A stretch of DNA of 64,000 bases from Octopus sinensis. Taxonomy: Eukaryota. The stretch is from positions 152,520,001 to 152,584,000 of the forward strand of contig NC_042997.1 in the NCBI RefSeq assembly GCF_006345805.1, given 5' to 3'. This document shows positions 1 through 64,000 of this stretch, one piece after another; position 1 is the first letter of the stretch; every line of letters starts with the position of its first letter. Under the pieces are notes generated by a model. That model worked only from the letters and a program-made list of their open reading frames with translations, was not told where the DNA came from and did not search any database. Made by a program: the position numbers and the translations under genes.

Positions 1-1622
1 CGAGAAAATAAAGTACCAGTCAAGTTACTGTTTGTTAAAGCTATCAGCAATATCTCTCCTTAAAATTGTTTGTTATTGAGTTTAAATCAGGAACTACATT
101 TAACATGTTCTTGTTGAGAAGAAAAGGAAACTCATTGAAACCGTAGAATGATTGGGTAACTTGCAAATACAATCATATCTGGAAAACTAGAAAGTAAAAC
201 TAGAAGCTGCCAACCGAAAAGAAACTCATTCCGATTCCTAATCGAAACCACAACACCTTATTTGCAGTATAAATATAATCCCGGAAAATGGTAAAATTCT
301 CATGTTGCATTTCGACTCCTTTTATCTTAGCGGTTTTGTTCCAATAAAAAGTAAAGGCAATGTATTTGGATGTATAAGATATATTTCTCTAATATTCCAT
401 GTGCTTTATTATCAATCAATTTTCATCATAAGGCAGCTGTTGTTATTGCTGAAAGTTTGAGTGCCTACGGTTAAATACCGACAAGATAAAAAATGCCCAC
501 TGCTTAATTGTTGACATTATAAACGCCAGCAGGTGCTTTAGCAGAAAAATTTTCCAAAACCTAACTACATAATTTTCTAAAATCGTTTTTAAACTAAAGC
601 AGTTTATTAAACTGAAAGTTGACATGACTAAAAAAGAAAACTGAAATAATTGAAATAGTTAAAAATACATTATGCAATATACTAAAAGAATAATGGTGCC
701 AGTAATAACTTCAAGAATTACAGCATTTCATTCAAACAAAACGATAAATTGTGAGACGTTGACCTGAAGGAAAATAGGAAGCGAGTCAGAGTGTAAGTTG
801 CGAAAACTTTTTTAATATTGTCATTAACCATTACTTATAAATATATTTGGCCACAAGATGACGGCAATATGACTGTCGGTATTATTCTGAGTAGCACAAC
901 TTTAGTGTAATTTCTTTGTTTATTTAAAAAAATTATTAATTTGGTTAGTATTTGGCACGCGCACAAAATGCCAGAAGTCAAAATGCATATAAAACAAAAC
1001 AAGCTAGATTAAGTTGCACACAAACGTTCACACAGGTACGCATACACATACCTAAATATATACATACATATACAAAAATACGCGCACACACACATATGCA
1101 AATATTTGTATGGGTGAAAGCAATCTTTTCAAGAATTCTTTTTGTGTACAAAGTGTTTATTAAATTACAATGCATCATTTAAACGCTGACATATGCTGTT
1201 TGCTAAAGACTTTTTTCATGCTGCTTCTACAAGCTATTTCGAGATATTTCTTTCACACATTCCCATAGAGTGTTTCATTTGCAGAAATAATTAATAATCA
1301 TTTGTCTTATTTAACAAGAAAATATATAATTAGCTACAACATAAATTATTTAATTAACTCCTCGTTTTTATTGCGTTTCTTTTAATTTTATGATGAACTT
1401 GGGACAAAATCTCTCTCCAAGAATTCTTTTGGTACATTAAAAGTCTATTAATATTAATAAAAGTTAATTCACGTTAAGTTATGTGTTAGCATTCTTTAAA
1501 ATCCCAACATCATACATATATGCCTTCATTCTTTCACCCAGTGTTGCATCCAAAACAAACTTTCATAGATTTTATATCACATTTATTCACAACACATCAC
1601 TTTCCCAATATGTATATAATAT

Positions 1623-2238
1623 AAGGTGGCGAGCTAGCAGAATCGTTAGCACGCTGGGCGAAATGCGTAGCCGTATTTCGTCAGCCGTTACGTTCTGAGT
1701 TCAAATTTCGCCGAGGTCGACTTTGCCGTTCATCCTTTCGGGGGTCGATTAAATAAGTACCAGTTACGCACTGGGGTCGATATAATCGACTTAATCCGTT
1801 TGTCTGTCTTTGTTTGTCCTCTCTGTGTTTAGCCCCTTGTGGGTAGTAAAGAAATAGGTATTTCGTCTGCCGCTACGTTCTAAGTTCAAATTCCGCCGAG
1901 GTCGACTTCGCCTTTCACCCTTTCGGGGTCGATTAAATAAGTACCAGTTACGCACTGGTTTCGATATAATCAACTCAATCTGTTTGTTTGTCCTTGTTTG
2001 TCCCCTCTGTGTGTAGCCCCTTGTGGGTAAGAAAGAAATAAGAAACGTAAGCACGCTGGGCGAAATGCTTAGCGGTGTTTCGTCTGTCTTTATGTTCTGA
2101 CTTCAAATTCCGCAGAGGTCGACTTTGCCTTTCATCCTTACGTGGTCGATAAATTAAGTACCAGTTGCGTATTGAGGTCGATGTAATCGACTGTCCCTCT
2201 CCCTACAAAATTTCGGACCTTGAGCCTAGAGTAGAAAA
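1623..2238 (+). mobile_element. Three head-to-tail Nin/Deu-domain SINE copies (about 1623-1856, 1857-2042, 2043-2238)
   Basis: Repeated GAGGTCGACTTTGCCTTTCATCCTTTCGGGGTCGATTAAATAAGTACCAG core (Nin/Deu-like). The first two copies end in ...TAGCCCCTTGTGGGTA(G/A)..AAGAAATA and the third has a different tail. The same family recurs throughout the window. Confidence 0.85.
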
Positions 2239-2454
2239 TAATATGTATATAATATAACAGAATATATTATAATACTAGCATTAAAGACCCGGCGTTGCCG
2301 GGTCATAGTGCTAGTGCATGTATATATGTGTATATATATGTGTACATATTACATGTACATCTATATATATATATACATCTACAGATAAAATACAAAATAC
2401 AAAGTTATATCTTGATATCGCTAGTGATAACAATACTCAAAATATATAACAGAC

Positions 2455-2769
2455 TGGAATTGTTAGCCCGTCTCTTGTAATTTCGATCAATTGTATCTTG
2501 TCCTCCCTCTTGTATAGAAGTGCGGCTACAATCCAGCCTACCTCTACTTCTGGGGGAGGGGGTGGCATTTAAATTTTTTTTCCGGGACGTCCTACGTCCC
2601 AGATATAAAGGTAGAATTAAAATATTTCCACTTTGCAAGTCCGAGTCGAGTACTCCCTTGCACGCTCCGTTGACTCGAACCTTGCTTCTATTGTGGCGAA
2701 TTTACCGCCTCTGATTAGATAACTTTCATAGTCGCACCAAGACACTTTTCGAAGGTGCTTTCCTCCATG
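2455..2769 (-). pseudogene. Diverged internal fragment of a fourth ORF1 homolog
   Basis: Frameshifted minus-strand translation YLIRGGKFATIEARFESTERAREYSTRT / LQSGNILILPLYLGRRTSR / PPEVEVGWIVAALLYKREDKIQL aligns with the ORF1 of units A-C (e.g. FLTRGSKYGTVVVHFKSE..LLPMYMNRRITR..PPNVEAEWIVAAVI..EEKVDIL). Confidence 0.75.
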
Positions 2770-4426
2770 TTATTTCTTTATTACCCACCAGGGGCTACGA
2801 AGAATGGCGGACATAACAAAAACATGGGGACATAGAACAATATGATTAAATTTATGAGCAAATGAAAATGAAAAAGATAATATGAAAGCGATGCTAACGG
2901 CCCCCTCCGCCAGCATCACTTACCTGTCCTTTTGTTTTCACTGTCACCTGAATGTTCATTCCCAATACGAAGACCATCCATATCCATTCTTACTCCGAAA
3001 CTGTCCTCCATATATTCCACGAATTCATCGCTCATTCTTGTATCTTTCACCTCCCAATTCTCCTTTCACACCTCAACACAAACTCATCTATATTCTTCTT
3101 TTCCAGCACTGCATATCTGGTCCCATCCATTTCATACCATTCATACTCCTCCATTACCCTTTCAACCTCTTTCTGTTCAGTCACAATATAAATGTTCGGC
3201 CTGGGTTCGTTTCAAACTCTTGTCTGTCTGTATTGTTATTTTTCTTTTGTTTTCTTGTTGGAGGGGAGCGGGTGGGTTCACTGTCTGCAGGGGAAGGGTG
3301 GGATTCAGAGGGTGCGGGTGGTGTTGGGGTGGGTTGGGGCTTCGCACAGTTTTTCTTTTTCTTTCTTTTTCTCTTTTTTCTTCCTTCTTCCCACTCTTGT
3401 TGCATCTCCTCTTCTTCTGTCGTTTCTTTTTCCCTTTGGTTCTCTTTGGTTTCTTCCTCTTTTGGGGCTTCCGCGACGATTTCCTTTTCTTTTTCCTTTA
3501 GTGGTGGAGGGCAGTAGGCTCTTATGTGACCCCTCAGGCCACACTTGTAGCACCTGGGCGCCCTACCCTCCACCCACACTCTCATAATAATATTTCCAGT
3601 TTTTATACTGTCCGTAAGCTTTTCTATAACTTCCGCCTCCGTCTGTATGTTCATTACTAGTGTGGCACCTCTCACGCCTTCATATTTCATATGGCGTGGA
3701 GGATGTCCACTTTATCTTCATTTCCTTTGATAACCGCAGCCGTTATTAATTCGCCCTCTAGGTGTGGAGGTATTCCTTCCACCCTAATTCTGGTGGTCCT
3801 TCTATTCAAATACGAGGGGAACAAGTAAAACTTTTCTGTACTCACCACCTTGGCTGCTATATTCCTGGCTGCTTTCTCACTTTTAAATTGTACCGTTATG
3901 GTTCCATATTCTAATCCTTTTGTCATGTACACAATTTCTTCTCCTGTCCGTTTGAAAGCCTCTTCAATTGCTTCCATGTTAATCACTTCCATTTTTCTAC
4001 CTCCATTCATAAATACTTTATATTTAATGGTTCTACGATGGAACCAGTCTCCGCGCCCTGCTAGAGGCAACAGCTCAACCTCTCCGTTCTCCTCCTCCTT
4101 CATGAACTCCTGGAAGTCCGTCAACTTAGCCAGGTCTATCTCTTTTTCTGTTGACTTCTTCGTTATACCTGCGTAGGTGCTTTCCATTTTTTTCACCGCC
4201 AACTCCTCCTCAGATGTCGACGAATTTTCAGAGAAATTTCTCCCTTCCATCTCATCCGTTTGGTAGAGGCGGCTCATAGTCGCCTCAGACCGAAAAACGG
4301 CCTCCCGAACAGAAAACGTGCGACGCACAGAACCAGTGCGACGCGAAACCGCACCAACCGACGTTCCAATTCCGCAACCACAATTCACTTTTGTTGTTTT
4401 TCTTTTTTAACCGAATTTTACAGAGC
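2770..4426 (-). mobile_element. ORF1-only non-LTR retroelement, unit A
   Basis: About 1.66 kb unit with a conserved 5' leader (GCTCTGTAAAATTCGGT..), ORF1, a 3' hairpin and the tail ...TAGCCCCTGGTGGGTAATAAAGAAATAA. No RT or endonuclease sequence. Confidence 0.8.
3181..4280 (-). CDS. Tx1/L1-type ORF1-like nucleic-acid-binding protein with CCHC zinc knuckle (one frameshift near 3690)
   Basis: ORFs 3687..4388 and 3181..3690 join by a 1-nt indel relative to unit C. Contains a YAG motif, a putative RRM-like region, RCYKCGLRGHIRAYC (CX2CX4HX4C), an acidic/basic linker and a Pro-rich stretch. Start codon uncertain. Confidence 0.75.
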
Positions 4427-6103
4427 TATTTCTTTATTACCCACTAGGGGCCACGAAGAGGGACATTACAAAACATGAGGGACATAAAACAATGCGGTTA
4501 AATTATGATTAAATGAATGTTAAAAATGAAAAAATGATAACATGAAAGCAATGCTAACGGCCCCCTCCGCCAGCATCACTTACCTTTCCGTTTCCTATCA
4601 CGATTCCAAAGTCTTTCACCTCACCTTTCATTTCTCTCTCAAACCTCTCTATCATATCATTTCTCATATATTCTGACAAACAATTATACGTAGTTCATTG
4701 CACTTGCTCATCAAAGAGCCCATGAGTTCGAAATCGAATACCGCATAACTTCCGTCCTCATACTCCTGCCATACATTGTCTTCAAAAGCCTTCTTGCATT
4801 CTCTGTATCTCCCTTCCTCACAACACACAAAAAGTAGGACTGGGGCTTTTGTATGTTTTGTATGTCTGATTTCGTTTTTCTTGTAGGCGGGGAGTGGGTG
4901 GGTGGGATTGCTGTTTGCGGGGGCAGGATGGGTCTCCAAAGGTGTGGGTGGTGTTTGGGTGGGTTGGGGCTTCACACAGTTTTTCCTTTTCTTTCCTTTT
5001 CTCTTCTTTCTGACCTCTTCATACTCTTTTTGCGTCTCTTCCTCATCTGTCGTTTCCCTTTCCATCTGCTTCTCTTTGATTTCTTCTTCTTTTGGGGCTT
5101 CCTCTTTTGGAGTTTCCTCAACAATTTCCTTTTCTCCCGGTGGGGGAGGGCAGAAGGCTCTTATGTGGCCCCTCAGGCCACACTTGTAACAACGTGGAGC
5201 TCTGCCCTCCACCCACACTCTCATAATCACGTCTCCAATTTAATGCTCTCCGCCAGGTCCGCCAGCACCTCACTCTCCGCCTGCACGTTCAGCTCCACTG
5301 TTACTCCTCTCCAGCCCTCGGTCCTGACCGAGGCATGGAGAATATCAACTTTCTCCTCGTGGCCGCTGATCACAGCCGCCACAATCCATTCAGCCTCCAC
5401 GTTTGGTGGCACTCCCTCCACCCTTACTCGTGTAATCCTTCTATTCATGTACATAGGTAGGAGTGTTACCTTTTCTGACCTCACCGCCCTCACCGCCATC
5501 TTCCTCGCTGCAGTCTCACTCTTAAAATGTACCACTACGGTACCGTACTTCGATCCTCGAGTCAAAAAATGATTTCCTCCTCCGATTTTCTCAGGGCCTC
5601 CTCTATCCATTCCATTTTTACGATCTCTATTTTCTTTCTTTCGTTCAGGAAACCCTGTAAAGTATAGTCCTCTTATTGTACCATTCCTTTCTCTTTGGCG
5701 GTGGTTCCAGTTCTACCTCGCCGCTGTCCTTCCTCATATACCTCTGGAAACCTGGCAATTTTTCTAGGTTTATTTCATTTTCCTGTTTCGTCTTCTTTTT
5801 TGCAACTCCTGCGTACGTTTTCCTGTTTTCAGTCTCCACATTTTTTACCTCACCGATTTGCTCGTTTTCAGAGTTCGATGTCTCCGACAAGCTCTCAAAT
5901 ATCCATTCTTCCTCCGACTCCTCCACAAGGGAGTGGTCATCCATCTCTCCCGCCTGACAGGCCAAACGGCCGTCAAAACAGAAAAAGTGTAACGCGCAGA
6001 ACCAGTGGAACGCGAAACCGCTTTAACGCCGTTCAAAATTTCCACAACAACAACAATTCTTTTTGATCTTTTTTTACCGAATTTTCAGAGCGCAAAAAAA
6101 CGC
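4427..6103 (-). mobile_element. ORF1-only non-LTR retroelement, unit B (diverged paralog)
   Basis: Same leader, 3' hairpin and tail as unit A. ORF1 is in pieces (5645..5965, 5227..5610, 4664..5230) with RCYKCGLRGHIRAFC. Confidence 0.8.
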
Positions 6104-7750
6104 TTATTTTTTTATTACCCACTAGGGGCTACATAGAGGGGACATTACAAACATGGGGCATAGAACATCACAATTACATATATATGAGCAAAATGGATAT
6201 GAAAAATGGTATATGAGAGTGATACCGACGGCCCCATCCGCCAGCATCACTTATCTATCCTTCTTCACCCATTTCCAATTAGTATTCCTTTTTTTCTATC
6301 ACACACTCGTTTTCTTTTAGCCATCTCTATCCATTCATCTTTCATTTCCACTGACTTCCAACACACACCCTTTCCTCAAACCTTCTCGCCAATATACCCG
6401 TATCATCACTATCCACAGCCGTGTAGCTACAATCTTCGTGTTCGTACCACTTGGTTAACACCCATTTTTTAACGTTTTGTATGTCTTTCCCATGTATAAC
6501 ACATAAAAAATGGGTCTGGGACTTTCTTTGCTCTGTGTGTCTGTTTTTGATTTTCTTGTAGGCGGGGAGTGGGTGGAATCACTGTATGCAGGGAAGGATG
6601 GGACTCCAAGGGTATGGGTGGTGTCGGGGTGGGTTGGGGCTTCGCACAGTTTTTCTTTTTCTTTCTTTTTCTCTTTGTTCCCCCTTCTTTCCACTCTTGT
6701 TGCATCTCCTCTTCTTCTGTCGTTTTCTCTCTGTTTGTTTCTGTGTTTATTTTCTCCTCTCCTGAGGCTTCCTCAACGCTTTCCTTTTCTTTTTCCTTTG
6801 GTGGGGGAGGGCAGTAGGCTCTTATGTGACCCCTTTGGCCACACTTGTAGCACCTGGGCGCCCTACCCTCCACCCACACTCTCATAATAATATTTCCAGT
6901 TTTTATGCTGTCCGTAATCCTCTCTATAACATCCGCCTCCGTTTGAATGTTCATAACTAGTGTGGCACCTCTCACGCCTTCATACTTCATAATGGCGTGG
7001 AGGATGTCCACTTTATCTTCATTTCCTTTTATAACCGCAGCCGTTATTAATTCGCCCTCTAGGTGTGGAGGTATTCCTTCCACCCTAATTCTGGTTGTCC
7101 GCCTATTCAGATACGAGGTAACAAGTAAATCTTTTCTGTACTCACCACCTTGGCTGCTACATTCCTGGCTGCTTTTTCACTTTTAAATTGCACCGTTACG
7201 GTTCCGTATTGTAATCCTTTTGTCATGTACACAATTTCCTCTCCTGTCTGCTTGAGAGCCTCTTCAATTGCTTCCATGTTAATTACTTCCATCTTTCTAC
7301 CTCCATTCATAAATACTTTATATTTAATGGTTCTACGATGGAACCAGTCTCCGCGCCCTACTGGAGGCAGCAGCTCAACTTCACCGTTCTCGTCCTCCTT
7401 CACAAACTCCTGGAGGCCCGCCAACTTAGCCAGGTCTATCTCTCTTTCCGTTGACTTCTTCGTTACACCTGCGTAGGTGCCTTCCATCTTTTTCACCGCC
7501 ACTCCTCCTCAGATGTCGATACTTCCGTCGAAATTTCAGAGAAATTTCTCCCTTCCATCTCCTCCGTTTGATGGAGGCGGCTCATAATCGCCTCAGACCG
7601 AAAAACGGCCTCCCGAACCGAAAAAGTGCAACGCGCAGAACCAGTGGAACGCGAAACCGCCCCAACGCCGTTCAAAACCTCCACAACACAACAACTCTTT
7701 CTTTACCGAATTTTACGAGCGTAAAAAACACGGAGCCGAAAAACGCGACC
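6104..7750 (-). mobile_element. ORF1-only non-LTR retroelement, unit C (close to unit A)
   Basis: Same organisation. ORF1 is in pieces (7493..7684, 7107..7502, 6469..7083) with RCYKCGQRGHIRAYC. It has the longest 5' leader. Confidence 0.8.
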
Positions 7751-8261
7751 TTTTTTCTCTACATTGTATACTTTATAGACAATAGTCTTTTCTTTATTTA
7801 ATTTTTTATTATCCATCTGGACTATTCCATTTCTGCAGGCTAATTTTATTTTAAATTTATTCCCATTCATGTGAAACCACTTATTCAAGTTCAAGTCAAT
7901 GATGCAATTTTATACCAATTGCTATTTTTACTTTTTTTACTACATATAATTCAATTGTTATTATTATTTTTATTGTTAAAGTGAAAGTATCTGACATAAA
8001 ATAGAGAAACGTTTTTGTTTCACTTTTAACACGTAATACTGAAATAGTGGAGAAGACATGATATTGCTATGGGCTCGCTCTAGGCAAGAAGTTGAACATT
8101 TTTTTGCCCATGAAACTACATGGACCCTAAATAAGGCATGTGTAAAATTTGAATGAAATTGGTTGTGTTGTTCTTAAGTTTTAGGGAAACACACAGACAG
8201 ACAGACAGACACACATTCTCAGTTTTATATATATAAAGATAATACAATATGATATAATATA

Positions 8262-8479
8262 ATGGTTTCAAATTTTGCCACAAGGATAGCAATTTTTGAG
8301 GAGGGGGATGAGTCGATTACATCGACTCCAGTGTTCAACTGATACTTATTTTATCGGTACCGAAAAGATGATAGGCAAAGTTGACCCCGGCAGAATTAGA
8401 ACTCAGAACGTAGCAACGGGCGATATACTGCTAAGCATTTCGTTCAGCGCGCTAACAATTCTACCAGCTCGTCGCCTTA
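8262..8479 (-). mobile_element. Nin/Deu-domain SINE
   Basis: Reverse-complement match to the family at 1623-2238. Confidence 0.8.
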
Positions 8480-8548
8480 TATAATATAATACAATTTGAT
8501 ATAATTTAAAATTATATAACATGTGTGTATATGTACGTATATGTGCTG

Positions 8549-8580
<32 letters not shown>

Positions 8581-8894
8581 ATATATATATATGTGTGGTG
8601 TGTGTGTGTGTGTATATATATATGAGTATATGTACGCTAATATTGAACAGTGAGAATGGGTGCTCTACAGAGCATTGGTGGATAAATTTTCTTTCTTTGT
8701 GGGTTAGTAGCCAATGTTTTCATGTGAAAAGATCTTCACAATTGTTCAAGCATACCACATGAAAGTGTAACTACTCGTCTTCACATGAAACCATTAGTTG
8801 CTTTGTTAACCCACAAATAATGAATGAGCATGTGCATGAATATATTTACGCACACGCAAACATACACACACATATAAGCACACACATATACAGA

Positions 8895-9240
8895 GGCTAA
8901 GGATCTGGACAAAGGTGTACGAAATGTATGAAGTCGAGTAGGCCTTCATTATGAGAGATAGCAATGTATAGGAATTTGATGTCGAGGGTGAACATTAGTG
9001 TCGGGAAGATCCTGGAGGAAAAGAGGAAGAATTAAAGAGACCAAGAGCGTGATTGGTGTCATGAATGTAAGAGGAGAGGAAAACCACTAGGAGTGCGAGG
9101 ACAAGGTCGAGATATTGGGAAATTTATTCAGAGACAAAGCGGTGGCCTGGTTGTTGGGCTTACGAATCTTACTAATGAGGAGTGAAATCGGAGGGTAGAG
9201 GATGGTAGAAAAGTTTGTTTTGAAGTTGGAACTTAGTTGC
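8895..9240 (-). pseudogene. Penelope-like element reverse transcriptase fragment
   Basis: Minus-strand translation gives KIRKPNN (cf. PKIHKPNNPGRP) and LMFTLDIKFLYIAISHNEGL (cf. DVxSLYTNIPHxEG), degraded. Confidence 0.65.
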
Positions 9241-9299
9241 CAACCTTATATATATCCTTCTTTTTACTTCTCTCTCTCTCTCAAATATATATATATATT

Positions 9300-9479
9300 A
9301 TATATGATTTACCGCTAGCTACTAAAACTTTTTTATTCCCTCTCTCTCTCTCTTTATTTTCTCTTGTTCATTTTTGTTGAAGAGTGTAGGCTCGAAATGT
9401 AAAAGACTTTCTCACCTTCCCGAGCGTTAAACTTTGTTGTTTACACATCTGCCTTCGTCTTTTGTTTTTTGTAAATTCC

Positions 9480-9485
<6 letters not shown>
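9300..9485 (+). repeat. Dispersed repeat, probable Penelope-like pseudo-LTR remnant
   Basis: GTTGAAGAG(C/T)GTAGGCTCGAAA(C/T)GT motif with shared flanks; copies also on the minus strand at about 25285-25560 and 50410-50720. Confidence 0.55.
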
Positions 9486-9572
<87 letters not shown>

Positions 9573-9705
9573 TGGGCTGTTTTTTCCTTATTTTTCTTTC
9601 TTTCTCATTGGACTTCCCTGTTTTCGACGAAGAGCTGCTCGAAACGTTAACAACAACTCTCTTCTTTCCCCAAAATTAATAAATTAATAAATCGGATGTG
9701 TACTT

Positions 9706-9768
<63 letters not shown>

Positions 9769-10956
9769 TGCATGTATGTACACATACTTACACAAACATT
9801 TATACCTTCAGCATCACGTGCGTACGGACATAACTCACACATATACACACATGCATGTATGCGTGTGTAAACTGCGGGGTTTGAATTAATCATTCGATTT
9901 CTAATGGAGGTGCAAGCAACATATATTACAGTTACATTTACATGCGACAAGTGTTTGTGTATGCGCATGTATGTCGAGGGTTTATGTGTATGAAAGTGTG
10001 TGTGTCAGTGTGTGTAAAAATTTAAATGTGTAGCCTCCGGTTCGACGATGAGTATTGTAGATACTTGACTTAATCTCTCTAACATCAATCTGTTATAAGC
10101 ATTCGGGTAGGTCACCGATTGAGAATATCAGCCTTTCTCCCACTCATTAGCTTTTGAAGGCCTCCCGCCTAAAATTTCATGGTCACTGCCTTCCCATCTA
10201 GCTGTAATTAAATGAGCTACTTGCTCTTGCATTAGCATGTAACCGACTGAGTATTCCACAGATACATACACACTTAATTCACAGACAAAAATCAACGTCA
10301 CCCTGTTTGTGTCAAGTCTAGGCCTTTGGTCCATTGATGCACTCTTTCGAACAGGCTTACGTCCTCGCATTTTCCGCCTACATAGTTTTATTTATATGAC
10401 TTGAGTCGACTATTCGTTCCAAGCAATAGTCTAACACACTTGCTCAACATGCCATAGGTGGGATGAAACCCAGGATTTAATGATTGCGAAGTGAGCTGCT
10501 CCCCCAATCGTTCATATCATCGCCTTTGCGTGTAAATAAATGCAATCATACACATAACTAATAAATTTCTATTTCTATTCTATTTGAATAAGTATTTTCC
10601 AATCCCAATCCCAGAATAAACGAATAAATGATAGAATAATCTTGTCTATTAATTCTAACTAAAAATAGCAAAAGTTCCAATATTTTATTTCTTTACAAAC
10701 ACATCATATGACCTTTTTTCCCCTAAACGTTTTATGAGAAACAAAGTAATTTGACTCTTGACAAAAGCTATTGAGCGAAAAGCTTCACAAGTCTACTTTA
10801 GCTTGAACTTCTTATGAACCTCTGCCGCATCTCATACTAACATCATAAGAGTACAAGTTCTTATACCACACCATGTACAGAATTATACAGCAGCTAGTTA
10901 CGCAGCGTTAAAGCAGTGCAAGATTTTGTACCATCATGCACAGCACCACATCACGC

Positions 10957-11167
10957 CGTTCAAGAATTTGGACCTGGAGATCTCCATTTCCAGCGACTTC
11001 GAGGGCCACCTCCCAGTGGTGTCGGGCGTCAACGAAGAGCCCTCGACTACAACAAGACGACCGAAGTTTTTTTCTTTCTAAGGTCTGGGGTCATCCGCCC
11101 CTAAGCCCTAGACCATCAACTAATCACCCTTACCCGTCTTGTTGCTTAACAACAACAACAACAGCAG
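10957..11167 (+). mobile_element. 5'-truncated LINE 3' end with (AAC)n tail and 16-bp TSD
   Basis: CAGCACCACATCACGC at 10941-10956 and 11168-11183 flanks a GC-richer insert ending in AACAACAACAAC. The ORF end is EVFFFLRSGVIRP*. Confidence 0.7.
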
Positions 11168-11491
11168 CAGCACCACATCACGCAGTGCTATAACAATACA
11201 AAATTTTATACCATAACTTAAGCATTTCTACACAGTAGTACATCAGGCAGTGCTACAACTACGGGAAGTTTTATAACGCACCTTCTACATACCAATACAA
11301 TACCACATCACACGAAGTTATAACAGTGCAAAACTTTATGCTACACCGGGCATAGCGACATCGTGCATAGCACAATGCAGAGCGACAGAAGTGCAAGATG
11401 TTATAACCACATTAAGCACAGTTTCACGTAGCACAGCAACATAAAAAAATAATAAACATTAACAATAAACTGAAAGATCATTTTTTAAAAA

Positions 11492-11762
11492 TTCTTTTAT
11501 TCTTCTACTTGTTTCAGTCATTTGACTGCAGCCATGCTGGAGCACCACCTTTAGTCGAAAAAATCGACCGCAGGACTTATTCTTTGTAAGCCTAGTACTT
11601 ATTCTATCGGATTTCTTTTGCCGAACCGCTATGTTACGGGGAAGTGAACACGCCAACATCGGTTGTCAAGTGATGGTGGTGGTAGAGGTGGGGAAACACA
11701 GACACACAATGGCATTCATACAATATTATACACACACACACACACACACACACACCACAACA

Positions 11763-11802
<40 letters not shown>

Positions 11803-11972
11803 TATATAAAATAATTGAGATTCAGTGAATTAGGTACTTAAGTTGAAGCACCAGATCAGTTTGGTATTATTCGTACAACTCAAAGTGAGTAAAATCAAAA
11901 TAAGCAACAGGATATCCTGTTGCTTATTTTGATTTTACACACACACCATACCACACACACACACCCATATAT

Positions 11973-12010
<38 letters not shown>

Positions 12011-12175
12011 CGACGGGTTTCTTTCAGTTTCCGTCTACCAAATCCACTCACAAGGCTTTGGTTGGCCTGAGGCTATAGGAGAAGACATTTGTCCAAGATG
12101 TCATGCAATGGGACTGAACCCGGAACTATGTGGTTGGGAAGCAAGGTTCTTACCATGCAGCCACTCCTGCGCCTA
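11492..12175 (-). mobile_element. tRNA-derived SINE with internal microsatellite
   Basis: Head AGGCGCAGGAGTGGCTG..TGGTAAG..GGTTCAGTCCC (A/B boxes) and tail GACTGAAACAAGTAAAAGAG. Other copies or fragments at about 14880-15045, 31120-31240, 32780-33015, 48635-48997, 54890-55000 and 61490-61643. Confidence 0.85.
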
Positions 12176-12441
12176 TCATTCAATACTTTTTAGTTAGGTA
12201 CACACATTTTACAAGGAAAAGGTCGGTAGTGACTTTGAAGTCAGCCATCTTTCTATATACATAACATATGTATACATATATGTATGTATATATATATATG
12301 TATACATATATGCGTGTGAATATATATATATATATATATGTATGTATATATGTATGTATGTGTGTATCTATATATATGTGTGCGTATATATATATATACA
12401 CACATAGATATGTGTGTGTATTATATGTATTCATGTATAGA

Positions 12442-12490
<49 letters not shown>

Positions 12491-12644
12491 TGTGGTGTGT
12501 GTGTGTGTGTGTGTGTGTGTATACATATACATACATATACATGATCAGACTATCATTCTCTTTTTGATGGATTGTCACGGCTAGAACGTCTTAAGATCGA
12601 AGTTTGGTTCATCAACGTCAACCTGGAGCTAAGCAGTAATAATG

Positions 12645-12830
12645 ATTTCAAATTTTGGCTGAGGGCTAGCAATTTCAGGGGAGGGGTAATAGCCAATTAC
12701 ATCGACCCAAGTGCTCAACTGGTACTTATTCTATCGTCCCGAAAGAATGAAAAGCAAAGTCGACCTTGGCGGAATTTGAACTCAGAGGACATCAATCCGG
12801 AAGAAATGCCGCTAAGCATTTTGCCTGACA
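12645..12830 (-). mobile_element. Nin/Deu-domain SINE
   Basis: Matches the family core. Further copies at about 29540-29700, 36845-37030, 37915-38120, 38138-38708 (interrupted) and 62895-63060. Confidence 0.75.
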
Positions 12831-13309
12831 TTTTGCCTTGAGCTAAGCAGTTATATAAGAACAATAGTACAACTAAACTATACAAGACGTCACTTCAAAT
12901 CACCGTGCATAACATAATGTGTCCAACTGAACATTACATAGGCATTAATGTCATATAAAACCATTTCGTGCTTGAACTACAAGGACACAACAGCAGAAAC
13001 ATGCACCTATACATGTAGATAATACTATAGCACATAAAATTTGATTAAACTAGACTTCGCCATATCTGCGCTATAACGAATCATCACGCACTGCACTTAC
13101 ACTATGTCATATCATACCCTTAACGCAGTACATCACAGCAAGCCACATCACGTTGTAACACACCCATCTTTCTATATACATACCATAAACTGATGTAATT
13201 GATGCTGTACGTGTACTGGGTATGTTTAGTACGTTTGTGTCTGTGTGTATTTTTGCGTGAGTAGAAATGGGTGTGTGAGTGCGTGTGCGTGCGCCCCCGT
13301 GTGTATGTA

Positions 13310-13437
13310 TGTGTGTGTGTGTTAGTTCATGTAGAGATATCTGCGTGTAAAATAGTGTTTGTATTTATGCAAGTGTGTATTAGTATGTTTAAAGATGTGA
13401 GTTTAATTAAATCATATGTTACATATATGTGTGTGAA

Positions 13438-13497
<60 letters not shown>

Positions 13498-13554
13498 ATG
13501 TGTGTGTGTGTGTGTGTGTTGTGTGTATGTGTGTATGTGTATATATATATGTAT

Positions 13555-13586
<32 letters not shown>

Positions 13587-13702
13587 CATAGATAGTGTGT
13601 ATGTGTGTATTATATGTATGTATGTACATATATATAGATATAGTATACATATATGTGTGTGTATATTATATATACACATACATATATATACGTGCATGTG
13701 TT

Positions 13703-13739
<37 letters not shown>

Positions 13740-13815
13740 AACATGTATATATGTGTACGTATATATAAAGTATATTGTATATATATACATACATATATAT
13801 ACACCACACACACAC

Positions 13816-13908
<93 letters not shown>

Positions 13909-14215
13909 ATATATATTATATTATATATATACATATAATATATATATAATATATATGTGTGTGTGTGTGTATTTGTGCTTAGAAAAAGCATGCATTCAAT
14001 ACATTCAAATTCACATACATACATGCAAACACCAACCCATACATGCATGCATATGTACACATATATGTATACACGTATGCATGCGTTATCTCCTGCTTTC
14101 TGACAGAGAGAGAGAAAGAGAGAGAGAGAGAGACAGAGAAACTAGATACACGCGAACATGCGTACATGTATGTGTGAGTATCTGTGAGGTTGACTGTGTA
14201 CGTCCACGGGCGTGA

Positions 14216-14254
<39 letters not shown>

Positions 14255-14300
14255 TATGGGTGTCTGTTTGCGTGTACGTATGTATGTCCGTGTCAATGTT
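13310..14300. repeat. Compound (TA)n/(TG)n/(GA)n microsatellite field
   Basis: Directly visible. Similar fields at about 24850-25250, 26550-26940, 32365-32785, 34375-34610, 42905-43245, 49655-49965 and 57010-57180. Confidence 0.95.
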
Positions 14301-14841
14301 GTGTATTTTAATGCATGTCTATTTCTAAGTATACAAGATCACATTTAGAATTCTAAGCATGTTTGTTCTTGTGATTTTTATTTATAAAATTTCCCAAACG
14401 AGAATAGTGGGGAGAGGATGAGACAGAAAGAGCGGTTTTAGCTCCATACGAAAGTTCTTCCTTTGGAATTTAAATATCAAGGAGGTTGTTATGTACGCAT
14501 GTCTCGGCACACATATTTTTTTTGTGTATATATATATATATAATAGTGTAATAAATAAAATATATGCATACATACAAACACATATGTACGTACCTACATC
14601 TACATGTATATATACATGGATATATAAATATATATACGTGTGTACAGGACACCACAAATAGACGTAGAACTCAACGAGAAACGAAATCGTAAAAACAGCA
14701 TGGAACGGACCATTTTTTTAACAACGAAAAAACAGAGTACAAGACAACTACTCAAGGTAAAATCCCCTTCATCAGCTGTCCCTAGTTCAACTCCAGCGTG
14801 TTTCGATATATATATATATATATATTATATAATATATATAT

Positions 14842-14883
<42 letters not shown>

Positions 14884-16129
14884 GCGCAGGAATGGCTGTG
14901 TGATAAGTAGCTTGCTTGCCAACAATATGGTTCTGGGTTCAGTCCCACTGCGTGATACCTTGGGCAAGTTTCTTCTATTATAGCCTCGGGTTGACCAGAC
15001 CCTTGTGAGTGGATTCGATAGACGGAAACTGAATGAAGCCTGTATATATATATATGATAAAGTAAAGTTGGCGGTTACTGCACGATTAAAAATATAAGGA
15101 AAACTATTTGAAAATGCCGAAGTCTTTTAAAAGTATTTATTAACTAATCTGGTTTCACTTATTTGAAAAGATTTTCAAAAGTATAGTGTGAAGCTTTGTG
15201 TATATTCTGTAGTGTCAAAAATTAGTTTACGTATATGTACATACACACATACCCATGTGCACGACATGTGCACGACATGTGCACGCACACGCCGCCTAGA
15301 TCAGAAGAAAACACACATATGCACACACACGTACACTTACACGCAAATACACACATATAAACTCCAAAATGCCAATCAAAACTACTGAACCATAACAGAA
15401 CCAGCTCACCAAACAAGCCCTTCTTAGCTCTACAACTATTGGAACCTTTTGATCATGTGATTGCCATCAACCAGCCACACTGATTTTAGAGGGAAATCAA
15501 TTCTAAGCCACGTTTTTCCAAAACACAGAACTATCTTTTGATCACGTGACTGTCATCAACCAACCACATTGGTTTTTAAAAAGAAGGCGATTTTGAGCCA
15601 CCATCTCTATATAAAACAGTGGTAAGTGTTAAATTCCATCCAGATGGGAGGCCCTACAACCAGATCCGAAAACTATATATGGTCTGTTATTTCTCTACTC
15701 ACCGTTTTTCACTTTAATCTGCTGCAAATAATTATGGTTTCTGATCACAGTGAGACCAAACACTTTAGCACCCACTGATTAACAAACCAGACACGTTCTA
15801 TCTTCTTGTCGAAAATTTCTATTACTTGATTTGGATATGTTTATGTAAACTAATTTTTTATCTTCTTATCAGTGTAAAATTTTTTATTACCTCATCTGAA
15901 TGTTTTTATATAAACTATCTTTTGACTGATCACAGAGGATACACAAAGCCCTAAACTTTTCCTCATCACAGTCAAAGACTCTATCACTTGAATACATTTA
16001 TGTAAACTAATTCTGCACACCACAGAGGATACACAATGCATCAAACTTTATTTTTGAAAATCTTTTTAAATAAGTGAAACCGGTTAAGTTAATAAATACT
16101 TTTGAAAGCTCCTGCATTTTCAGATTAGC

Positions 16130-18050
16130 CTTATCTGTTCCAGTTTCTTACAATAAATGCTGAAGGAGTGAGTTATATAATCCAGTTTCCTCAATAATTA
16201 CAGATTGTCGTATCTGTGAATTTCTTATTAGGTCGACATAGACGTTTGTTTCTTTGCGTCAACGTTTGAGGAGCAACTGATTGCTGCTTTTTTCACTCTT
16301 TCTCGGTTTCAGATAGTTATGGTTGCCCGTTTTGCTTAGATATTACAGAGGTTTTGACAGAAACATATTACCAGTGTTCTTTCGTATTATGGGCGAGTAT
16401 GCCCATGACATCACTGTAACATCTTATTTTATTATCATCATAAATCATTTCTTTACGGATTGTCTTGTTTAATAATTTGGTTACTACATCATGACTCATA
16501 GGTAAATTGTATTGCAATTACAGCTCAAGCTGTGGGTGCTTTTTTTTTTATTGCACAACTATTCCTTCTGTACATCAGGTATTTCTTGTTTCTGAATTGG
16601 AAAAGAAATAAATCTTATTCTTCAAAGTTAGAGAGCTAATATTACGGTTGTTATTTCGAGATGGCCTAGTCTTGTTATTTACACTTCATATGAAAATGTT
16701 CAACAACAAAGCCATGTATGATAACGAAAAATACCCCAAAATACCATCGTGTGATGGTCTGTTGCAATGGAATTCTGAAACTTCCTTCAATACGTACCAT
16801 TGATAATCAGAATGCTTCCTCAATATAACCTTTTCAAAACTCATCTTATCTGTATTATGCGTGCAAATTTGAACAATGGGTGCACTTCGACATCAGATGC
16901 CTAAATTTAGTCGATCAGATAGGGTGTGGCATTGAAAAGCAATGTGAATCAATCGTTGTTTTCTTTCCCCGCTTACTTTCAGGTAGAGGCTGTCATTATC
17001 ATTAATGTTATAGTAATTTCTAGTAGCGACTACTTGTGTTCTGGTTTTAAAATCAATGACAGGAATCCCATCTAGTATGCTATCAAGTAGCTTAAATGGT
17101 AGTATGAAAATTTATGATTCACCTTGTGATTCACCTTTGTTGTATGAAGAAACTTTAAGAGGCACATAATTTTCATCAGAGTGTAATGAGTTGTCGTTAT
17201 GCGTTTTCATTACAAGTTTACACCATAGGAAATATCTTCATCCACTCGTTTGCCCCTGTTGTAGAATTCCTTGTGGTGTACTGAAACAAAATAGTCAGGT
17301 CAAAGAAAGAGAGGCTGCATGAGTAAAGTTTCACCGCCTGCTTACAATCAAGTTGAAGCATCAATCAAGACAAACTTCATTCATATACCACTTGCAGGTT
17401 ATTGTAACTAAGTACAGATTTTTCTACAAAAAAATCGTATTTTTTTGCCATATACTTTCAGGTCATTCAACGTGTGAATTTGGAGTTTCTGTCTTCTTCC
17501 TATGAGCTAATTACATGCGTTAAGACTTCCTCAAGGAAAACGGATAATGAGGGTCACCGAAATTGTAAACAGCATCACATAAAGACACTGCTTTCTTGAA
17601 ATATAACCTTGTGATGTTTTATGCAACTGGAGCAGTACAATTCTTTCTTCTATTTAAGTTTAATGCAGTAGCCCAGGAGGAAGCTAAGTTATCTACGGTT
17701 TTTGGTTATAGTCATTTGAACGTTAACAAGTAGAAAAGCCTTGAATGCATTCTCATAATTCAACCAGACTGCAACAGAATTGCCTCAGACATCACGAAGT
17801 TGTTATTTTTTAAATTTAGAATGACTCAGTACATTCTTAAACTTGTTTCTTCAAGCTGTCATCTCCTTGACCTTGAGAAAATAGATTGAAACAGGTTGTA
17901 TATATTATATTCTTGCATACAATTCACTTGGAGATCTTTGCCATATGAATGGATTTGTCTGGCCTCAAACTTATTTCTGTCAATGCCAGCCAGTTTGGTA
18001 TAAAACATCTTTACTGAGGAATAAGTAATAAAGGTCGACGAGATACGAGC
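16130..18050 (-). pseudogene. Highly decayed R4/Dong-like (RLE-type) non-LTR reverse transcriptase ORF
   Basis: Collinear minus-strand remnants GPDK, IVCKNIIY (RPITCLNTIY), WLNYENAF (WLDYKKAFD), VIFQES (GIFQGDS), LNDLKVYGK (MDDLKLYAK), MKFVLD*C (MKFGLDKC) and LPMSHDVV (YLPMRHD). Confidence 0.7.
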
Positions 18051-18337
18051 AATGAAAGCGTTGTATATTTTTCTTTATTTTTGTTTCTTTCCTTATTTAT
18101 TTTGTAAAACTAGTCGGCAATCATGTTTCATTGACGTTAAATGCATTTGTTTTAATATAGGATCATTACTTTTTTCGGATTACTTCTAGCTACCATAAGC
18201 TGTGTCCTACCTAGTGACACTTTCTTCCAGAATTAATCCATTTCTTTCTGAGGCGATATCTCAATGCACATAAGTATGTATGCATGTAATATATACATAC
18301 ATTGATGTATGTGTATGTATGTATGTATGAATGTTTA

Positions 18338-18713
18338 TGGAAGCGCAATGGCCCAGTGGTTAGGGTAGCAGACTCAGGTCGTAGGATCGCGGTTTCGATT
18401 CCCAAACCGGGCGTTGTGAGTGTTTATTGAGCGAAAGCGCCAAAAATTCCACGAGGCTCGGCAGGGGATCGTGGTGAACCCTGCTGTACTCTTTCACCAC
18501 TGCTTTCTCTCACTCTTTCTTCCTGTTTCTGTTGTACCTGTATTTCAAAGGGCCAGCCTTGTTACACTCTGTATCACGCTGAATCTCCTCGAGAACCACG
18601 TTAAGGGTACACGTGTTTGCGGAGTGCTCAGTCACTTTCACGTTAATTTCACGAGCAGGCTGTTCCGTTGATCAGATCAACTGGAGCCCTCGTCGTAAAC
18701 GACGGAGTGCTAC
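18338..18713 (+). mobile_element. tRNA-derived SINE (third family)
   Basis: tRNA-like head TGGCCCAGTGGTTAGGG..GGTTTCGATTCCC. Its 3' part recurs on the minus strand at about 55505-55665. Confidence 0.8.
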
Positions 18714-19150
18714 GATGTATGTATGTACGTATGTATGTATGTATGTATGTATGTATGTATGTATGTATGTAGTATGTATGTATGTATGTATGTATGTATG
18801 TATGTATGTTTGTATGTGTGCACGTATGTATGGATGTATGTAAGTTTGCGTGTATTTCTGACGGTAGTGTATATCTTCTAATGCATATATTTACATATGT
18901 TGATCAGATCAACTGATCCGTTGATCAGATCAACTGGAGCCCTCGTCGTAAACGACGGAGTGCTACGATGTATGTACGTATGTATGTATGTATGTATGTA
19001 TGTATGTATGTATGTATGTATGTATGTATGTATGTATGTATGATGTATGTATGTATGTATGTTTGTATGTGTGCACGTATGTATGGATGTATGTAAGTTT
19101 GCGTGTATTTCTGACGGTAGTGTATATCTTCTAATGCATATATTTACATA
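18665..19150 (+). repeat. Local tandem duplication (about 235 bp x2) of SINE end, (TATG)n and flank
   Basis: 18665-18897 is repeated at 18918-19150. Confidence 0.85.
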
Positions 19151-20178
19151 TCTATACGTACATGCTCATATATACTTAAATGATAATCTTCTGGAAAGTT
19201 TTACAGATTTTACAGTACCAGCGATGGCTTGGATCTGTAGTCTTCGAATTAACTTTCTCCTTTCTGGTTTTGAGAAGCCTAATTTCTCAAGATTGGTATT
19301 TAGGCAGTGTGTTACACAACTCAGTGTCCCCATAATTACAGGTATAAACCTGAACTTGTAATCTGGATTGAGTCACTGCAGATTTCTCAATAGTTCAGCG
19401 AAAGTATTCTCTTTTCCACTGATCTTATATTAACATTATCCTAACATATGTATGTATGTATGAATGTATGAATGTATACGCGGAGTAGACGAAACGGAGG
19501 CGGCTGAAGAAGGGGAATTTTCCTTGTGTCGTATGTCTTGTACCCTGATTTTTCGTTGTTTAAAAAAAATGTCCGTTTCCACGGTTCCGTCTTTATGTTT
19601 TCGTTTCGCACTGTGTTCGACGATTTTTTGGTGTCCTCTACCTATATATGCATGTATATATACATGTAGATGTAGGTACGTACATATATGTATGTATATA
19701 TGCATATGTTTTATTTATTATTTTGTTATGTATGTATGTATGTATGTATGTATGTATGTATGTACGCATGTACGTATGTAGGTACGCACACACGTAGTAC
19801 ATACGTACACACGCACGTAGTAGTACGTTTGTACGTAAGTACCCATGTACGTATGATTGTATGTAGGTACATATGTATGTATGTATATATATGTATGAAT
19901 TCATGCATATGTATATGTAGATGTAACTAAGTGCTTGAAAAATGTGTGAATATGGGTGTATGTGATAGTAATGATGCAGAGACAAAACACACTCATACAT
20001 GTGTTTATAAGTTTGTGCATATATACATATCTGCGTGTTTATACACACGTATAAAGAGGTAGTGGCATGCGAGTGTAAAAGTGCGAATGAAACTGAACAT
20101 CTGTTTTAGATATAATAGACAGTACGCGCAAGTTTGAATAGGTGTTTGCTACTGTCTGTCTATCTGTCTGTCTGTCTG

Positions 20179-20253
<75 letters not shown>

Positions 20254-20629
20254 ATGTGTTTGTGTGCGCGTGAGACAGAGAGAGAGAGAGTGTGTGTGTG
20301 GTGGTGTATGTATACATTAGTGCGTAAACAAACAGGCATTATCCATTATCCTATGTATTTTTTTTTACATTACACGCACATACACATATGTATATATATA
20401 TGTGTGTGTGTGTGAGTGCATATACATATGTATATATTTATATACACACATATATATATATGTGCATATACACTTGTACATATGTATATACACATATATA
20501 TGCATGTATTTAGCTTTATAAATAAATATATATATATATAATTTACATGCACACACACATATATCCATATATATATGTACACACACACACACATATATAT
20601 CTATATCTATTATCTATCTCTATCTATCT

Positions 20630-20670
<41 letters not shown>

Positions 20671-21957
20671 ATATATATATATATATGTAAGGGTGTGTGT
20701 TTCGACGCAGGAAAAATTTGTTGTTGAAAATGCACCTAAGTTTGGAAAACTTGTACTTGTTTAAAATGCATTTATTTAATTATATACCAAACTAGTTTCA
20801 ACAATACATTTTGTTTATCAATAGTAAAAGTATAAAATTATGAACTAGAAAAACATCTTTGAAAGTTTCAATGAGTGACATATTTAAATGTTCATAACTG
20901 ACAAATTTAGAATTATGAATTAGGAGGACAGGTGCAGGAATTTCAATATTGATAAGTTTAAATGTTCATAGCAGTCAATAATATTAAAACTGTGCATTAA
21001 TTTAATTTGAATGTACAAAGCTCATTAATGTTAGTAGTGATCGACAAGAAATGAATATCATCAAAGTTTCAGTCATACTGATTTAAGAGGGAAAAAACAA
21101 GGGAGAAATGAAGATAGCTAAAAAAGGGAATTTGGTTTACAGTTTCTCTGATCCTCTTTCCGTGGGAGCTTTCGCTTGGAGCGGTATGTTTTGGAATCAG
21201 GTGTATTTATATTTTTTCCGGGAACGAATCTGATTTTTGACTCATTAAAGTACTTGTGACATCTAGTTTTTCCGGCGGTCAAGTTTGTCGTTCTGCCTGG
21301 TTAGCTTCCTTGTGGAAAACGGTCATCAGTCGTTCCGGTTGGTTGATTCTCTTAAAGGGTCATTTCGTTGTATTTACTGAAGTTCGGTTTTGATTTGGTT
21401 TAGAGTTAGGTGACATCGGCCACTGGTGTTTATAAAATTTCATTGGTCTAGAGAAAGATGACGTCGGCAACTGGTGTTTGTATGGTGATTTGGAGTTGCG
21501 GTTTATTTTTATTTTTATGTTTTTTGATTTATTATTAGTATTGCTTAATATGTTTTCCTAAAACTGCTGTTTCTTTTCAGATATCATCAGAAAAATGTAA
21601 TTAAAATTCATTAAAATGACAGAACTATCGAACATTCAAAGAGGTCAAATTGTTGGTGTTCGTATGGCAGGCGCTAGCGTAACGAAAACAGCCGAAATGT
21701 TTGGTGTATCATCAAGTACTGTCTCGAAAGTTATGACAGCCTTTGATAAAGAGGGAAACATCGCCTCGTCAAAACAAAACTCCTGAAGAAAACTAAAACT
21801 TTCAGAAAGGGACTGTCGGATTCTTATGTGAATTGTTAGAAAGGATCACAAAATTACAGCTCCCAAAATTACTGCAGGGCTTAATGCCCACCTCGAGAAT
21901 TCAGTTTCCACAAAACCTGTTCACCGGGAGCTGCACAAAGCTGGATTTCACGGGTGG

Positions 21958-22057
21958 NNNNNNNNNNNNNNNNNNNNNNNNNNNNNNNNNNNNNNNNNNN
22001 NNNNNNNNNNNNNNNNNNNNNNNNNNNNNNNNNNNNNNNNNNNNNNNNNNNNNNNNN
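21958..22057. other. Assembly gap (100 N)
   Basis: Run of N. About 1.27 kb to the left of the gap is repeated to its right. Confidence 0.99.
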
Positions 22058-22949
22058 TATATATATATATATGTAAGGGTGTGTGTTTCGACGCAGGAAA
22101 AATTGTTGTTGAAAAATGCACCAAGTTTGGAAAACTTGTACTTGTTTAAAATGCATTTATTTAATTATATACCAAACTAGTTTCAACAATACATTTGTTT
22201 ATCAATAGATAAAAGTATAAAATTATGAACTAGAAAACATCTTTGAAAGTTTCAATGAGTGACATATTTAAGGTTAATAACTGACAAATTTAGAATTATG
22301 AATTAGGAGGACAGGTGCAGGAATTTCAATATTGATAAGTTTAAATGTTCATAGCAGTCAATAATATTAAAACTGTGCATTAATTTAATTTGAATGTACA
22401 AGCTCATAATGTTAGTAGTGATCGACAAAGAAAGAATATCATCAAAGTTTTCAGTCATACTGATTTAAGAGGGAAAAAACAAGGGAGAAATGAAGATAGC
22501 TAAAAAAGGGAATTTGTTTACAGTTTCTCGATCCTCTTTCCGTGGGAGTTCGCTTGGAGCGGTATGTTTGGAATCAGTGTATTATATTTTTTCCGGGAAC
22601 GAATCTGATTTTTGACTCATTAAAGTACTTGTGACATCTAGTTTTTCCGGCGGTCAAGTTTGTCGTTCTGCCTGGTTAGCTTCCTTGTGGAAAACGGTCA
22701 TCAGTCGTTCCGGTTGGTTGATTCTCTTAAAGGGTCATTTCGTTGTATTTACTGAAGTTCGGTTTTGATTTGGTTTAGAGTTAGGTGACATCGGCCACTG
22801 GTGTTTATAAAATTTCATTGGTCTAGAGAAAGATGACGTCGGCAACTGGTGTTTGTATGGTGATTTGGAGTTGCGGTTTATTTTTATTTTTATGTTTTTT
22901 TGATTTATTATTAGTATTGCTTAATATGTTTTCCTAAAACTGCTGTTTC

Positions 22950-24080
22950 TTTTCAGATATCATCAGAAAATGTAATTAAAATCATTAAAATGATGACAGA
23001 AACTATCGAACTTTCAAAGAGGTCAATTGTTGGTGTTCGTATGGCAGGCGCTAGCGTAACGAAAACAGCCGAAATGTTTGGTGTATCATCAAGTACTGTC
23101 TCGAAAGTTATGACAGCCTTTGATTAAGAGGGGAAACATCGCCTCGTCAAAACAAAACTCCTGAAGAAAACCAAAACTTTCAGAAAGGGACTGTCGGATT
23201 CTTATGTGAATTGTTAGAAAGGATCACAAAATTACAGCTCCCAAAATTACTGCAGGGCTTAATGCCCACCTCGAGAATTCAGTTTCCACAAAACCTGTTC
23301 ACCGGGAGCTGCACAAAGCTGGATTTCACGGGTGGGCTGCAATTAGAAAACCACTACTTCCAAAAACAAACGTTGCAAAGCGTTCAGAGTGGAGTAAAAA
23401 CCTACAGAATTGGTTCTGAGAGCAGTGGAAGAATGTTATTTTGTCGGACGTGTCATCCTTTACCTTATTTCCGACAACCGGCCGAATATACGCGTGGAGA
23501 CAGCCAAAAGAAGCATCTGATCCAGACTGCCTACTTCCTACTGTTAAACACGGAGGAGGATCTGTGATGATCCGATGGGGGCTATATCTTGGAAATCCTG
23601 TGGATCAATGGTTTCCCTTCATGGCAGAGTTAATAGTCAATACTTTTGAAGCATTTGATCTGATGAAATTCATCCTATGGTTGCTGAACTGTTTCCGGAA
23701 GGAAATGCAATCATTCATGATGTTAATGCACCAATTCACACAGCTAAAGTTGTTATTGAATGGCACGAGGAACATTCTAGTGAAGTTGAATATTTTACCT
23801 GGCCACCAGAGTCCCCAGATCTCAATATTATTGAACATTTATGGTACATTTTAGAAAAACAAATAAGGAGTCGATATCCCCCACCATCATCACTACAAGA
23901 ACTGGAGACTGTTTTAGTTGAAGAATGGACAAAAGTTCCTTTGGAAACAATTCAAACTTTGTACGAGTCCATAGCTTGTCGAATTCAAGCTGTAATTACT
24001 GCCAAAGGCAGTCCTACCCCATGTTAACATAAATTTGTCTGAAATTTTAAGGCGTTTCAATTATTTTGTCCAACCCCTGT
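22950..24080 (+). mobile_element. Tc1-family transposon (DD34E-type), defective
   Basis: MTELSNFQRGQIVGVRMAGASVTKTAEMFGVS HTH region, then SDVSSF, HDVNAPIH and WPPESPDLNIIEHLW. Right TIR ..ATTTTGTCCAACCCCTG. Contains stops and frameshifts; the 5' part is duplicated at about 21580-21957. Confidence 0.9.
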
Positions 24081-24131
24081 TATATATATATATATATGTA
24101 TATATATATGTATGTATATATGTATGTATGC

Positions 24132-24162
<31 letters not shown>

Positions 24163-24460
24163 TGTATGTATGTATGTATGTATGTATGTATGTATGTATA
24201 TGTATGTATGTCTGTATGTATCTGTGAATGATAGCGGGTTTGGTAAATGGAAGACTTCTACATGGTAAAAAAGGATGTAAGAATGTTTTTTCTAGATTTT
24301 CTGCCTATTCTTATCACAGGTTACAACGGCAGGAACATGTTGAAAACCAAAAGTCATATTGTTTAGAACAATTCCACTCTGAATTCGATATTTATACGTT
24401 ACTGCAGCTTGTTTCAATCATTCATCGTTTATCACGTGTTTCACTCAACACACACACACA

Positions 24461-24500
<40 letters not shown>

Positions 24501-24723
24501 ACACAAACACAAACACACGCACACACACTTACACAAACACATACATACACACACACATACACTCACACATGATGCAGTATATGCGCCCACAAATTGATTC
24601 CCAGCTGTTTTATATATGTGTGAGTATTTGTGTGAGTGTGTGAGTGAGTGTGTGTGAGTGAGTGTGTGTATGTGTGTGTGTGCGTGTGTGTGCATCTCTC
24701 TCTCTCCCTCCCTCTCTCTCTCT

Positions 24724-24774
<51 letters not shown>

Positions 24775-25920
24775 CTCCGATATCTTTGGAGTCTAAGTCT
24801 GAACCTTTGAGCACTACTAAGTGTCTTCTACTTAAGAACCTCTGAATCTCATCTATCGGCTATTATATAGATATATATATCTATATATATAATATATATA
24901 TAAAATATAATATATATATATATGAGATATATGTATATATACATGTAAGTAATATATATATATATGCATATAATATATAGCATATATTATACATTATATA
25001 TATGTATATATATACATGTATATATTTGTATATATAATATTATATGAATATATATAATTATGTATATACATATTTTATATATATAGACATGTATATATAT
25101 ATATTTATTTATATATATATATACATTATATATATATGTATATATATATACATGTCTACGTATAATATATGTATATATATATGTATATATATGCATATAT
25201 ATATGTATATATATATTGTGTGTGTGTGTGTTGTGTGTGTGTGTGGTCGGTGTTCGTGTGTTCGTGTGTGTATGTATAACTATATATTGACAAATTACAA
25301 AAATACAAAAGACGAAGACGGGTTTCTAAACAAAAAACAGATGTATTAGTTTAACGCTCGGGAAGAGAGAAAATCATTTACGTTTCGAGCCTACGCTCTT
25401 CAACAGAAAGGAACACAGAAATAGAGAAAGTTAACAAAACTGGATTTAGCGGCGAGCGATCTATCATAGCGAATGCCGGAGAGAGGTGTGAGGCAGGAGA
25501 GCTAGGAAGAAGGGGAGATAATAAAGTAGTGGTGATCCGAAAATGAAGGTGCGTGTGCGTGGGTATGTGAGAGCGTGTATGTGGTGTGAACGGGGGATGG
25601 TGACCTTGACATGTGCGTGTGTGCATGTGTAGGTGTGTGGATGATGGTGTGGGAGCTAGGAAGTGGTCACTGTTAGTGTGTGAAGGGTGGTGTGGTGTGG
25701 TGTATATAAATATATACATGAATATAATATATATAATATATATATATATATATAATATTAATTAGAGACAAAACCACTATTATGCAAATCAACAAAGAAA
25801 GACTTAATCCAATACATAAAAAATTTTATATAAATTAATATAATTAAGATATCCACTACGATCGTTTCTTGTCACTTATCTATGGACATTCATCGACCTT
25901 CTATGCCTAGAAGGTCTTGA

Positions 25921-25970
25921 AACCACCTGATGAATGTCCATAGAAGTGACAAGAAACGATCGTAGTGGAT
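25921..25970 (+). ncRNA. Minimal type I hammerhead ribozyme (Penelope-like)
   Basis: CCAC-CTGATGA-aTGTC..GACAa-GAAA-CGATCG-TA-GTGG: stem I, complete core, stem II and palindromic stem III ACGATCGT. Confidence 0.75.
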
Positions 25971-25980
25971 ATCTAATTAT

Positions 25981-26388
25981 ACTCTTACTCTTTTACCTTT
26001 TACTTGTTTCAGTTATTTGACTGCGGCCATGCTGGAGCACCGCCTTTAGTCGAGCAAATCGCCCCAGGACTTATTCTTGTAAGCCCAGTACTTATTCTAT
26101 CGGTCTCTTTTGCCGAACCGCTAAGTGACGGGGACGTAAACACACCAGCATCGGTTGTCAAGCAATGCTAGGGGGACAAACACAGATACACAAACACACA
26201 CACACATATATATATACATATATACGACAGGCTTCTTTCAGTTTCCGTCTACCAAATCCACTCACAAGGCATTGGTCGGCCCGGGGGTATAGTAGAAGAC
26301 ACTTGCCCAAGATGCCACGCAGTGGGACTGAACCCGGAACCATGTGGTTAATTAGCAAGCTACTTACCACACAGCCACTCCTGTGCCT
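25981..26388 (-). mobile_element. tRNA-derived SINE inserted in one arm of an inverted repeat
   Basis: Full-length match to the 11492-12175 family; the host arm resumes at 26389. Confidence 0.9.
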
Positions 26389-26583
26389 ATTTAATTTATA
26401 TAATTTTTTTTATGTATTGGATTAAGTCTTTCTTTGTTTGATTTGCATAATAGTGGTTTTGTCTCTAATTAATATTATATTATATTTTACTATAAAATTG
26501 ATTCAATCCTAAATCTGATTTTTCCCTGTAAATTTGGATTTATTCCTATATTTATTATATATATATATATATATATATATATC

Positions 26584-26618
<35 letters not shown>

Positions 26619-27978
26619 TATATATGTATAAATATACAATGTATATATATCTATATATATATATATATATATATATGTATAAATATACAGATGTATATAT
26701 ATATATATATATATGTCTAAATATACAGATGTATATATATATATATATATATATGTATAAATAGACAGATGTATATATATATATATATATAATATAATAT
26801 ATATATATAATATATGTATAAATATACAGATGTATATATATATATATATATATATGTATAATATATAGATTAATATATATGATACATATCTATATATATA
26901 TGTATATATATATATATAAGCTTGTATATATATCTAAATATGTATTTTATATCTTATATTTTAAAAATGTTATGTCTCATGTATCTTATTTATGTATGCT
27001 AAACACTGGTAATTTACTATTTATTACATTTATTTATATATAAAAGAACCTGCAAAAGTCACTGAACCCCAAAACAGCACTGGAAATGAATCGGCGAACA
27101 CCACTGGCCCCCAAAACAATATTGACAGCAGCAACTGCTGCAATAAGAATAGTCAAAGCTGGACTAGGGTGATATATAGCGGAAAAGAAAAAAACTGACA
27201 CAGCCAGAGAAACTGATGCCCTGATGTCCGAAGGACAAGAAAAAAGGCAAAACCCCAAAACGCCAGAAGGAAAAACTAAGACGCATAAGGATAGTAGCTC
27301 ACAGATCACAGGCTGTATGTAAATTTTATTTAAATGACCATGCTGGCATGTAGAAATAGAAGAGGGCTGCAGCTTTACCCATCCCAAAACTTATCGGAAC
27401 AACAAGCAGGGAAACCTGAAACAAAACTAGCAAAAACAGAGGGAAATCCTCAAGAATGGATCTGCAGGCTAATAGTGAACCAATTGAAAGAAACACGTCT
27501 CAAAGGAGCAGAAAAAGAGATCAACTCATGCATTCTGAACCCCTCAAAGGGCAATATGCAGAGGCTGTACGCTCTGCAGCTATCGAACAATAGTTCAGTT
27601 CTTGAATTTAGACCATCCGTGCAACATCTATATTCCTTCCCATGCCTGTCATCACTTATGTCCCTGCCGTAAGGCTTCACTTCCACACACGCCAGCTCAA
27701 TTTAATCCGTCTTTAGTCAAAACACACCTGTTGTTAATGTCCTCTTGTTTGTATTTGTGTACCAATTCTCCGTTTTTTTTTCAGTTCTTGTTTTCGTAGA
27801 CTTACCTTGGGGCTGGCCAGATTGGAGCAGTCTTGAGTATAACCAGCCGAAACTGCAAAGATGATCTGGAACTCGACTGAGGAAAGAAAACTCCGAATGA
27901 CCCGTCCTTATTTTTTCTTGTCCCTTTTTGTATCATCTGTCTGGATGTATTATCGCCTGTTGCGTCCTTGTTCCATAT

Positions 27979-28021
<43 letters not shown>

Positions 28022-28652
28022 CACCCGTGTAACTCTCTCTCACTTGCTTTCATTCCTTCCCCTTTTATTTCTGTCAACCTGTCTCTCCCTCTTGTATTCC
28101 TAGCCTTTCTCCTTCCCCTTCATCCAATTCCCCCTCCTTTTCTCTGTCGCTCCTCCTCCCTAGTGTCTTTCTCTTCTGCTTGCTGCTGTCACATGACCAG
28201 CGGCCAGTTCCACTTTTCTTCCTTTCTTAGACTAGTCCCTTATCTGACTAGTCGCAAATTCTGTCTCTCCATCCTTCAAAACATTTTCGAAGTGTTACCC
28301 ACTATTCTCGCCTCCTTGACCCCAAGGCCGTATTTTGTTCGACTCTTTGTCCTCGTCCTAAGTCCCACCCTGTGTCGTTTTACTTGTTTTATTTCGTTTC
28401 GTTTGCTTTCGTCCCTAATTCCCCGCAAGAAAACTTATTTTGCGGGCACCGCTAATTGGGAAGCACTCAGTCTTATCGTTAAAGGTGCAAAACTGAACAG
28501 TACCATTGGTCGATAACTGATAAAAAATTATGGACTTTCTGTTTGTCTCCCGTTCGTTTTTACATTCAGTATATGTTACGTCGTTTGTTTATTCATTTTT
28601 TCATTTATAGGTAATGGAACGCAACACACACCGCATTTTATTAACAAGTAAG

Positions 28653-28696
<44 letters not shown>

Positions 28697-28753
28697 TATA
28701 TATAAACTTTTAAAAAAGTTTTCTTATAATTTTTCTAAATTTAATTATTTAAT

Positions 28754-28800
28754 CATTACAGTTGAAAAGGTCTCAAATGACCGAAACCGGTACTGAAATG
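28754..28800 (+). ncRNA. Minimal hammerhead ribozyme, U3-A8 variant
   Basis: CATTACAG-TTGAAAA-GGTC tcaaat GACC-GAAA-CCGG-TA-CTGAAATG: stem I 7/8 bp, stem II 4 bp, palindromic ACCGGT. Confidence 0.7.
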
Positions 28801-31800
28801 TCTTTATAAAATTATTTTAGCATTTTCTATCTTGACTTGTTTTTTCATATATATATATATATATATATACTCGTGTGTGTGTATGTGTGCACGCACGTGC
28901 GCGAAAAGAAGCTGTCTTTTAGCAAATACGTCTGAAGAATTGAATAATGTAGATGTCCGCGAGGATACGCATAGGTGACTATTCAATGTTTTCTTTATGT
29001 TATTGTAGACGAAGTTCAATTTTTTTTCCTTGTTTATTTCACATTAGCAATTGTCATAGCATTGATTGACTCTGTCACCATTGCGTACTTTAGTGCATAA
29101 ATATTTCATCCGGTTTAAGTAAAATATACTGGCTACTGTTCACTTTTGTCTCAATTAATCATGTACGCACACACTGGCGACTTTTGTTTTCACAAATACT
29201 TTTATTAGATCACTCTTTCGTGATATGTCAACGTGAGATTTAAAAAATTTGAATCGTACGAGATGTAGCAGTTTCAAACTTTGTGACTAACATTCAAGAA
29301 TCTGTATGTATGCTCTATACACACGAGCGCACGTGCAAACGTGTATTACAAATGTATGCATGTATATTGATATGCGTATGTACACATACACACACACATA
29401 CAAGCATACATGTATTACAAATGTATATATATTTATATACGTATGTGCACACACACAGATGTATGTATGCATATATATATATAAAAGGAAAAATGACAGA
29501 CCACATATATATTTTTTTATATAATATTAGAGAAGAATACTTCGTCTGTCTTTCCGTTCTGAGTTCGAATTCCGCCGAGGTCGACCTTGCCTTTCATCCT
29601 TTCGGGGTCGATAAATTAAGTACCAGTTGCGTACTTAGGTCGATCTAATCGACTGGCCCCCTCCTCCAAAATTTCGGGCTTTGTTCCTAGAGCAGCAAAG
29701 AATATTAGAGAAGAGTAACAGAGTTGACAAATTTGATTAGAGTATTTATACAAGGTACAGTTTTCTTCTGAATTCCATAATAGACAATTTATCCAGTCAA
29801 GTTTATAATTAGTTGAACTATGGATTCTCTAACTCATTCCAGTTCTTGCTTTTCATTCTAACATTCTTTCTGTCACTTTTCCCACTTATATAATTCCTCT
29901 CTCCTTCATTTCTGTTTTCCCGTGTATTTAATCATTTCTTTATTTCTTTTTCTCATCTTTTTCTTTCCTTCTTTCATTCTTTCTATTACGGTTCCTTTCT
30001 TTATATTTCATTTCCCGCCATACTGTTTCTTTTTTTCGTTTGGCATTCTCTTGTTCTCTTTTTTTTTATTTATTTGTCTTTCCCCTACCTTCTTACGCGT
30101 TTTTATACAGTTCTACTTGCTTTTTTTTTCACACTTGGTCTTATATTTCAGCTTCTTCTCTTTCCCCTTGTTCCCATCTTTCGTTAAACCGTTCCCCCTC
30201 TTTATTATCCCTTCTTTTTTTTTCCACTTTATTTCATCTCAATTCATTTCAATTTATATCATGCAATCCTAGCCATTCTCAACGTGCAGTATTCAGACCA
30301 CTCAACTCCATTAACTTCATTTTGGGTATTTGGAAATAATGGCTTTTATGCATATTTCATGAAGGGTATCGAAATCCTAATCTCATGTTTGCAATAAACC
30401 GAACATTATTTTTTTTCATTGCGTTAAACATTGGCTTCAAAATTTCTTGAGATTTGCATTGGCATGAGTCCATTCAGAAAATAGATAAGTGTGCCGCTAT
30501 GTGATGGCGTGCTGAAAGATGAAAAACTAGTTTCGTTCTTTTACCCTTCAAAGCACACTAATATATTCAATATTGTGTGTATATATATTCGGTATTTTAT
30601 TATTACATTGATTTGCTAATTGAACCTTCTTAGCAGAAAAGCTTTGTTAACCGTTCTAAGTAGTTTCCCAATTGCTAATACACGTGTATACATTAATGTC
30701 TTACTTCCCATCACAGCAGTTCAGCATGTGTTCTTTTTTTTTAATTATGAAATAGGTCAATTCTATTGGCTGTAGGCAAATATCACGTGATATTAATGAT
30801 AACAGCTTTAAACGATTCGTTAAGAAAATCTCTATCAACTGATTTTGTTTAATCTTGCAGAAAGTTTACGTTGCTGAGCTGATAAAAGTATTTAAACGCA
30901 AGTAAAACCATTGATACGACTGTGCCAAAGAAAAAGTACGTTTGATTTATATCGTTGTTGTTTAGCCCCAGGTCAGCTATGATCAAGCAGTTTAATGTAT
31001 TTAAAACTACAACATGCAGTAAGTCTTGTAGTTTTTTAGACGAAGGATTGCTCTCGCCTAGTTTTATACCATCACTTGACCCATAGGTGCCTTTAGTGGG
31101 GTTTGCAAGTATCAAGTCCAAGACCACATGGTTCCAGATTCAGTCCCACGGCGTGGCACCTTGGGCAAGCGTCTTCTACTATAGCCTCGGGCCGACCAAA
31201 GCCTTGTGAGTGGATTTGGTAGACGGAAACTGAAAGAAGGACATAACTCAGCTCACCAGTCTCGAAGGCCCAGAAAAATGTCATTCCTTCAACAGATGAG
31301 TCAAATTATTTTTTTAAAAATTATGGTATAATGGGATTTGCTTTATCTTTGTGGTTTGGTTACTGCACAGATGCTACTTCGTTACTTGATAGAATGATTA
31401 AAATCTGTAAGCGGATGGTGAGTATTATTGAGTTAAAGCTGCTCTGCTGTTGACCTAAATATGTGTGAAAAGTCTGGAAAGAGTCTTTGATTTGACTGTT
31501 CTGACTTTAGAAAATGCATTTGTGATGCAAATTAGGCGAAGTCCGTTTTAGTTAGGAAATGCAATCATGTAACCATGATTTTTCTGATGATCTGATGAGC
31601 TAGCTTTCTCTATTTGCATTGATTTGTAAATATATAATTGTATTGTATAATACTGATTGGCAACTGTTTCTTACTCGCTCGTTGCATGAAATAAAATATA
31701 AACTAACTCCATCAAGGAGTAACTAAGCAGTTACTCACATTGTTAGAACTCTCGGTTAAATATACCCGAAAGCTAACTGTAGACTCTAAAAACAAAAACA

Positions 31801-32363
31801 AAAAATGGTATACCGAATTGGATGACAAATATCTAAATACACTATATATAAAATTAACAACCTTTGTTTCTAACATAGGTACAAGGCCAGAAATTTTGAA
31901 GGAGGGGACAATCGGTGAATACGACCATTAGTGCTTCATTGATCTCGGCAGGAATTGAAGTCAGAAAGTGAAGAAACGGAAACTATCAACAACAGCAACA
32001 GCAACAACAAAACCAGCAAGAACAACATATAGTCCAGGTCTTTAGTGTTTCATTCAAGTCATTTGGAGTTGAAACGTTGGTGTAACAATGATTTTCTGAT
32101 GATCTGATGAACTAGCTTTCTTTATTTGCATTGATTTGTAAATATATGATCGCATTTATAATACTGAGCATGTAAGCATATTTCCTTCCACACTGAAATT
32201 GTTACAACATAAAGTAGATTGCAGAACAGCTACAATCCTAAGGTTATCACGTGGTTATATAAGTATATATTCACCTTTCTTGCCTCCTATATATGGTTCA
32301 TATATTCCTCTTGAAATAATTTCATCGATCGGATTGGATCTTGTGGACTTTAGCTGCATGATA

Positions 32364-32419
<56 letters not shown>

Positions 32420-32426
32420 ATATATT

Positions 32427-32459
<33 letters not shown>

Positions 32460-32493
32460 ATATTAATATATATATATATATATATATATTTAC

Positions 32494-32544
<51 letters not shown>

Positions 32545-32570
32545 GATATATATATATATATATATATATT

Positions 32571-32616
<46 letters not shown>

Positions 32617-32691
32617 TTTACATATATATTATATATAATATATATATATATACATATTATATATTTTATATATATATTATATATAATATAT

Positions 32692-32744
<53 letters not shown>

Positions 32745-33025
32745 ATATATATATATCACATATATATATATATACATATATAAGTATGTATGTGTGTATG
32801 TATCTGTGTTTGTGATAGTCCCCCCAATATCACTTGATAACCGATGTTGGTGCGTTTACGTCCCCGTAACTTAGCGATTCGGCCAAAGAAACCGATAGAA
32901 CAAGTACTAGGTTTACAAAGAATAAGTCCTGGTATCCATTTGTTCGACTAAAGGCGGTACTCCAGCATGGCCGCAGTCAAATGACTGAAACAAGTAAAAG
33001 AATAAAAGAATAAAATAATAAATGA

Positions 33026-33063
<38 letters not shown>

Positions 33064-33446
33064 TGTGTGTGGTGTGTGTGTGTGTGTGTTGTGTGTGAGT
33101 GTGTGTATTTATACTTGTTTCATTTACTGGACTGTGACTATGCTAAGGAATAATTTTGAAGAGTTTTGTTGATCAAACCGACCCCGGTAATTCTTTATAA
33201 GTTATGATCCATTTAATCTCTTCTCAACGAACGGCGGAGTTAGAGGGACATAAAAACAACACCTTTTCTCAAGCAGCAAGACATACAAACATAAAAATGC
33301 ACACACACACACAAAACAGAATCGGTGGTAGTTTGCGGTCAGCAAGACTTGTGTGACCTGGGGAGTGGATGTTCCACTCACCCCGGTAAGTACACTGTAC
33401 GCTATATATATTGCTTTTCCTTTATATCTGTCTATCTATCTATCAT

Positions 33447-33518
<72 letters not shown>

Positions 33519-34380
33519 GGAACCTCTCTCTCTGTATTCATGTTGTATGTATATATATATATATATGTGACCTCGTGAGTACCGCTGGCGATTTTTTTCC
33601 TCTGTCTTCCCTTCTCGGGATCTTTCCTTCTCCTATGTTTCCGACTAAGAGCTCCGCTCGAAACGTTAAACCCTCCTTCTTCCCTTCTTTCCTGAACGTC
33701 CAATAATACTTTATTTGTTCCACGTCCTCGCGTTGTTGTGTTTTTTTTTGGGTTTTTTTTTGTGTTTTCTTGTTTGGATTAACTATATATATATATATGA
33801 CGAGCATCTGTACAGTTTCTGTCTATATAATTCTCTGACAAGCCATTGATTAGCCCGAGGTTATAGCTGAAGTCATTTACCCAAGTGTCGCTGAGTCGGA
33901 CTAACTTGAAATCGTACTTTTATGAAATGATCTTAATCGCACAATCTTGACCTCTTATTCGGTCAAGACCGCGCCTCCAATCATCTATAAATTATTAATT
34001 AAAAACAATATTAGAGAACATGAATAAAAATTTATGACGGTAAAAGGCCAATAGTGTCACTGACGTGATTCGTGCTCTTCTATCGGGTACAAGACTATAG
34101 AGCACCTTCTACTTCCATAATTTAAATTATGTATTACAAACGTTTTCATCTTTTATTTCTGCATATATCTCTCTTGTACAAAAAATAGTTCGACAGCCGC
34201 ATAGCTGTAGCAGAATAAGTTGTTTTACTAATGTTCAAAATAGCGGCGTAGCGTATATCAATTAGATGCTTATGACAAGAATACACGCAACAAACTTGAG
34301 AAAAATAATAAATCAATGTATAAAATATTAATATTAATGATATTTTCTATTGTTTATTACTTTATATTATCGAATATTAT

Positions 34381-34455
<75 letters not shown>

Positions 34456-34502
34456 TATGCATATATATATACATATATATAGTCATATATACAGATATCT
34501 AT

Positions 34503-34567
<65 letters not shown>

Positions 34568-34797
34568 GTGTGTGGTATATATATATATATATATTACATA
34601 CATATATTTGTGAGAAAAGATATGAAAGATATGTAGCTTTGCTTATAAAGAAAATGTTTTTACATATTCAAGCATACTTAAAACTTACACATTTAAATAC
34701 ATGCATACATTCATAAATATTTCTCTCTTTCCCTCTCTCTCTCTCTTCTAACGGACACACACACTTACGCACACAGACGCATATGTATGTATGTACG

Positions 34798-34867
<70 letters not shown>

Positions 34868-34884
34868 TATATATATATATATAT

Positions 34885-34918
<34 letters not shown>

Positions 34919-34939
34919 GTATATATGTATGTATATATA

Positions 34940-35802
34940 CGAGGTCTGGTCAATACGTATCCGGGATGTTGCCATAGTAAAGAAGCTAATGCAGTCAGTA
35001 AAGCCGTTTGGCAAAGATTGACCTCGAAGTCTGCTGTACTTGCGTACTAAGTTTTAACATTCTAGGCCACTTCCTCTGTTTACAGCAGTGCTTGGATGGA
35101 AGGTGTGTAGCATGTGATCGTCGCATTTAAAGTCGTCATGACAATACCTTCTCAGAGTCCTACGCAAAGTTGAAGAAAATGTATGGAGGGGAGCATATGA
35201 GCCGCAAACAAGTGTACGAGTGGTTCAGACGCTTCCGGGATAGCCGAAAAATGTCGATATTGATGAAAGTTCTGGGAGACCTACAACCTGTAGAACTGGG
35301 AATTACATCGGAGATGTGCGTGCAGTTGTAAGGGGAAATCGTCAAATCACCACCCGTGAGATATCAAAAGATGTGCAAACTAGTTACGGTTCAGTTCAAT
35401 CCATTATCACTGAAAATTTGGATTGGAGACGCGTGTCTGCCAAGTTTGTGCCAAAACTGCTTTCAGCTGACCAAAAAGATGGCCGGGTTTCAGCGACACA
35501 ATATCTCTTAGATTGTGTCGAGAGCGATGAAAACTTTTTGAAAATTTTGCGTAGGCCTCTGAGAATGTATCGCCAAGCTTTTGGCAAAATTTGATGCAGA
35601 TTCCCTGCCCAACTTCTTTTGTCATGGTGAATGCGATGGTCACACGCTACACACTTTCCTTCTAAGCACTGCTGTAAACAGAGGAAGTAAACTAGAACGT
35701 TAAAACTTTGAGTTGAAGGTCAATCTGTGCCAATTGGCTTTACTCTGCGTACTTTAGCTTTATTACTATGGCAACAGTCCTGATACTTATTGATCAGACC
35801 AC

Positions 35803-35803
<1 letters not shown>
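34940..35803. mobile_element. Mariner-derived foldback/MITE made of two inverted 5' ends
   Basis: TA-flanked TIRs CGAGGTCTGGTCAATA / TATTGATCAGACCACG with long inverted arms. Transposase remnants RRVSAKFVPKLL (+) and ICIKFCQKLG (-). Confidence 0.85.
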
Positions 35804-35871
<68 letters not shown>

Positions 35872-36500
35872 GAGTAAAGTCTATTTGTCAACGTAAAGTA
35901 GTAGTCCTAATTAAGACGGTGTTATTACCTTTTTTAGCCCAAGGAAAACATATTTTCCAGCTGGCTATCGACCTCTAACAAGGGAGCTAATGTTCCCGCT
36001 CAGGCTTAAGCGGTACCTGTGGACCGAAGGCTTCTGTGTTATTTTCCTTCATCGGCATAGGATAACCGTTGGCTAGAGGTGGAGGCTTTACTCTGTAGTA
36101 TCTTTACTTTATAGTACTGTTACTACCATTTTCTCGCTCAGAGATTTAAAAGTATTTGTTTTTCTCCTTACGAGATCAGTGACAGTGTGTCACTTTAAAC
36201 CTATATACCTCGAGCAAGGCCTAGTACTGCCATCTCTAGCCAACGGTTATCCTGTGCCGATGAAGATAAATAACCCAGAAACCATTGATCCGCAGATAGC
36301 ATTTAATGCTGAATGGAGGCATTAACTCCCTTGTTCGAGGTATAAGGACGCGGCTGTGCGTCAATAACCAGCTGGAAAAGCTGTTTCTTGGGACTAAAAA
36401 AGGTAGTAACACCGTCCTAATCAGAAGTACCACTTTACATTGGCAAATAGACTTTACTCTGCAGTACTGTTACTACTTATTTTTTACTCAGAGATTTAGA
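35872..36500. repeat. Foldback repeat with about 200-bp imperfect inverted arms
   Basis: AGAGTAAAGTCTATTTG..(35872-36075) versus ..CAAATAGACTTTACTCT (36235-36460). Confidence 0.8.
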
Positions 36501-36559
36501 ACTAATGGTTTTTCTCTCACACACGCACGCACGCACGCACACACGCACGCACGCACGCA

Positions 36560-36603
<44 letters not shown>

Positions 36604-37279
36604 ACAGATGTGTGAAACTGAAAAATTATTTTACAGTGACTGTTATGTTGCAGACAGATAGAGCAAAGATTTCAGGTAGGAGTAACTGATGAGGTTATAT
36701 GTCTATTGTTTAGCTAAGAATCCTTCCGTGTGACATAGCTTATCAATGAATTTATTTCTGTTCATTACATCACAATCTACATTGAACCCTTGCTTCATAT
36801 GTTACACTGATTAGCAGACAAGTTACACTAATATTAGAGAAGCAGAAGGTGACGAGCTTGTAGAATCGTTAACACGCCGAAGAAAATGCTTAGTAGCATT
36901 TCTCCTGTTGTGAGTTAAAAGTTCGTGGAAGTCGACATTATCTTTCACAGTTTCGGGGTTGCTAAAATAAGTGCTAGTCCTCTCTCCACTACAAAAATAA
37001 ATTCAAACCTTGTGCATATCGCAGAAAGAATGTTAGAGAGACCAAGAGAGAGTGAGAGAGAAAAAATTAAGGTTGAAAAGCCGAATCGACAGAGCGCCGG
37101 ACAATGTATCTTGCAGTATTTAGTTGCTCTGCTCTACATTCTGAGTTTAAATCCATCGAATTCAGTTTTGCTTTTCATGTCTTCAGAATCAGTAAAATAA
37201 AGCGCTAATTAAGGTCTAGAGTCGTTGTAATCGACAGAACCCCTCACTCAGAAGCACCGATCTTATTCCTACAATAAGG

Positions 37280-37316
<37 letters not shown>

Positions 37317-38217
37317 TGGGGCGGGGTAGAGAAATAGGAATAAAGAGATGGAGAGAGAGAGACTTGCGGTTGATAGAGTTACAAAGAGCATGCCAGTATC
37401 TAACAATATTTCGTTAGAAACCGAAATCTTATTAAAACCATCTTTACTTTATATACTTATAGGATCGATATAATAACTTACCACTCAGGTACTGGAGTTG
37501 ATTTAATCGCCTATAAAACGCCAGGAAGATCTTTTGTAGAGCGAACTGTTTACCGAGTTCAAATCCGGCTGAAGTCAGTTTTATTTTATATCTTTTGGGG
37601 GCCAATATAATTACGTGGTGGTGAAGTACTGGAGATGATTTTAATCGACTATATCCTACCTCAAAAATCTCTCACGCCGCAACTTTTTCCATGAGAACAC
37701 TGTGCGGAGAGTGAACATACACTAAATAATATTTACTGATTTGGGGAAACTAGTCTTTTGTGAACACACTCATTTAATTTTGTGTTTATTTTTTACTCCA
37801 TGCTTGTGTACTCACAGTATGGCATACTTGTGTACTAATAGTATGGAGGGAAAAGCATGTCTTGTTAATGTATGGCAATGACTGACTATGACAGAAATCA
37901 ATATCTACATCTATATTAAGGTGGTCAGCTGGCAGAAGAATCTGTACTGGCTTAGGGGCATTTCGCCTGACTTTACGTTCTGACTTCATATGCCACTAGG
38001 ATCGACTTTGCTATTCATCGTTTCGGGGTCAATAAAATAAGTACCAGTTGAGCACTAGGATCGATGGAATCGATTTACCCCTCCTCCTAAATTGTTAGCC
38101 TTGTGCAAATATTTGAAACCATTATCTATATATGCACTAAGGCAGTAAGCTGGATGAATCGTTAGCATGCCGGACAAAATACTTAGTGGTATTTCGCCCA
38201 TCATTACATGCTGAGTA

Positions 38218-38550
38218 GTGAAGACACATGGATCAGTGGTTAGTGCGTCGAACTCACGACCGTGAGGTTGTGAGTTCAAATTCCGGACCGGGCTGCGTGT
38301 TGTGTTCTTGAGCAAGACACTTTATTTCACGTTGCTCCAGTTTACTCAGCTGTAGAAATGAGTTGCGATGTCACTGGCATCAAGCTATATCGGCCTTTGC
38401 CCTTCCTTTGGATAACATCTGTGGCGTGGAGAGGGGAGGCTGGTATGCGTGGGCGACTGCTGGTCTTCCAAAAACAAACTTGCCTGGACTTGTGCCTCGG
38501 AGGGTAACTTTCTAGGTCCAATCCCATGGTCATTCGTGACCGAAGGGGGT
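38218..38550 (+). mobile_element. tRNA-derived SINE (fourth family) nested in a Nin-domain SINE
   Basis: tRNA-like head; closely similar copy at 60300-60592. Confidence 0.85.
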
Positions 38551-40129
38551 TTTCGACACCGACATTCTAAGTTCAAATTTCACCGAGGTTGACTTTACCT
38601 TTCATTCTTTCGAGGTCGATAAAATGAAATTCAGTTGATCACTGGAGTCGAAGTAATCGACTTACTCTTCCCACTAAATTGCTGACCTTGTGCCAAAATT
38701 TGAAACCAAAATAATGAAGTACATCGCTCTGCTATTCAAAGACGGATTGTCTACGTTCAAATCTGCAGATTATTTGGCTCCCATTGAAAGTTTTAATTCA
38801 CTTTGAGGACAATTAATTGACATAGAATGTCTCAAACAAGTATTCAATCAATGTTACGGTGTTCTTTTGTCATACAATTAAGATCAGGTTATAGATTAGA
38901 GTAGAGTGTTTTATTTATAAACGAATCATTAAAAACCATTTAAGGTGAAGTTAACTCTATGGTTAACCAGCAAAAAGTCAGTCTACTTTTTCCTTCCACT
39001 AAAACTCTCATCTATGATAAAAGGAAACAAATCTTGAAACATTGGACATGTAATCTTTATTAAGAAGATAACGTTGCCCAATATAGTCTTAACAGTGAAA
39101 CGGGATAGTCAAATAGCGGGGTTCTTGTAATTGACTGTTCTCTCACTTTAAAATTCCTGGCCTTGAATCCATATAAAAAAATATTATTTTGTCTATATTA
39201 GATTTACCTTGGTTTTCACTTCCAGTCGTCATCATGTATCTTACTTTTGGACATGTACAAAGTACTAAACCGTACTCGAACAAGGAACATTCATTTCTAA
39301 ACTAAATGTTGTAATAGGCGTTCTTGTATCAACGTATAACAGATTAGGAACGTTTAGGAAAATGGCAAAACTCAAACAAAACATGCAACAATAACAACAA
39401 CAACAACAACAACAAAATTTGAATAATCCAGTCAAAAATGTTGAACATGAAAACTGACTATCCGGTTAAGAAGCAATATTATTGATTAAAGCATATGACA
39501 AATCGATTGGCATTTGTGGTGGTAAGACTAACCTGTTGACGAATCGACAATATTTAATGCAGTTAAATGCAGTTGTTCAACCTAAAAGCTCATGCTTTTT
39601 ATGGGAAGAGATTATTGAAGATATCGAAAAAGATTATCAATGACATGCGTAAATTCGTCAGATATAAAAGATGTAGTGTGCAGTAAATGTATTATTGCTA
39701 GAGTTTAAAATTCCAGTATGATAAATTTCAGATTTCGTGTTTATGTGTTCCATAATGCGTTTTGATTGACCTATTTACAGATGGTCTTTTGATGTACAGT
39801 TCTTTTAACTGTACGTTTACCCATAAATACATGCACATGCGCATACTCACACTCACATATTTATACTAAAAATGCACTTAAACATTCATGCCTCAATATT
39901 AATACGCAATTATTATGCATTCGTGTGCATAGATATGCATACATGCACAAATGTGTACCGTCAACAATCATACAAGCGAATAGATACAGCTAAATAGCCA
40001 TACACATAAATCTCCTGCCTGTATTTGGAATATGATTCCTTATAACAAACTTGGAGTTTTTACGTTGTTAACCACTATATATAGTTCTCCTAAAATTGTG
40101 TAAGAGATAATAATAAAAAAGTTAAGGAA

Positions 40130-40727
40130 AAAAATTGTTTCAAGTTTTGGCACGCGTACATCAATTTTAACGGAAAGAGGAATCGATTACATCATCCCAG
40201 TACTTGGCTGGTACTTTATTTTACCGACTCTGAAAAGATGAAAGATAAAGCTGATCTCAGCAGGATTTGAATGCCGAACGTTTAGAATCGAAATAATGCC
40301 ACTAGGCAATTTGTCCGACGTTCTAACGACTCCACCTGCTCGTAGCTTTAATAATGGCTTCAAATTTTGGCACAAGGCAAGCAAATACGATGGAGGGGTC
40401 AAGTTGATTACATCGACACGTGTGTTCAATTGATACTTATTTTATCGACCCCAAAAGGATGAAAAGCAAAGTCGATCTCAACGGAATTTGAACTCAGAAC
40501 GTGTAGATGGACGAAATGCTACTAAACATTTTTGTCAGATGTGCTAACGATTTTGCCAGCTCACCGCCTTTCCGTAGTTTTAATAATCCTTTCTACTATA
40601 GGTACCAGGCCTGAAATTTGGGGAGAGGATCCAGTCGATTAGATCGACTCCAGTACGCAGCTGGTACTAATTTTATAGACCTGAAAGGATAAAAAGAAAA
40701 GTTGACCTCGGCGGAATTTGAACTCAG
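40130..40727 (-). mobile_element. Three consecutive Nin/Deu-domain SINEs
   Basis: Three reverse-complement family cores at about 40130-40345, 40350-40570 and 40590-40727. Confidence 0.8.
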
Positions 40728-40729
40728 GG

Positions 40730-41365
40730 CATCATCTTTGAAAGGGAGGGTGGGGGTGACCAATGTGTTTCTCGCATCGGTCATCATTTACCTCCTAGCC
40801 ATCGCTCCTTGTTCAGATTCGTGGTTGAGCAAGATGGAGAGGCAAATATTTCACTTTTTGTGGAAGGGTTCCATTTCACTTGTAAGACGTTCTATTTGCT
40901 GTCAAAAACCGTTAAAAGGTAGGTTAGGGATGCCTTGGCTGCTAATGCGCAAGCATGCGCTGATATTGAGGCATCTTTGACTCTACCCGGATGGTGAACG
41001 GGTGTGGTCTCCGCTCGCTAAACAGATGTTCCGTAGCTTTACCAGTTTTGGTGGTAGAGAAACCTGGTTTCGTCGCAAATCGAGGTTGAGCATGTAGTAT
41101 ATGGAGTGCAGTAAGGCTTTCCTCCAGTTCTGCAGCTCGGGCAATGCCGGTGGTTTTGGTACCAACGTAGCTTTCTATAGTAGGTTGGTAGAGGCTGGAA
41201 ATGACGATGCCCTGGAAGGGACCATAGATCTCGATAGTAATCAGTTAGACACTCTGTTCCAAAGGACATTCGGGCCGAGGACACTGGATGACTTCCAGAA
41301 ATCCTTGGCCTAGCAATGTTACAGAGGAGCCTTGCCCGTTCGGGATAAGCTCACAAGACATGGTC
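40730..41365 (+). pseudogene. Tx1/L1-clade ORF2 fragment (region C-terminal to RT)
   Basis: SLKGRVGVTNVFLASVIIY..P..RQIFHFLWKG...VRRSICCQKPLKGRLGMP and FQKSLA*QCYRGALPVRDKL match the L1/Tx1 pattern LSLKGR..FLW..GGLG.P..W....ALP. Confidence 0.8.
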
Positions 41366-41492
41366 ACCACTGCTATCTCTAGTGAACAGGTATCTACCAC
41401 CGAGGATTAGTACAAAGAGCTCAAACCGAACGGTCTGCTTGTCCTGTCACTGGAAGGCGGTAGGAGTTTGCTGCTTCCCTGCTTGCAATATA

Positions 41493-42749
41493 CAGGGTAC
41501 GGTGAATATATTCTAGTCTAAATTACGCAAACATGAAATAACATTGACATCTCATTTTAAGAGATATTATATTTAACAAAAACACATAAAAATATCTTGA
41601 AATATTAAAGAGTAAATTTATTCAATAAAATCGTCATTGACGTCAACCATGACTTCCAGACGACTTCGGCATCTCCTGCAACTCTTCTGGACGGTCTCCT
41701 TGTTTAAGTCGGTGAATGCTGCCATAATCCTTGCCTTCAGTTCATCTTTGGTGTTACAAGGAGTTTTGATGGTTCCTCGCTCAACTGCGCCCCCCACACA
41801 ATAATCGAGGGGGCTTACACTCTGGCGAGTCAGGTGGCCAGATGTTAGGAGTAATGTGGTTGCAGAAATTGTCTGACAACCATGACTGAGTTCTCCTGCT
41901 TGTGTGGCATGCTGCAGAATCCTGTTGCAAGACATATGCTCTTTCAGTAGCCACTCTCTTGACCCAGTGAACCACTACCTCTTGAAACATGATATAAGCC
42001 TCCGTGTGGGAAGATGAATGGGGGCATAAGATACGCCATCCCTAGTCATCACACCAAACACCATGATGCTGATTGGATGTTTGATTTTTATCACTGTCGG
42101 TACATGCAGGCGAACGTTTGTTGTGTGTTCACCCTCTGATATTAGCAGAAAATTTCTTGTCAGAGAAAAACGAAAGCATGATCGGTTGGAGGAAATGCTT
42201 AAGTTTGTTCAAAAGCTTCGTAGCGCGGACTTTCCTCTTGTCCTTGATGGCTTGGGATAAAAGTTGGCCCTTTCTCACCTTGTATGAGGCATACCAAATG
42301 TCTTCATACACAACCTGACTGATAACAAACTCAGACCTTCCCATGTCTCTGGTGATGGACCTGATTGACTTGGAGGGAATGTTGTCAATCATAGCCTGGA
42401 TCTCACCAACAAATTCAGTTCTTTTCTTATCATAATGAGTTTTCCGGGCTGCCGTACCTGCGTAATCACTATTAGACTCATCCAACTCTTTCCTAATCCT
42501 CTACACTGTCCTCAGTTTGACACCCAAACACTCTAAACTGATCGTATTGGAATATGGCGCGAATGCCAAGCAGTTCAGCATGTCGTTTACCTATTCCTGG
42601 TAGAGTGAATTGCATCATAGTGTTGTTTTTCTCACAGGTGGTTCCCAACTGACCTAACTATACTGTGTAGTCAACAAAATCAAAAACAAACAGTGCTCAT
42701 GCACAAAATCAAAAATATAAAATGGCGACAATTTACCCATCGCATCCTG
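41493..42749 (-). mobile_element. maT (DD37D) transposon, defective
   Basis: FFSDKKF and QQDSAACH..WPPDSPECKP-LDY with 37 residues between the 2nd and 3rd D (across a frameshift). TA-flanked CAGG termini. Confidence 0.85.
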
Positions 42750-43086
42750 TATATCGAGTACAGATTGCATCGAATAACCGGCTGAAGGAGGCGTCATCCC
42801 GTAGAAAAAATCGTAGTAACTTCAGTTCGCACAGAACAGCCAATATAACAGTGTCGATAAACATTACTTCTCCGTATAGTTACTACTTGCATCTCTTAGA
42901 GAAATTATACATACCATACCGTACCATACCATACCATACCATACCATACCATACCATACCATAACATAACATAATATACCATACCATACCATACCATACC
43001 ATACCATACCATAACATACCATACCTACCTACCTACCTACCTACCTACATACATACATACATACATACATACATACAAACATATAT

Positions 43087-43134
<48 letters not shown>

Positions 43135-43184
43135 CATACATACATACATACATACATACATACATACATACATACATACATACA

Positions 43185-43242
<58 letters not shown>

Positions 43243-43395
43243 ATTTGAGTAATTGAATGAATCATCATATTAAGGATAATTCGAAAGATAACCGATACCT
43301 GGGTAGCAAATTCACATCAGAAAGAACACCGTTGAAGCTACGACCCTAGGGCATAGACTACGTGTCTTCGTGCGGAAATTTGTATGTTTATTTTA

Positions 43396-43494
43396 AAATT
43401 ATAAGTATATGAAAGAATGGAGTTGAACGACTAGTTAACAAAGGATATTTGTTAACTAGTCGTTCAACTCCATTCTTTCATATACTTATAATTT
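43396..43494. repeat. Perfect 47-bp inverted repeat with 5-nt loop
   Basis: 43396-43442 is the exact reverse complement of 43448-43494. Confidence 0.95.
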
Positions 43495-43499
43495 ATATA

Positions 43500-43531
<32 letters not shown>

Positions 43532-43895
43532 TGATAAACTACTTTTACCAACATTATGATAGATTTCAGAGCCTCTAGGAACAGCTGTAGCACTTTTAAT
43601 ACCTTACCTTCTCTCTTTAATTTTCTTTGTTGTATTTTGTACAGTGTAGGTTTGCTCTATTAATATATCAAAATCTCTCTTAAATATTCATCGTTTGAAA
43701 ATCACCAGTCTTTGATTTCTTTCTGTCCACATGTATACATGTATATATACTTTTTGTGTATCAAATATATGCTATTCTATTTAATTTATCAGCACAATTG
43801 CCTCCCCCATCTCACTGTCTCTCCCCCTCTCTCTATATATATGTGTGTGCACGCAAGTGTGTTTGAAGTATGCTCGTGACATGCTAATATTCAGC

Positions 43896-43955
<60 letters not shown>

Positions 43956-44599
43956 CTTGACATGAACATATGCTTTCAGTGTATAACTGTGTATCTTTCT
44001 GTAGAAGCAAATAAATATAAAATGAAAGATATACATGTGTATAATTCTAAAGCTATATGCTGGTGCACGTATGTATTTATATACATATAGTTATTCAGCT
44101 ATAGTTTTACTAGGTATATGAATTGATATGCGCAAATGTAGGATATCTATATCGAGGTGTATATATACATTCATGTACAGGTCCGTCCATTTATGTATGT
44201 ACATGTATTGAAGTATTTTTAGTGCACTGCTGTACTTGTGTCTACAAGCTTCTACTGAGAGTTTAGTTGCAGCTAAACTACTATTTATATGTGTACGTCA
44301 GCGTGGCATCTAGTTTGTGATTGTGTTGTGGTGTATCGCAATTCTTGCTAGTGGCCTACTAATTAGTGTACCTGATTACAGGTTAAACTACCGTTAATAA
44401 TCTTTAATTTTATATCATAGAATTTAATTATAGTTTGAACTCAAATATTTTAGCATGAACTTAGGCTAATATAAAAATATCCAAAAATGTCATCGCTGAT
44501 TATATTCGTAAGACACCATAGAGTTTAGAAGTAAAACGTAAGTATTATATTATCCATAGCTTTCAACTATGAAGCACCTAGCTTGATAGCGACTGGCTG

Positions 44600-45180
44600 C
44601 ATATCGGCTTTTCCCGGAGACTTGGTCTCCAGATCTGTGAGCTTCTTGAATGCAGCTGCGGATCCATTGCCGATTCTTTCAGTCTCTACCCACTGTCAAG
44701 CCGTCATAGTGTTGGCCGCATCCCATGTCATGCCACCCATAAGAAGATCATAAAGCATAGCCTATACACCGCAGAATTCCCGACCCAGCTCAAACCCTAG
44801 GGAATGGTGAAATGCCTGGTGTTATGACAATTTTCCCGGCCTTTGGCGGTAGGCCTCTCATCTGAGATGCCACATGCTGTGACACCTTATCGAGTGGCAT
44901 CTTGGTGTGTTCAGCTACCTGTCCAGGATCCCCTGCTCATCAGGCTAAGAAAAACAAACTGTCAAAGTATCGGTCACTCTCTGACATGTTTATAGTCGAG
45001 CCCGTAACAATGGACACCACCTGCGCTCTCGGCCCCTAGACTATATCCCTGCTCACTGCTATCGAGACGGAGATGGTTATCCGCAAATGCGAGTTCCGTG
45101 AGCCAGAGAGACTATTCCAGCGCATCTCACGTCATCCTTCGAGGCAAAGCCTTTACCATTTTGTGTGCTGAGACATAAGG
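44600..45180 (+). pseudogene. CRE-like non-LTR restriction-like-endonuclease (C-terminal) fossil
   Basis: NGEMPGVMTIFP / GRPLI*DATCCDT / KLSKYRSLS..VEPVTMDT..ALGP / LFQRIS, compared with DGKRPDG.T..PW..G..L.WD.T..DT..K..KY. Confidence 0.65.
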
Positions 45181-45541
45181 CAGTCCGAATTAAGGGAAAT
45201 TGAGAGAATGTAAGAATTTTGTAGCTTTTCATTCAGTGGGTAGGGTGTTCTCTATAAAGCCACAGTTCTCAACTCATTCTTACTGATAGTTCTCCTGGCC
45301 ATAACTACATTAAATATGTTAATAGTAGCTTAACTACTGTTTTTCGTATAATCAGGCTATTTTAATACAATTTGGGTAGGTTGGAAACGACAAAGCAACA
45401 TAAAATCAAGGTAGGAGCGCTTTCGTGTCAAAACATACTATCTTTTCACTTTTCCTCTACCAACTGTTTGGTGTTGCACGATTTCCTAACACTCCAGACA
45501 AACCACACACACACACACACACACATTTATGTCTGGCTGTC

Positions 45542-45573
<32 letters not shown>

Positions 45574-46216
45574 TGTATGTATGTACGTATGTATGTATGT
45601 ATGTATGTATGTATGTATGTATGTATGTATAGCTATATGTGCACACACACAAGAATATGTGCGTGAGTGTGTGAGCTTGCATACATATGTATTTATACTG
45701 ATACAGACAAACATCCCATACACACCTAAACGCACACTTATCTATAGCCACTTATACACACGTACGCATACACACAAGGCCAAACACATATACAGAAACA
45801 CATATGTATATATATATATATATATATGTTTACATACATATATATGAGTGTCTGTATGTATGTACGTATGTATGTATGTATGTAAGTATGTATGCGTGTG
45901 TGTATACACACACACACGCACACACACACACACACACACAGACACACACACACACATATATATATAGCAAATTATTTGTGCGTCACGGGAAGAAAATATA
46001 TTCATGACTTTATTTTCGTTCAGTCTCAGACTGAGAAGCCTTACGAAAGCTCAGCACTTATATCATTGATCTTTGTGTATGCAACAATGGTCAAATGGAA
46101 GTTTCTCAGAAAATATTTCAGAAAATTTGGTTTTCAATCTTAGTACTTTAACTGTTATAGAAGTGTGAAACTCACGCAACAACACACACACATGTATATT
46201 TATCTATTTATAGATT

Positions 46217-46321
<105 letters not shown>

Positions 46322-46707
46322 GATACAATATATACGTATGTATGTATGTATATATATGTATATGTATTTTTTTTATTCTTTTACTTTTCTCAGCCATGCA
46401 GCTCCGGTTATGCTGGAGCACAACCGTGGTCTTTTTGATTTCTTTAGTCTGGGGTATTTCAGATTATCACTCCTGTATGTGCCTTTGTCCCAGCATTTGG
46501 TGTATAAGGGAGTTTGATTCTGCTACCTTCGTCTGCATCGCATGTCAGGCTGTTTGTTCATCCGGTAGTGTGGAGAGGAGGATGTCTAGTTCCTTTTTGA
46601 AGTCATCTACTTCTATCTTATGCAGATTTCTTAAGTTTTGTGGTGGGGCATTGAAGAGCTGTGAGCCTTTGAACCCTAGTCTATCGCAGTACCATGTCCT
46701 GAATTTA

Positions 46708-47977
46708 TCAGGTTGTCCCATAAATTCTGTCCGAATTTTGAATAAAGAAAACAAGTGATCAAATGTTATATTTAATTGAAATTTAATCCTCAATGCACTC
46801 TCCCTGATTATCTAGAACTTCCTTCCATCTATTTACATGCTTTTTAGCCCAATCAATGTAAAACTCTTTTGATTTCAAAGCGAAGAACTCTGAAATATCA
46901 GTTTCGATCTCCCCCTGGCTTGCGAAAGTTATATCCCCCAATGATTCTGTAAACTACGAAACAAATGGTAGTCTGAAGGAGCAAGGTCGGAAGAATAAGG
47001 TGGATGAGGAATTTTTTCCCAACCAAGCTCTTCGATCTTTTGTGATGTGATCTTTGCGGTGTGGGGTCGCGCATTGTCCTGATGAAACATCTCTCCTTTT
47101 CGATTCACTAAAGCGGGTCTTTTTTCGTCAAAGCTTCGTTCAAACGCTCTAATTGCTGACAGTAGACTTGAGCATTAATTGTTGCATTAGGTGGAAAGAA
47201 TTCATAGTGAATTACTCCTTTGCAATACCACCAGATACAGGGAAGAACCTTTTACCCATGAAGTTCCGTTTTTGGTTGTGGTTGAGCTTTTCCCTTTTAC
47301 CACGTTTAACATTTCGATAGAAGATACATTATTTATCACCTGTCACAAATCTATCCAAAAAATGAAATGAGTTCGCGAGAATAGAGAGAAGAGCAGATGT
47401 CAACTCGGGATTTGCGGTTGCTTTCGGACAATTCAAGAGGCACCCATTTTTCAAGTTTAGGAACCTTTTCAAGTTGTTGAAGATGACGATGAACTGTTGT
47501 GTAGTTTGAACTAAGCTTTGTTGTCAATTCTTCAACTGATAATGCAGGAGTTTCTTCAAGTAATGCCTCAAGGAGCATATGATCAAACTCAACTGGACGT
47601 CCTGTTCGATCTTCATCTTCAAGCCTGAAATCTCCACTTCTGAATTTTGCCAAACATCTTCTGCAAGTTCTTTCATTCAAGCATTCTTTCCCATAAACTG
47701 AGTGTGTTTCGAGTCGCTTCGGCTGCAGAGTTTCCTTTTTGTACTCATAAAGCATTATGTGCCTCAAAATGCTCTTTGGATACTTCCATGTTAGAAAGGG
47801 TTTTAATCAAAGAGATTTTAATTCTATTATTCTGTAAAATAATATTTAATTAGTTCAAATGTACGCAAATGCATAAAAATAATTTTAAATTCTGTTAGTC
47901 ATTCTAAAATACTATTAAATTCATATTCAATTTAAAATAAAAAGGTAAAATAGGACAGAACTTATGGGATGACCTGA
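46708..47977 (-). mobile_element. Full-length defective mariner element
   Basis: TA TSD and TIRs TCAGGTTGTCCCATAAATTCTGTCC / GGACAGAACTTATGGGATGACCTGA. Motifs WVPLELSE, HQDNARPH and PYSSDLAPSDYHLF. Confidence 0.92.
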
Positions 47978-48086
47978 TAGATGGAATCGAGGGTACGTTT
48001 GGTACAATATATTGATGGCTAGTTCTGGCATTTGTATAACACTCATGCTGAAATCAGGTTTTAGCCCTTCTAGAGTTTTCCATATA

Positions 48087-48503
48087 CTCTTTTACTCTCT
48101 TTTACTTGTTTCAGTCATTTGACTGCGGCCATGCTAGAGCATCGTCTTTAATCGAGCAACTCGACTCCGGGACATATTCTTTTGTAAGCCCAGTACTTAT
48201 TCTATCGGTCTCTTTCGCCGAAGCGCTAAGTAACGTGGACATAAACACATCAGCATCGGTTGTCAAGCAATGCTAGAGGGACAAACACTGACACACAAAC
48301 ACATCCACGCATGTATATATATATATATACATATATACGACGGGCTTCTTTCAGTTTCCGTCTACAAAATCTACTCACAAGGCTTTGGTCGGCCCGAGGC
48401 TATAGTAGAAGAAACTAGCCCAAGGTGCCACGCAGTGGGACTGAACCCGGAACCATGTGGTTGGTAAACAAGCTACTTACCACACAGCCACTCCTGTGCC
48501 TAT
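48087..48503 (-). mobile_element. tRNA-derived SINE
   Basis: Full-length member of the 11492-12175 family. Confidence 0.9.
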
Positions 48504-49015
48504 GTAGATTATTGCATATCTTTCACACCATAGCTCTAGAAAGTTGCAGTTTTCTCATCCTATCCCCGTAGCTCATCCGCTGCACTGCTTCAATCTTTTT
48601 AGCGAAGTGACATTGGACTGCTTCAAACTCCGCTGTTTGTTTGGCACCACCTTTAGTCGAGCAAATCGATCCCAAGATTATAAGCCTAGTAATAATTCTA
48701 TTGGTCTCTTTCGCCGAACCACTAAGTTACGAGGACTTACACATGCCAACATCGGTTGCCAAGCGATGGTGGGGGGAAAAACCCAGACACACAAACACAC
48801 ACACACACACACTCTAATATATATATATACACGACGATCTTCTTTCAGTTTCCGTCTACCAAATCCACTCACAAGGCTTTGGTCGGCCCGAGGCTATAGT
48901 AGAAAACACTTACTCAAGCTGCCACGCAGTGGGACTGAACCCGGAACCATGTGGTTGGTAAGCAAGCTATTTGCCACATACCCACTCCTGCTCCTATATG
49001 TATATATGTGTATAC

Positions 49016-49047
<32 letters not shown>

Positions 49048-49719
49048 ATAGTATATTTGTATATATATATACATATATATGTGTGTGTGTGTGTGTGTTG
49101 TGTGTGTGTATCCTCGGCACTCTGTCGCCATGTAGACACTTGATTTGCTAAAGACAGTACCTAAATCCATCTACACCACACCTCCATGTCTTAAGAATAG
49201 AAAGGCATTGGTTAGTTGTAACTAGATGTATAAGACAGGTTAGTAGGATGGGAAAAATCGAAATGCCTTTGATTATATCATTGGCAAAACCAATGACAAC
49301 TGAATGTAAAGCAAACGCAAGCAACATTGAAGACGTGCTAATGAATGAACCGCTGCTTGGTCGGTCGGCTAGCAAGAAATAGCAGTCAAATCTTGCTCTC
49401 AGACTATCATCTTCTTGGATAAATTTCTTGGCTAATGCAGTAAAGACGTACGTCTGAAAATAAGAAGAGAAATCGCAGGTGGAATACCAATTACAATTGT
49501 CTGTGCCTCTAGAGATTAAACAACAATTGTAACAATGCCATCAAAAGCACAACAGTAACAACGCTAGTGATCGAGACAATCTGTAATGGTTAATCTACCC
49601 GCTAAAAATAACAGCCAACTCTCTTTTAGATCACTCTAATGAAAGAATATCTTTATGTATATATATATATATATATTATATATATATATATATTATATAT
49701 ATATATATATAATATATAT

Positions 49720-49766
<47 letters not shown>

Positions 49767-49800
49767 AATATATATATATATTATATATGTATGTATATAT

Positions 49801-49843
<43 letters not shown>

Positions 49844-49915
49844 GTATATATATATTATATATATATATATATGTATATGTATGTATATTATATATATATA
49901 TGTATAATATATATA

Positions 49916-49956
<41 letters not shown>

Positions 49957-49997
49957 TATAATTAATCTCTGAGTGAGCTATATACCGTAGCTACACG

Positions 49998-50390
49998 ATA
50001 TCGTGAAGTATATTTGCCACCTAAATGTGGCTAGCCCTTAAGGGTTGATGCTACTGTAGCTTGTAGCTCCAGGAAGACATCTTCAGTTGGCTATTGACAC
50101 ACTATGTATGTCCTATCAGTACTTGTAAAGGGAAGAAATCGTTCCCATCTCCAGCCTGACGTGCTACACACGGACCCGAGTTTCTGGGTATTGACCAGTC
50201 ATCAACTCGGTTCCGTGTGTACCACGTCAGGCTGGAGATAGGAACGTTGACTTCTTTGGCAAATACTGATAGGGCACAGATGGTGTGTCAGTAGCCAGCT
50301 GGAGGAGATGTCTTTCTGGGGCTACAAGTTACAGTAGCATCAACCTTTAAGGGTTAGCCACATTTAGGTGGCAAATATACTTCACGATAT
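49998..50390. mobile_element. Palindromic MITE-like element (about 185-bp arms) in a (TA)n context
   Basis: ATATCGTGAAGTATATTTGCCACCTAAATGTGGCTA.. versus ..TAGCCACATTTAGGTGGCAAATATACTTCACGATAT; the arms pair almost to the centre. Confidence 0.85.
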
Positions 50391-50819
50391 ATATATATAT
50401 ATATATATAACGGGAAGCTTTATGAAAATAGACAAAAGACGAAGGCAGGTTTACGGAAATAAACAAAAGACGAAGGCAGGTGGAATAACAAACAAACAAT
50501 TGTATTAGTATGGCTCTCAGGAATATAAATAAAACAAGTCTTTAACGTTTCGAGCCTACGCTCTTCAACAGAAAGATACACAGAGAGAAACAACAGAAAG
50601 AAGGAGAAAAAAAAAATGCGTGCAGAGGCTAGCGAATCAACATGGCGATCTGATTTCGGCCAGAAGTCAAAGATCAAACGTGAGACGCAAGGGCGAAATT
50701 AGGGGAGATAATAGGGTTAAATGACCTCGCTCCAACATAAGAGTGTGTGTGTGTGTGTATGAGAGAGTATTAGTGCGTATGAGAGGTCTGGACGTGTGTA
50801 TGTATATATGATGTGATGT

Positions 50820-51265
50820 GTAAAGTCGTATGGTGTAGTGTAGAGAGAGGAGATGAGGGAAGAGGGGGGTAAGGGGGAGAGATGAGGGGGAGATAGGGGG
50901 TGAGGTGAGGGGGGAGAAGAAAGGGGGAAGAGGAGGGGGAGAAGGGGAGAAGGAAGGAGAAGAGGAGGGGAGAGGAGGATAGAGGGAGAGGGGGAGAGAG
51001 AGAGAAGGGGAGTGAGGGAGCAGAGAGAAAGAGGGAAGGGGAAGAGGAAGAAGGAGGAAGGGAGAAAGAGGGAAGAAGGAGGGAGGGAGAAAGAGGGAAG
51101 AAGTGAAGAGAGAAAGAGGGAAGAGGGAAGGGGAAGAGGGAAGAAGGAGGGAGGGAGAAAGAGGGAAGAAGGGAAGAGGAGTAGGGGTGAAAGGATGAAG
51201 GACTGAAGAGAAGTAGGGGTCGGGGGGGGGGTGTTAGATGAGGAGGGGGGAGAGGGTTAGATGAG
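50820..51265 (+). repeat. Polypurine (G/A) low-complexity tract
   Basis: Almost exclusively G and A, with GAGGGAAG-type units. Confidence 0.9.
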
Positions 51266-51550
51266 ATGTATATATATGGCAAATGAAAGACGGAAGATGG
51301 AATATACGAGAATTTATATCTATCAGAATTTATAAGCTATTAGATATGAATAATTCGTTTTATATGTATATATGGATAAATTGAGAAATGGACTCAAACG
51401 GAAATGATTTGAATAACACCTGCGTTTGAAAAAAATACACATACACACGCACACACACACGCGAATATATATATATATATACACACACATACGCATATTT
51501 ATATATCAATATAAACATATATATCTATACATGTATACATGTACATTCTA

Positions 51551-52830
51551 CGATGGGTAAATTGTCGCCATTTTATATTTTTAATTTTGCGCATGATCAT
51601 TGTTTAGTTTTGCTTTTGTCGGCTGCACAGTATAGCAGAGTCAGTTAGGCACCGTCTGTGAGAAAAAACAGCACCATTACGCAATTCGCTCTGTCGGAGA
51701 TTTGGAAACGTCATTCTGTACTGCTTGGCATTCGCGCCGGAAGCTCGAATACGAACATTCCTGAGTGTTTGGGTGTCAATTTGAAGACAGTGCAGAGGGT
51801 TCAGAAAGAGCTGGATGTGTCTAATGGTCATTATACAGGTACGCAGCTCGGAAAACTCACTCTGATCGTCCTGAGAAGAAAAGAACTCCTGAATTTGTTG
51901 GTGTGATCGAGGCCTTGATTGACAACGATCCTTCCAAGTCAAGCAGGTCCATCGCCAGGGACATGGGAGTGTCTGAGTTTGTTATCATTCAGGTAGTGCA
52001 TGAAGACATTCAGTATTCTTCATACAAGGTGAGAAAGGGCCAATTTTTTTCCCAAGCCATCAAGGACAAGAGGAAAGACCACACTACAAATCTTTTGAAC
52101 AAACTCAAGCATCCCCTCCAACTGAATATGCTTTCGTTTTTCTCAGACAAGAAACATTTCTGCCAGGATCAGATGCTGAACGCACAGAACAACCGTTGGC
52201 GTCCCGTGTTCCGAAAACATGTATGGAGAGCGATAAAAATCAAGCATCCAGTCAACATCATGGTGTTTGGTTTGCTCACTAGTGATGGTGACGTAATGAC
52301 TCCATTCATCTTCCCATACAGCCTCACACCCAACACGGAGGCCTATATCAAGTGTCTGGAGAAGCTAGTGCGACCCAAGGTCATGAGGGTGGCTGCTGTA
52401 AGACCCTATGTCTAGCAACAGGGTTATTGCACCATGCCACACAAGCAGGATAACCCAGTCATGCCCGTCAGAGAAATTCTGCGACCACATCACCCCTAAC
52501 GTCTGGTCACCTAAGTCGCCAGTCTGTAACCCCAACTCGATTATTAGGCGTGGGGCGCAGTTGAGGGAGCGACCAACAAAACTCCTTGTAACACCAAAGA
52601 TGAACTGAAGGCAAGGATCATGGCAACATTCACCAACTTAAACAAGGAGACCGCCCAGAAGAGTGGCAGAAGATTTCGAAGTCGCCTGGCGATTTTATTG
52701 AATATATCAACTCTTTAGTATTTCAAGATACTTTTATGTCATTTTGTTAAATATACCTCTTAAAATGGGATGAATATTTTATTTTCATTTTTGCGTAATT
52801 TAGACGAAGTTTGACAATTGTGCTGCAACA
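51551..52830 (+). mobile_element. maT (DD37D) transposon, second defective copy
   Basis: Homologous over its length to 41493-42749, in the opposite orientation. Motifs FFSDKKHF, MVFGLL, APCHTS and WSPKSP. Confidence 0.85.
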
Positions 52831-53069
52831 CCAGACGTGTTATAAAACACTGTTTGGAATGTCCTCAACTCATGAAACTAATAGTAGCACATTAAATCAT
52901 ATATTGTGTTTATTGAATAATATTTATCTCAAATCGGATGAACTACGTTTTTTTTATTTTACCATCACGCAACAGTACACTATATACACACATATATACA
53001 TGTGTGTGTGTTGTGTATGTGTGTGTGTGCATGTGTGTGGTGAGTGTGTGTATATATGTTTATATGTAT

Positions 53070-53216
53070 ATGTGTGACTGTTTGGAAAGAATATTGCTTC
53101 CTTACCACATGGTTCCGAGTTCAGTGCCACTGTGGGCAACTGTTTTCTATTATAGCCTTCGGCCGACCAAAGCCTTCCGAGTGGATTTAGTAGTCGAATA
53201 CTGTGAAAGAAGCCGA

Positions 53217-53267
<51 letters not shown>

Positions 53268-53503
53268 CATATATAAGTATGTATGTGTGTATGTATGTAT
53301 CTGTGTTTCTGTTTGTCCACCCAACATTACTTGACAACTGATGTTGATGTGTTTACGTCCCTGTAACATAGCGGTTCGGCAAAAAGAGACGATAGAATAA
53401 GTTCTAGGCATACAAAGAATAATTCCTGGGGTCGATTTGTTCGACTAAACGCGGTGCTCCACCATGGCCGCAGTCATATGACTGAAACAAATAAAAGAAT
53501 ATA
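53070..53503 (+). mobile_element. tRNA-derived SINE (diverged)
   Basis: Matches the 11492-12175 family. Confidence 0.8.
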
Positions 53504-55043
53504 AATATATATATATATGTATATATATGTATATATATGTATATAAGAATGTGTGTGTGTAAGTGTGTGTGTGTATAAAAGATATTCAGATAATCGATAT
53601 CTTGCTAATCACACTCAGAAATTTCCAGTCAAATACTGAGATTTATCTGCGGAAACAAAATCAAATTGAATGTGTTGATTAAGTAAGGCTGTATATAATA
53701 AATTATCTATCAAGTAGTTGTGAAACTCAAATATTAATTAAATGATATTATTAAATTTGTATTTATAAAACATATCAATATTCGTAAAAAAACCCAATTT
53801 ATTGCTATATTTTTGTGAAAAAAGAATGAATAACGGATATAAATTAAGATCAAATTAAATTAGAAAGAAGAAATATTGTTATATGTAAACAAAAATATGA
53901 TAAATTTAAGATAAGCGCTCACGCACACATAGGTATATTAATATATATATTTGTGTATGCAGACTTGAACACATCACAAACTCACTTACGCAAACACATG
54001 CATACAAATTTACCCTTAAATGAGAAAATGTCTAACAATTGGTAAATTCTTATTATCTCTGCGTGTGTGTGTAATTGTGCGTACGAGTGTGTGTTTGTGA
54101 GAGCCAAAGAGAGAGAGGGAGAGAAAAATTGAGCATGTGTGGGTTGGAATATGTTCGTGTATATATCTACGTGTTTAAATTATACATGCAAGAAAGGGTG
54201 GTGTATATATAATAACAATAATACGCGCGCGCGTGTGTGTATGTGTGTGTGCGTTTGTGTGTGTCTGTGTGTGTTTGTGTGTGTGTATCTGCATATATGC
54301 TTATACACATACACGCACGAGTGCGAAGTATACCGACTTGGAGAAAGAAGAAAAAAGAGCATATAATTGATGAGGTCGCCAATGGCAACGAAAAGACTAA
54401 CAAACCAGCTGATTGATTTATTGAACGACTAATCATCTAATCAGTTAATTGCTTAGCAATTTGATTAATAATGGTAGTAATAACCTACCAATATAATCAT
54501 TATATCCCACCTAACCTAGGTGCCTTGTTAGAACACCGAGTACTGCGTTATTAGCCTTGAGAAATCCTCACCTACAGGCGTTTGGTGCATCAAAGCACAC
54601 CCATAGAACGTAGCAGACGAAATTCGTCTTCCGTGAACGCCGGAATTCCCATATTATGTGATATCGCTTTATTTGACCTTATGAATGGGAAGCACCGATC
54701 CCCGAACCCTTTGTGAGCGTATCTGAGTTTATCTTATCGTTTTCCACTTTCTTTTAAGATTGTAGAGTGTGCTTTGAGAGAGAATTTGCTGCTCTTACTA
54801 GCACGTTAAGAGACCACTTTGGATCATATACAGATATACCATACGAAGATAGCATAATTGCACGATCACGTCTACAGTCTTCTACTACGGCCCGAACCTA
54901 TAGCAGAAGACACTTGCCCAAGGTGCCACGCAGTGGGACTGAATCCAGAACCATGTGATTGGTAAGCAAGTTACTTACCACACAGCCACTCCTGCGCCTA
55001 TATATATGTATATATAATTTAAAACTCGCTAAGAAGGTTTTGA

Positions 55044-55095
55044 AACCACCTGAAGAATGTCTAAGATGTGCTGACACGAAACGATCGTAGTGGTT
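55044..55095 (+). ncRNA. Minimal type I hammerhead ribozyme (same family as 25921)
   Basis: AACCAC-CTGAAGA-aTGTC..GACAc-GAAA-CGATCG-TA-GTGGTT with a 6-bp stem I. About 190 bp downstream is homologous to 26389-26560. Confidence 0.78.
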
Positions 55096-55704
55096 ATTCA
55101 TATGTTAAATTTTAATTTATATAAATTATTTTATGTATTGGCTTAAGTCTTTCTTTGTTTGATTTGCATAATAGTGGTTTTGTCTCTAATTTGATATAAT
55201 ATAATATTTTACTATAAAATTGGATTCAATCTTAAATCTGATTTTTCCATGTAAATTTGGATTTATTCCCTAATATTTATTATTATATATATATAGTATT
55301 TTGATTATAAACACATGTATAATACTTATGATATGTATAATATTTTGATATATGTATAGATATATAAATAACGTAATACGATATTCTTATGTTGTAAATC
55401 TATTATATAATATATCCAACACTAAATGACAGCTAATCAACTCTACGAAATTTGAAATAGGGCTGATCATTAAAATCTTACATTGTAAGTTTAAGTATAA
55501 CATTAAGTGGCACTCCGTCGGTTATGACGACGCGAGTTCCAGTTAATCCGATCAACGGAACAGTTTGTTCGTGAAATGAACGAGTAAGTGACTGAGCACT
55601 CTATAGACACTTTCCTTCAACGTAGTGCTCAGGGAGATTCGGCGTAACGCAGAATGTGACACGCTGAATATATATATGTGTATCTATATGTGTATACACT
55701 TTAC

Positions 55705-57015
55705 TCAAGTAGTGTGGAGCGACTGACCTCCCTTGTTCGAAGGTTATATGGATACAGTTTGTGTATCAAATAGCTAACTTAAGGCGATGGCCTCATGGAG
55801 CTAATAAGCGGACAGCTTTATTCTTGTTTTTATAAGAGTGCCATATTGGTATGGCGATAACTATTAATTTCCAGGAACGCTGCCGTGTTCTCTTTTAGAG
55901 AGACTTAGTAATTTTAATATTTCTATTATTGAAAACAAGTGGATGTATTCCACCGAAACTAGGTAAATAAAACCTTCGAACAGAGATAGTCGGAAGCGAC
56001 ACCTGCTGGTCTGACTGCACTGCATTGACAAGGGGCAATGCCCCGAAGCGCGTCTGTGGCTGTCGATCAAGTAGTGTGGAGCGACTGACCTCCCTTGTTC
56101 GAAGGTTATATGGATACAGTTTGTGTATCAAATAGCTAACTTAAGGCGATGGCCTCATGGAGCTAATAAACGGACAGCTTTATTCTTGTTTTTATAAGAG
56201 TGCCATATTGGTATGGCGATAACTATTAATTTCCAGGAACGCTGCCGTGTTCTCTTTTAGAGAGACTTAGTAATTTTAATATTTCTATTATTGAAAACAA
56301 GTGGATGTATTCCACCGAAACTAGGTAAATAAAACCTTCGAACAGAGATAGTCGGAAGCGACACCTGCTGGTCTGACTGCGCTGCATTGACAAGGGGCAA
56401 TGCGCCGAAGCGCGTCTGTGGCTGTCGATCAAGTAGTGTGGAGCGACTGACCTCCCTTGTTCGAAGGTTATATGGATACAGTTTGTGTATCAAATAGCTA
56501 ACTTAAGGCGATGGCCTCATGGAGCTAATAAGCGGACAACTTTATTCTTGTTTTTATAAGAGTGCCATATTGGTATGGCGATAACTATTAATTTCCAGGA
56601 ACGCTGCCGTGTTCTCTTTTAGAGAGACTTAGTAATTTTAATGTTTCTATTATTGAAAACAAGTGGATGTATTCCACCGAAACTAGGTAAATAAAACCTT
56701 CGAACAGAGATAGTCGGAAGCGACACCTGCTGGTCTGACTGCGCTGCATTGACAAGGGGCAATGCGCCGAAGCGCGTCTGTGGCTGTCGATCAAGTAGTG
56801 TGGAGCGACTGACCTCCCTTGTTCGAAGGTTATATGGATACAGTTTGTGTATCAAATAGCTAACTTAAGGCGATGGCCTCATGGAGCTAATAAACGGACA
56901 GCTTTATTCTTGTTTTTATAAGAGTGCCATATTGGTATGGCGATAACTATTAATTTCCAGGAACGCTGCCGTGTTCTCTTTTAGAGAGACTTAGTAATTT
57001 TAATATTTCTATTAT
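55705..57015 (+). repeat. Tandem array of a 362-bp unit (3.6 copies) with hammerhead-like motifs; retrozyme-like
   Basis: Units start at 55705, 56067, 56429 and 56791 with only a few substitutions between them; the array ends in (TA)n. Confidence 0.92.
56019..56060 (+). ncRNA. Variant minimal hammerhead motif (also at +362 and +724)
   Basis: CTGCA-TTGACAA-GGGGC aat GCCCC-GAAG-CGCG-TC-TGTGG. U3-A8 core, with G at position 15.1. Confidence 0.6.
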
Positions 57016-57018
57016 ATA

Positions 57019-57049
<31 letters not shown>

Positions 57050-57118
57050 CATACATACATACATATATATATATATTATATATATAATATATATATATAC
57101 GTACATACATACATATAT

Positions 57119-57177
<59 letters not shown>

Positions 57178-60100
57178 CATATGCTTATATTAACATCTGA
57201 TTTCCACTTAGTACGCTCGTATACGTATATGTACGTAAATTACATTTACAAGTAGGTGCACGAACAAAGTAACGAGAACGGAATGCATCTAATAAAATAA
57301 ATATATAATCGTTAAATCTTTTAACTTTTCCATTACTTTACGTTTCACGTCGGAGAGACATTCTTCAGCTGGAATATCACCAAAGAATGTTTTCCAAAAA
57401 GGAAATTTGTGCTGCTGGTCTGTTTTGTGATATCGCATATTATAAACTTAAAGTTAGCGGAATTAGTTTCTATTTCGGTGTTTTAATATACAAAGTAGAC
57501 CACATCAAAGTAGTAGTGTTTCGACAATATCTTCTACATTTTGTTTTAAATTATGGCTTAATGATCACTGCCATGTGTTTCTAATTTCGATATCCCTACA
57601 GATCATCACTACGGGTCACCTTGGGTAGACGTATTCCACAACAGCTCCGGGTACTGATGATGTACAAGTATAATTTAGTAGAGGGAAACTGCGGAAACTT
57701 GTGCATGTTTTGGATTTCAAATTAAGTATTAGATGGTGCACAAGATTCATGAGACAGTATGATGGTATAGGATTCTGACAGAGAAAGAAGATTGCATAAA
57801 ATCTATCTGGTAACCTTTATGATAACCTATTAGCGTTTCACAAATTTGTAAGCAGAAATCGGTAGAATAAAGGTTATAGGTTATCACATTTTTATAATCA
57901 TGATCGAAAATCTTAAATTTGTCATGTCAGGGAAATAAACCGCGAACCAAATACGAGAGAAAACTGTAATGGAGGATATTAAGGGATAAGAGAAGATCAA
58001 GTTTACTTTAAATCTTTCTTGTATAGTAAAGGGTGTTAAATTAAAAGACATTTTAATGAGAAAAACAATGCTAAAGGTAGCATTTCCAAAAGCAGTTGCT
58101 GTACACATACAAACACAACCTTAGATGAATTAAAGTGTCTGTGAATAATGAAAGCTTGGAATATACAACATAGGTAACGACAAAAGAATAGTTTGTTCGC
58201 TGGTCTGGAATCAGTTTAAATTAAATCTGGTGAAGAGTATTGTTGAACATGTCCGATTACAAACCATTGAATTGTAGTAAATTCTGGCCAACGAAGTATT
58301 TTGCGAACATTACATATTGAAATCAATAATCGTTTCAGGACAAAGCGACAATAAATAGAGCAACTTGATGTAAGCATATGCGAAAGTGGAGGGGACGCAA
58401 GCTCCATTATTACATCTGGTCTGTGAACAGATAGTTAATTTATAGGAGGAAAGAAGAGGCAACATTATCAAATCATTCAAGAAATTTGAAAAGGAATTCA
58501 TTGAATGTTGCAAAGGACGCATATATTTACATAGGATGATGATGATGATAGTGATTTTGTTGTTGTTTCTTCTCTTGTTGTTCTTGATGATGGTGGTTGT
58601 GGTGGTGGTGGTGTTGTTTGTGATGTACAACCCATAATTACGGGGAGAAAAAGTGAAGAATATCTGCACGACAATATCTTTCACCCTTACGATAATGAAA
58701 GTTTATGTAGTACTGAAGATGATGAACAAAGTGATTTTGGAGGATTTTAACGATCCTTTACGTTTGTAATGCTTCAGATTTCCTATATTATTGCAGTTTA
58801 AAACCACATTAATTTTCTATTTCAGTTTCCTATACATAAATATAACTTCCAAATTCATTTTCATTCTCCGTATTTATCATGGCCGTGGCCATAAGCTGCA
58901 TTGAATCACCAAATTAGAAATAGTAGTTCACCATAGGTACACAGTGCTATGGTGAGTGTGGCTTCAAATAAAATAATCCATCAAAGAATTGCGATTGTAA
59001 CAGCAATGATTATTCAGTATATACATAGAAATACACAACCTATTATATAAATAAGGCCTTGTAACATTTATGAATATTTACACCAAGCCTAAGTATTTAG
59101 AAGAGATACAGGGCTATATTTGCTGAGTAGGATATGCGTTTTGATACGTATACTGAATAATTATTTACATTTATTGCAATAATTCATTTTATTTCATTTC
59201 CATTAATCATTGAAAAGATTATTTGGGTTTCTGTACTGTATATATCCGTTGGTTTCTAATATGAATTTCAGCCCTTCAAAAATATTAACCTTATAAAAGC
59301 TGGTCTGCGAAATTTAGCCAAAATAGCTGTTATACAAGAGAAACGAGATTTATAAATGTATATATAGTCTATATATATATAGTTGGCTGTCAACTTGTGT
59401 ATGAGAAGTTTAAGCAGTGACTGAAAGTAATCAACAATGTCTGTGGAGAATTTTAAGACTAAGTCTATGGAAAGAAACTTTAGATACTTGCCATCTTATT
59501 AGCAATACAAAGAACAAACCGAGACAAAAAAATTTCGTGCCAATAAAAAACGTATTCCCGGGAGTAAGAGAGATTCAGCTGAGAAAGAAGATGACCAAAT
59601 GACTTACAAAATTCTCACTTCAACAAGGTTTATATCACAGAAAGACCTTACATTTACTTAGTGATATTGTTTAACAAAAGTTAGAAGATGGCTCACTGTC
59701 ACTGGCTTTTCAAAGCACAGAAGCCAACCTAGAATTCCGAAACGCCGGCGCTGTTGCAAGATAGTCAATGCCCATAGGCTGCGTTCATGCTTCCTTTTCA
59801 TATAAATGGGTCTAGTCCTCCTAGGGTCTTGCGATCCTCATGAGAGGGCTAACCTCATCGGTATAGTTATATGATCAAGTTACATGCAACAGGTTGTACT
59901 GGATTATTTGGATTACACGTAGGCTGGAGCTCTCACAGTCGACCTGATATACATCCATATATATGTGTGTGTGTGTGTGTGTGCTTGCACACAAGCATAG
60001 GAATATCCGGTTTCCCGGTTTCTCTGGCGCACATATTCCTGCCTGGAGGGGATGCCGGTCCGTGGCAAAATTACTCATTTTTACCAGCTGAGTGGACTGC

Positions 60101-60268
60101 AGCAACATGAAATGAAGTGTTTTGCTGAAGAACACAACGCATCGCCTTTTCCAGGAATCGAAACCACAATCTTACGATCATGAGTTCAACACCCTGACCA
60201 GTAAGCCATACAAGTGTATACACATATTTACACACACACACACACACAACACACACACACACACACAT

Positions 60269-60299
<31 letters not shown>

Positions 60300-60300
<1 letters not shown>

Positions 60301-60592
60301 CGTGAGGTTGTGAGCTCGAATCCCGGACCGGGCTGCGTGTTGTGTTCTCGAGCAAGGCACTTTATTTCACGTTGCTCCAGTTCACTCAGCTGTAGAAATG
60401 AGTTACGACGTCACTGGAGCCAAGCTGTATCGACCTTTGTCTTTCTCTTGGATAAAACTGGTGGCGTGGAGAGGGGAGGCTGGTATGCATGGGCGACTGC
60501 TGGCCTTCCATAAACAACCTTGCCCGGACTTGTGTCTAGGAGGGTAACTTTCTAGGTGCAATCCCATGGTCATTCATGACCGAAGGGGGTCT
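60300..60592 (+). mobile_element. tRNA-derived SINE (family of 38218-38550), 5'-truncated
   Basis: High similarity to 38260-38550. Confidence 0.85.
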
Positions 60593-60593
60593 T

Positions 60594-60625
<32 letters not shown>

Positions 60626-61193
60626 CACGCACGCACACACACAAATGTATACGTGTATGCCTGTTTGGGTGTGTATGTGTGTTTGTACGTATATATGTAT
60701 GTATTTATGCATTTATGTACACAAAGGTTTGGAATTGGATTCCAAAATGACAGAGAGCTTATTGCTCATTTCCTTTGCTACAACTTTGAAGAAGCGAATT
60801 TAAAATCCTGACGCTGTGTTAATTTCTTCTGTCTAAATAAACCATAACAGGAACTATTTGGATAGATTAAAAGTTAGAATAATGACAAAATTAATTGATA
60901 TTCCTTTATCTTGCAGTGTATTCATTAACGAGATTAGACAAATGAAATGCAAACCTCATTATACGTGCATCTTTCGCACATATCCATAATGAGGATACAA
61001 ATAAGATAAATAGGAATATTGACCTACATTGAGATTATTTAGGTCACATTTAAAATGTCCTTGCACATACGGTTTAGGAGGAGTTAACGAACATAAAAAT
61101 GTAACAGAGAAACATCACTCAAATTTATATTAAGTTATGCGTATATATATATATATATATATATACATATGTACATACACACACACATACACG

Positions 61194-61226
<33 letters not shown>

Positions 61227-61330
61227 GTGTGTATTTATATGTAGGTGCGTACATTCATTTACATACAGACATACATACATACATAGTTATATATGTATAT
61301 GTGTGTGTATGTATGTATGTATGTATGGGT

Positions 61331-61384
<54 letters not shown>

Positions 61385-61643
61385 ATATATATTCAGATAC
61401 ATTTTTGGTTATTTTTAGTTATTTAGGATTCATAACGAATCGAGTCATATCAACTTGTAGAGCGCCACCGATTGGTTAGACAGAATTACGTCACTTAGCG
61501 GTTCGGAAAAACAGACCAATAGAATAAGTACTGGGCTTACAAAGAATAAGTCCCGGGGTCGATTTGCTCTACTAAAGGCAGTGCTCCAGCATGGCCGCAG
61601 TCAAATGACTGAAACAAGTAAAAGAGTAAAGAGTAAAAGAGTA

Positions 61644-61794
61644 AAGTAGTGTGGAGCGACTGACCTCCCTTGTTCGAAGGTTATATGGATACAGTTTGTG
61701 TATCAAATAGCTAACTTAAGGCGATGGCCTCATGGAGCTAATAAGCGGACAGCTTTATTCTTGTTTTTATAAGAGTGCCATATTGGTATGGCGA

Positions 61795-61800
<6 letters not shown>
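61644..61800 (+). repeat. Dispersed partial copy of the 362-bp unit
   Basis: AAGTAGTGTGGAGCGACTG...GGCGATAACTA appears identical to the start of the array unit; it lies between a SINE tail and (TA)n. Confidence 0.92.
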
Positions 61801-61830
<30 letters not shown>

Positions 61831-64000
61831 GAAGCACTTGCCATTCCCTACATAGAAGACTACACGAAGACACGATGTACATGCATAAGTAATGTATATT
61901 TAAGAATATAGGCATTGATAAATTAATCATAATTCACACATACTTTCTTTTTTCTATTCTATTACATTATTCAATAATATTTCTTTCTTAGATACAAAAC
62001 AAAAGTATTGTTGTCTATTTATTTACTGAAATCAATTTATAATTAATATATTGAAAATAAATGTAGTTTTGATAATAGGGATATCTCTGAATATAACATT
62101 TCCGTATATGAAGTAAATCAAATTCTTTTATTGTCTTAAACGTGGAGAAGTGGCTACTTTTCCTGATCAACAGCTGCAAAAGAGTTGCGTTGTGTGGCGA
62201 GTGACGTTTTATCTCAGGAGGAAATTGAAATGATTCGTTGAGTTGAGTAATTTTGTTCTAAACGTTCATCGTGTGATCTTCTATTATTTATCTATTCTGA
62301 ATTAGCTAATTACAATTTCTACAGCATATTTTTTTTCAGCTAGATCAAACTAAATTTGCACATAAAAATATACAATTTTTAGATTTCTTGAATTAGAAAC
62401 TAGCATAATTCTTCGATTGTAATTGAAATGAAGAAAGTTAATGAGGAAAAATCTTAATTATTACTTGAAATGAAATATTTGTGAATATGAGCCAAACCAG
62501 TTTAAAGGATCTGCACTAACAAATCAGGCAAGTTATAAAACTAATGAATATAAGGATTTTAAACTGAAGCCATCTATAATTTTATAATATTTTATGATGT
62601 TTTATATTTTCAGATGCGTTACTATAACATTATTGCGAATCTCTGTCAGAATGTGAAACATTAAATATATTGCTCAAGCGATAACACAGAAATACAATGA
62701 AAATTTGTTGTTTTCAACGTATATTAAATCAATAGCATGCTAGTTTGATGCAACCTGTTATCTTCAATCCTCTGATGAAGTGTAACTTTCCTGGTGTGAA
62801 ACAGAATTACATAACATGTATAATAGTTCTACATGCAATGCCGGTATAAAATTTATTGTGTGAGCAGTTACAGAAAATTGAAGCATTAAATAACTGTTTC
62901 AAATTGTAACACAGGGCCAACATCAGGGTAGGAGTATAGTCGATTACATCGTTCACGGTGTTTGACTGGTACCTTATAATATCGGCTCCGAAGGGATAAA
63001 AGTTGACCTCAGCAGGGTTTGAACTGAGAACGTAAAGAGCTGGAAGAAATGCCGCTAAGTTAAAGTTAAATTGGAAGGGCAACACAACAGACTGGTCAGA
63101 TTTCTGGCGTAAAGATCAGTATGTTAATGTCTATAGGAAAACGTGATTGTTAAATGAATCCGAAGTCTGCTCCGAAATTTTCAACCGAGAGAACTCCCTT
63201 AACGGCTGCTATGATAAAATGAGCAGTGCGTGACGTTTTCAAATGCATTTTAGTTTGTGTATAAAACACTTTACTTCTGTTAAAATATTTGTTTTTCGCT
63301 GAAAAGACAGCTTTGCCATTTTTTTCATCCATTATTTATTTCTTGCTTTATTACTATCTTTATATTATGTTTTCTACAAGACAAAAAGACCATTCGCGAA
63401 ACATGGCTGTTTTAAAGCTGTAATACAAAAGAATATCTTCATCTGGTTGAAATGAAAGAGTTAACATTTGTTTGTAAAGATAACGTGTAAACATTATGAG
63501 GGTGGTTGGTCGACAGCAAATGTATTTCAGTTCATTCATTCTCATCGAGTAAACTTTAAATGTTGAATTATTCGTTTTATTTGGCTGTTTTATGAACGTT
63601 TTAATTCTCTGTATTTAGTTTGTTTTCATGTACAAGTATTATGAGAATATTTGTATTTTCAGGTGTCTTTCTGTCTTTCTTTGTCGTTATTTCTATTAAA
63701 TATTTCTCTTATTCATAGCCAAATATTATGTTCGTTTTTTTTCTATTTTCAAGTCTGACAGCTGCTTGTTAGACAACAAAACAGCCAATTGCTGTCTTCA
63801 TAGTATCTATGTATGTAAAAGCAGCTTGAGCAATTTCATATAACATAATCTGCTTTTAATGATATTTTTGTTACTGTTTCTTGATTTCTTCTACTTTTAG
63901 TAGATTAATTCTGCTTTGTCATTTTATATTGGGTTCACCTTGGCGTGGTAATAACAGAGTTATGCAAAAAGGGACTGACTTACATTGTGGCTTTTATGAC

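What the first reader, a model, noticed from the sequence alone, without database searches (positions are those of the whole stretch)
1795..2045. Nin-domain SINEs share their 3' tail with the ORF1-only elements
Seen: the SINE tail TGTCCCCTCTGTGTGTAGCCCCTTGTGGGTAAGAAAGAAATAA (about 1998-2041) closely matches the unit C end TGTCCCCTCTATGTAGCCCCTAGTGGGTAATAAAAAAATAA (minus strand, about 6104-6145). Units A and B end similarly. Established: SINEs borrow the 3' tail of their partner LINE for RT recognition, best known for the CR1, L2 and RTE clades. Inference: a SINE subfamily and the ORF1-only family parasitise the same, probably Tx1/L1-clade, RT. Other Nin-SINEs in the window carry a different tail, implying tail swapping.
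Basis: partly seen in the sequence, partly recalled or inferred. Interest (0 to 1): 0.75.

Follow-up and report, generated by a model that had tools for sequence, protein, structure and literature searches.

The report
Octopus SINE shares LINE-derived tail
A short jumping element and a longer one that lacks its own copying enzyme end in the same 60-letter tail, so both probably borrow one enzyme, which is a new example of a known kind of genomic freeloading.

Summary
The match is real. Five copies of the tail lie in the window (0.04 expected): two tRNA-type SINEs (1625-2040 +) and three head-to-tail ORF1-only units A, B, C (2771-7750 -). About 55-60 nt are shared. The last 28 nt are 24-26/28 identical, while the coding region just upstream is mostly only 28-52% identical between units. 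The tail sits 142-149 nt after each stop codon with no SINE body upstream, so it is the units' own 3' UTR, not inserted SINE debris. ORF1 (two RRM-type domains, one CCHC knuckle, dN/dS 0.13-0.21) belongs to a large family whose named members are all octopod. The 'Nin-domain' label is not supported. No reverse transcriptase was found, so 'same RT' is inference (about 0.65) and 'Tx1/L1' is plausible but untested (about 0.5). New observations: the array splits an older relative, D. One 18-bp target duplication encloses the whole SINE trimer, whose 3' end has another tail type. All three SINE tail types may share a 4-bp hairpin with covarying stems. Verdict: a new member of known kinds (SINE-LINE tail pair; HAL1-like element).

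The parts
1607..1624 (+). left copy of an 18-bp AT-rich target-site duplication enclosing the SINE trimer
   Evidence: exact 18-nt match to 2240-2257
1625..1856 (+). SINE1: full-length SINE (head, shared body, T tail at 1792-1856)
   Evidence: tRNA origin of the head is recalled, not shown (ARAGORN and Rfam found no tRNA match)
1857..2040 (+). SINE2: 5'-truncated SINE with T tail at 1976-2040; body 91% identical to SINE1
2041..2239 (+). SINE3: slightly 5'-truncated SINE with the second tail type; forms the 3' end of the trimer
2240..2257 (+). right copy of the 18-bp target-site duplication
1832..1844 (+). terminal 4-bp hairpin with loop CUUGU in SINE1; equivalents at 2016-2028 (+), 2783-2795, 4439-4451, 6117-6129 (-)
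   Evidence: weak on its own (tail folding z-scores -1.2 to +0.4)
2470..2770 (-). 3' part of older ORF1-family element D (profile positions about 70-171), frameshifted and 3'-truncated
   Evidence: hmmsearch domain E 9e-8 and 9e-6; tblastn E 2e-15 to P0149
2771..4426 (-). ORF1-only unit A: 5' UTR, frameshifted ORF1, stop-codon hairpin, U-rich tract, T tail
2886..2921 (-). strong RNA hairpin over the ORF1 stop codon; equivalents at 4546-4581 (B) and 6218-6251 (C)
   Evidence: -20.8 to -23.6 kcal/mol, z -5.1 to -6.0, 0 of 200 shuffles each; only one-sided changes, no two-sided ones
4427..6104 (-). ORF1-only unit B, divergent in the RRM region (dS about 2 against A and C), same 3' end
6105..7750 (-). 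ORF1-only unit C, with the longest 5' end; 90% identical to A over 3245-4369 but with a different C-terminal region
7751..7813 (-). 5' part of element D (profile positions 47-67), continuing into the part at 2470-2770
   Evidence: domain E 0.07; tblastn E 5e-4

Best explanation
The roughly 60-nt tail is the 3' end of a LINE family and acts as the RNA signal where its reverse transcriptase starts target-primed reverse transcription. Two non-autonomous passengers carry it. One is an ORF1-only family (HAL1-like): a LINE that lost ORF2 but kept 5' UTR, ORF1 and 3' UTR. The other is a subfamily of an abundant octopod SINE that took the tail by template switching at the end of its conserved body. 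Both are copied in trans by an autonomous LINE that is not in the window. Shown: the tail match, its place in the units' 3' UTR, its conservation against a diverged neighbourhood, purifying selection on ORF1, absence of ORF2 in the units, and a fixed tail breakpoint in the SINE. Inferred: RT recognition, direction of capture (LINE side to SINE), and the partner's clade (L1/Tx1 about 0.5). The head-to-tail arrays most likely arose from RT template jumps or repeated insertion at one site.
For: Tail match far above chance. The tail ends 145, 149 and 142 nt after the stop codon in A, B, C, and BLAST finds no significant SINE-unit similarity outside it. The last 28 nt are 26/28 identical in all three unit pairs and 24-26/28 in all six SINE-unit pairs, while 60-column windows over the C-terminal coding region are 28-52% identical in 14 of 15 pair-windows. 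ORF1 core dN/dS is 0.13-0.21, so these lineages spread with a working ORF1. The profile finds 398 clusters at E<=0.001. 14 of 30 looked up carry an organism name and all 14 are octopod. The model has two RRM/ferredoxin-like domains (best Z 9.4, rmsd 2.5, 81 residues) plus one CCHC knuckle. T-tail SINE bodies form a short-branched pair (support 0.92) inside the younger group. Precedents: loop-specific recognition of a 3' stem-loop in L2 elements (PMC4176376); ORF1-only elements HeT-A, HAL1, Ag-Sponge (PMC5786205).
Against: No autonomous LINE with this tail was found: no RT in the window, and no collection of eukaryote DNA was searchable. The SINE trimer has a single target-site duplication and ends in another tail type, so neither T-tail SINE shows its own duplication. 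SINE2 may be a local partial duplicate of SINE1, leaving about one independent SINE copy. The only T-tail SINEs lie 730 nt from the array, which two independent clusters would do about 3% of the time (post hoc). The terminal hairpin is not significantly stable. Units are mosaics, so recent exchange of 3' ends, not only selection, may explain their tail identity.
Confidence: 0.65

Rival explanations
1. The tail is homologous but is a passenger in the SINE. A T-tail monomer was joined once to a SINE with the second tail type, and the composite moves by that second tail, possibly with a different RT.
For: One 18-bp duplication encloses SINE1-SINE2-SINE3 and the 3' end is SINE3's tail. Both T tails run straight into a 5'-truncated SINE. 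Arrays of the form TSD-(SINE)n-TSD are described in bivalves (PMC11481361).
Against: The T tails keep 24-26/28 identity to the units' ends, as good as unit-to-unit identity. Nested insertion or template jumping gives the same outer duplication.
Confidence: 0.18
2. Reverse direction: an ancestral ORF1-only element captured the SINE's tail once, and both rely on the SINE's partner RT. The ORF1 would then say nothing about that RT's clade.
For: All SINE tail types and the units share the spaced motif CCTDGTG-N9-GAAA (16 window matches at one mismatch against 2.5 expected, motif chosen after seeing the tails) and a hairpin in the same register, so the T tail could descend from older SINE tails.
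Against: The T tail is the rarer and younger SINE type (2 of 13). In the units it continues a U-rich UTR and stop-codon hairpin found in three different C-terminal backgrounds. No SINE body remnant lies upstream.
Confidence: 0.1
3. Clade rival, conditional on the best explanation: the partner RT is not L1/Tx1 but belongs to another clade with a type I ORF1 (CR1, L2, I or the unclassified I-like octopus clade).
For: Type I ORF1 (RRM plus CCHC) occurs in I, Jockey, R1, Tad1, plant L1, L2 and CR1 and moves between lineages (PMC4120745). Only 3 of 58 SINE/LINE pairs had L1-clade tails, all in plants or algae (PMC3472496). An unclassified I-like clade exists in octopus (PMC10294476). The units have no poly(A) run.
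Against: Of 175 proteins held, 48 have one knuckle and none but an unrelated repeat protein has two or more, whereas the type I ORF1s with a stated count in PMC4120745 have three. The atlas places a relative near RBD_ZCCHC3 clusters (0.91, 171 shared features); their link to L1/Tx1 ORF1 is recalled, and one search listed no paper that I read to confirm it. Insertion into another mobile element fits Tx1 habits (PMC4494074).
Confidence: 0.45
4. SINE fragments inserted independently after each unit, or chance similarity of low-complexity sequence.
For: The tail is partly T/G-rich and A-rich, and SINEs are abundant (13 body-bearing copies in 64 kb).
Against: Same position in three units, no SINE body upstream, the units share tail features absent from the SINEs, and composition-preserving shuffles never reach the observed scores.
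Confidence: 0.02

Closest known systems
Stringent SINE/LINE tail pairs (eel UnaL2, zebrafish ZfL2; bivalve SINEs with CR1-Zenon, L2, CR1 or Nimb tails)
   Same: 35-61 nt of 3' homology at 72-95% identity is typical (PMC11481361); a small terminal stem-loop; one SINE body with several tails.
   Different: The partner seen here is an ORF1-only element; the RT is unseen; the ORF1 has a single knuckle.
HAL1 (half-L1), HeT-A, Ag-Sponge
   Same: ORF1-coding non-autonomous LINE derivatives that keep both ends (PMC5786205); ORF1 under purifying selection here.
   Different: Type I ORF1 with two RRM-type domains and one knuckle; a structured tail shared with a SINE; head-to-tail arrays of diverged, mosaic members nested in a relative.
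L1-clade tail pairs: maize ZmSINE2/3 with LINE1-1_ZM, Chlamydomonas SINEX-3_CR with L1-1_CR
   Same: About 45-80 nt conserved 3' end with a hairpin, fixed loop and variable stem (PMC3472496, PMC3747384).
   Different: Plants and algae only in those surveys; those end in poly(A); the clade here is not shown.
Crocodilian SINEU with Tx1-Mar
   Same: SINE inferred to be mobilised by Tx1; tandem insertions; insertion into another mobile element (PMC4494074).
   Different: That link rests on shared targets, not a shared tail; snRNA-derived heads.
Octopus tRNA SINEs OK, OR1, OR2 and the 'tRNA-Deu'/'tRNA-Core' repeat classes
   Same: Abundant octopus SINEs (PMC8967140; names seen in the RepeatMasker file of PMC9115989).
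   Different: Their consensus sequences could not be read, so whether this family already has a name is unchecked.

Membership tests
Nin-DC (Nin-domain) SINEs | body homologous to the ~120-bp Nin domain | tested here: not met
   Two motifs from the Lottia_Nin rows in the PMC4758252 supplement give 1 match each (0.41 and 2.02 expected), neither in a SINE copy. The SINE body shows no likeness to those rows by eye. One reference domain and a motif-level test only.
Meta or CORE SINEs | Meta or CORE central domain | tested here: inconclusive
   No likeness by eye to bivalve Meta and CORE rows shown; no alignment was run.
tRNA-derived SINE | tRNA-like head with A and B boxes | tested here: inconclusive
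   ARAGORN 0 genes; no tRNA hit in Rfam over 1500-8600; degenerate heads often escape both.
tRNA-derived SINE | short, interspersed, multi-copy, with target-site duplications | tested here: met
   13 body-bearing copies; an 18-bp duplication around the trimer and 10-12 bp repeats around two other copies.
Stringent SINE/LINE tail pair | SINE 3' end homologous to the 3' end of a LINE-derived element | tested here: met
Stringent SINE/LINE tail pair | autonomous partner with RT ending in the same tail | not testable with these tools
   No RT found in the window; no eukaryote DNA collection; prokaryote genome scan empty.
Stringent SINE/LINE tail pair | 3' stem-loop conserved in structure | tested here: inconclusive
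   4-bp hairpin, 79% of cells paired, 3 of 4 pairs with two-sided changes, above slid controls. The structure was drawn from these sequences, there are only about three lineages, and folding z-scores are not significant.
Stringent SINE/LINE tail pair | tail required for retrotransposition | not testable with these tools
   needs a retrotransposition assay
ORF1-only non-autonomous LINE (HAL1-like) | encodes an ORF1-type protein and no ORF2, with both UTRs | tested here: met
   Units of 1.65-1.68 kb with RRM-RRM-CCHC ORF, 142-149 nt 3' UTR and no room for ORF2.
ORF1-only non-autonomous LINE (HAL1-like) | ORF1 kept by selection in a multi-copy family | tested here: met
   dN/dS 0.13-0.21 in the core; three full units here; all three are now frameshifted.
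L1/Tx1 clade | RT phylogeny inside L1/Tx1 | not testable with these tools
   No RT linked to this ORF1: none of 49 distinct hits or cluster members scanned by id showed RT or endonuclease domains, nor did the top-25 family list for the 54 rows of A5.
L1/Tx1 clade | type I ORF1 variant (RRMs plus CCHC) as seen in Tx1 | tested here: inconclusive
   Architecture fits (PMC5203782) but is not unique to the clade (PMC4120745); no Pfam ZCCHC3 match was listed.
L1/Tx1 clade | target preference, often for other mobile elements | tested here: inconclusive
   The array splits relative D and all 5 T tails abut retroelement sequence, but no common target consensus is visible and n is small.

The most novel reading that the evidence does not exclude
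Octopods host an L1/Tx1-type LINE lineage that recognises its RNA stringently through a small fixed-loop hairpin, a mode so far reported for L1-clade elements only in plants and algae in the surveys read. It supports two tiers of parasites: a large radiation of ORF1-only elements that insert into one another, and a major SINE family whose three tail types track successive members of this lineage by changing the stem and keeping the loop.
Probability: 0.25. Interest if true: 0.65.

Novelty: new member of a known kind. Interest (0 to 1): 0.4.

Why it matters
SINEs are the largest repeat class in octopus genomes (about 40% of TE content, PMC8967140), and I found no paper naming their partner LINEs in the ten searches run. 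The tail is a direct handle for finding one partner. If that partner is L1/Tx1, it bears on whether stringent 3' recognition was ancestral in the L1 clade, a question left open in PMC3747384. The ORF1-only family also leaks into octopus gene annotations: three hits carry ORF1 pieces joined to LDL-receptor, WD40 or C2H2 domains, probably as annotation artefacts.

Tried and rejected
Word-index protein searches with a unit C piece (longer proteins) and with window-only alignment A4 found nothing. The third search, with A5, gave 8 hits, the 6 named ones octopus. Only the best 150 of 398 profile hits were visible; the top hit P0001 is an unrelated knuckle repeat. PDB sequence searches matched only the knuckle. 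A second model for the family's C-terminal domain was low-confidence there (pLDDT about 45-70) and was not searched. The units' own C-terminal regions did not match the hits. A scan of prokaryote genome contigs for the tail, in case of contaminant host DNA, gave 0 matches; a scan by alignment could not be run because A5 has no conserved stretch. RT search in the window: motif scan negative and 125 of 132 candidate peptides scanned with Pfam gave only transposase or HTH hits and one weak DUF. Full-text search for tail and body words gave two unrelated papers. Supplements: SINEBase files unavailable. For PMC10294476, 12 of 33 files plus one sequence-library file were searched; that file was cut to 377,213 of about 4.1 million characters, so its negative result says little about 3' ends. 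For PMC9115989 the transcript FASTA files were cut or too large. These unseen files, Repbase, Dfam and the 1994 octopus SINE paper may already hold the family or its partner. No target duplication was found around the A-B-C array; D lacks about two codons there. A leave-group-out test of the motif shared by all tail types was weak (cross-type ranks mostly in the top 0.1-7%, worst 14%, with the register chosen by me; ungapped identity reached by 28-502 of 3000 shuffles), so common ancestry of all tails is not claimed.

Full report
Observation. The window is AT-rich, microsatellite-rich animal DNA. The named relatives of its ORF1 proteins are all octopod (14 of 30 looked up carry an organism name), so I treat it as octopod. 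The tail match is real: 86% over 44 nt, five copies of the core against 0.04 expected, and 0 of 300 shuffles reaching any of the six SINE-unit scores. A profile made from the three unit ends alone recovers both SINE tails (E 2.4e-8 and 1.2e-6) and ranks them 4th and 5th of 127,682 positions. The homology covers about 55-60 nt, nearly the whole SINE tail.

The units. A (2771-4426), B (4427-6104) and C (6105-7750) lie head to tail on the minus strand and are 65-80% identical. Each has a 5' UTR, one frameshifted ORF, a strong hairpin over the stop codon (z -5 to -6), a U-rich tract and the tail, which ends 142-149 nt after the stop. There is no room for ORF2. A profile of the ORF pieces finds 398 clusters. 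The model of a relative has two RRM/ferredoxin-like domains at high confidence followed by one CCHC knuckle: a type I ORF1 in the scheme described in PMC4120745 (passages). Core dN/dS is 0.13-0.21. The A-C alignment has one 9-nt gap and seven 1-nt gaps, which may be decay or assembly error. The units are mosaics: A and C are about 90% alike over the core, all three are close around the knuckle and linker, and the C-terminal coding regions are mostly 28-52% alike. Yet the last 28 nt are 26/28 identical in every pair. Several unnamed relatives come from contigs of 1.7-1.9 kb, the size of a unit; this is suggestive only.

The tail is not SINE debris. It sits at the same distance from the stop in three units, BLAST finds no significant SINE-unit similarity outside it, and the units share tail features that the SINEs lack.

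The SINEs. Thirteen body-bearing copies were aligned (twelve came, and a fourteenth row is a head only). All but one copy, whose body breaks off early, share the body to one fixed point and then split: 2 T tails, 3 of a second type, 7 of a third, older-looking type, 1 unclassified. The two T-tail bodies form a short-branched pair inside the younger group, which favours capture of the T tail by the SINE. The body does not match the Nin domain as printed for Lottia in the supplement of PMC4758252. I could not name the family, because the octopus SINE consensuses were not readable.

Results against the simple reading. SINE1, SINE2 and SINE3 are enclosed by one exact 18-bp duplication (1607-1624 and 2240-2257), and the trimer's 3' end is SINE3's second-type tail. 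So the T tail is internal here. Nested insertion, template jumping or a composite SINE would all give this pattern, and similar arrays are described in bivalves (PMC11481361, passages). SINE2 may be a local duplicate of SINE1. The only T-tail SINEs lie 730 nt from the array (about 3% by chance, post hoc). No RT was found in the window and no eukaryote DNA collection was available, so the autonomous partner is unseen.

First, the array interrupts an older member of the same family: D's profile positions 47-67 lie at 7751-7813 and 70-171 at 2470-2774. The 5' ends of C, B and A are progressively shorter. All five T tails abut retroelement sequence. This fits template jumping or repeated insertion at one site; insertion into other mobile elements and tandem insertions are reported for Tx1 and SINEU (PMC4494074, parts 2-3 of 5). 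Second, all tail types and the units align without gaps over their last 30 nt, sharing CCTDGTG-N9-GAAA and a 4-bp hairpin whose stem is C-G in T tails and mostly G-C in the others (3 of 4 pairs with two-sided changes). In L2 elements the loop sets specificity and stems can be swapped (PMC4176376, passages). If this holds here, tail exchange was among related partners. The support is modest: few lineages, a motif chosen after the fact, and weak cross-type scores.

Mechanism. Most likely (0.65) the tail is the RT recognition signal of a LINE family, kept by an ORF1-only derivative and captured by a SINE subfamily, both moved in trans. The clade is open. For L1/Tx1: a single knuckle, an atlas lead to RBD_ZCCHC3 clusters (their link to L1/Tx1 is recalled), type I variants described as consistent with Tx1 (PMC5203782, passages), nesting in another element, and L1-Tx1 presence in coleoids (PMC8967140, passages). 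Against: type I ORF1 is spread over many clades and is exchanged between them, L1-clade tails are rare in SINEs (3 of 58 pairs; PMC3472496, part 1 of 3), and there is no poly(A) run. I put L1/Tx1 at about 0.5.

Comparison and novelty. It works like a stringent SINE/LINE pair and like HAL1, HeT-A or Ag-Sponge (PMC5786205, parts 1-3 of 5). Tail exchange among mollusc SINEs is well described (PMC11481361; PMC4758252, passages and supplement rows; PMC4824008, passages, part 2 of 6 and supplement rows). Other papers seen as passages: PMC3531059, PMC3747384, PMC5804259, PMC10294476 (part of supplements), PMC9115989 (part of supplements). No description of this octopod pair or of the ORF1-only family appeared in searches, but Repbase, Dfam and subscription journals were outside them. 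Verdict: a real, previously unnoticed member of known kinds; interest 0.4, rising to about 0.65 if the partner proves to be a stringent L1/Tx1 lineage.

Noticed in passing
window 2470-2770 and 7751-7813 (-): An older ORF1-family element (D) is split by the 5-kb A-B-C array, with about two codons missing and no clear target duplication.
   Followed up: yes
window 2886-2921, 4546-4581, 6218-6251 (-): A 14-15 bp RNA hairpin covers the ORF1 stop codon in all three units, followed by a U-rich tract; the stop overlaps an ATG (TGATG), which could be a relic of an ORF1/ORF2 junction.
   Followed up: partly
window 2771-7750 (-): Units are mosaics: RRM core, knuckle-linker, C-terminal region and 3' UTR show different pairwise relationships.
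   Followed up: partly
proteins P0009, P0011, P0024, P0031, P0062, P0154, P0171: The ORF1 family has a conserved C-terminal domain of about 70-90 residues with no Pfam match; its model is low-confidence.
   Followed up: partly
proteins P0046, P0078, P0091: ORF1 pieces appear joined to LDL-receptor, WD40 and C2H2 zinc-finger domains; the two looked up are octopus gene models; probably annotation fusions.
   Followed up: no
window 2274-2315 (+): A perfect-looking nested inverted repeat (DNA hairpin, z -6.2) next to a TA microsatellite; it recalls the ends of Helitron-associated elements (recalled, untested).
   Followed up: partly
window 40130-40730 (-) and 37915-38222 (+): Further head-to-tail clusters of the same SINE family with second- and third-type tails.
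   Followed up: partly
window 31863-31960 (-): A degraded SINE-like fragment with a second-type tail, missed by BLAST of the body.
   Followed up: partly
window 55705-57015 and 61644-61801: A 362-nt tandem repeat of about 3.6 copies at 99% identity, with a 158-nt exact copy 5 kb away.
   Followed up: no
window 20687-23335: Two 1.27-kb copies at 96% identity on either side of a 100-N gap; they hold Tc1/mariner-like sequence and may be an assembly overlap.
   Followed up: no
window 41516-42742, 51551-52805, 47354-47806, 23659-24024: Decayed DNA-transposon pieces: a 79% inverted pair, a Mos1-type HTH and a DDE_3 fragment.
   Followed up: no
window 11501-11709, 26005-26175, 32820-32994, 48107-48298, 53310-53498, 61489-61616; and 12011-12176, 14884-15043, 26226-26399, 48338-48512, 48832-48994, 54888-55014: Two other short interspersed repeat families at about 75-93% identity, often adjacent, possibly two halves of one element.
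   Followed up: no

Follow-up and report, generated by a model that had tools for sequence, protein, structure and literature searches.

The 64,000-nt stretch of Octopus sinensis DNA analyzed here (the window) contains a nonautonomous Helitron of the HLE1 type with nested insertions (2275..8239, minus strand), identified by its termini, its A|T insertion site, and array-free joints in other copies. Inside it, an old captured ORF1 fragment (D) is split by three ORF1-only retroelements (units A, B, and C). On balance, we consider a history in three steps probable: a D-bearing Helitron existed, A-B-C was inserted into it, and the loaded Helitron then spread.

The termini were those expected of HLE1 Helitrons, that is, a 5' TC, a 3' hairpin followed by CTRR, and an A|T site, as defined in PMC11417382 and PMC4067079. 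On the minus strand, the 5' end (8195..8239) begins with TC at 8239-8238, preceded by A (A|TC), and contains (GTCT)4 at 8210-8195. The 3' end (2275..2304) contains a 19-nt hairpin at 2304-2286 with a perfect 8-bp GC-rich stem and a 3-nt loop, followed by 7 bases and CTAG at 2278-2275 (CTAG|T at 2275). This palindrome, 11 nt from the element end, agrees with the HLE1 form (16 to 20 nt, about 11 bp from CTRR). The 3' end folded at -15.1 kcal/mol (z score, -5.98), and its hairpin was the sole site in the window where a stem of this kind was combined with CTRRT (once per strand); none of 20 shuffled windows contained one. A reading of the same DNA from the sequence alone had thus located the TC and the hairpin with CTAG correctly and had misplaced only the GTCT repeat, which it set at 8239.

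The Helitron interrupts a tract of pentamers. The left half of the tract (2241..2274, no strand) ends a SINE array at 1620-2250 (plus strand), and the right half (8240..8262, no strand) adjoins a SINE at 8252-8481 (minus strand). When 2275-8239 was excised in silico, the pentamers came back into phase, as had been claimed before, with 24 of 30 cross-joint matches at offset 0. A joint shifted by +5 gave 23 matches, and the 8 out-of-phase offsets gave 3 to 18. The insertion point lies between A and T, without a target site duplication (TSD) (A|TC ... CTAG|T).

Evidence on other copies came from public sequencing runs compared with positions 2050-8500 of the window, as contigs (X1 and X16) or raw reads (X21 and X22). 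In contigs of both X1 (8 + 3 contigs) and X16 (2 + 1), position 7750 was joined to 2770 through a linker of 11 to 13 nt, without any array between. In a deletion form, 7750 was joined to 2466/2467 (3 + 3 contigs in X1 and 3 in X16). These array-free joints support the assignment of both Helitron ends to one dispersed family with a basic form of about 997 bp, the length that remains without units A to C. The earlier proposal of a single Helitron with two matching termini was therefore borne out, and the two arms had similar contig depth in X1. No second copy was found in the 64,000-nt window.

The ORF1 fragment D is about 445 bp long and makes up about 45% of the 997-bp Helitron. Its upstream piece, D5' (7751..7879, minus strand), covers profile positions 32-57; its downstream piece, D3' (2455..2770, minus strand), covers positions 62-161 (the rest of RRM1 and the start of RRM2), is degenerate, and lacks both the knuckle and a tail. 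The ORF1 profile used here was built from 101 database relatives, with 7 fused or artefact rows excluded and zero window sequence included. On the window, it matched 2724-2470 at 53.8 bits in one frame and 7849-7751 weakly, at 7.6 bits for D5' alone. When D3' was read with X at the breaks, the score rose to 87.8 bits, and placing D5' before it gave 111.5 bits. This gain of 23.7 bits was reached by 0 of 1,000 shuffles and 0 of 2,000 random window stretches (best, 10.2 and 8.8 bits, respectively). The two pieces are colinear on the profile, with a gap of 4 positions at the break, the size predicted by the 11- to 13-nt linker of the array-free contigs. Where the 13-nt linker runs into D3', reading by eye gives RFEQMEESTFEKCLG, compared with MLEQFEESTIEKYLG in the relative P0062.

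D had been taken for a fourth copy of the array, and this view did not hold. Its residue identity was 32/117 to C, 32/117 to A, and 35/113 to B (27 to 31%). In a tree for which 79 of 114 rows were kept for coverage, D grouped with P0062 (0.93), and A, B, and C formed their own clade (1.0). By these comparisons, D belongs to a distant, old ORF1 lineage and is not another member of the array.

Units A, B, and C stand head to tail on the minus strand and are 1,643, 1,677, and 1,656 bp long. Unit A (6104..7746) has a full 5' end, an ATG at 7585, and a 3'UTR hairpin at 6251-6218. Unit B (4427..6103), of a more distant subfamily, has its ATG at 5944 and its hairpin at 4581-4546. Unit C (2771..4426), whose 5' end is short by about 11 nt, has its ATG at 4277 and its hairpin at 2921-2886. 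All three have a frameshifted ORF and end in a tail about 0.55 to 0.6 kb past a proline-rich stretch. Together with D, they bring the ORF1-derived share of the Helitron to about 5.4 of 5.97 kb, all on the Helitron's strand, which agrees with the earlier statement that most of the interior is co-oriented ORF1 sequence. No further copies of the units were found elsewhere in the window.

At the nucleotide level, A and C were identical at 1,291 of 1,600 positions (81%; about 90% in the RRM region), and B was about 65% identical to both (1,067/1,614 to A and 1,037/1,600 to C). The dN/dS ratios were low, at 0.26 (RRM segment) and 0.14 (knuckle segment) between A and C and at 0.22 and 0.23 between B and C. 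Thus, the units are subfamilies of a retroelement whose ORF1 evolved under purifying selection, rather than duplicates made within the Helitron. Tandem duplication of a single captured unit was ruled out by these ratios together with the divergence of A, B, and C.

The 3'UTR hairpin is conserved in all three units (14 to 15 bp; z score, -4.0 to -5.4), and its variable pairs changed on one side with pairing kept. Folding of the 5'UTRs was no better than that of shuffles (z score, -0.11 to 0.72). The tail is common to the units of a local repeat at 1830-1856 and 2013-2041, which we take to be a SINE. These SINE units likewise stand head to tail. The accessible text of two SINE papers (PMC4758252 and PMC4824008) does not name a donor LINE for the shared tail.

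Searches with the ORF1 protein among 1.84 billion representatives returned 108 relatives at E values up to 0.001, including two repeat artefacts (P0040 and P0107). Nine of the 10 relatives looked up came from Octopus vulgaris, O. sinensis, O. bimaculoides, or Argonauta hians. Many ORF1 relatives have been merged into gene models at unrelated loci, which suggests that the wider family inserts broadly. The AlphaFold (AF2) model of the best relative (P0001) contained two RRM-like domains, with a mean pLDDT of 79 and values above 90 across most of residues 81-280. Foldseek matched this model to tandem-RRM proteins, and its best VIA match was the La RRM (Z, 9.5). A CCHC knuckle lies downstream of the two RRM-like domains; zf-CCHC was the sole Pfam match on the units, and the atlas neighbors of ORF1 were zf-CCHC and ZCCHC3-type RNA-binding domains (0.90 to 0.92). 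As modeled, ORF1 is a type I ORF1p (RRM plus CCHC knuckle) as defined in PMC5203782.

Neither the units nor their relatives matched Transposase_22, the mammalian L1-type ORF1p, and no endonuclease or reverse transcriptase family occurred among the Pfam matches listed for 112 relatives (25 of 34 families). A profile made from the C-terminal domain in five relatives did not recognize the C-terminal regions of the units (best, 1.7 bits), and the atlas held no family name for this domain. Word-seeded searches, which are weak, yielded no longer protein relatives among 883 and 7,997 candidates and likewise no LINE partner. All 27 Rfam matches fell below the gathering score. Scans of metagenomes and bacterial genomes gave 582 pattern matches with 0 confirmed and, in another scan, 0 matches; a further scan gave two loci, each a chance match of 21 bases in a GC-rich contig.

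Depth in the public runs separated the two layers of ORF1 sequence. In X1, summed contig depth, which by the tool's own warning is not a copy number, was 773k in the Helitron 5' bin, 744k in the D bin, and 444k in the 3' bin, where a repeat was skipped; the corresponding X16 values were 150k, 71k, and 78k. Units A to C fill 22 bins, whose median depth was 10,024 in X1 and 526 in X16, shallower than D by 74 and 135 times. Relative to the 5' part, D3' reached 0.96 in X1 and 0.47 in X16. D therefore travels with the Helitron, and the twofold depth of the 5' part in X16 indicates that other families share this part. The raw-read runs carry little weight, with 21 (X21) and 146 (X22) matched reads and little SINE too; X22 covered the 5' part (about 21 deep at 7882-8097) and had zero reads on D3' or the 3' end, which likewise points to a 5' part shared with other families.

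Since D is split by the array and is nearly as deep as the Helitron ends, in contrast to the shallow A to C, D is old Helitron cargo and A-B-C was inserted into it later. A large share of Helitron copies carries D, though not every copy, because the form without most of D3' matches the D-complete joint in depth. Copies loaded with A to C amount to roughly 1% of Helitron copies by the depth ratio. At the junction of the Helitron with unit A, three extra bases (GTC; 7747..7749, minus strand) are present and 11 bases of the array-free Helitron are absent. No TSD surrounds the A-C block, the longest shared word being 6 bases. Such loss of target bases is among the known results of target-primed reverse transcription (PMC2881922). 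The sequence-only reading had offered a choice between capture of the array and a landing pad for its units; this choice overlooks the two layers, since D proved to be captured cargo, and the units were not captured with it but inserted later. That the Helitron read past its end into a ready four-unit array and cut the fourth unit short would explain the common orientation of all ORF1 sequence and the missing tail of D3', but it is very improbable: D resumes upstream of A, is too distant from A to C, and lies 74 to 135 times deeper than they do, and the array-free Helitrons with continuous D refute it.

In the history that we favor, a very abundant, nonautonomous octopod Helitron family of about 1 kb, with decayed D inside, would move by rolling-circle transposition, presumably with an autonomous RepHel partner. 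A small share of its copies carries A, B, and C head to tail at one point of D. The units may have been written in via target-primed reverse transcription by a LINE partner that recognizes their 3'UTR hairpin and tail, the tail being used by the local SINE as well. The array could have grown by insertion at the tail of an earlier unit or by end-to-end template jumping. One loaded Helitron, with both ends kept, would then have transposed onward and formed a subfamily of tens of copies with varied unit content, of which the copy in the window, at an A|T step in the pentamer tract, would be one member.

The last of these steps is likely, as inferred from contig depth. The same Helitron position with the same GTC was joined to a B/C-type 5' end at a depth of 1,556 in X1 (3 contigs) and 247 in X16 (2 contigs), at a joint whose shorter side has only 27 letters, including about 15 from the Helitron. 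The shallowest contigs or residuals had depths of 31 to 49 in X1 and 3 to 9 in X16, about 35 times less. If these are single copy, the junction would represent some 35 to 40 copies in both runs, which are labeled as two different organisms. One set of letters accounted for 1,409 of 1,556 of the junction depth in X1, and family copies matched to the window were mostly less than 95% alike. Such a uniform, deep junction fits one founding insertion that was copied with the Helitron and changed in unit content later. Unit pieces in X16 had depths of 162 to 358, near that of the junction (247), and a joint from the C tail to the A start (depth, 656 in X1) indicates that arrays in other orders exist. 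In X1, a residual of 516 to 810 without the listed variant recurred at 11 of the 21 B sites listed and, among the 9 A sites listed, at one (537.5); it was absent in X16. Unit B was 4 to 6% off the listed deep contigs, and C pieces showed 0 differences in X16; this is unlike the even divergence expected for one block and argues against spread of the loaded form, as do the short side of the joint and the lack of a contig that spans even one unit. GTC might also be where intact units truly begin, and its sharing would then be uninformative on common descent.

The loaded copies might instead be independent insertions at one preferred site, so that Helitron movement would not be needed. In deep contigs, the same Helitron position indeed leads into another 5' end, of the B/C type. 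The ORF1 combines RRM and CCHC, as in Tx1-like elements, 13 L1-Tx1 families were recently active in O. vulgaris (PMC13282606), and insertion of Tx1 in Tx1d provides a precedent (PMC6719617). We nevertheless regard repeated landing as unlikely. Independent insertions should mix the letters at the junction, which are mostly of one set; insertion into D in the same orientation requires no targeting, given that D occupies about 445 of 997 bp; and the fused relatives at unrelated loci suggest broad insertion.

It is also rather improbable that a dead Helitron copy received the array in a single event and never moved with its load, the deep junction contigs being due to segmental or tandem duplication of the locus or to misplaced short contigs. 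Nesting is to be expected where the Helitron and SINEs are so abundant, and all three ORFs are frameshifted. In addition, no contig spanned the array or even one whole unit (listed pieces, 144 to 295 bases), and the empty-site joint of 2274 to 8240 was not among the 15 joints listed from contigs of the public runs, with 449 others beyond that list. However, both Helitron ends are intact with the target tract restored in phase, the junction is deep under two organism labels, and its forms differ in unit content. A stronger reading, in which an octopod ORF1-only lineage is a Helitron hyperparasite that prefers one site in a captured ORF1 scrap, builds mixed head-to-tail arrays, and now gains its young copies mostly through rolling-circle transposition rather than reverse transcription, is doubtful.

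Capture of gene fragments by Helitrons is well known. The present family resembles other nonautonomous HLE1 Helitrons in its TC, hairpin with CTRR, A|T site, and lack of a TSD (PMC11417382 and PMC4067079), in a decayed captured fragment that occupies one fixed place in many copies, and in a microsatellite near the 5' end. It differs in that the fragment is a retrotransposon ORF1 and, in a minority of copies, harbors whole retroelements as a 5-kb array. The units themselves work like HAL1 and TRE5-A.2, being members of neither. HAL1 (half-L1) of mammals is likewise a nonautonomous non-LTR element encoding only ORF1p (PMC5753468), whereas the octopod units have an RRM-RRM-CCHC ORF1 (type I; PMC5203782) and not the mammalian L1 type, a structured 3'UTR, a short tail shared with a SINE, and head-to-tail arrays. 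TRE5-A.2 of Dictyostelium similarly kept ORF1, lost ORF2, and has a 3' RNA-structure module required for mobilization in trans (PMC3159450); in contrast, no tRNA-gene target occurs here (ARAGORN, 0 genes in the window). Tx1 in Tx1d is also a non-LTR element with an RRM/CCHC ORF1 at one site of a DNA transposon (PMC6719617). Here, however, the host is a Helitron and the site preference is a candidate only; the predicted model has the type I ORF1p of the Tx1 clade, the units themselves lack ORF2, and common descent could explain why two kinds of 5' end occur at the one site.

HeT-A elements are ORF1-only units in head-to-tail arrays, and the octopod array is similar in that ORF1-only units of several subfamilies follow each other tail to head. 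HeT-A inserts at telomeres in Drosophila (PMC2881922), whereas the octopod array is interstitial, within a Helitron and 2.3 kb and 55 kb from the window ends, and consists of 1.65-kb units with a short 3'UTR.

In full-text searches, neither octopod ORF1-only elements nor this Helitron turned up as the subject of a paper; repeat libraries (Repbase and Zenodo) and subscription journals, which lie outside this scope, may already contain these families. The accessible text of an O. vulgaris repeat paper counts 84 Helitron and 80 L1-Tx1 families without describing each (PMC13282606), and that of another treats RTE and Dong LINEs (PMC9115989). The findings indicate no new enzyme and no new class of element. 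What they point to is a deep and apparently undescribed radiation of ORF1-only (HAL1-like) retroelements in Octopus and Argonauta, whose tail recurs on a very abundant SINE and which have been misannotated as host genes or merged with gene models. They also provide a clean example of a Helitron family with a piece of retrotransposon ORF1 as cargo, one that probably transports entire arrays of retroelements. Should the loaded subfamily be real, estimates of retroelement copy number and age would in part reflect rolling-circle spread.

At the 3' end of the Helitron, the terminal hairpin was extended by a longer stem (2274-2315), in which the terminal CTAG was paired with an upstream CTAG. Next to the element, a SINE-like repeat formed a head-to-tail array of three units (1620-2250), and the tail of the ORF1-only retroelement units carried by the Helitron also terminated two of these three (at 1830-1856 and 2013-2041). 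A second SINE-like copy was located at 8252-8481, tail to tail with this array, with the Helitron site lying between them.

Other repeats and transposon remnants were found elsewhere in the window. Four decayed transposase frames (23124-24027, 42129-42500, 47351-47806, and 51825-52415) are presumably Tc1/mariner-like, judging from their motifs. The sequence at 21797-22057, ahead of a gap of 100 Ns, was repeated about 1.3 kb downstream, from 23124 onward, and this repetition around the gap is perhaps an assembly overlap. In addition, a 362-bp unit was tandemly repeated at 55705-57015 (3.6 copies, 99% identity), and a 253-bp unit was present in two copies at 18660-19151.

The three ORF1-only units (A, B, and C) look mosaic in their make-up. 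Their C-terminal coding parts (about 6540-6260 in A, 4870-4590 in B, and 3220-2930 in C, minus strand) were only ~45 to 55% identical and much more divergent than the adjoining parts on both sides. Unit B was ~82% alike around the knuckle, yet distant in the RRMs. Among the database relatives of this ORF1, a small C-terminal domain belonging to no named family was present in P0003, P0004, P0047, and P0109.

Conservation among the units returned abruptly at a splice-donor-like motif (GATAAGT at 6255 in A; GGTAAGT at 4584 in B and 2924 in C; minus strand), which leads straight into the 3'UTR hairpin. Several gene models fuse this ORF1 to host domains, namely, C2H2 fingers (P0015), LDLa (P0042), WD40 (P0091), and astacin (P0095), and the splice-donor-like motif may be the cause of such fusions.

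What the first reader, a model, noticed from the sequence alone, without database searches (positions are those of the whole stretch)
55705..57015. 362-nt tandem unit with a non-canonical hammerhead and a rod-like fold: candidate retrozyme / circular-RNA retroelement
Seen: 3.6 near-identical 362-bp units. Each full unit carries stem I-TTGACAA-GGGGC/GCCCC-GAAG-CGCG-TC-stem I, with predicted cleavage after 56054, 56416 and 56778. The unit is strongly self-complementary. TGTTCGAAGGTT (55734-55745) pairs perfectly with AACCTTCGAACA (55971-55982), extended by CTC/GAG and CGACT/AGTCG. Local hairpins include GATACA/TGTATC, GCCATA/TATGGC and GTGGA/TCCAC. Established: hammerhead C3-G8 is a tertiary pair that tolerates the U3-A8 swap, and metazoan non-LTR retrozymes are tandem units of a few hundred nt with one type I hammerhead each, processed to circular RNAs. 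Minimal hammerheads with palindromic stem III cleave as dimers, which a tandem transcript allows. Inference: this is such an element, invisible to CUGANGA/GAAA pattern searches. Caveats: G15.1 replaces the conserved A, and units 2-3 have a stem II mismatch (GCGCC), so these copies may be inactive.
Basis: partly seen in the sequence, partly recalled or inferred. Interest (0 to 1): 0.9.

Follow-up and report, generated by a model that had tools for sequence, protein, structure and literature searches.

The report
RNA-edited ribozyme repeat copied into DNA
This is one copy of a mobile, self-cutting RNA repeat of a known kind, but it carries the same nine A-to-G changes in every repeat, which looks like one enzyme-edited RNA circle being copied round and round into the genome.

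Summary
There are 3.6 units of 362 bp, each full unit with a U3-A8 type I hammerhead fold. The fold is branched, not a rod. The array belongs to a dispersed family: 1458 exact core matches, A15.1 changed at only 2 of 121 sites, compensatory stem changes. It is a non-LTR retrozyme, a known class, and U3-A8 is a published Penelope variant.

Two things are new. (1) The window's defects are not random. All nine changes shared by its units are A>G on the ribozyme strand, with U or A as 5' neighbour. They look like ADAR edits that were reverse-transcribed into DNA and repeated on every lap. A targeted search found a second array with 20 A>G changes, 13 shared between laps. (2) Most insertions are two divergent arms in (TA)n. 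One arm starts at unit position ~162, the other at ~225 (81 sites; 2 with like ends), with matching haplotypes. This suggests twin priming by a Penelope-type enzyme. A young Neptune-type element with the same U3-A8 core exists in this genome.

Cleavage, circles and the partner are not shown; DNA-level homogenisation remains a rival.

The parts
55705..57015 (+). Single-arm insertion of the retrozyme family: 3 full 362-nt units plus unit positions 1-225. Unit position = window coordinate minus 55704, modulo 362.
56013..56064 (+). Type I hammerhead, unit 1 (distal stem I, stem I, U3-A8 core, 4-bp stem II, palindromic stem III). It carries A>G at 56017, 56022, 56040, 56048 (A15.1) and 56058. Predicted cut after 56054; probably inactive.
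56375..56426 (+). Hammerhead, unit 2: the same A>G changes plus C>G in stem II. Predicted cut after 56416. Its MFE is a different fold.
56737..56788 (+). Hammerhead, unit 3: as unit 2. Predicted cut after 56778.
55826..55848 (+). Three A>G changes (unit positions 122, 134, 144), present in all four laps (also 56188-56210, 56550-56572, 56912-56934).
56005..56005 (+). A>G at unit position 301, in all three full units (also 56367, 56729). G is a common allele here in another subfamily.
55734..55982 (+). Basal helix of the predicted circle: 55734-55745 pairs with 55971-55982, extended outward. Repeated in each unit.
57009..57015 (+). Site B: CTATTA motif at the family's 3' end near unit position 225; inferred start of target-primed reverse transcription for this insertion.
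56947..56952 (+). Site A: second CTATTA motif (unit positions 157-162), where the family's other arm ends. Not used at this single-arm insertion.
57013..57182 (.). (TA)n tract abutting the 3' end; the family's usual target.

Best explanation
The array is one insertion of a non-autonomous, Penelope-mobilised non-LTR retrozyme. Steps: (1) Tandem loci are transcribed (inferred). (2) The U3-A8 hammerheads cut after GUC, probably as dimers through the palindromic stem III, and a ligase closes 362-nt circles (inferred from the known class). (3) A Penelope-type RT-endonuclease nicks both strands of a (TA)n target and primes at two internal CUAUUA sites about 63 nt apart, one per strand. This gives two divergent, 5'-truncated arms from one template (architecture and shared haplotype shown; enzyme inferred). 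(4) For this insertion the template had first been A-to-I edited by ADAR at about nine sites. RT ran at least 1.6 and up to 3.6 times round it, so every lap carries the same A>G changes, including A15.1, and the genomic copy is probably a dead ribozyme (spectrum shown; ADAR and circle inferred). My odds: retrozyme family 0.93; Penelope-type mobilisation 0.85; ADAR origin of the A>G cluster 0.88; circular template read repeatedly, given editing, 0.65.
For: Family and core: 1458 exact core matches, control 0. Among about 121 sites, A8 changed at 0, A15.1 at 2 and N7 at 36. Compensatory pairs occur in distal stem I, stem I and stem II (3 of 15 pairs; 9 hand-picked rows), and a sister family has a changed but still palindromic stem III.

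Architecture: 168 of 179 and 68 of 77 arms end at one of two sites. 58 of 65 and 23 of 29 two-arm sites have one end of each kind, and only 2 have like ends. Flanks are 94-95% AT. The two arms agree at 974 of 986 polymorphic calls, against 0.67 when permuted (max 0.755). In 31 of 81 sites neither arm lies inside the other. This fits PLE inverted arms, tail and (TA)n bias (PMC8557442, passages) and two internal RT starts on both strands (PMC11167929, parts 1-2 of 4). A Neptune-type PLE with intact 781-aa ORFs carries the same U3-A8 core and ends in (TA)n.

Editing: against a natural copy identical to its subfamily majority (L004), all 9 of 9 changes shared by the window's units are A>G. A>G makes up only 19 of 275 single-copy changes. 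The 5' neighbours are U 7, A 2, as ADAR prefers. A targeted search found L251, with 20 A>G, 13 shared between laps. L063 has 5. Rare variants shared by both arms are 5 of 14 A>G and 0 T>C. One contig from a guessed-RNA run shows a dense A>G cluster over the ribozyme.
Against: No cleavage, RNA or circle was observed.

Family-wide there is no A>G bias outside the window (39 A>G vs 43 T>C), so editing is episodic: 3 clusters among 135 surveyed sites plus the targeted fetches. 5 of the 6 other sites were not hyper-edited. Three of the nine window changes (301, 313, 318) are common alleles in other subfamilies, leaving six strictly private. Three of the edited As are wholly unpaired in the predicted circle and a fourth mostly, so the duplex partner is unexplained.

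Edited sites recur between loci (all 5 of L063's are in L251), so site preference alone can make separate units look alike. DNA-level shuffling of units occurs (period-4 pattern in L071; mosaic differences in the window).

The pile-up of arm 5' ends at the cut site (14 vs 3.3 expected) did not replicate (2 vs 1.2) and ties with other hot spots.

The candidate PLE shares only the ribozyme core with the unit. The 25 copies of its 3' end that I mapped were picked by likeness to one end and show no second start site. The run X7 evidence is one contig of depth 7.7 from another species, RNA only by guess, with no matched DNA.
Confidence: 0.62

Rival explanations
1. Same family and same ADAR origin, but the template was a linear, uncleaved multimeric transcript. 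One unit was edited and its changes were spread over the array afterwards by gene conversion or unequal crossover, or they were inherited from an already edited parent locus.
For: All nine changes fit in one contiguous stretch of a unit (122-354). The window shows mosaic post-insertion differences and L071 a period-4 pattern. About 90% of at-risk passes read through the cut site, as either a circle or an uncleaved multimer allows. In vitro, uncleaved RNA is the main PLE template (PMC11167929). L251 laps differ at three A positions, which independent editing could partly give.
Against: The first unit and the terminal partial unit both carry 122, 134 and 144 and none of L251's 16 edits in that region. 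Simple unequal crossover leaves the end units unchanged. No sibling locus with the window's pattern turned up. A G-versus-T difference at one A in L251 fits ambiguous reading of inosine (PMC10877575 section 6), not differential editing.
Confidence: 0.27
2. The A>G cluster comes from something other than ADAR: an RT error bias, ordinary decay, recombination with a G-rich subfamily, or an assembly artefact.
For: 301G, 313G and 318G occur in other subfamilies. Indels in homopolymers suggest read errors in some loci.
Against: Six private changes are all A>G against a 6.9% background (0.069^6 x 135 sites is about 1.5e-5, my arithmetic). There is an independent 20-change cluster. The 5' neighbour is U or A at 24 of 27 distinct positions, p 0.004. 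No T>C cluster above 3 was seen in 135 sites.
Confidence: 0.07
3. The repeat is a DNA satellite or foldback element spread by DNA mechanisms, and the hammerhead is a non-functional relic of a Penelope terminal repeat.
For: No RNA is on record, and the Rfam models do not match. Only 1 of 9 predicted Xenopus retrozymes cleaved in vitro (bioRxiv 10.64898/2026.07.22.740005).
Against: Fixed 3' ends, random 5' truncation and (TA)n targets. The core is conserved except N7, with covariation. Strand-specific A>G marks require an RNA stage.
Confidence: 0.04

Closest known systems
Metazoan non-LTR retrozymes (coral, mussel, axolotl; PMC7229834, parts 2-4 of 6 read)
   Same: Tandem units of a few hundred bp (mussel 350-390), one type I hammerhead each, GC under 50%, highly self-paired predicted circle, thousands of copies, PLEs in the same genome.
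   Different: U3-A8 core. Two-arm inverted insertions with two fixed ends. Genomic copies with clustered A>G changes repeated per lap. The paper proposes rolling-circle RT and mentions RNA editing only as one possible cause of circle heterogeneity. Circles are not shown here. Its supplement could not be read and may list related families.
Vertebrate retrozymes as non-autonomous PLE derivatives (bioRxiv 10.64898/2026.07.22.740005, parts 1-3 of 5 read; supplements closed)
   Same: Co-occurrence with PLEs and proposed use of PLE machinery.
   Different: That study rests on co-occurrence and pLTR homology and used canonical and minimal descriptors. Here the evidence is insertion anatomy, and no pLTR homology beyond the ribozyme core was found.
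U3-A8 minimal hammerheads of Schistosoma Cercyon PLEs (PMC4209133, parts 1-2 of 4 read)
   Same: The same core swap; palindromic stem III; dimer model.
   Different: There they are mostly single, heterogeneous motifs of PLEs. Here the motif has canonical 6-bp and 4-bp helices and sits in a young tandem retrozyme family.
Poseidon PLE of Anolis in vitro (PMC11167929) and Neptune/Naiad insertion anatomy (PMC8557442, passages)
   Same: Both strands cut and extended, two internal RT starts that define a tail, AT-rich or (TA)n targets, inverted 5'-truncated copy.
   Different: The tail here is about 63 nt rather than 30-40, the element is non-coding, and the two starts are used one per arm almost without exception. 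The Anolis paper saw no strand difference and no homology at the start site, whereas both sites here end in TATTA next to (TA)n.
ADAR hyper-editing of repeats (PMC4365171, passages); APOBEC DNA editing of retroelements (recalled; title seen in a reference list)
   Same: Clustered A>G with G depleted one base upstream.
   Different: Here the marks are in the genome assembly itself. The 3' G enrichment is not seen in the window (2 of 9).

Membership tests
non-LTR retrozyme | Tandem units of about 150-450 bp, dispersed in many copies | tested here: met
   362-bp units; 135 sites mapped; 1458 core matches
non-LTR retrozyme | One type I hammerhead per unit | tested here: met
   Intact in the family; damaged in the window's own units
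non-LTR retrozyme | Non-coding, GC below 50% | tested here: met
   145 of 362 G+C; no ORF of 120 aa or more over the array; no tRNA gene. PBS and PPT were not searched.
non-LTR retrozyme | Self-cleavage of monomer or dimer | not testable with these tools
   Only indirect: arm 5' ends at the cut, not replicated
non-LTR retrozyme | Accumulates as unit-length circular RNA | not testable with these tools
   Only contigs were available; laps with identical edits are indirect support
type I hammerhead ribozyme | Conserved core with a 3-8 pair, GAAA, A15.1-U16.1, H17; N7 free | tested here: met
   Family: U3 changed 3 of 122, A8 0 of 121, A15.1 2 of 121, N7 36 of 121 (columns beside gaps left out)
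type I hammerhead ribozyme | Helices I and II supported by covariation | tested here: met
   3 of 15 pairs change on both sides, none or one in slid controls; 9 related, hand-picked rows
type I hammerhead ribozyme | A15.1 and intact stems in the window's own copies | tested here: not met
   G15.1 in 3 of 3 units, weakened stem I, stem II mismatch in 2 of 3
PLE-mobilised element | Inverted 5'-truncated arm, tail between two ends, microsatellite target | tested here: met
   the window's own insertion has only one arm
PLE-mobilised element | Autonomous PLE present in the genome | tested here: met
   RT plus C-terminal GIY-YIG ORFs of 775-883 aa, with a CX4CXXC linker in L184
PLE-mobilised element | Sequence homology to the pLTR of an autonomous PLE | tested here: inconclusive
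   Only the U3-A8 core and palindrome are shared, in 33 stretches taken from 147 GIY-YIG matches out of 5029 candidates
viroid-like rod RNA | Unbranched rod fold | tested here: not met
   Branched MFE in both families
ADAR hyper-edited sequence | Clustered, strand-specific A>G with 5' G depleted | tested here: met
ADAR hyper-edited sequence | Seen in RNA, absent from matched DNA, ADAR-dependent | tested here: inconclusive
   One contig of a guessed-RNA run of another species, no matched DNA

The most novel reading that the evidence does not exclude
These arrays are genomic records of single RNA molecules. A dimeric Penelope enzyme primes both target strands at two fixed sites on one retrozyme circle and rolls round it, and where ADAR had edited that circle the edits are written into germline DNA once per lap. 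That would be direct genomic evidence for the long-proposed rolling-circle reverse transcription of retrozymes. It would also show A-to-I editing acting as a heritable, ribozyme-killing mutagen of a mobile element, with dimeric circles (L063) arising where one ribozyme is dead.
Probability: 0.5. Interest if true: 0.8.

Novelty: new variant of a known kind. Interest (0 to 1): 0.64.

Why it matters
How animal retrozymes enter the genome is proposed but not shown. The papers I read offer rolling-circle reverse transcription and a Penelope partner as models (PMC7229834, PMC7761336, PMC4209133). This young family gives a stereotyped insertion anatomy in over a hundred sites, a concrete candidate enzyme with intact ORFs, two mapped start sites and natural edit 'barcodes'. 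Together these make circle versus linear template, and one- versus two-template priming, directly testable. It also suggests that RNA editing can be fixed in animal DNA through retrotransposition, and that U3-A8 families are missed by standard hammerhead searches. My searches (listings and abstract starts only) showed no report of edited genomic retrozyme copies or of this family. The library lacks most subscription papers and I could not see two key supplements, so this is not proof of absence.

Tried and rejected
Rfam scan: no hammerhead match among 98 hits. ARAGORN: no tRNA head. Rod-like fold: rejected, the fold is branched, and z-scores do not favour the plus strand.

Cut-site pile-up of arm 5' ends as proof of cleavage in vivo: strong in the discovery set, not replicated in the C1 set or family 2, and tied with other windows; kept as a hint only. 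One search's first count had an arm-joining artefact, corrected.

Family-wide A>G bias: seen with the window included (48 vs 25), absent without it in the larger set (39 vs 43). The 77G versus 76C test was swamped by a third subfamily (289 matches; control 1 match). The two non-clustered 77G sites I checked carry that change in all copies but no cluster.

Snap-back copying as the only source of the second arm: rejected, because in 31 of 81 sites neither arm contains the other; it may explain some of the 7 of 81 with matching 5' ends. L063 as proof of a dimeric circle: not accepted, since unequal crossover explains it too. L161's long gap is a LINE-like insertion, not a partner ORF. The retrozyme next to the PLE in L191 is a separate convergent insertion in the same TA tract.

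Expression: no RNA holder listed, and all four runs laid were contigs, so they show nothing on ends, strand or circles. Earlier findings of the scan: none returned. One paper on dimeric PLE hammerheads was not held.

Full report
Coordinates: unit position = window coordinate minus 55704, modulo 362. The genome has 2.72 Gb in 13516 contigs. Size, chromosome-scale contigs and TA-rich DNA recall an octopus (recalled, not tested).

1. Observation. The array, motifs and predicted cut sites are as described. The units differ at five positions. Circular folding beats dinucleotide shuffles on both strands (z -3.8 to -6.6), but the fold is a basal helix plus a multibranch, not a rod. Rfam has no hammerhead match here.

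2. The family. A search of the genome with unit 1 gave 164 matches from 40 scored of 2101 candidates. A 24-nt core pattern has 1458 exact matches, the reversed control 0, and the first 100 listed all have A8. I mapped 91 sites (discovery set: best matches plus a pattern near position 174-192) and 44 further C1 sites picked by the core pattern (test set). Family copies have a perfect 6-bp stem I with a distal 3-bp helix, U3-U4-G5-A6-N7-A8-A9, a 4-bp stem II, GAAA and a self-complementary six-base stem III. Across about 121 sites A8 never changes, A15.1 changes twice and N7 36 times. A sister family is identical at 310 of 356 aligned positions (30 sites). It has compensatory changes in stems I and II and a different palindrome. 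Of the changed pairs in the predicted circle, 5 are compensatory, 5 tolerated and 7 broken. On nine hand-picked rows, 3 of 15 ribozyme pairs change on both sides; the rows are related, so this is support, not a probability. U3-A8 is known from Schistosoma Cercyon PLEs, and short palindromic helix III implies dimers (PMC4209133, parts 1-2 of 4).

3. Insertion anatomy. Arms end, at their 3' side, near position 162 (site A) or 225 (site B): 168 of 179 and 68 of 77 arms. Both sites carry CTATTA and abut AT-rich DNA (94-95% AT; 68 of 86 and 66 of 82 flanks are TA-repeat-like). Of sites with two divergent arms, 58 of 65 and 23 of 29 have one A end and one B end; A+A and B+B occur once each. The arms of a site share alleles at 974 of 986 polymorphic calls over 103 sites, against 0.67 (max 0.755) in 1000 permutations. 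In 31 of 81 A+B sites neither arm is contained in the other, and junctions mostly overlap by a few bases. I infer two priming events on one template, one per target strand. This matches PLE inverted arms, tails and (TA)n bias (PMC8557442, passages). It also matches the in vitro finding that a PLE protein cuts and extends both strands from two internal starts and is predicted to be a dimer (PMC11167929, parts 1-2 of 4). 80 of 178 and 46 of 77 arms exceed one unit, so the template usually continues across the cut site. Arm 5' ends at the cut were enriched in the discovery set (14 vs 3.3) but not in the independent sets (2 vs 1.2), and other windows score as high.

4. Candidate partner. A GIY-YIG search gave 147 matches from 150 scored of 5029 candidates. 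[quoted passage not shown] Its 3' end holds a U3-A8 hammerhead with the same core and palindrome as the sister retrozyme family, and it ends in (TA)n. No other likeness to the unit was found in 33 stretches, and the 25 copies mapped, picked by likeness to that end, show no second start. It is a candidate, not a shown partner.

5. The A>G signature. L004:1501-1862 is identical to the majority of the window's subfamily. The window's units share nine differences from it, all A>G on the ribozyme strand: 122, 134, 144, 301, 313, 318, 336, 344 (A15.1) and 354. The first three are in all four laps, the others in all three full units. A>G is 19 of 275 single-copy changes. Three of the nine are common alleles in other subfamilies. 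The six private ones alone give about 1.5e-5 after allowing for 135 sites (my arithmetic). The 5' neighbour is U seven times and A twice (p 0.008 and 0.018); ADAR sites lack G upstream (PMC4365171, passages). I then predicted further clusters. Forcing G at 336 found five other sites and forcing G at 354 found one. One of these six, L251, has 20 A>G against two other private changes, and 13 are shared between its laps over 1-225. Its laps differ at three As, one read G in one lap and T in the other, as inosine can be read (PMC10877575, abstract and section 6). L063 has five, on alternating units, one type of which has a broken A15.1. Over 27 distinct positions the 5' base is U or A at 24 (p 0.004). 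Rare variants shared by both arms are 5 of 14 A>G and 0 T>C (p 0.002). In guessed-RNA run X7 one contig (depth 7.7) shows A>G at 3, 4, 7 and 18 and a loose end that I read by eye as A>G at five more ribozyme As. The run has 15 A>G against 6 T>C places, while X1 has 6 against 7. Against this: outside the window the family shows no bias (39 vs 43), and some edited As are unpaired in the predicted circle. A long duplex with antisense RNA, which the inverted loci could supply, may be the substrate (inference).

6. Mechanism. Shown: family, core conservation, anatomy, haplotype sharing, A>G spectrum. Inferred: transcription, dimeric cleavage, ligation, the PLE enzyme, ADAR and the circle. The argument for a circle is that the window's pattern is molecule-specific (none of L251's 16 edits in 1-225) yet identical in the first unit and the terminal partial unit, which simple unequal crossover leaves untouched. 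No sibling locus was found. An edit at A15.1 also suggests editing after cleavage. The A15-U16 pair is listed among the necessary core in PMC7151607 (one passage), and that I15.1 shifts cleavage specificity is recalled. The main rival is a linear template plus later homogenisation. DNA-level shuffling is visible in L071 and in the window's own mosaic differences, and recurrent hot spots weaken L251 as evidence. The window's ribozymes fold worse than the intact copy (-10.6 and -9.9 vs -15.6 kcal/mol) and are probably dead.

7. Relation to what is known. It works like, and on every testable feature is, a non-LTR retrozyme (PMC7229834, parts 2-4 of 6). A PLE origin for these is argued in bioRxiv 10.64898/2026.07.22.740005 (parts 1-3 of 5), and rolling-circle RT is given as a model in PMC7761336 (passages) and PMC6765202 (passages). 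The two defining experimental features, cleavage and circles, could not be tested. In the search listings I found no report of this family, of the one-end-per-arm rule or of edited genomic retrozyme copies. The supplement of PMC7229834 was unreadable, one file of PMC4209133 was not searched, and preprint supplements are closed; any of these may bear on novelty.

8. Verdict. A new variant of a known kind. The class is ordinary; the per-lap editing marks and the twin-arm rule are the interesting parts. Interest 0.64.

Noticed in passing
L251:1460-2131 (G000:C6, 73.62 Mb): Second hyper-edited array. Two of its changes fall in the site A motif, and the insertion has only a site B arm. All three clustered sites (window, L251, L063) are single-arm site B insertions, a class that is 10 of 91 discovery sites; post hoc.
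   Followed up: partly
L063:1354-2903: Alternating X/Y units (period 724) with different A>G sets; X has a broken A15.1. Either a dimeric circle or DNA duplication.
   Followed up: partly
L071:1995-5487: Ten-unit arm with a period-4 pattern of variants, showing higher-order repeats in this family.
   Followed up: no
L184:2221-5541 and L182-L194: Young Neptune-type Penelope family with many intact 781-aa ORFs and a U3-A8 hammerhead near its 3' end. L182 and L185 also have a 479-aa open frame upstream with no convincing Pfam match. A second PLE family (L188, 775 aa) has a canonical core.
   Followed up: partly
L191:5241-5794, L195-L224: Sister retrozyme family (360 nt, 87% identical, 2658 candidates) with the same two end sites and compensatory ribozyme changes. 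A third subfamily dominated, and copies 84-92% alike occur.
   Followed up: partly
unit positions 24-38 and 185-193 (window 55728-55742, 55889-55897): Other hot spots of arm 5' truncation, as strong as the cut site; possibly RT stops at helix ends.
   Followed up: no
window 55507-55661 and 54888-55000: Two dispersed SINE-like repeats upstream of the array. The first recurs at 18560-18713 (minus strand, 77%), the second six more times in the window. Either could supply read-through transcription.
   Followed up: no
L161:2100-7450: A LINE-like element (endonuclease- and RT-like frames, read by eye) is inserted in a retrozyme arm at position 304, with about 25 bp duplicated; L150 also breaks at 304.
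   Followed up: no
runs X1-X20: The unit is held by runs of five coded organisms, so the family is shared among relatives.
   Followed up: partly
window 55734-55745 and 55971-55982: The GTTCGAA core of the basal helix resembles a Pol III B box (recalled consensus); no convincing A box by eye.
   Followed up: no
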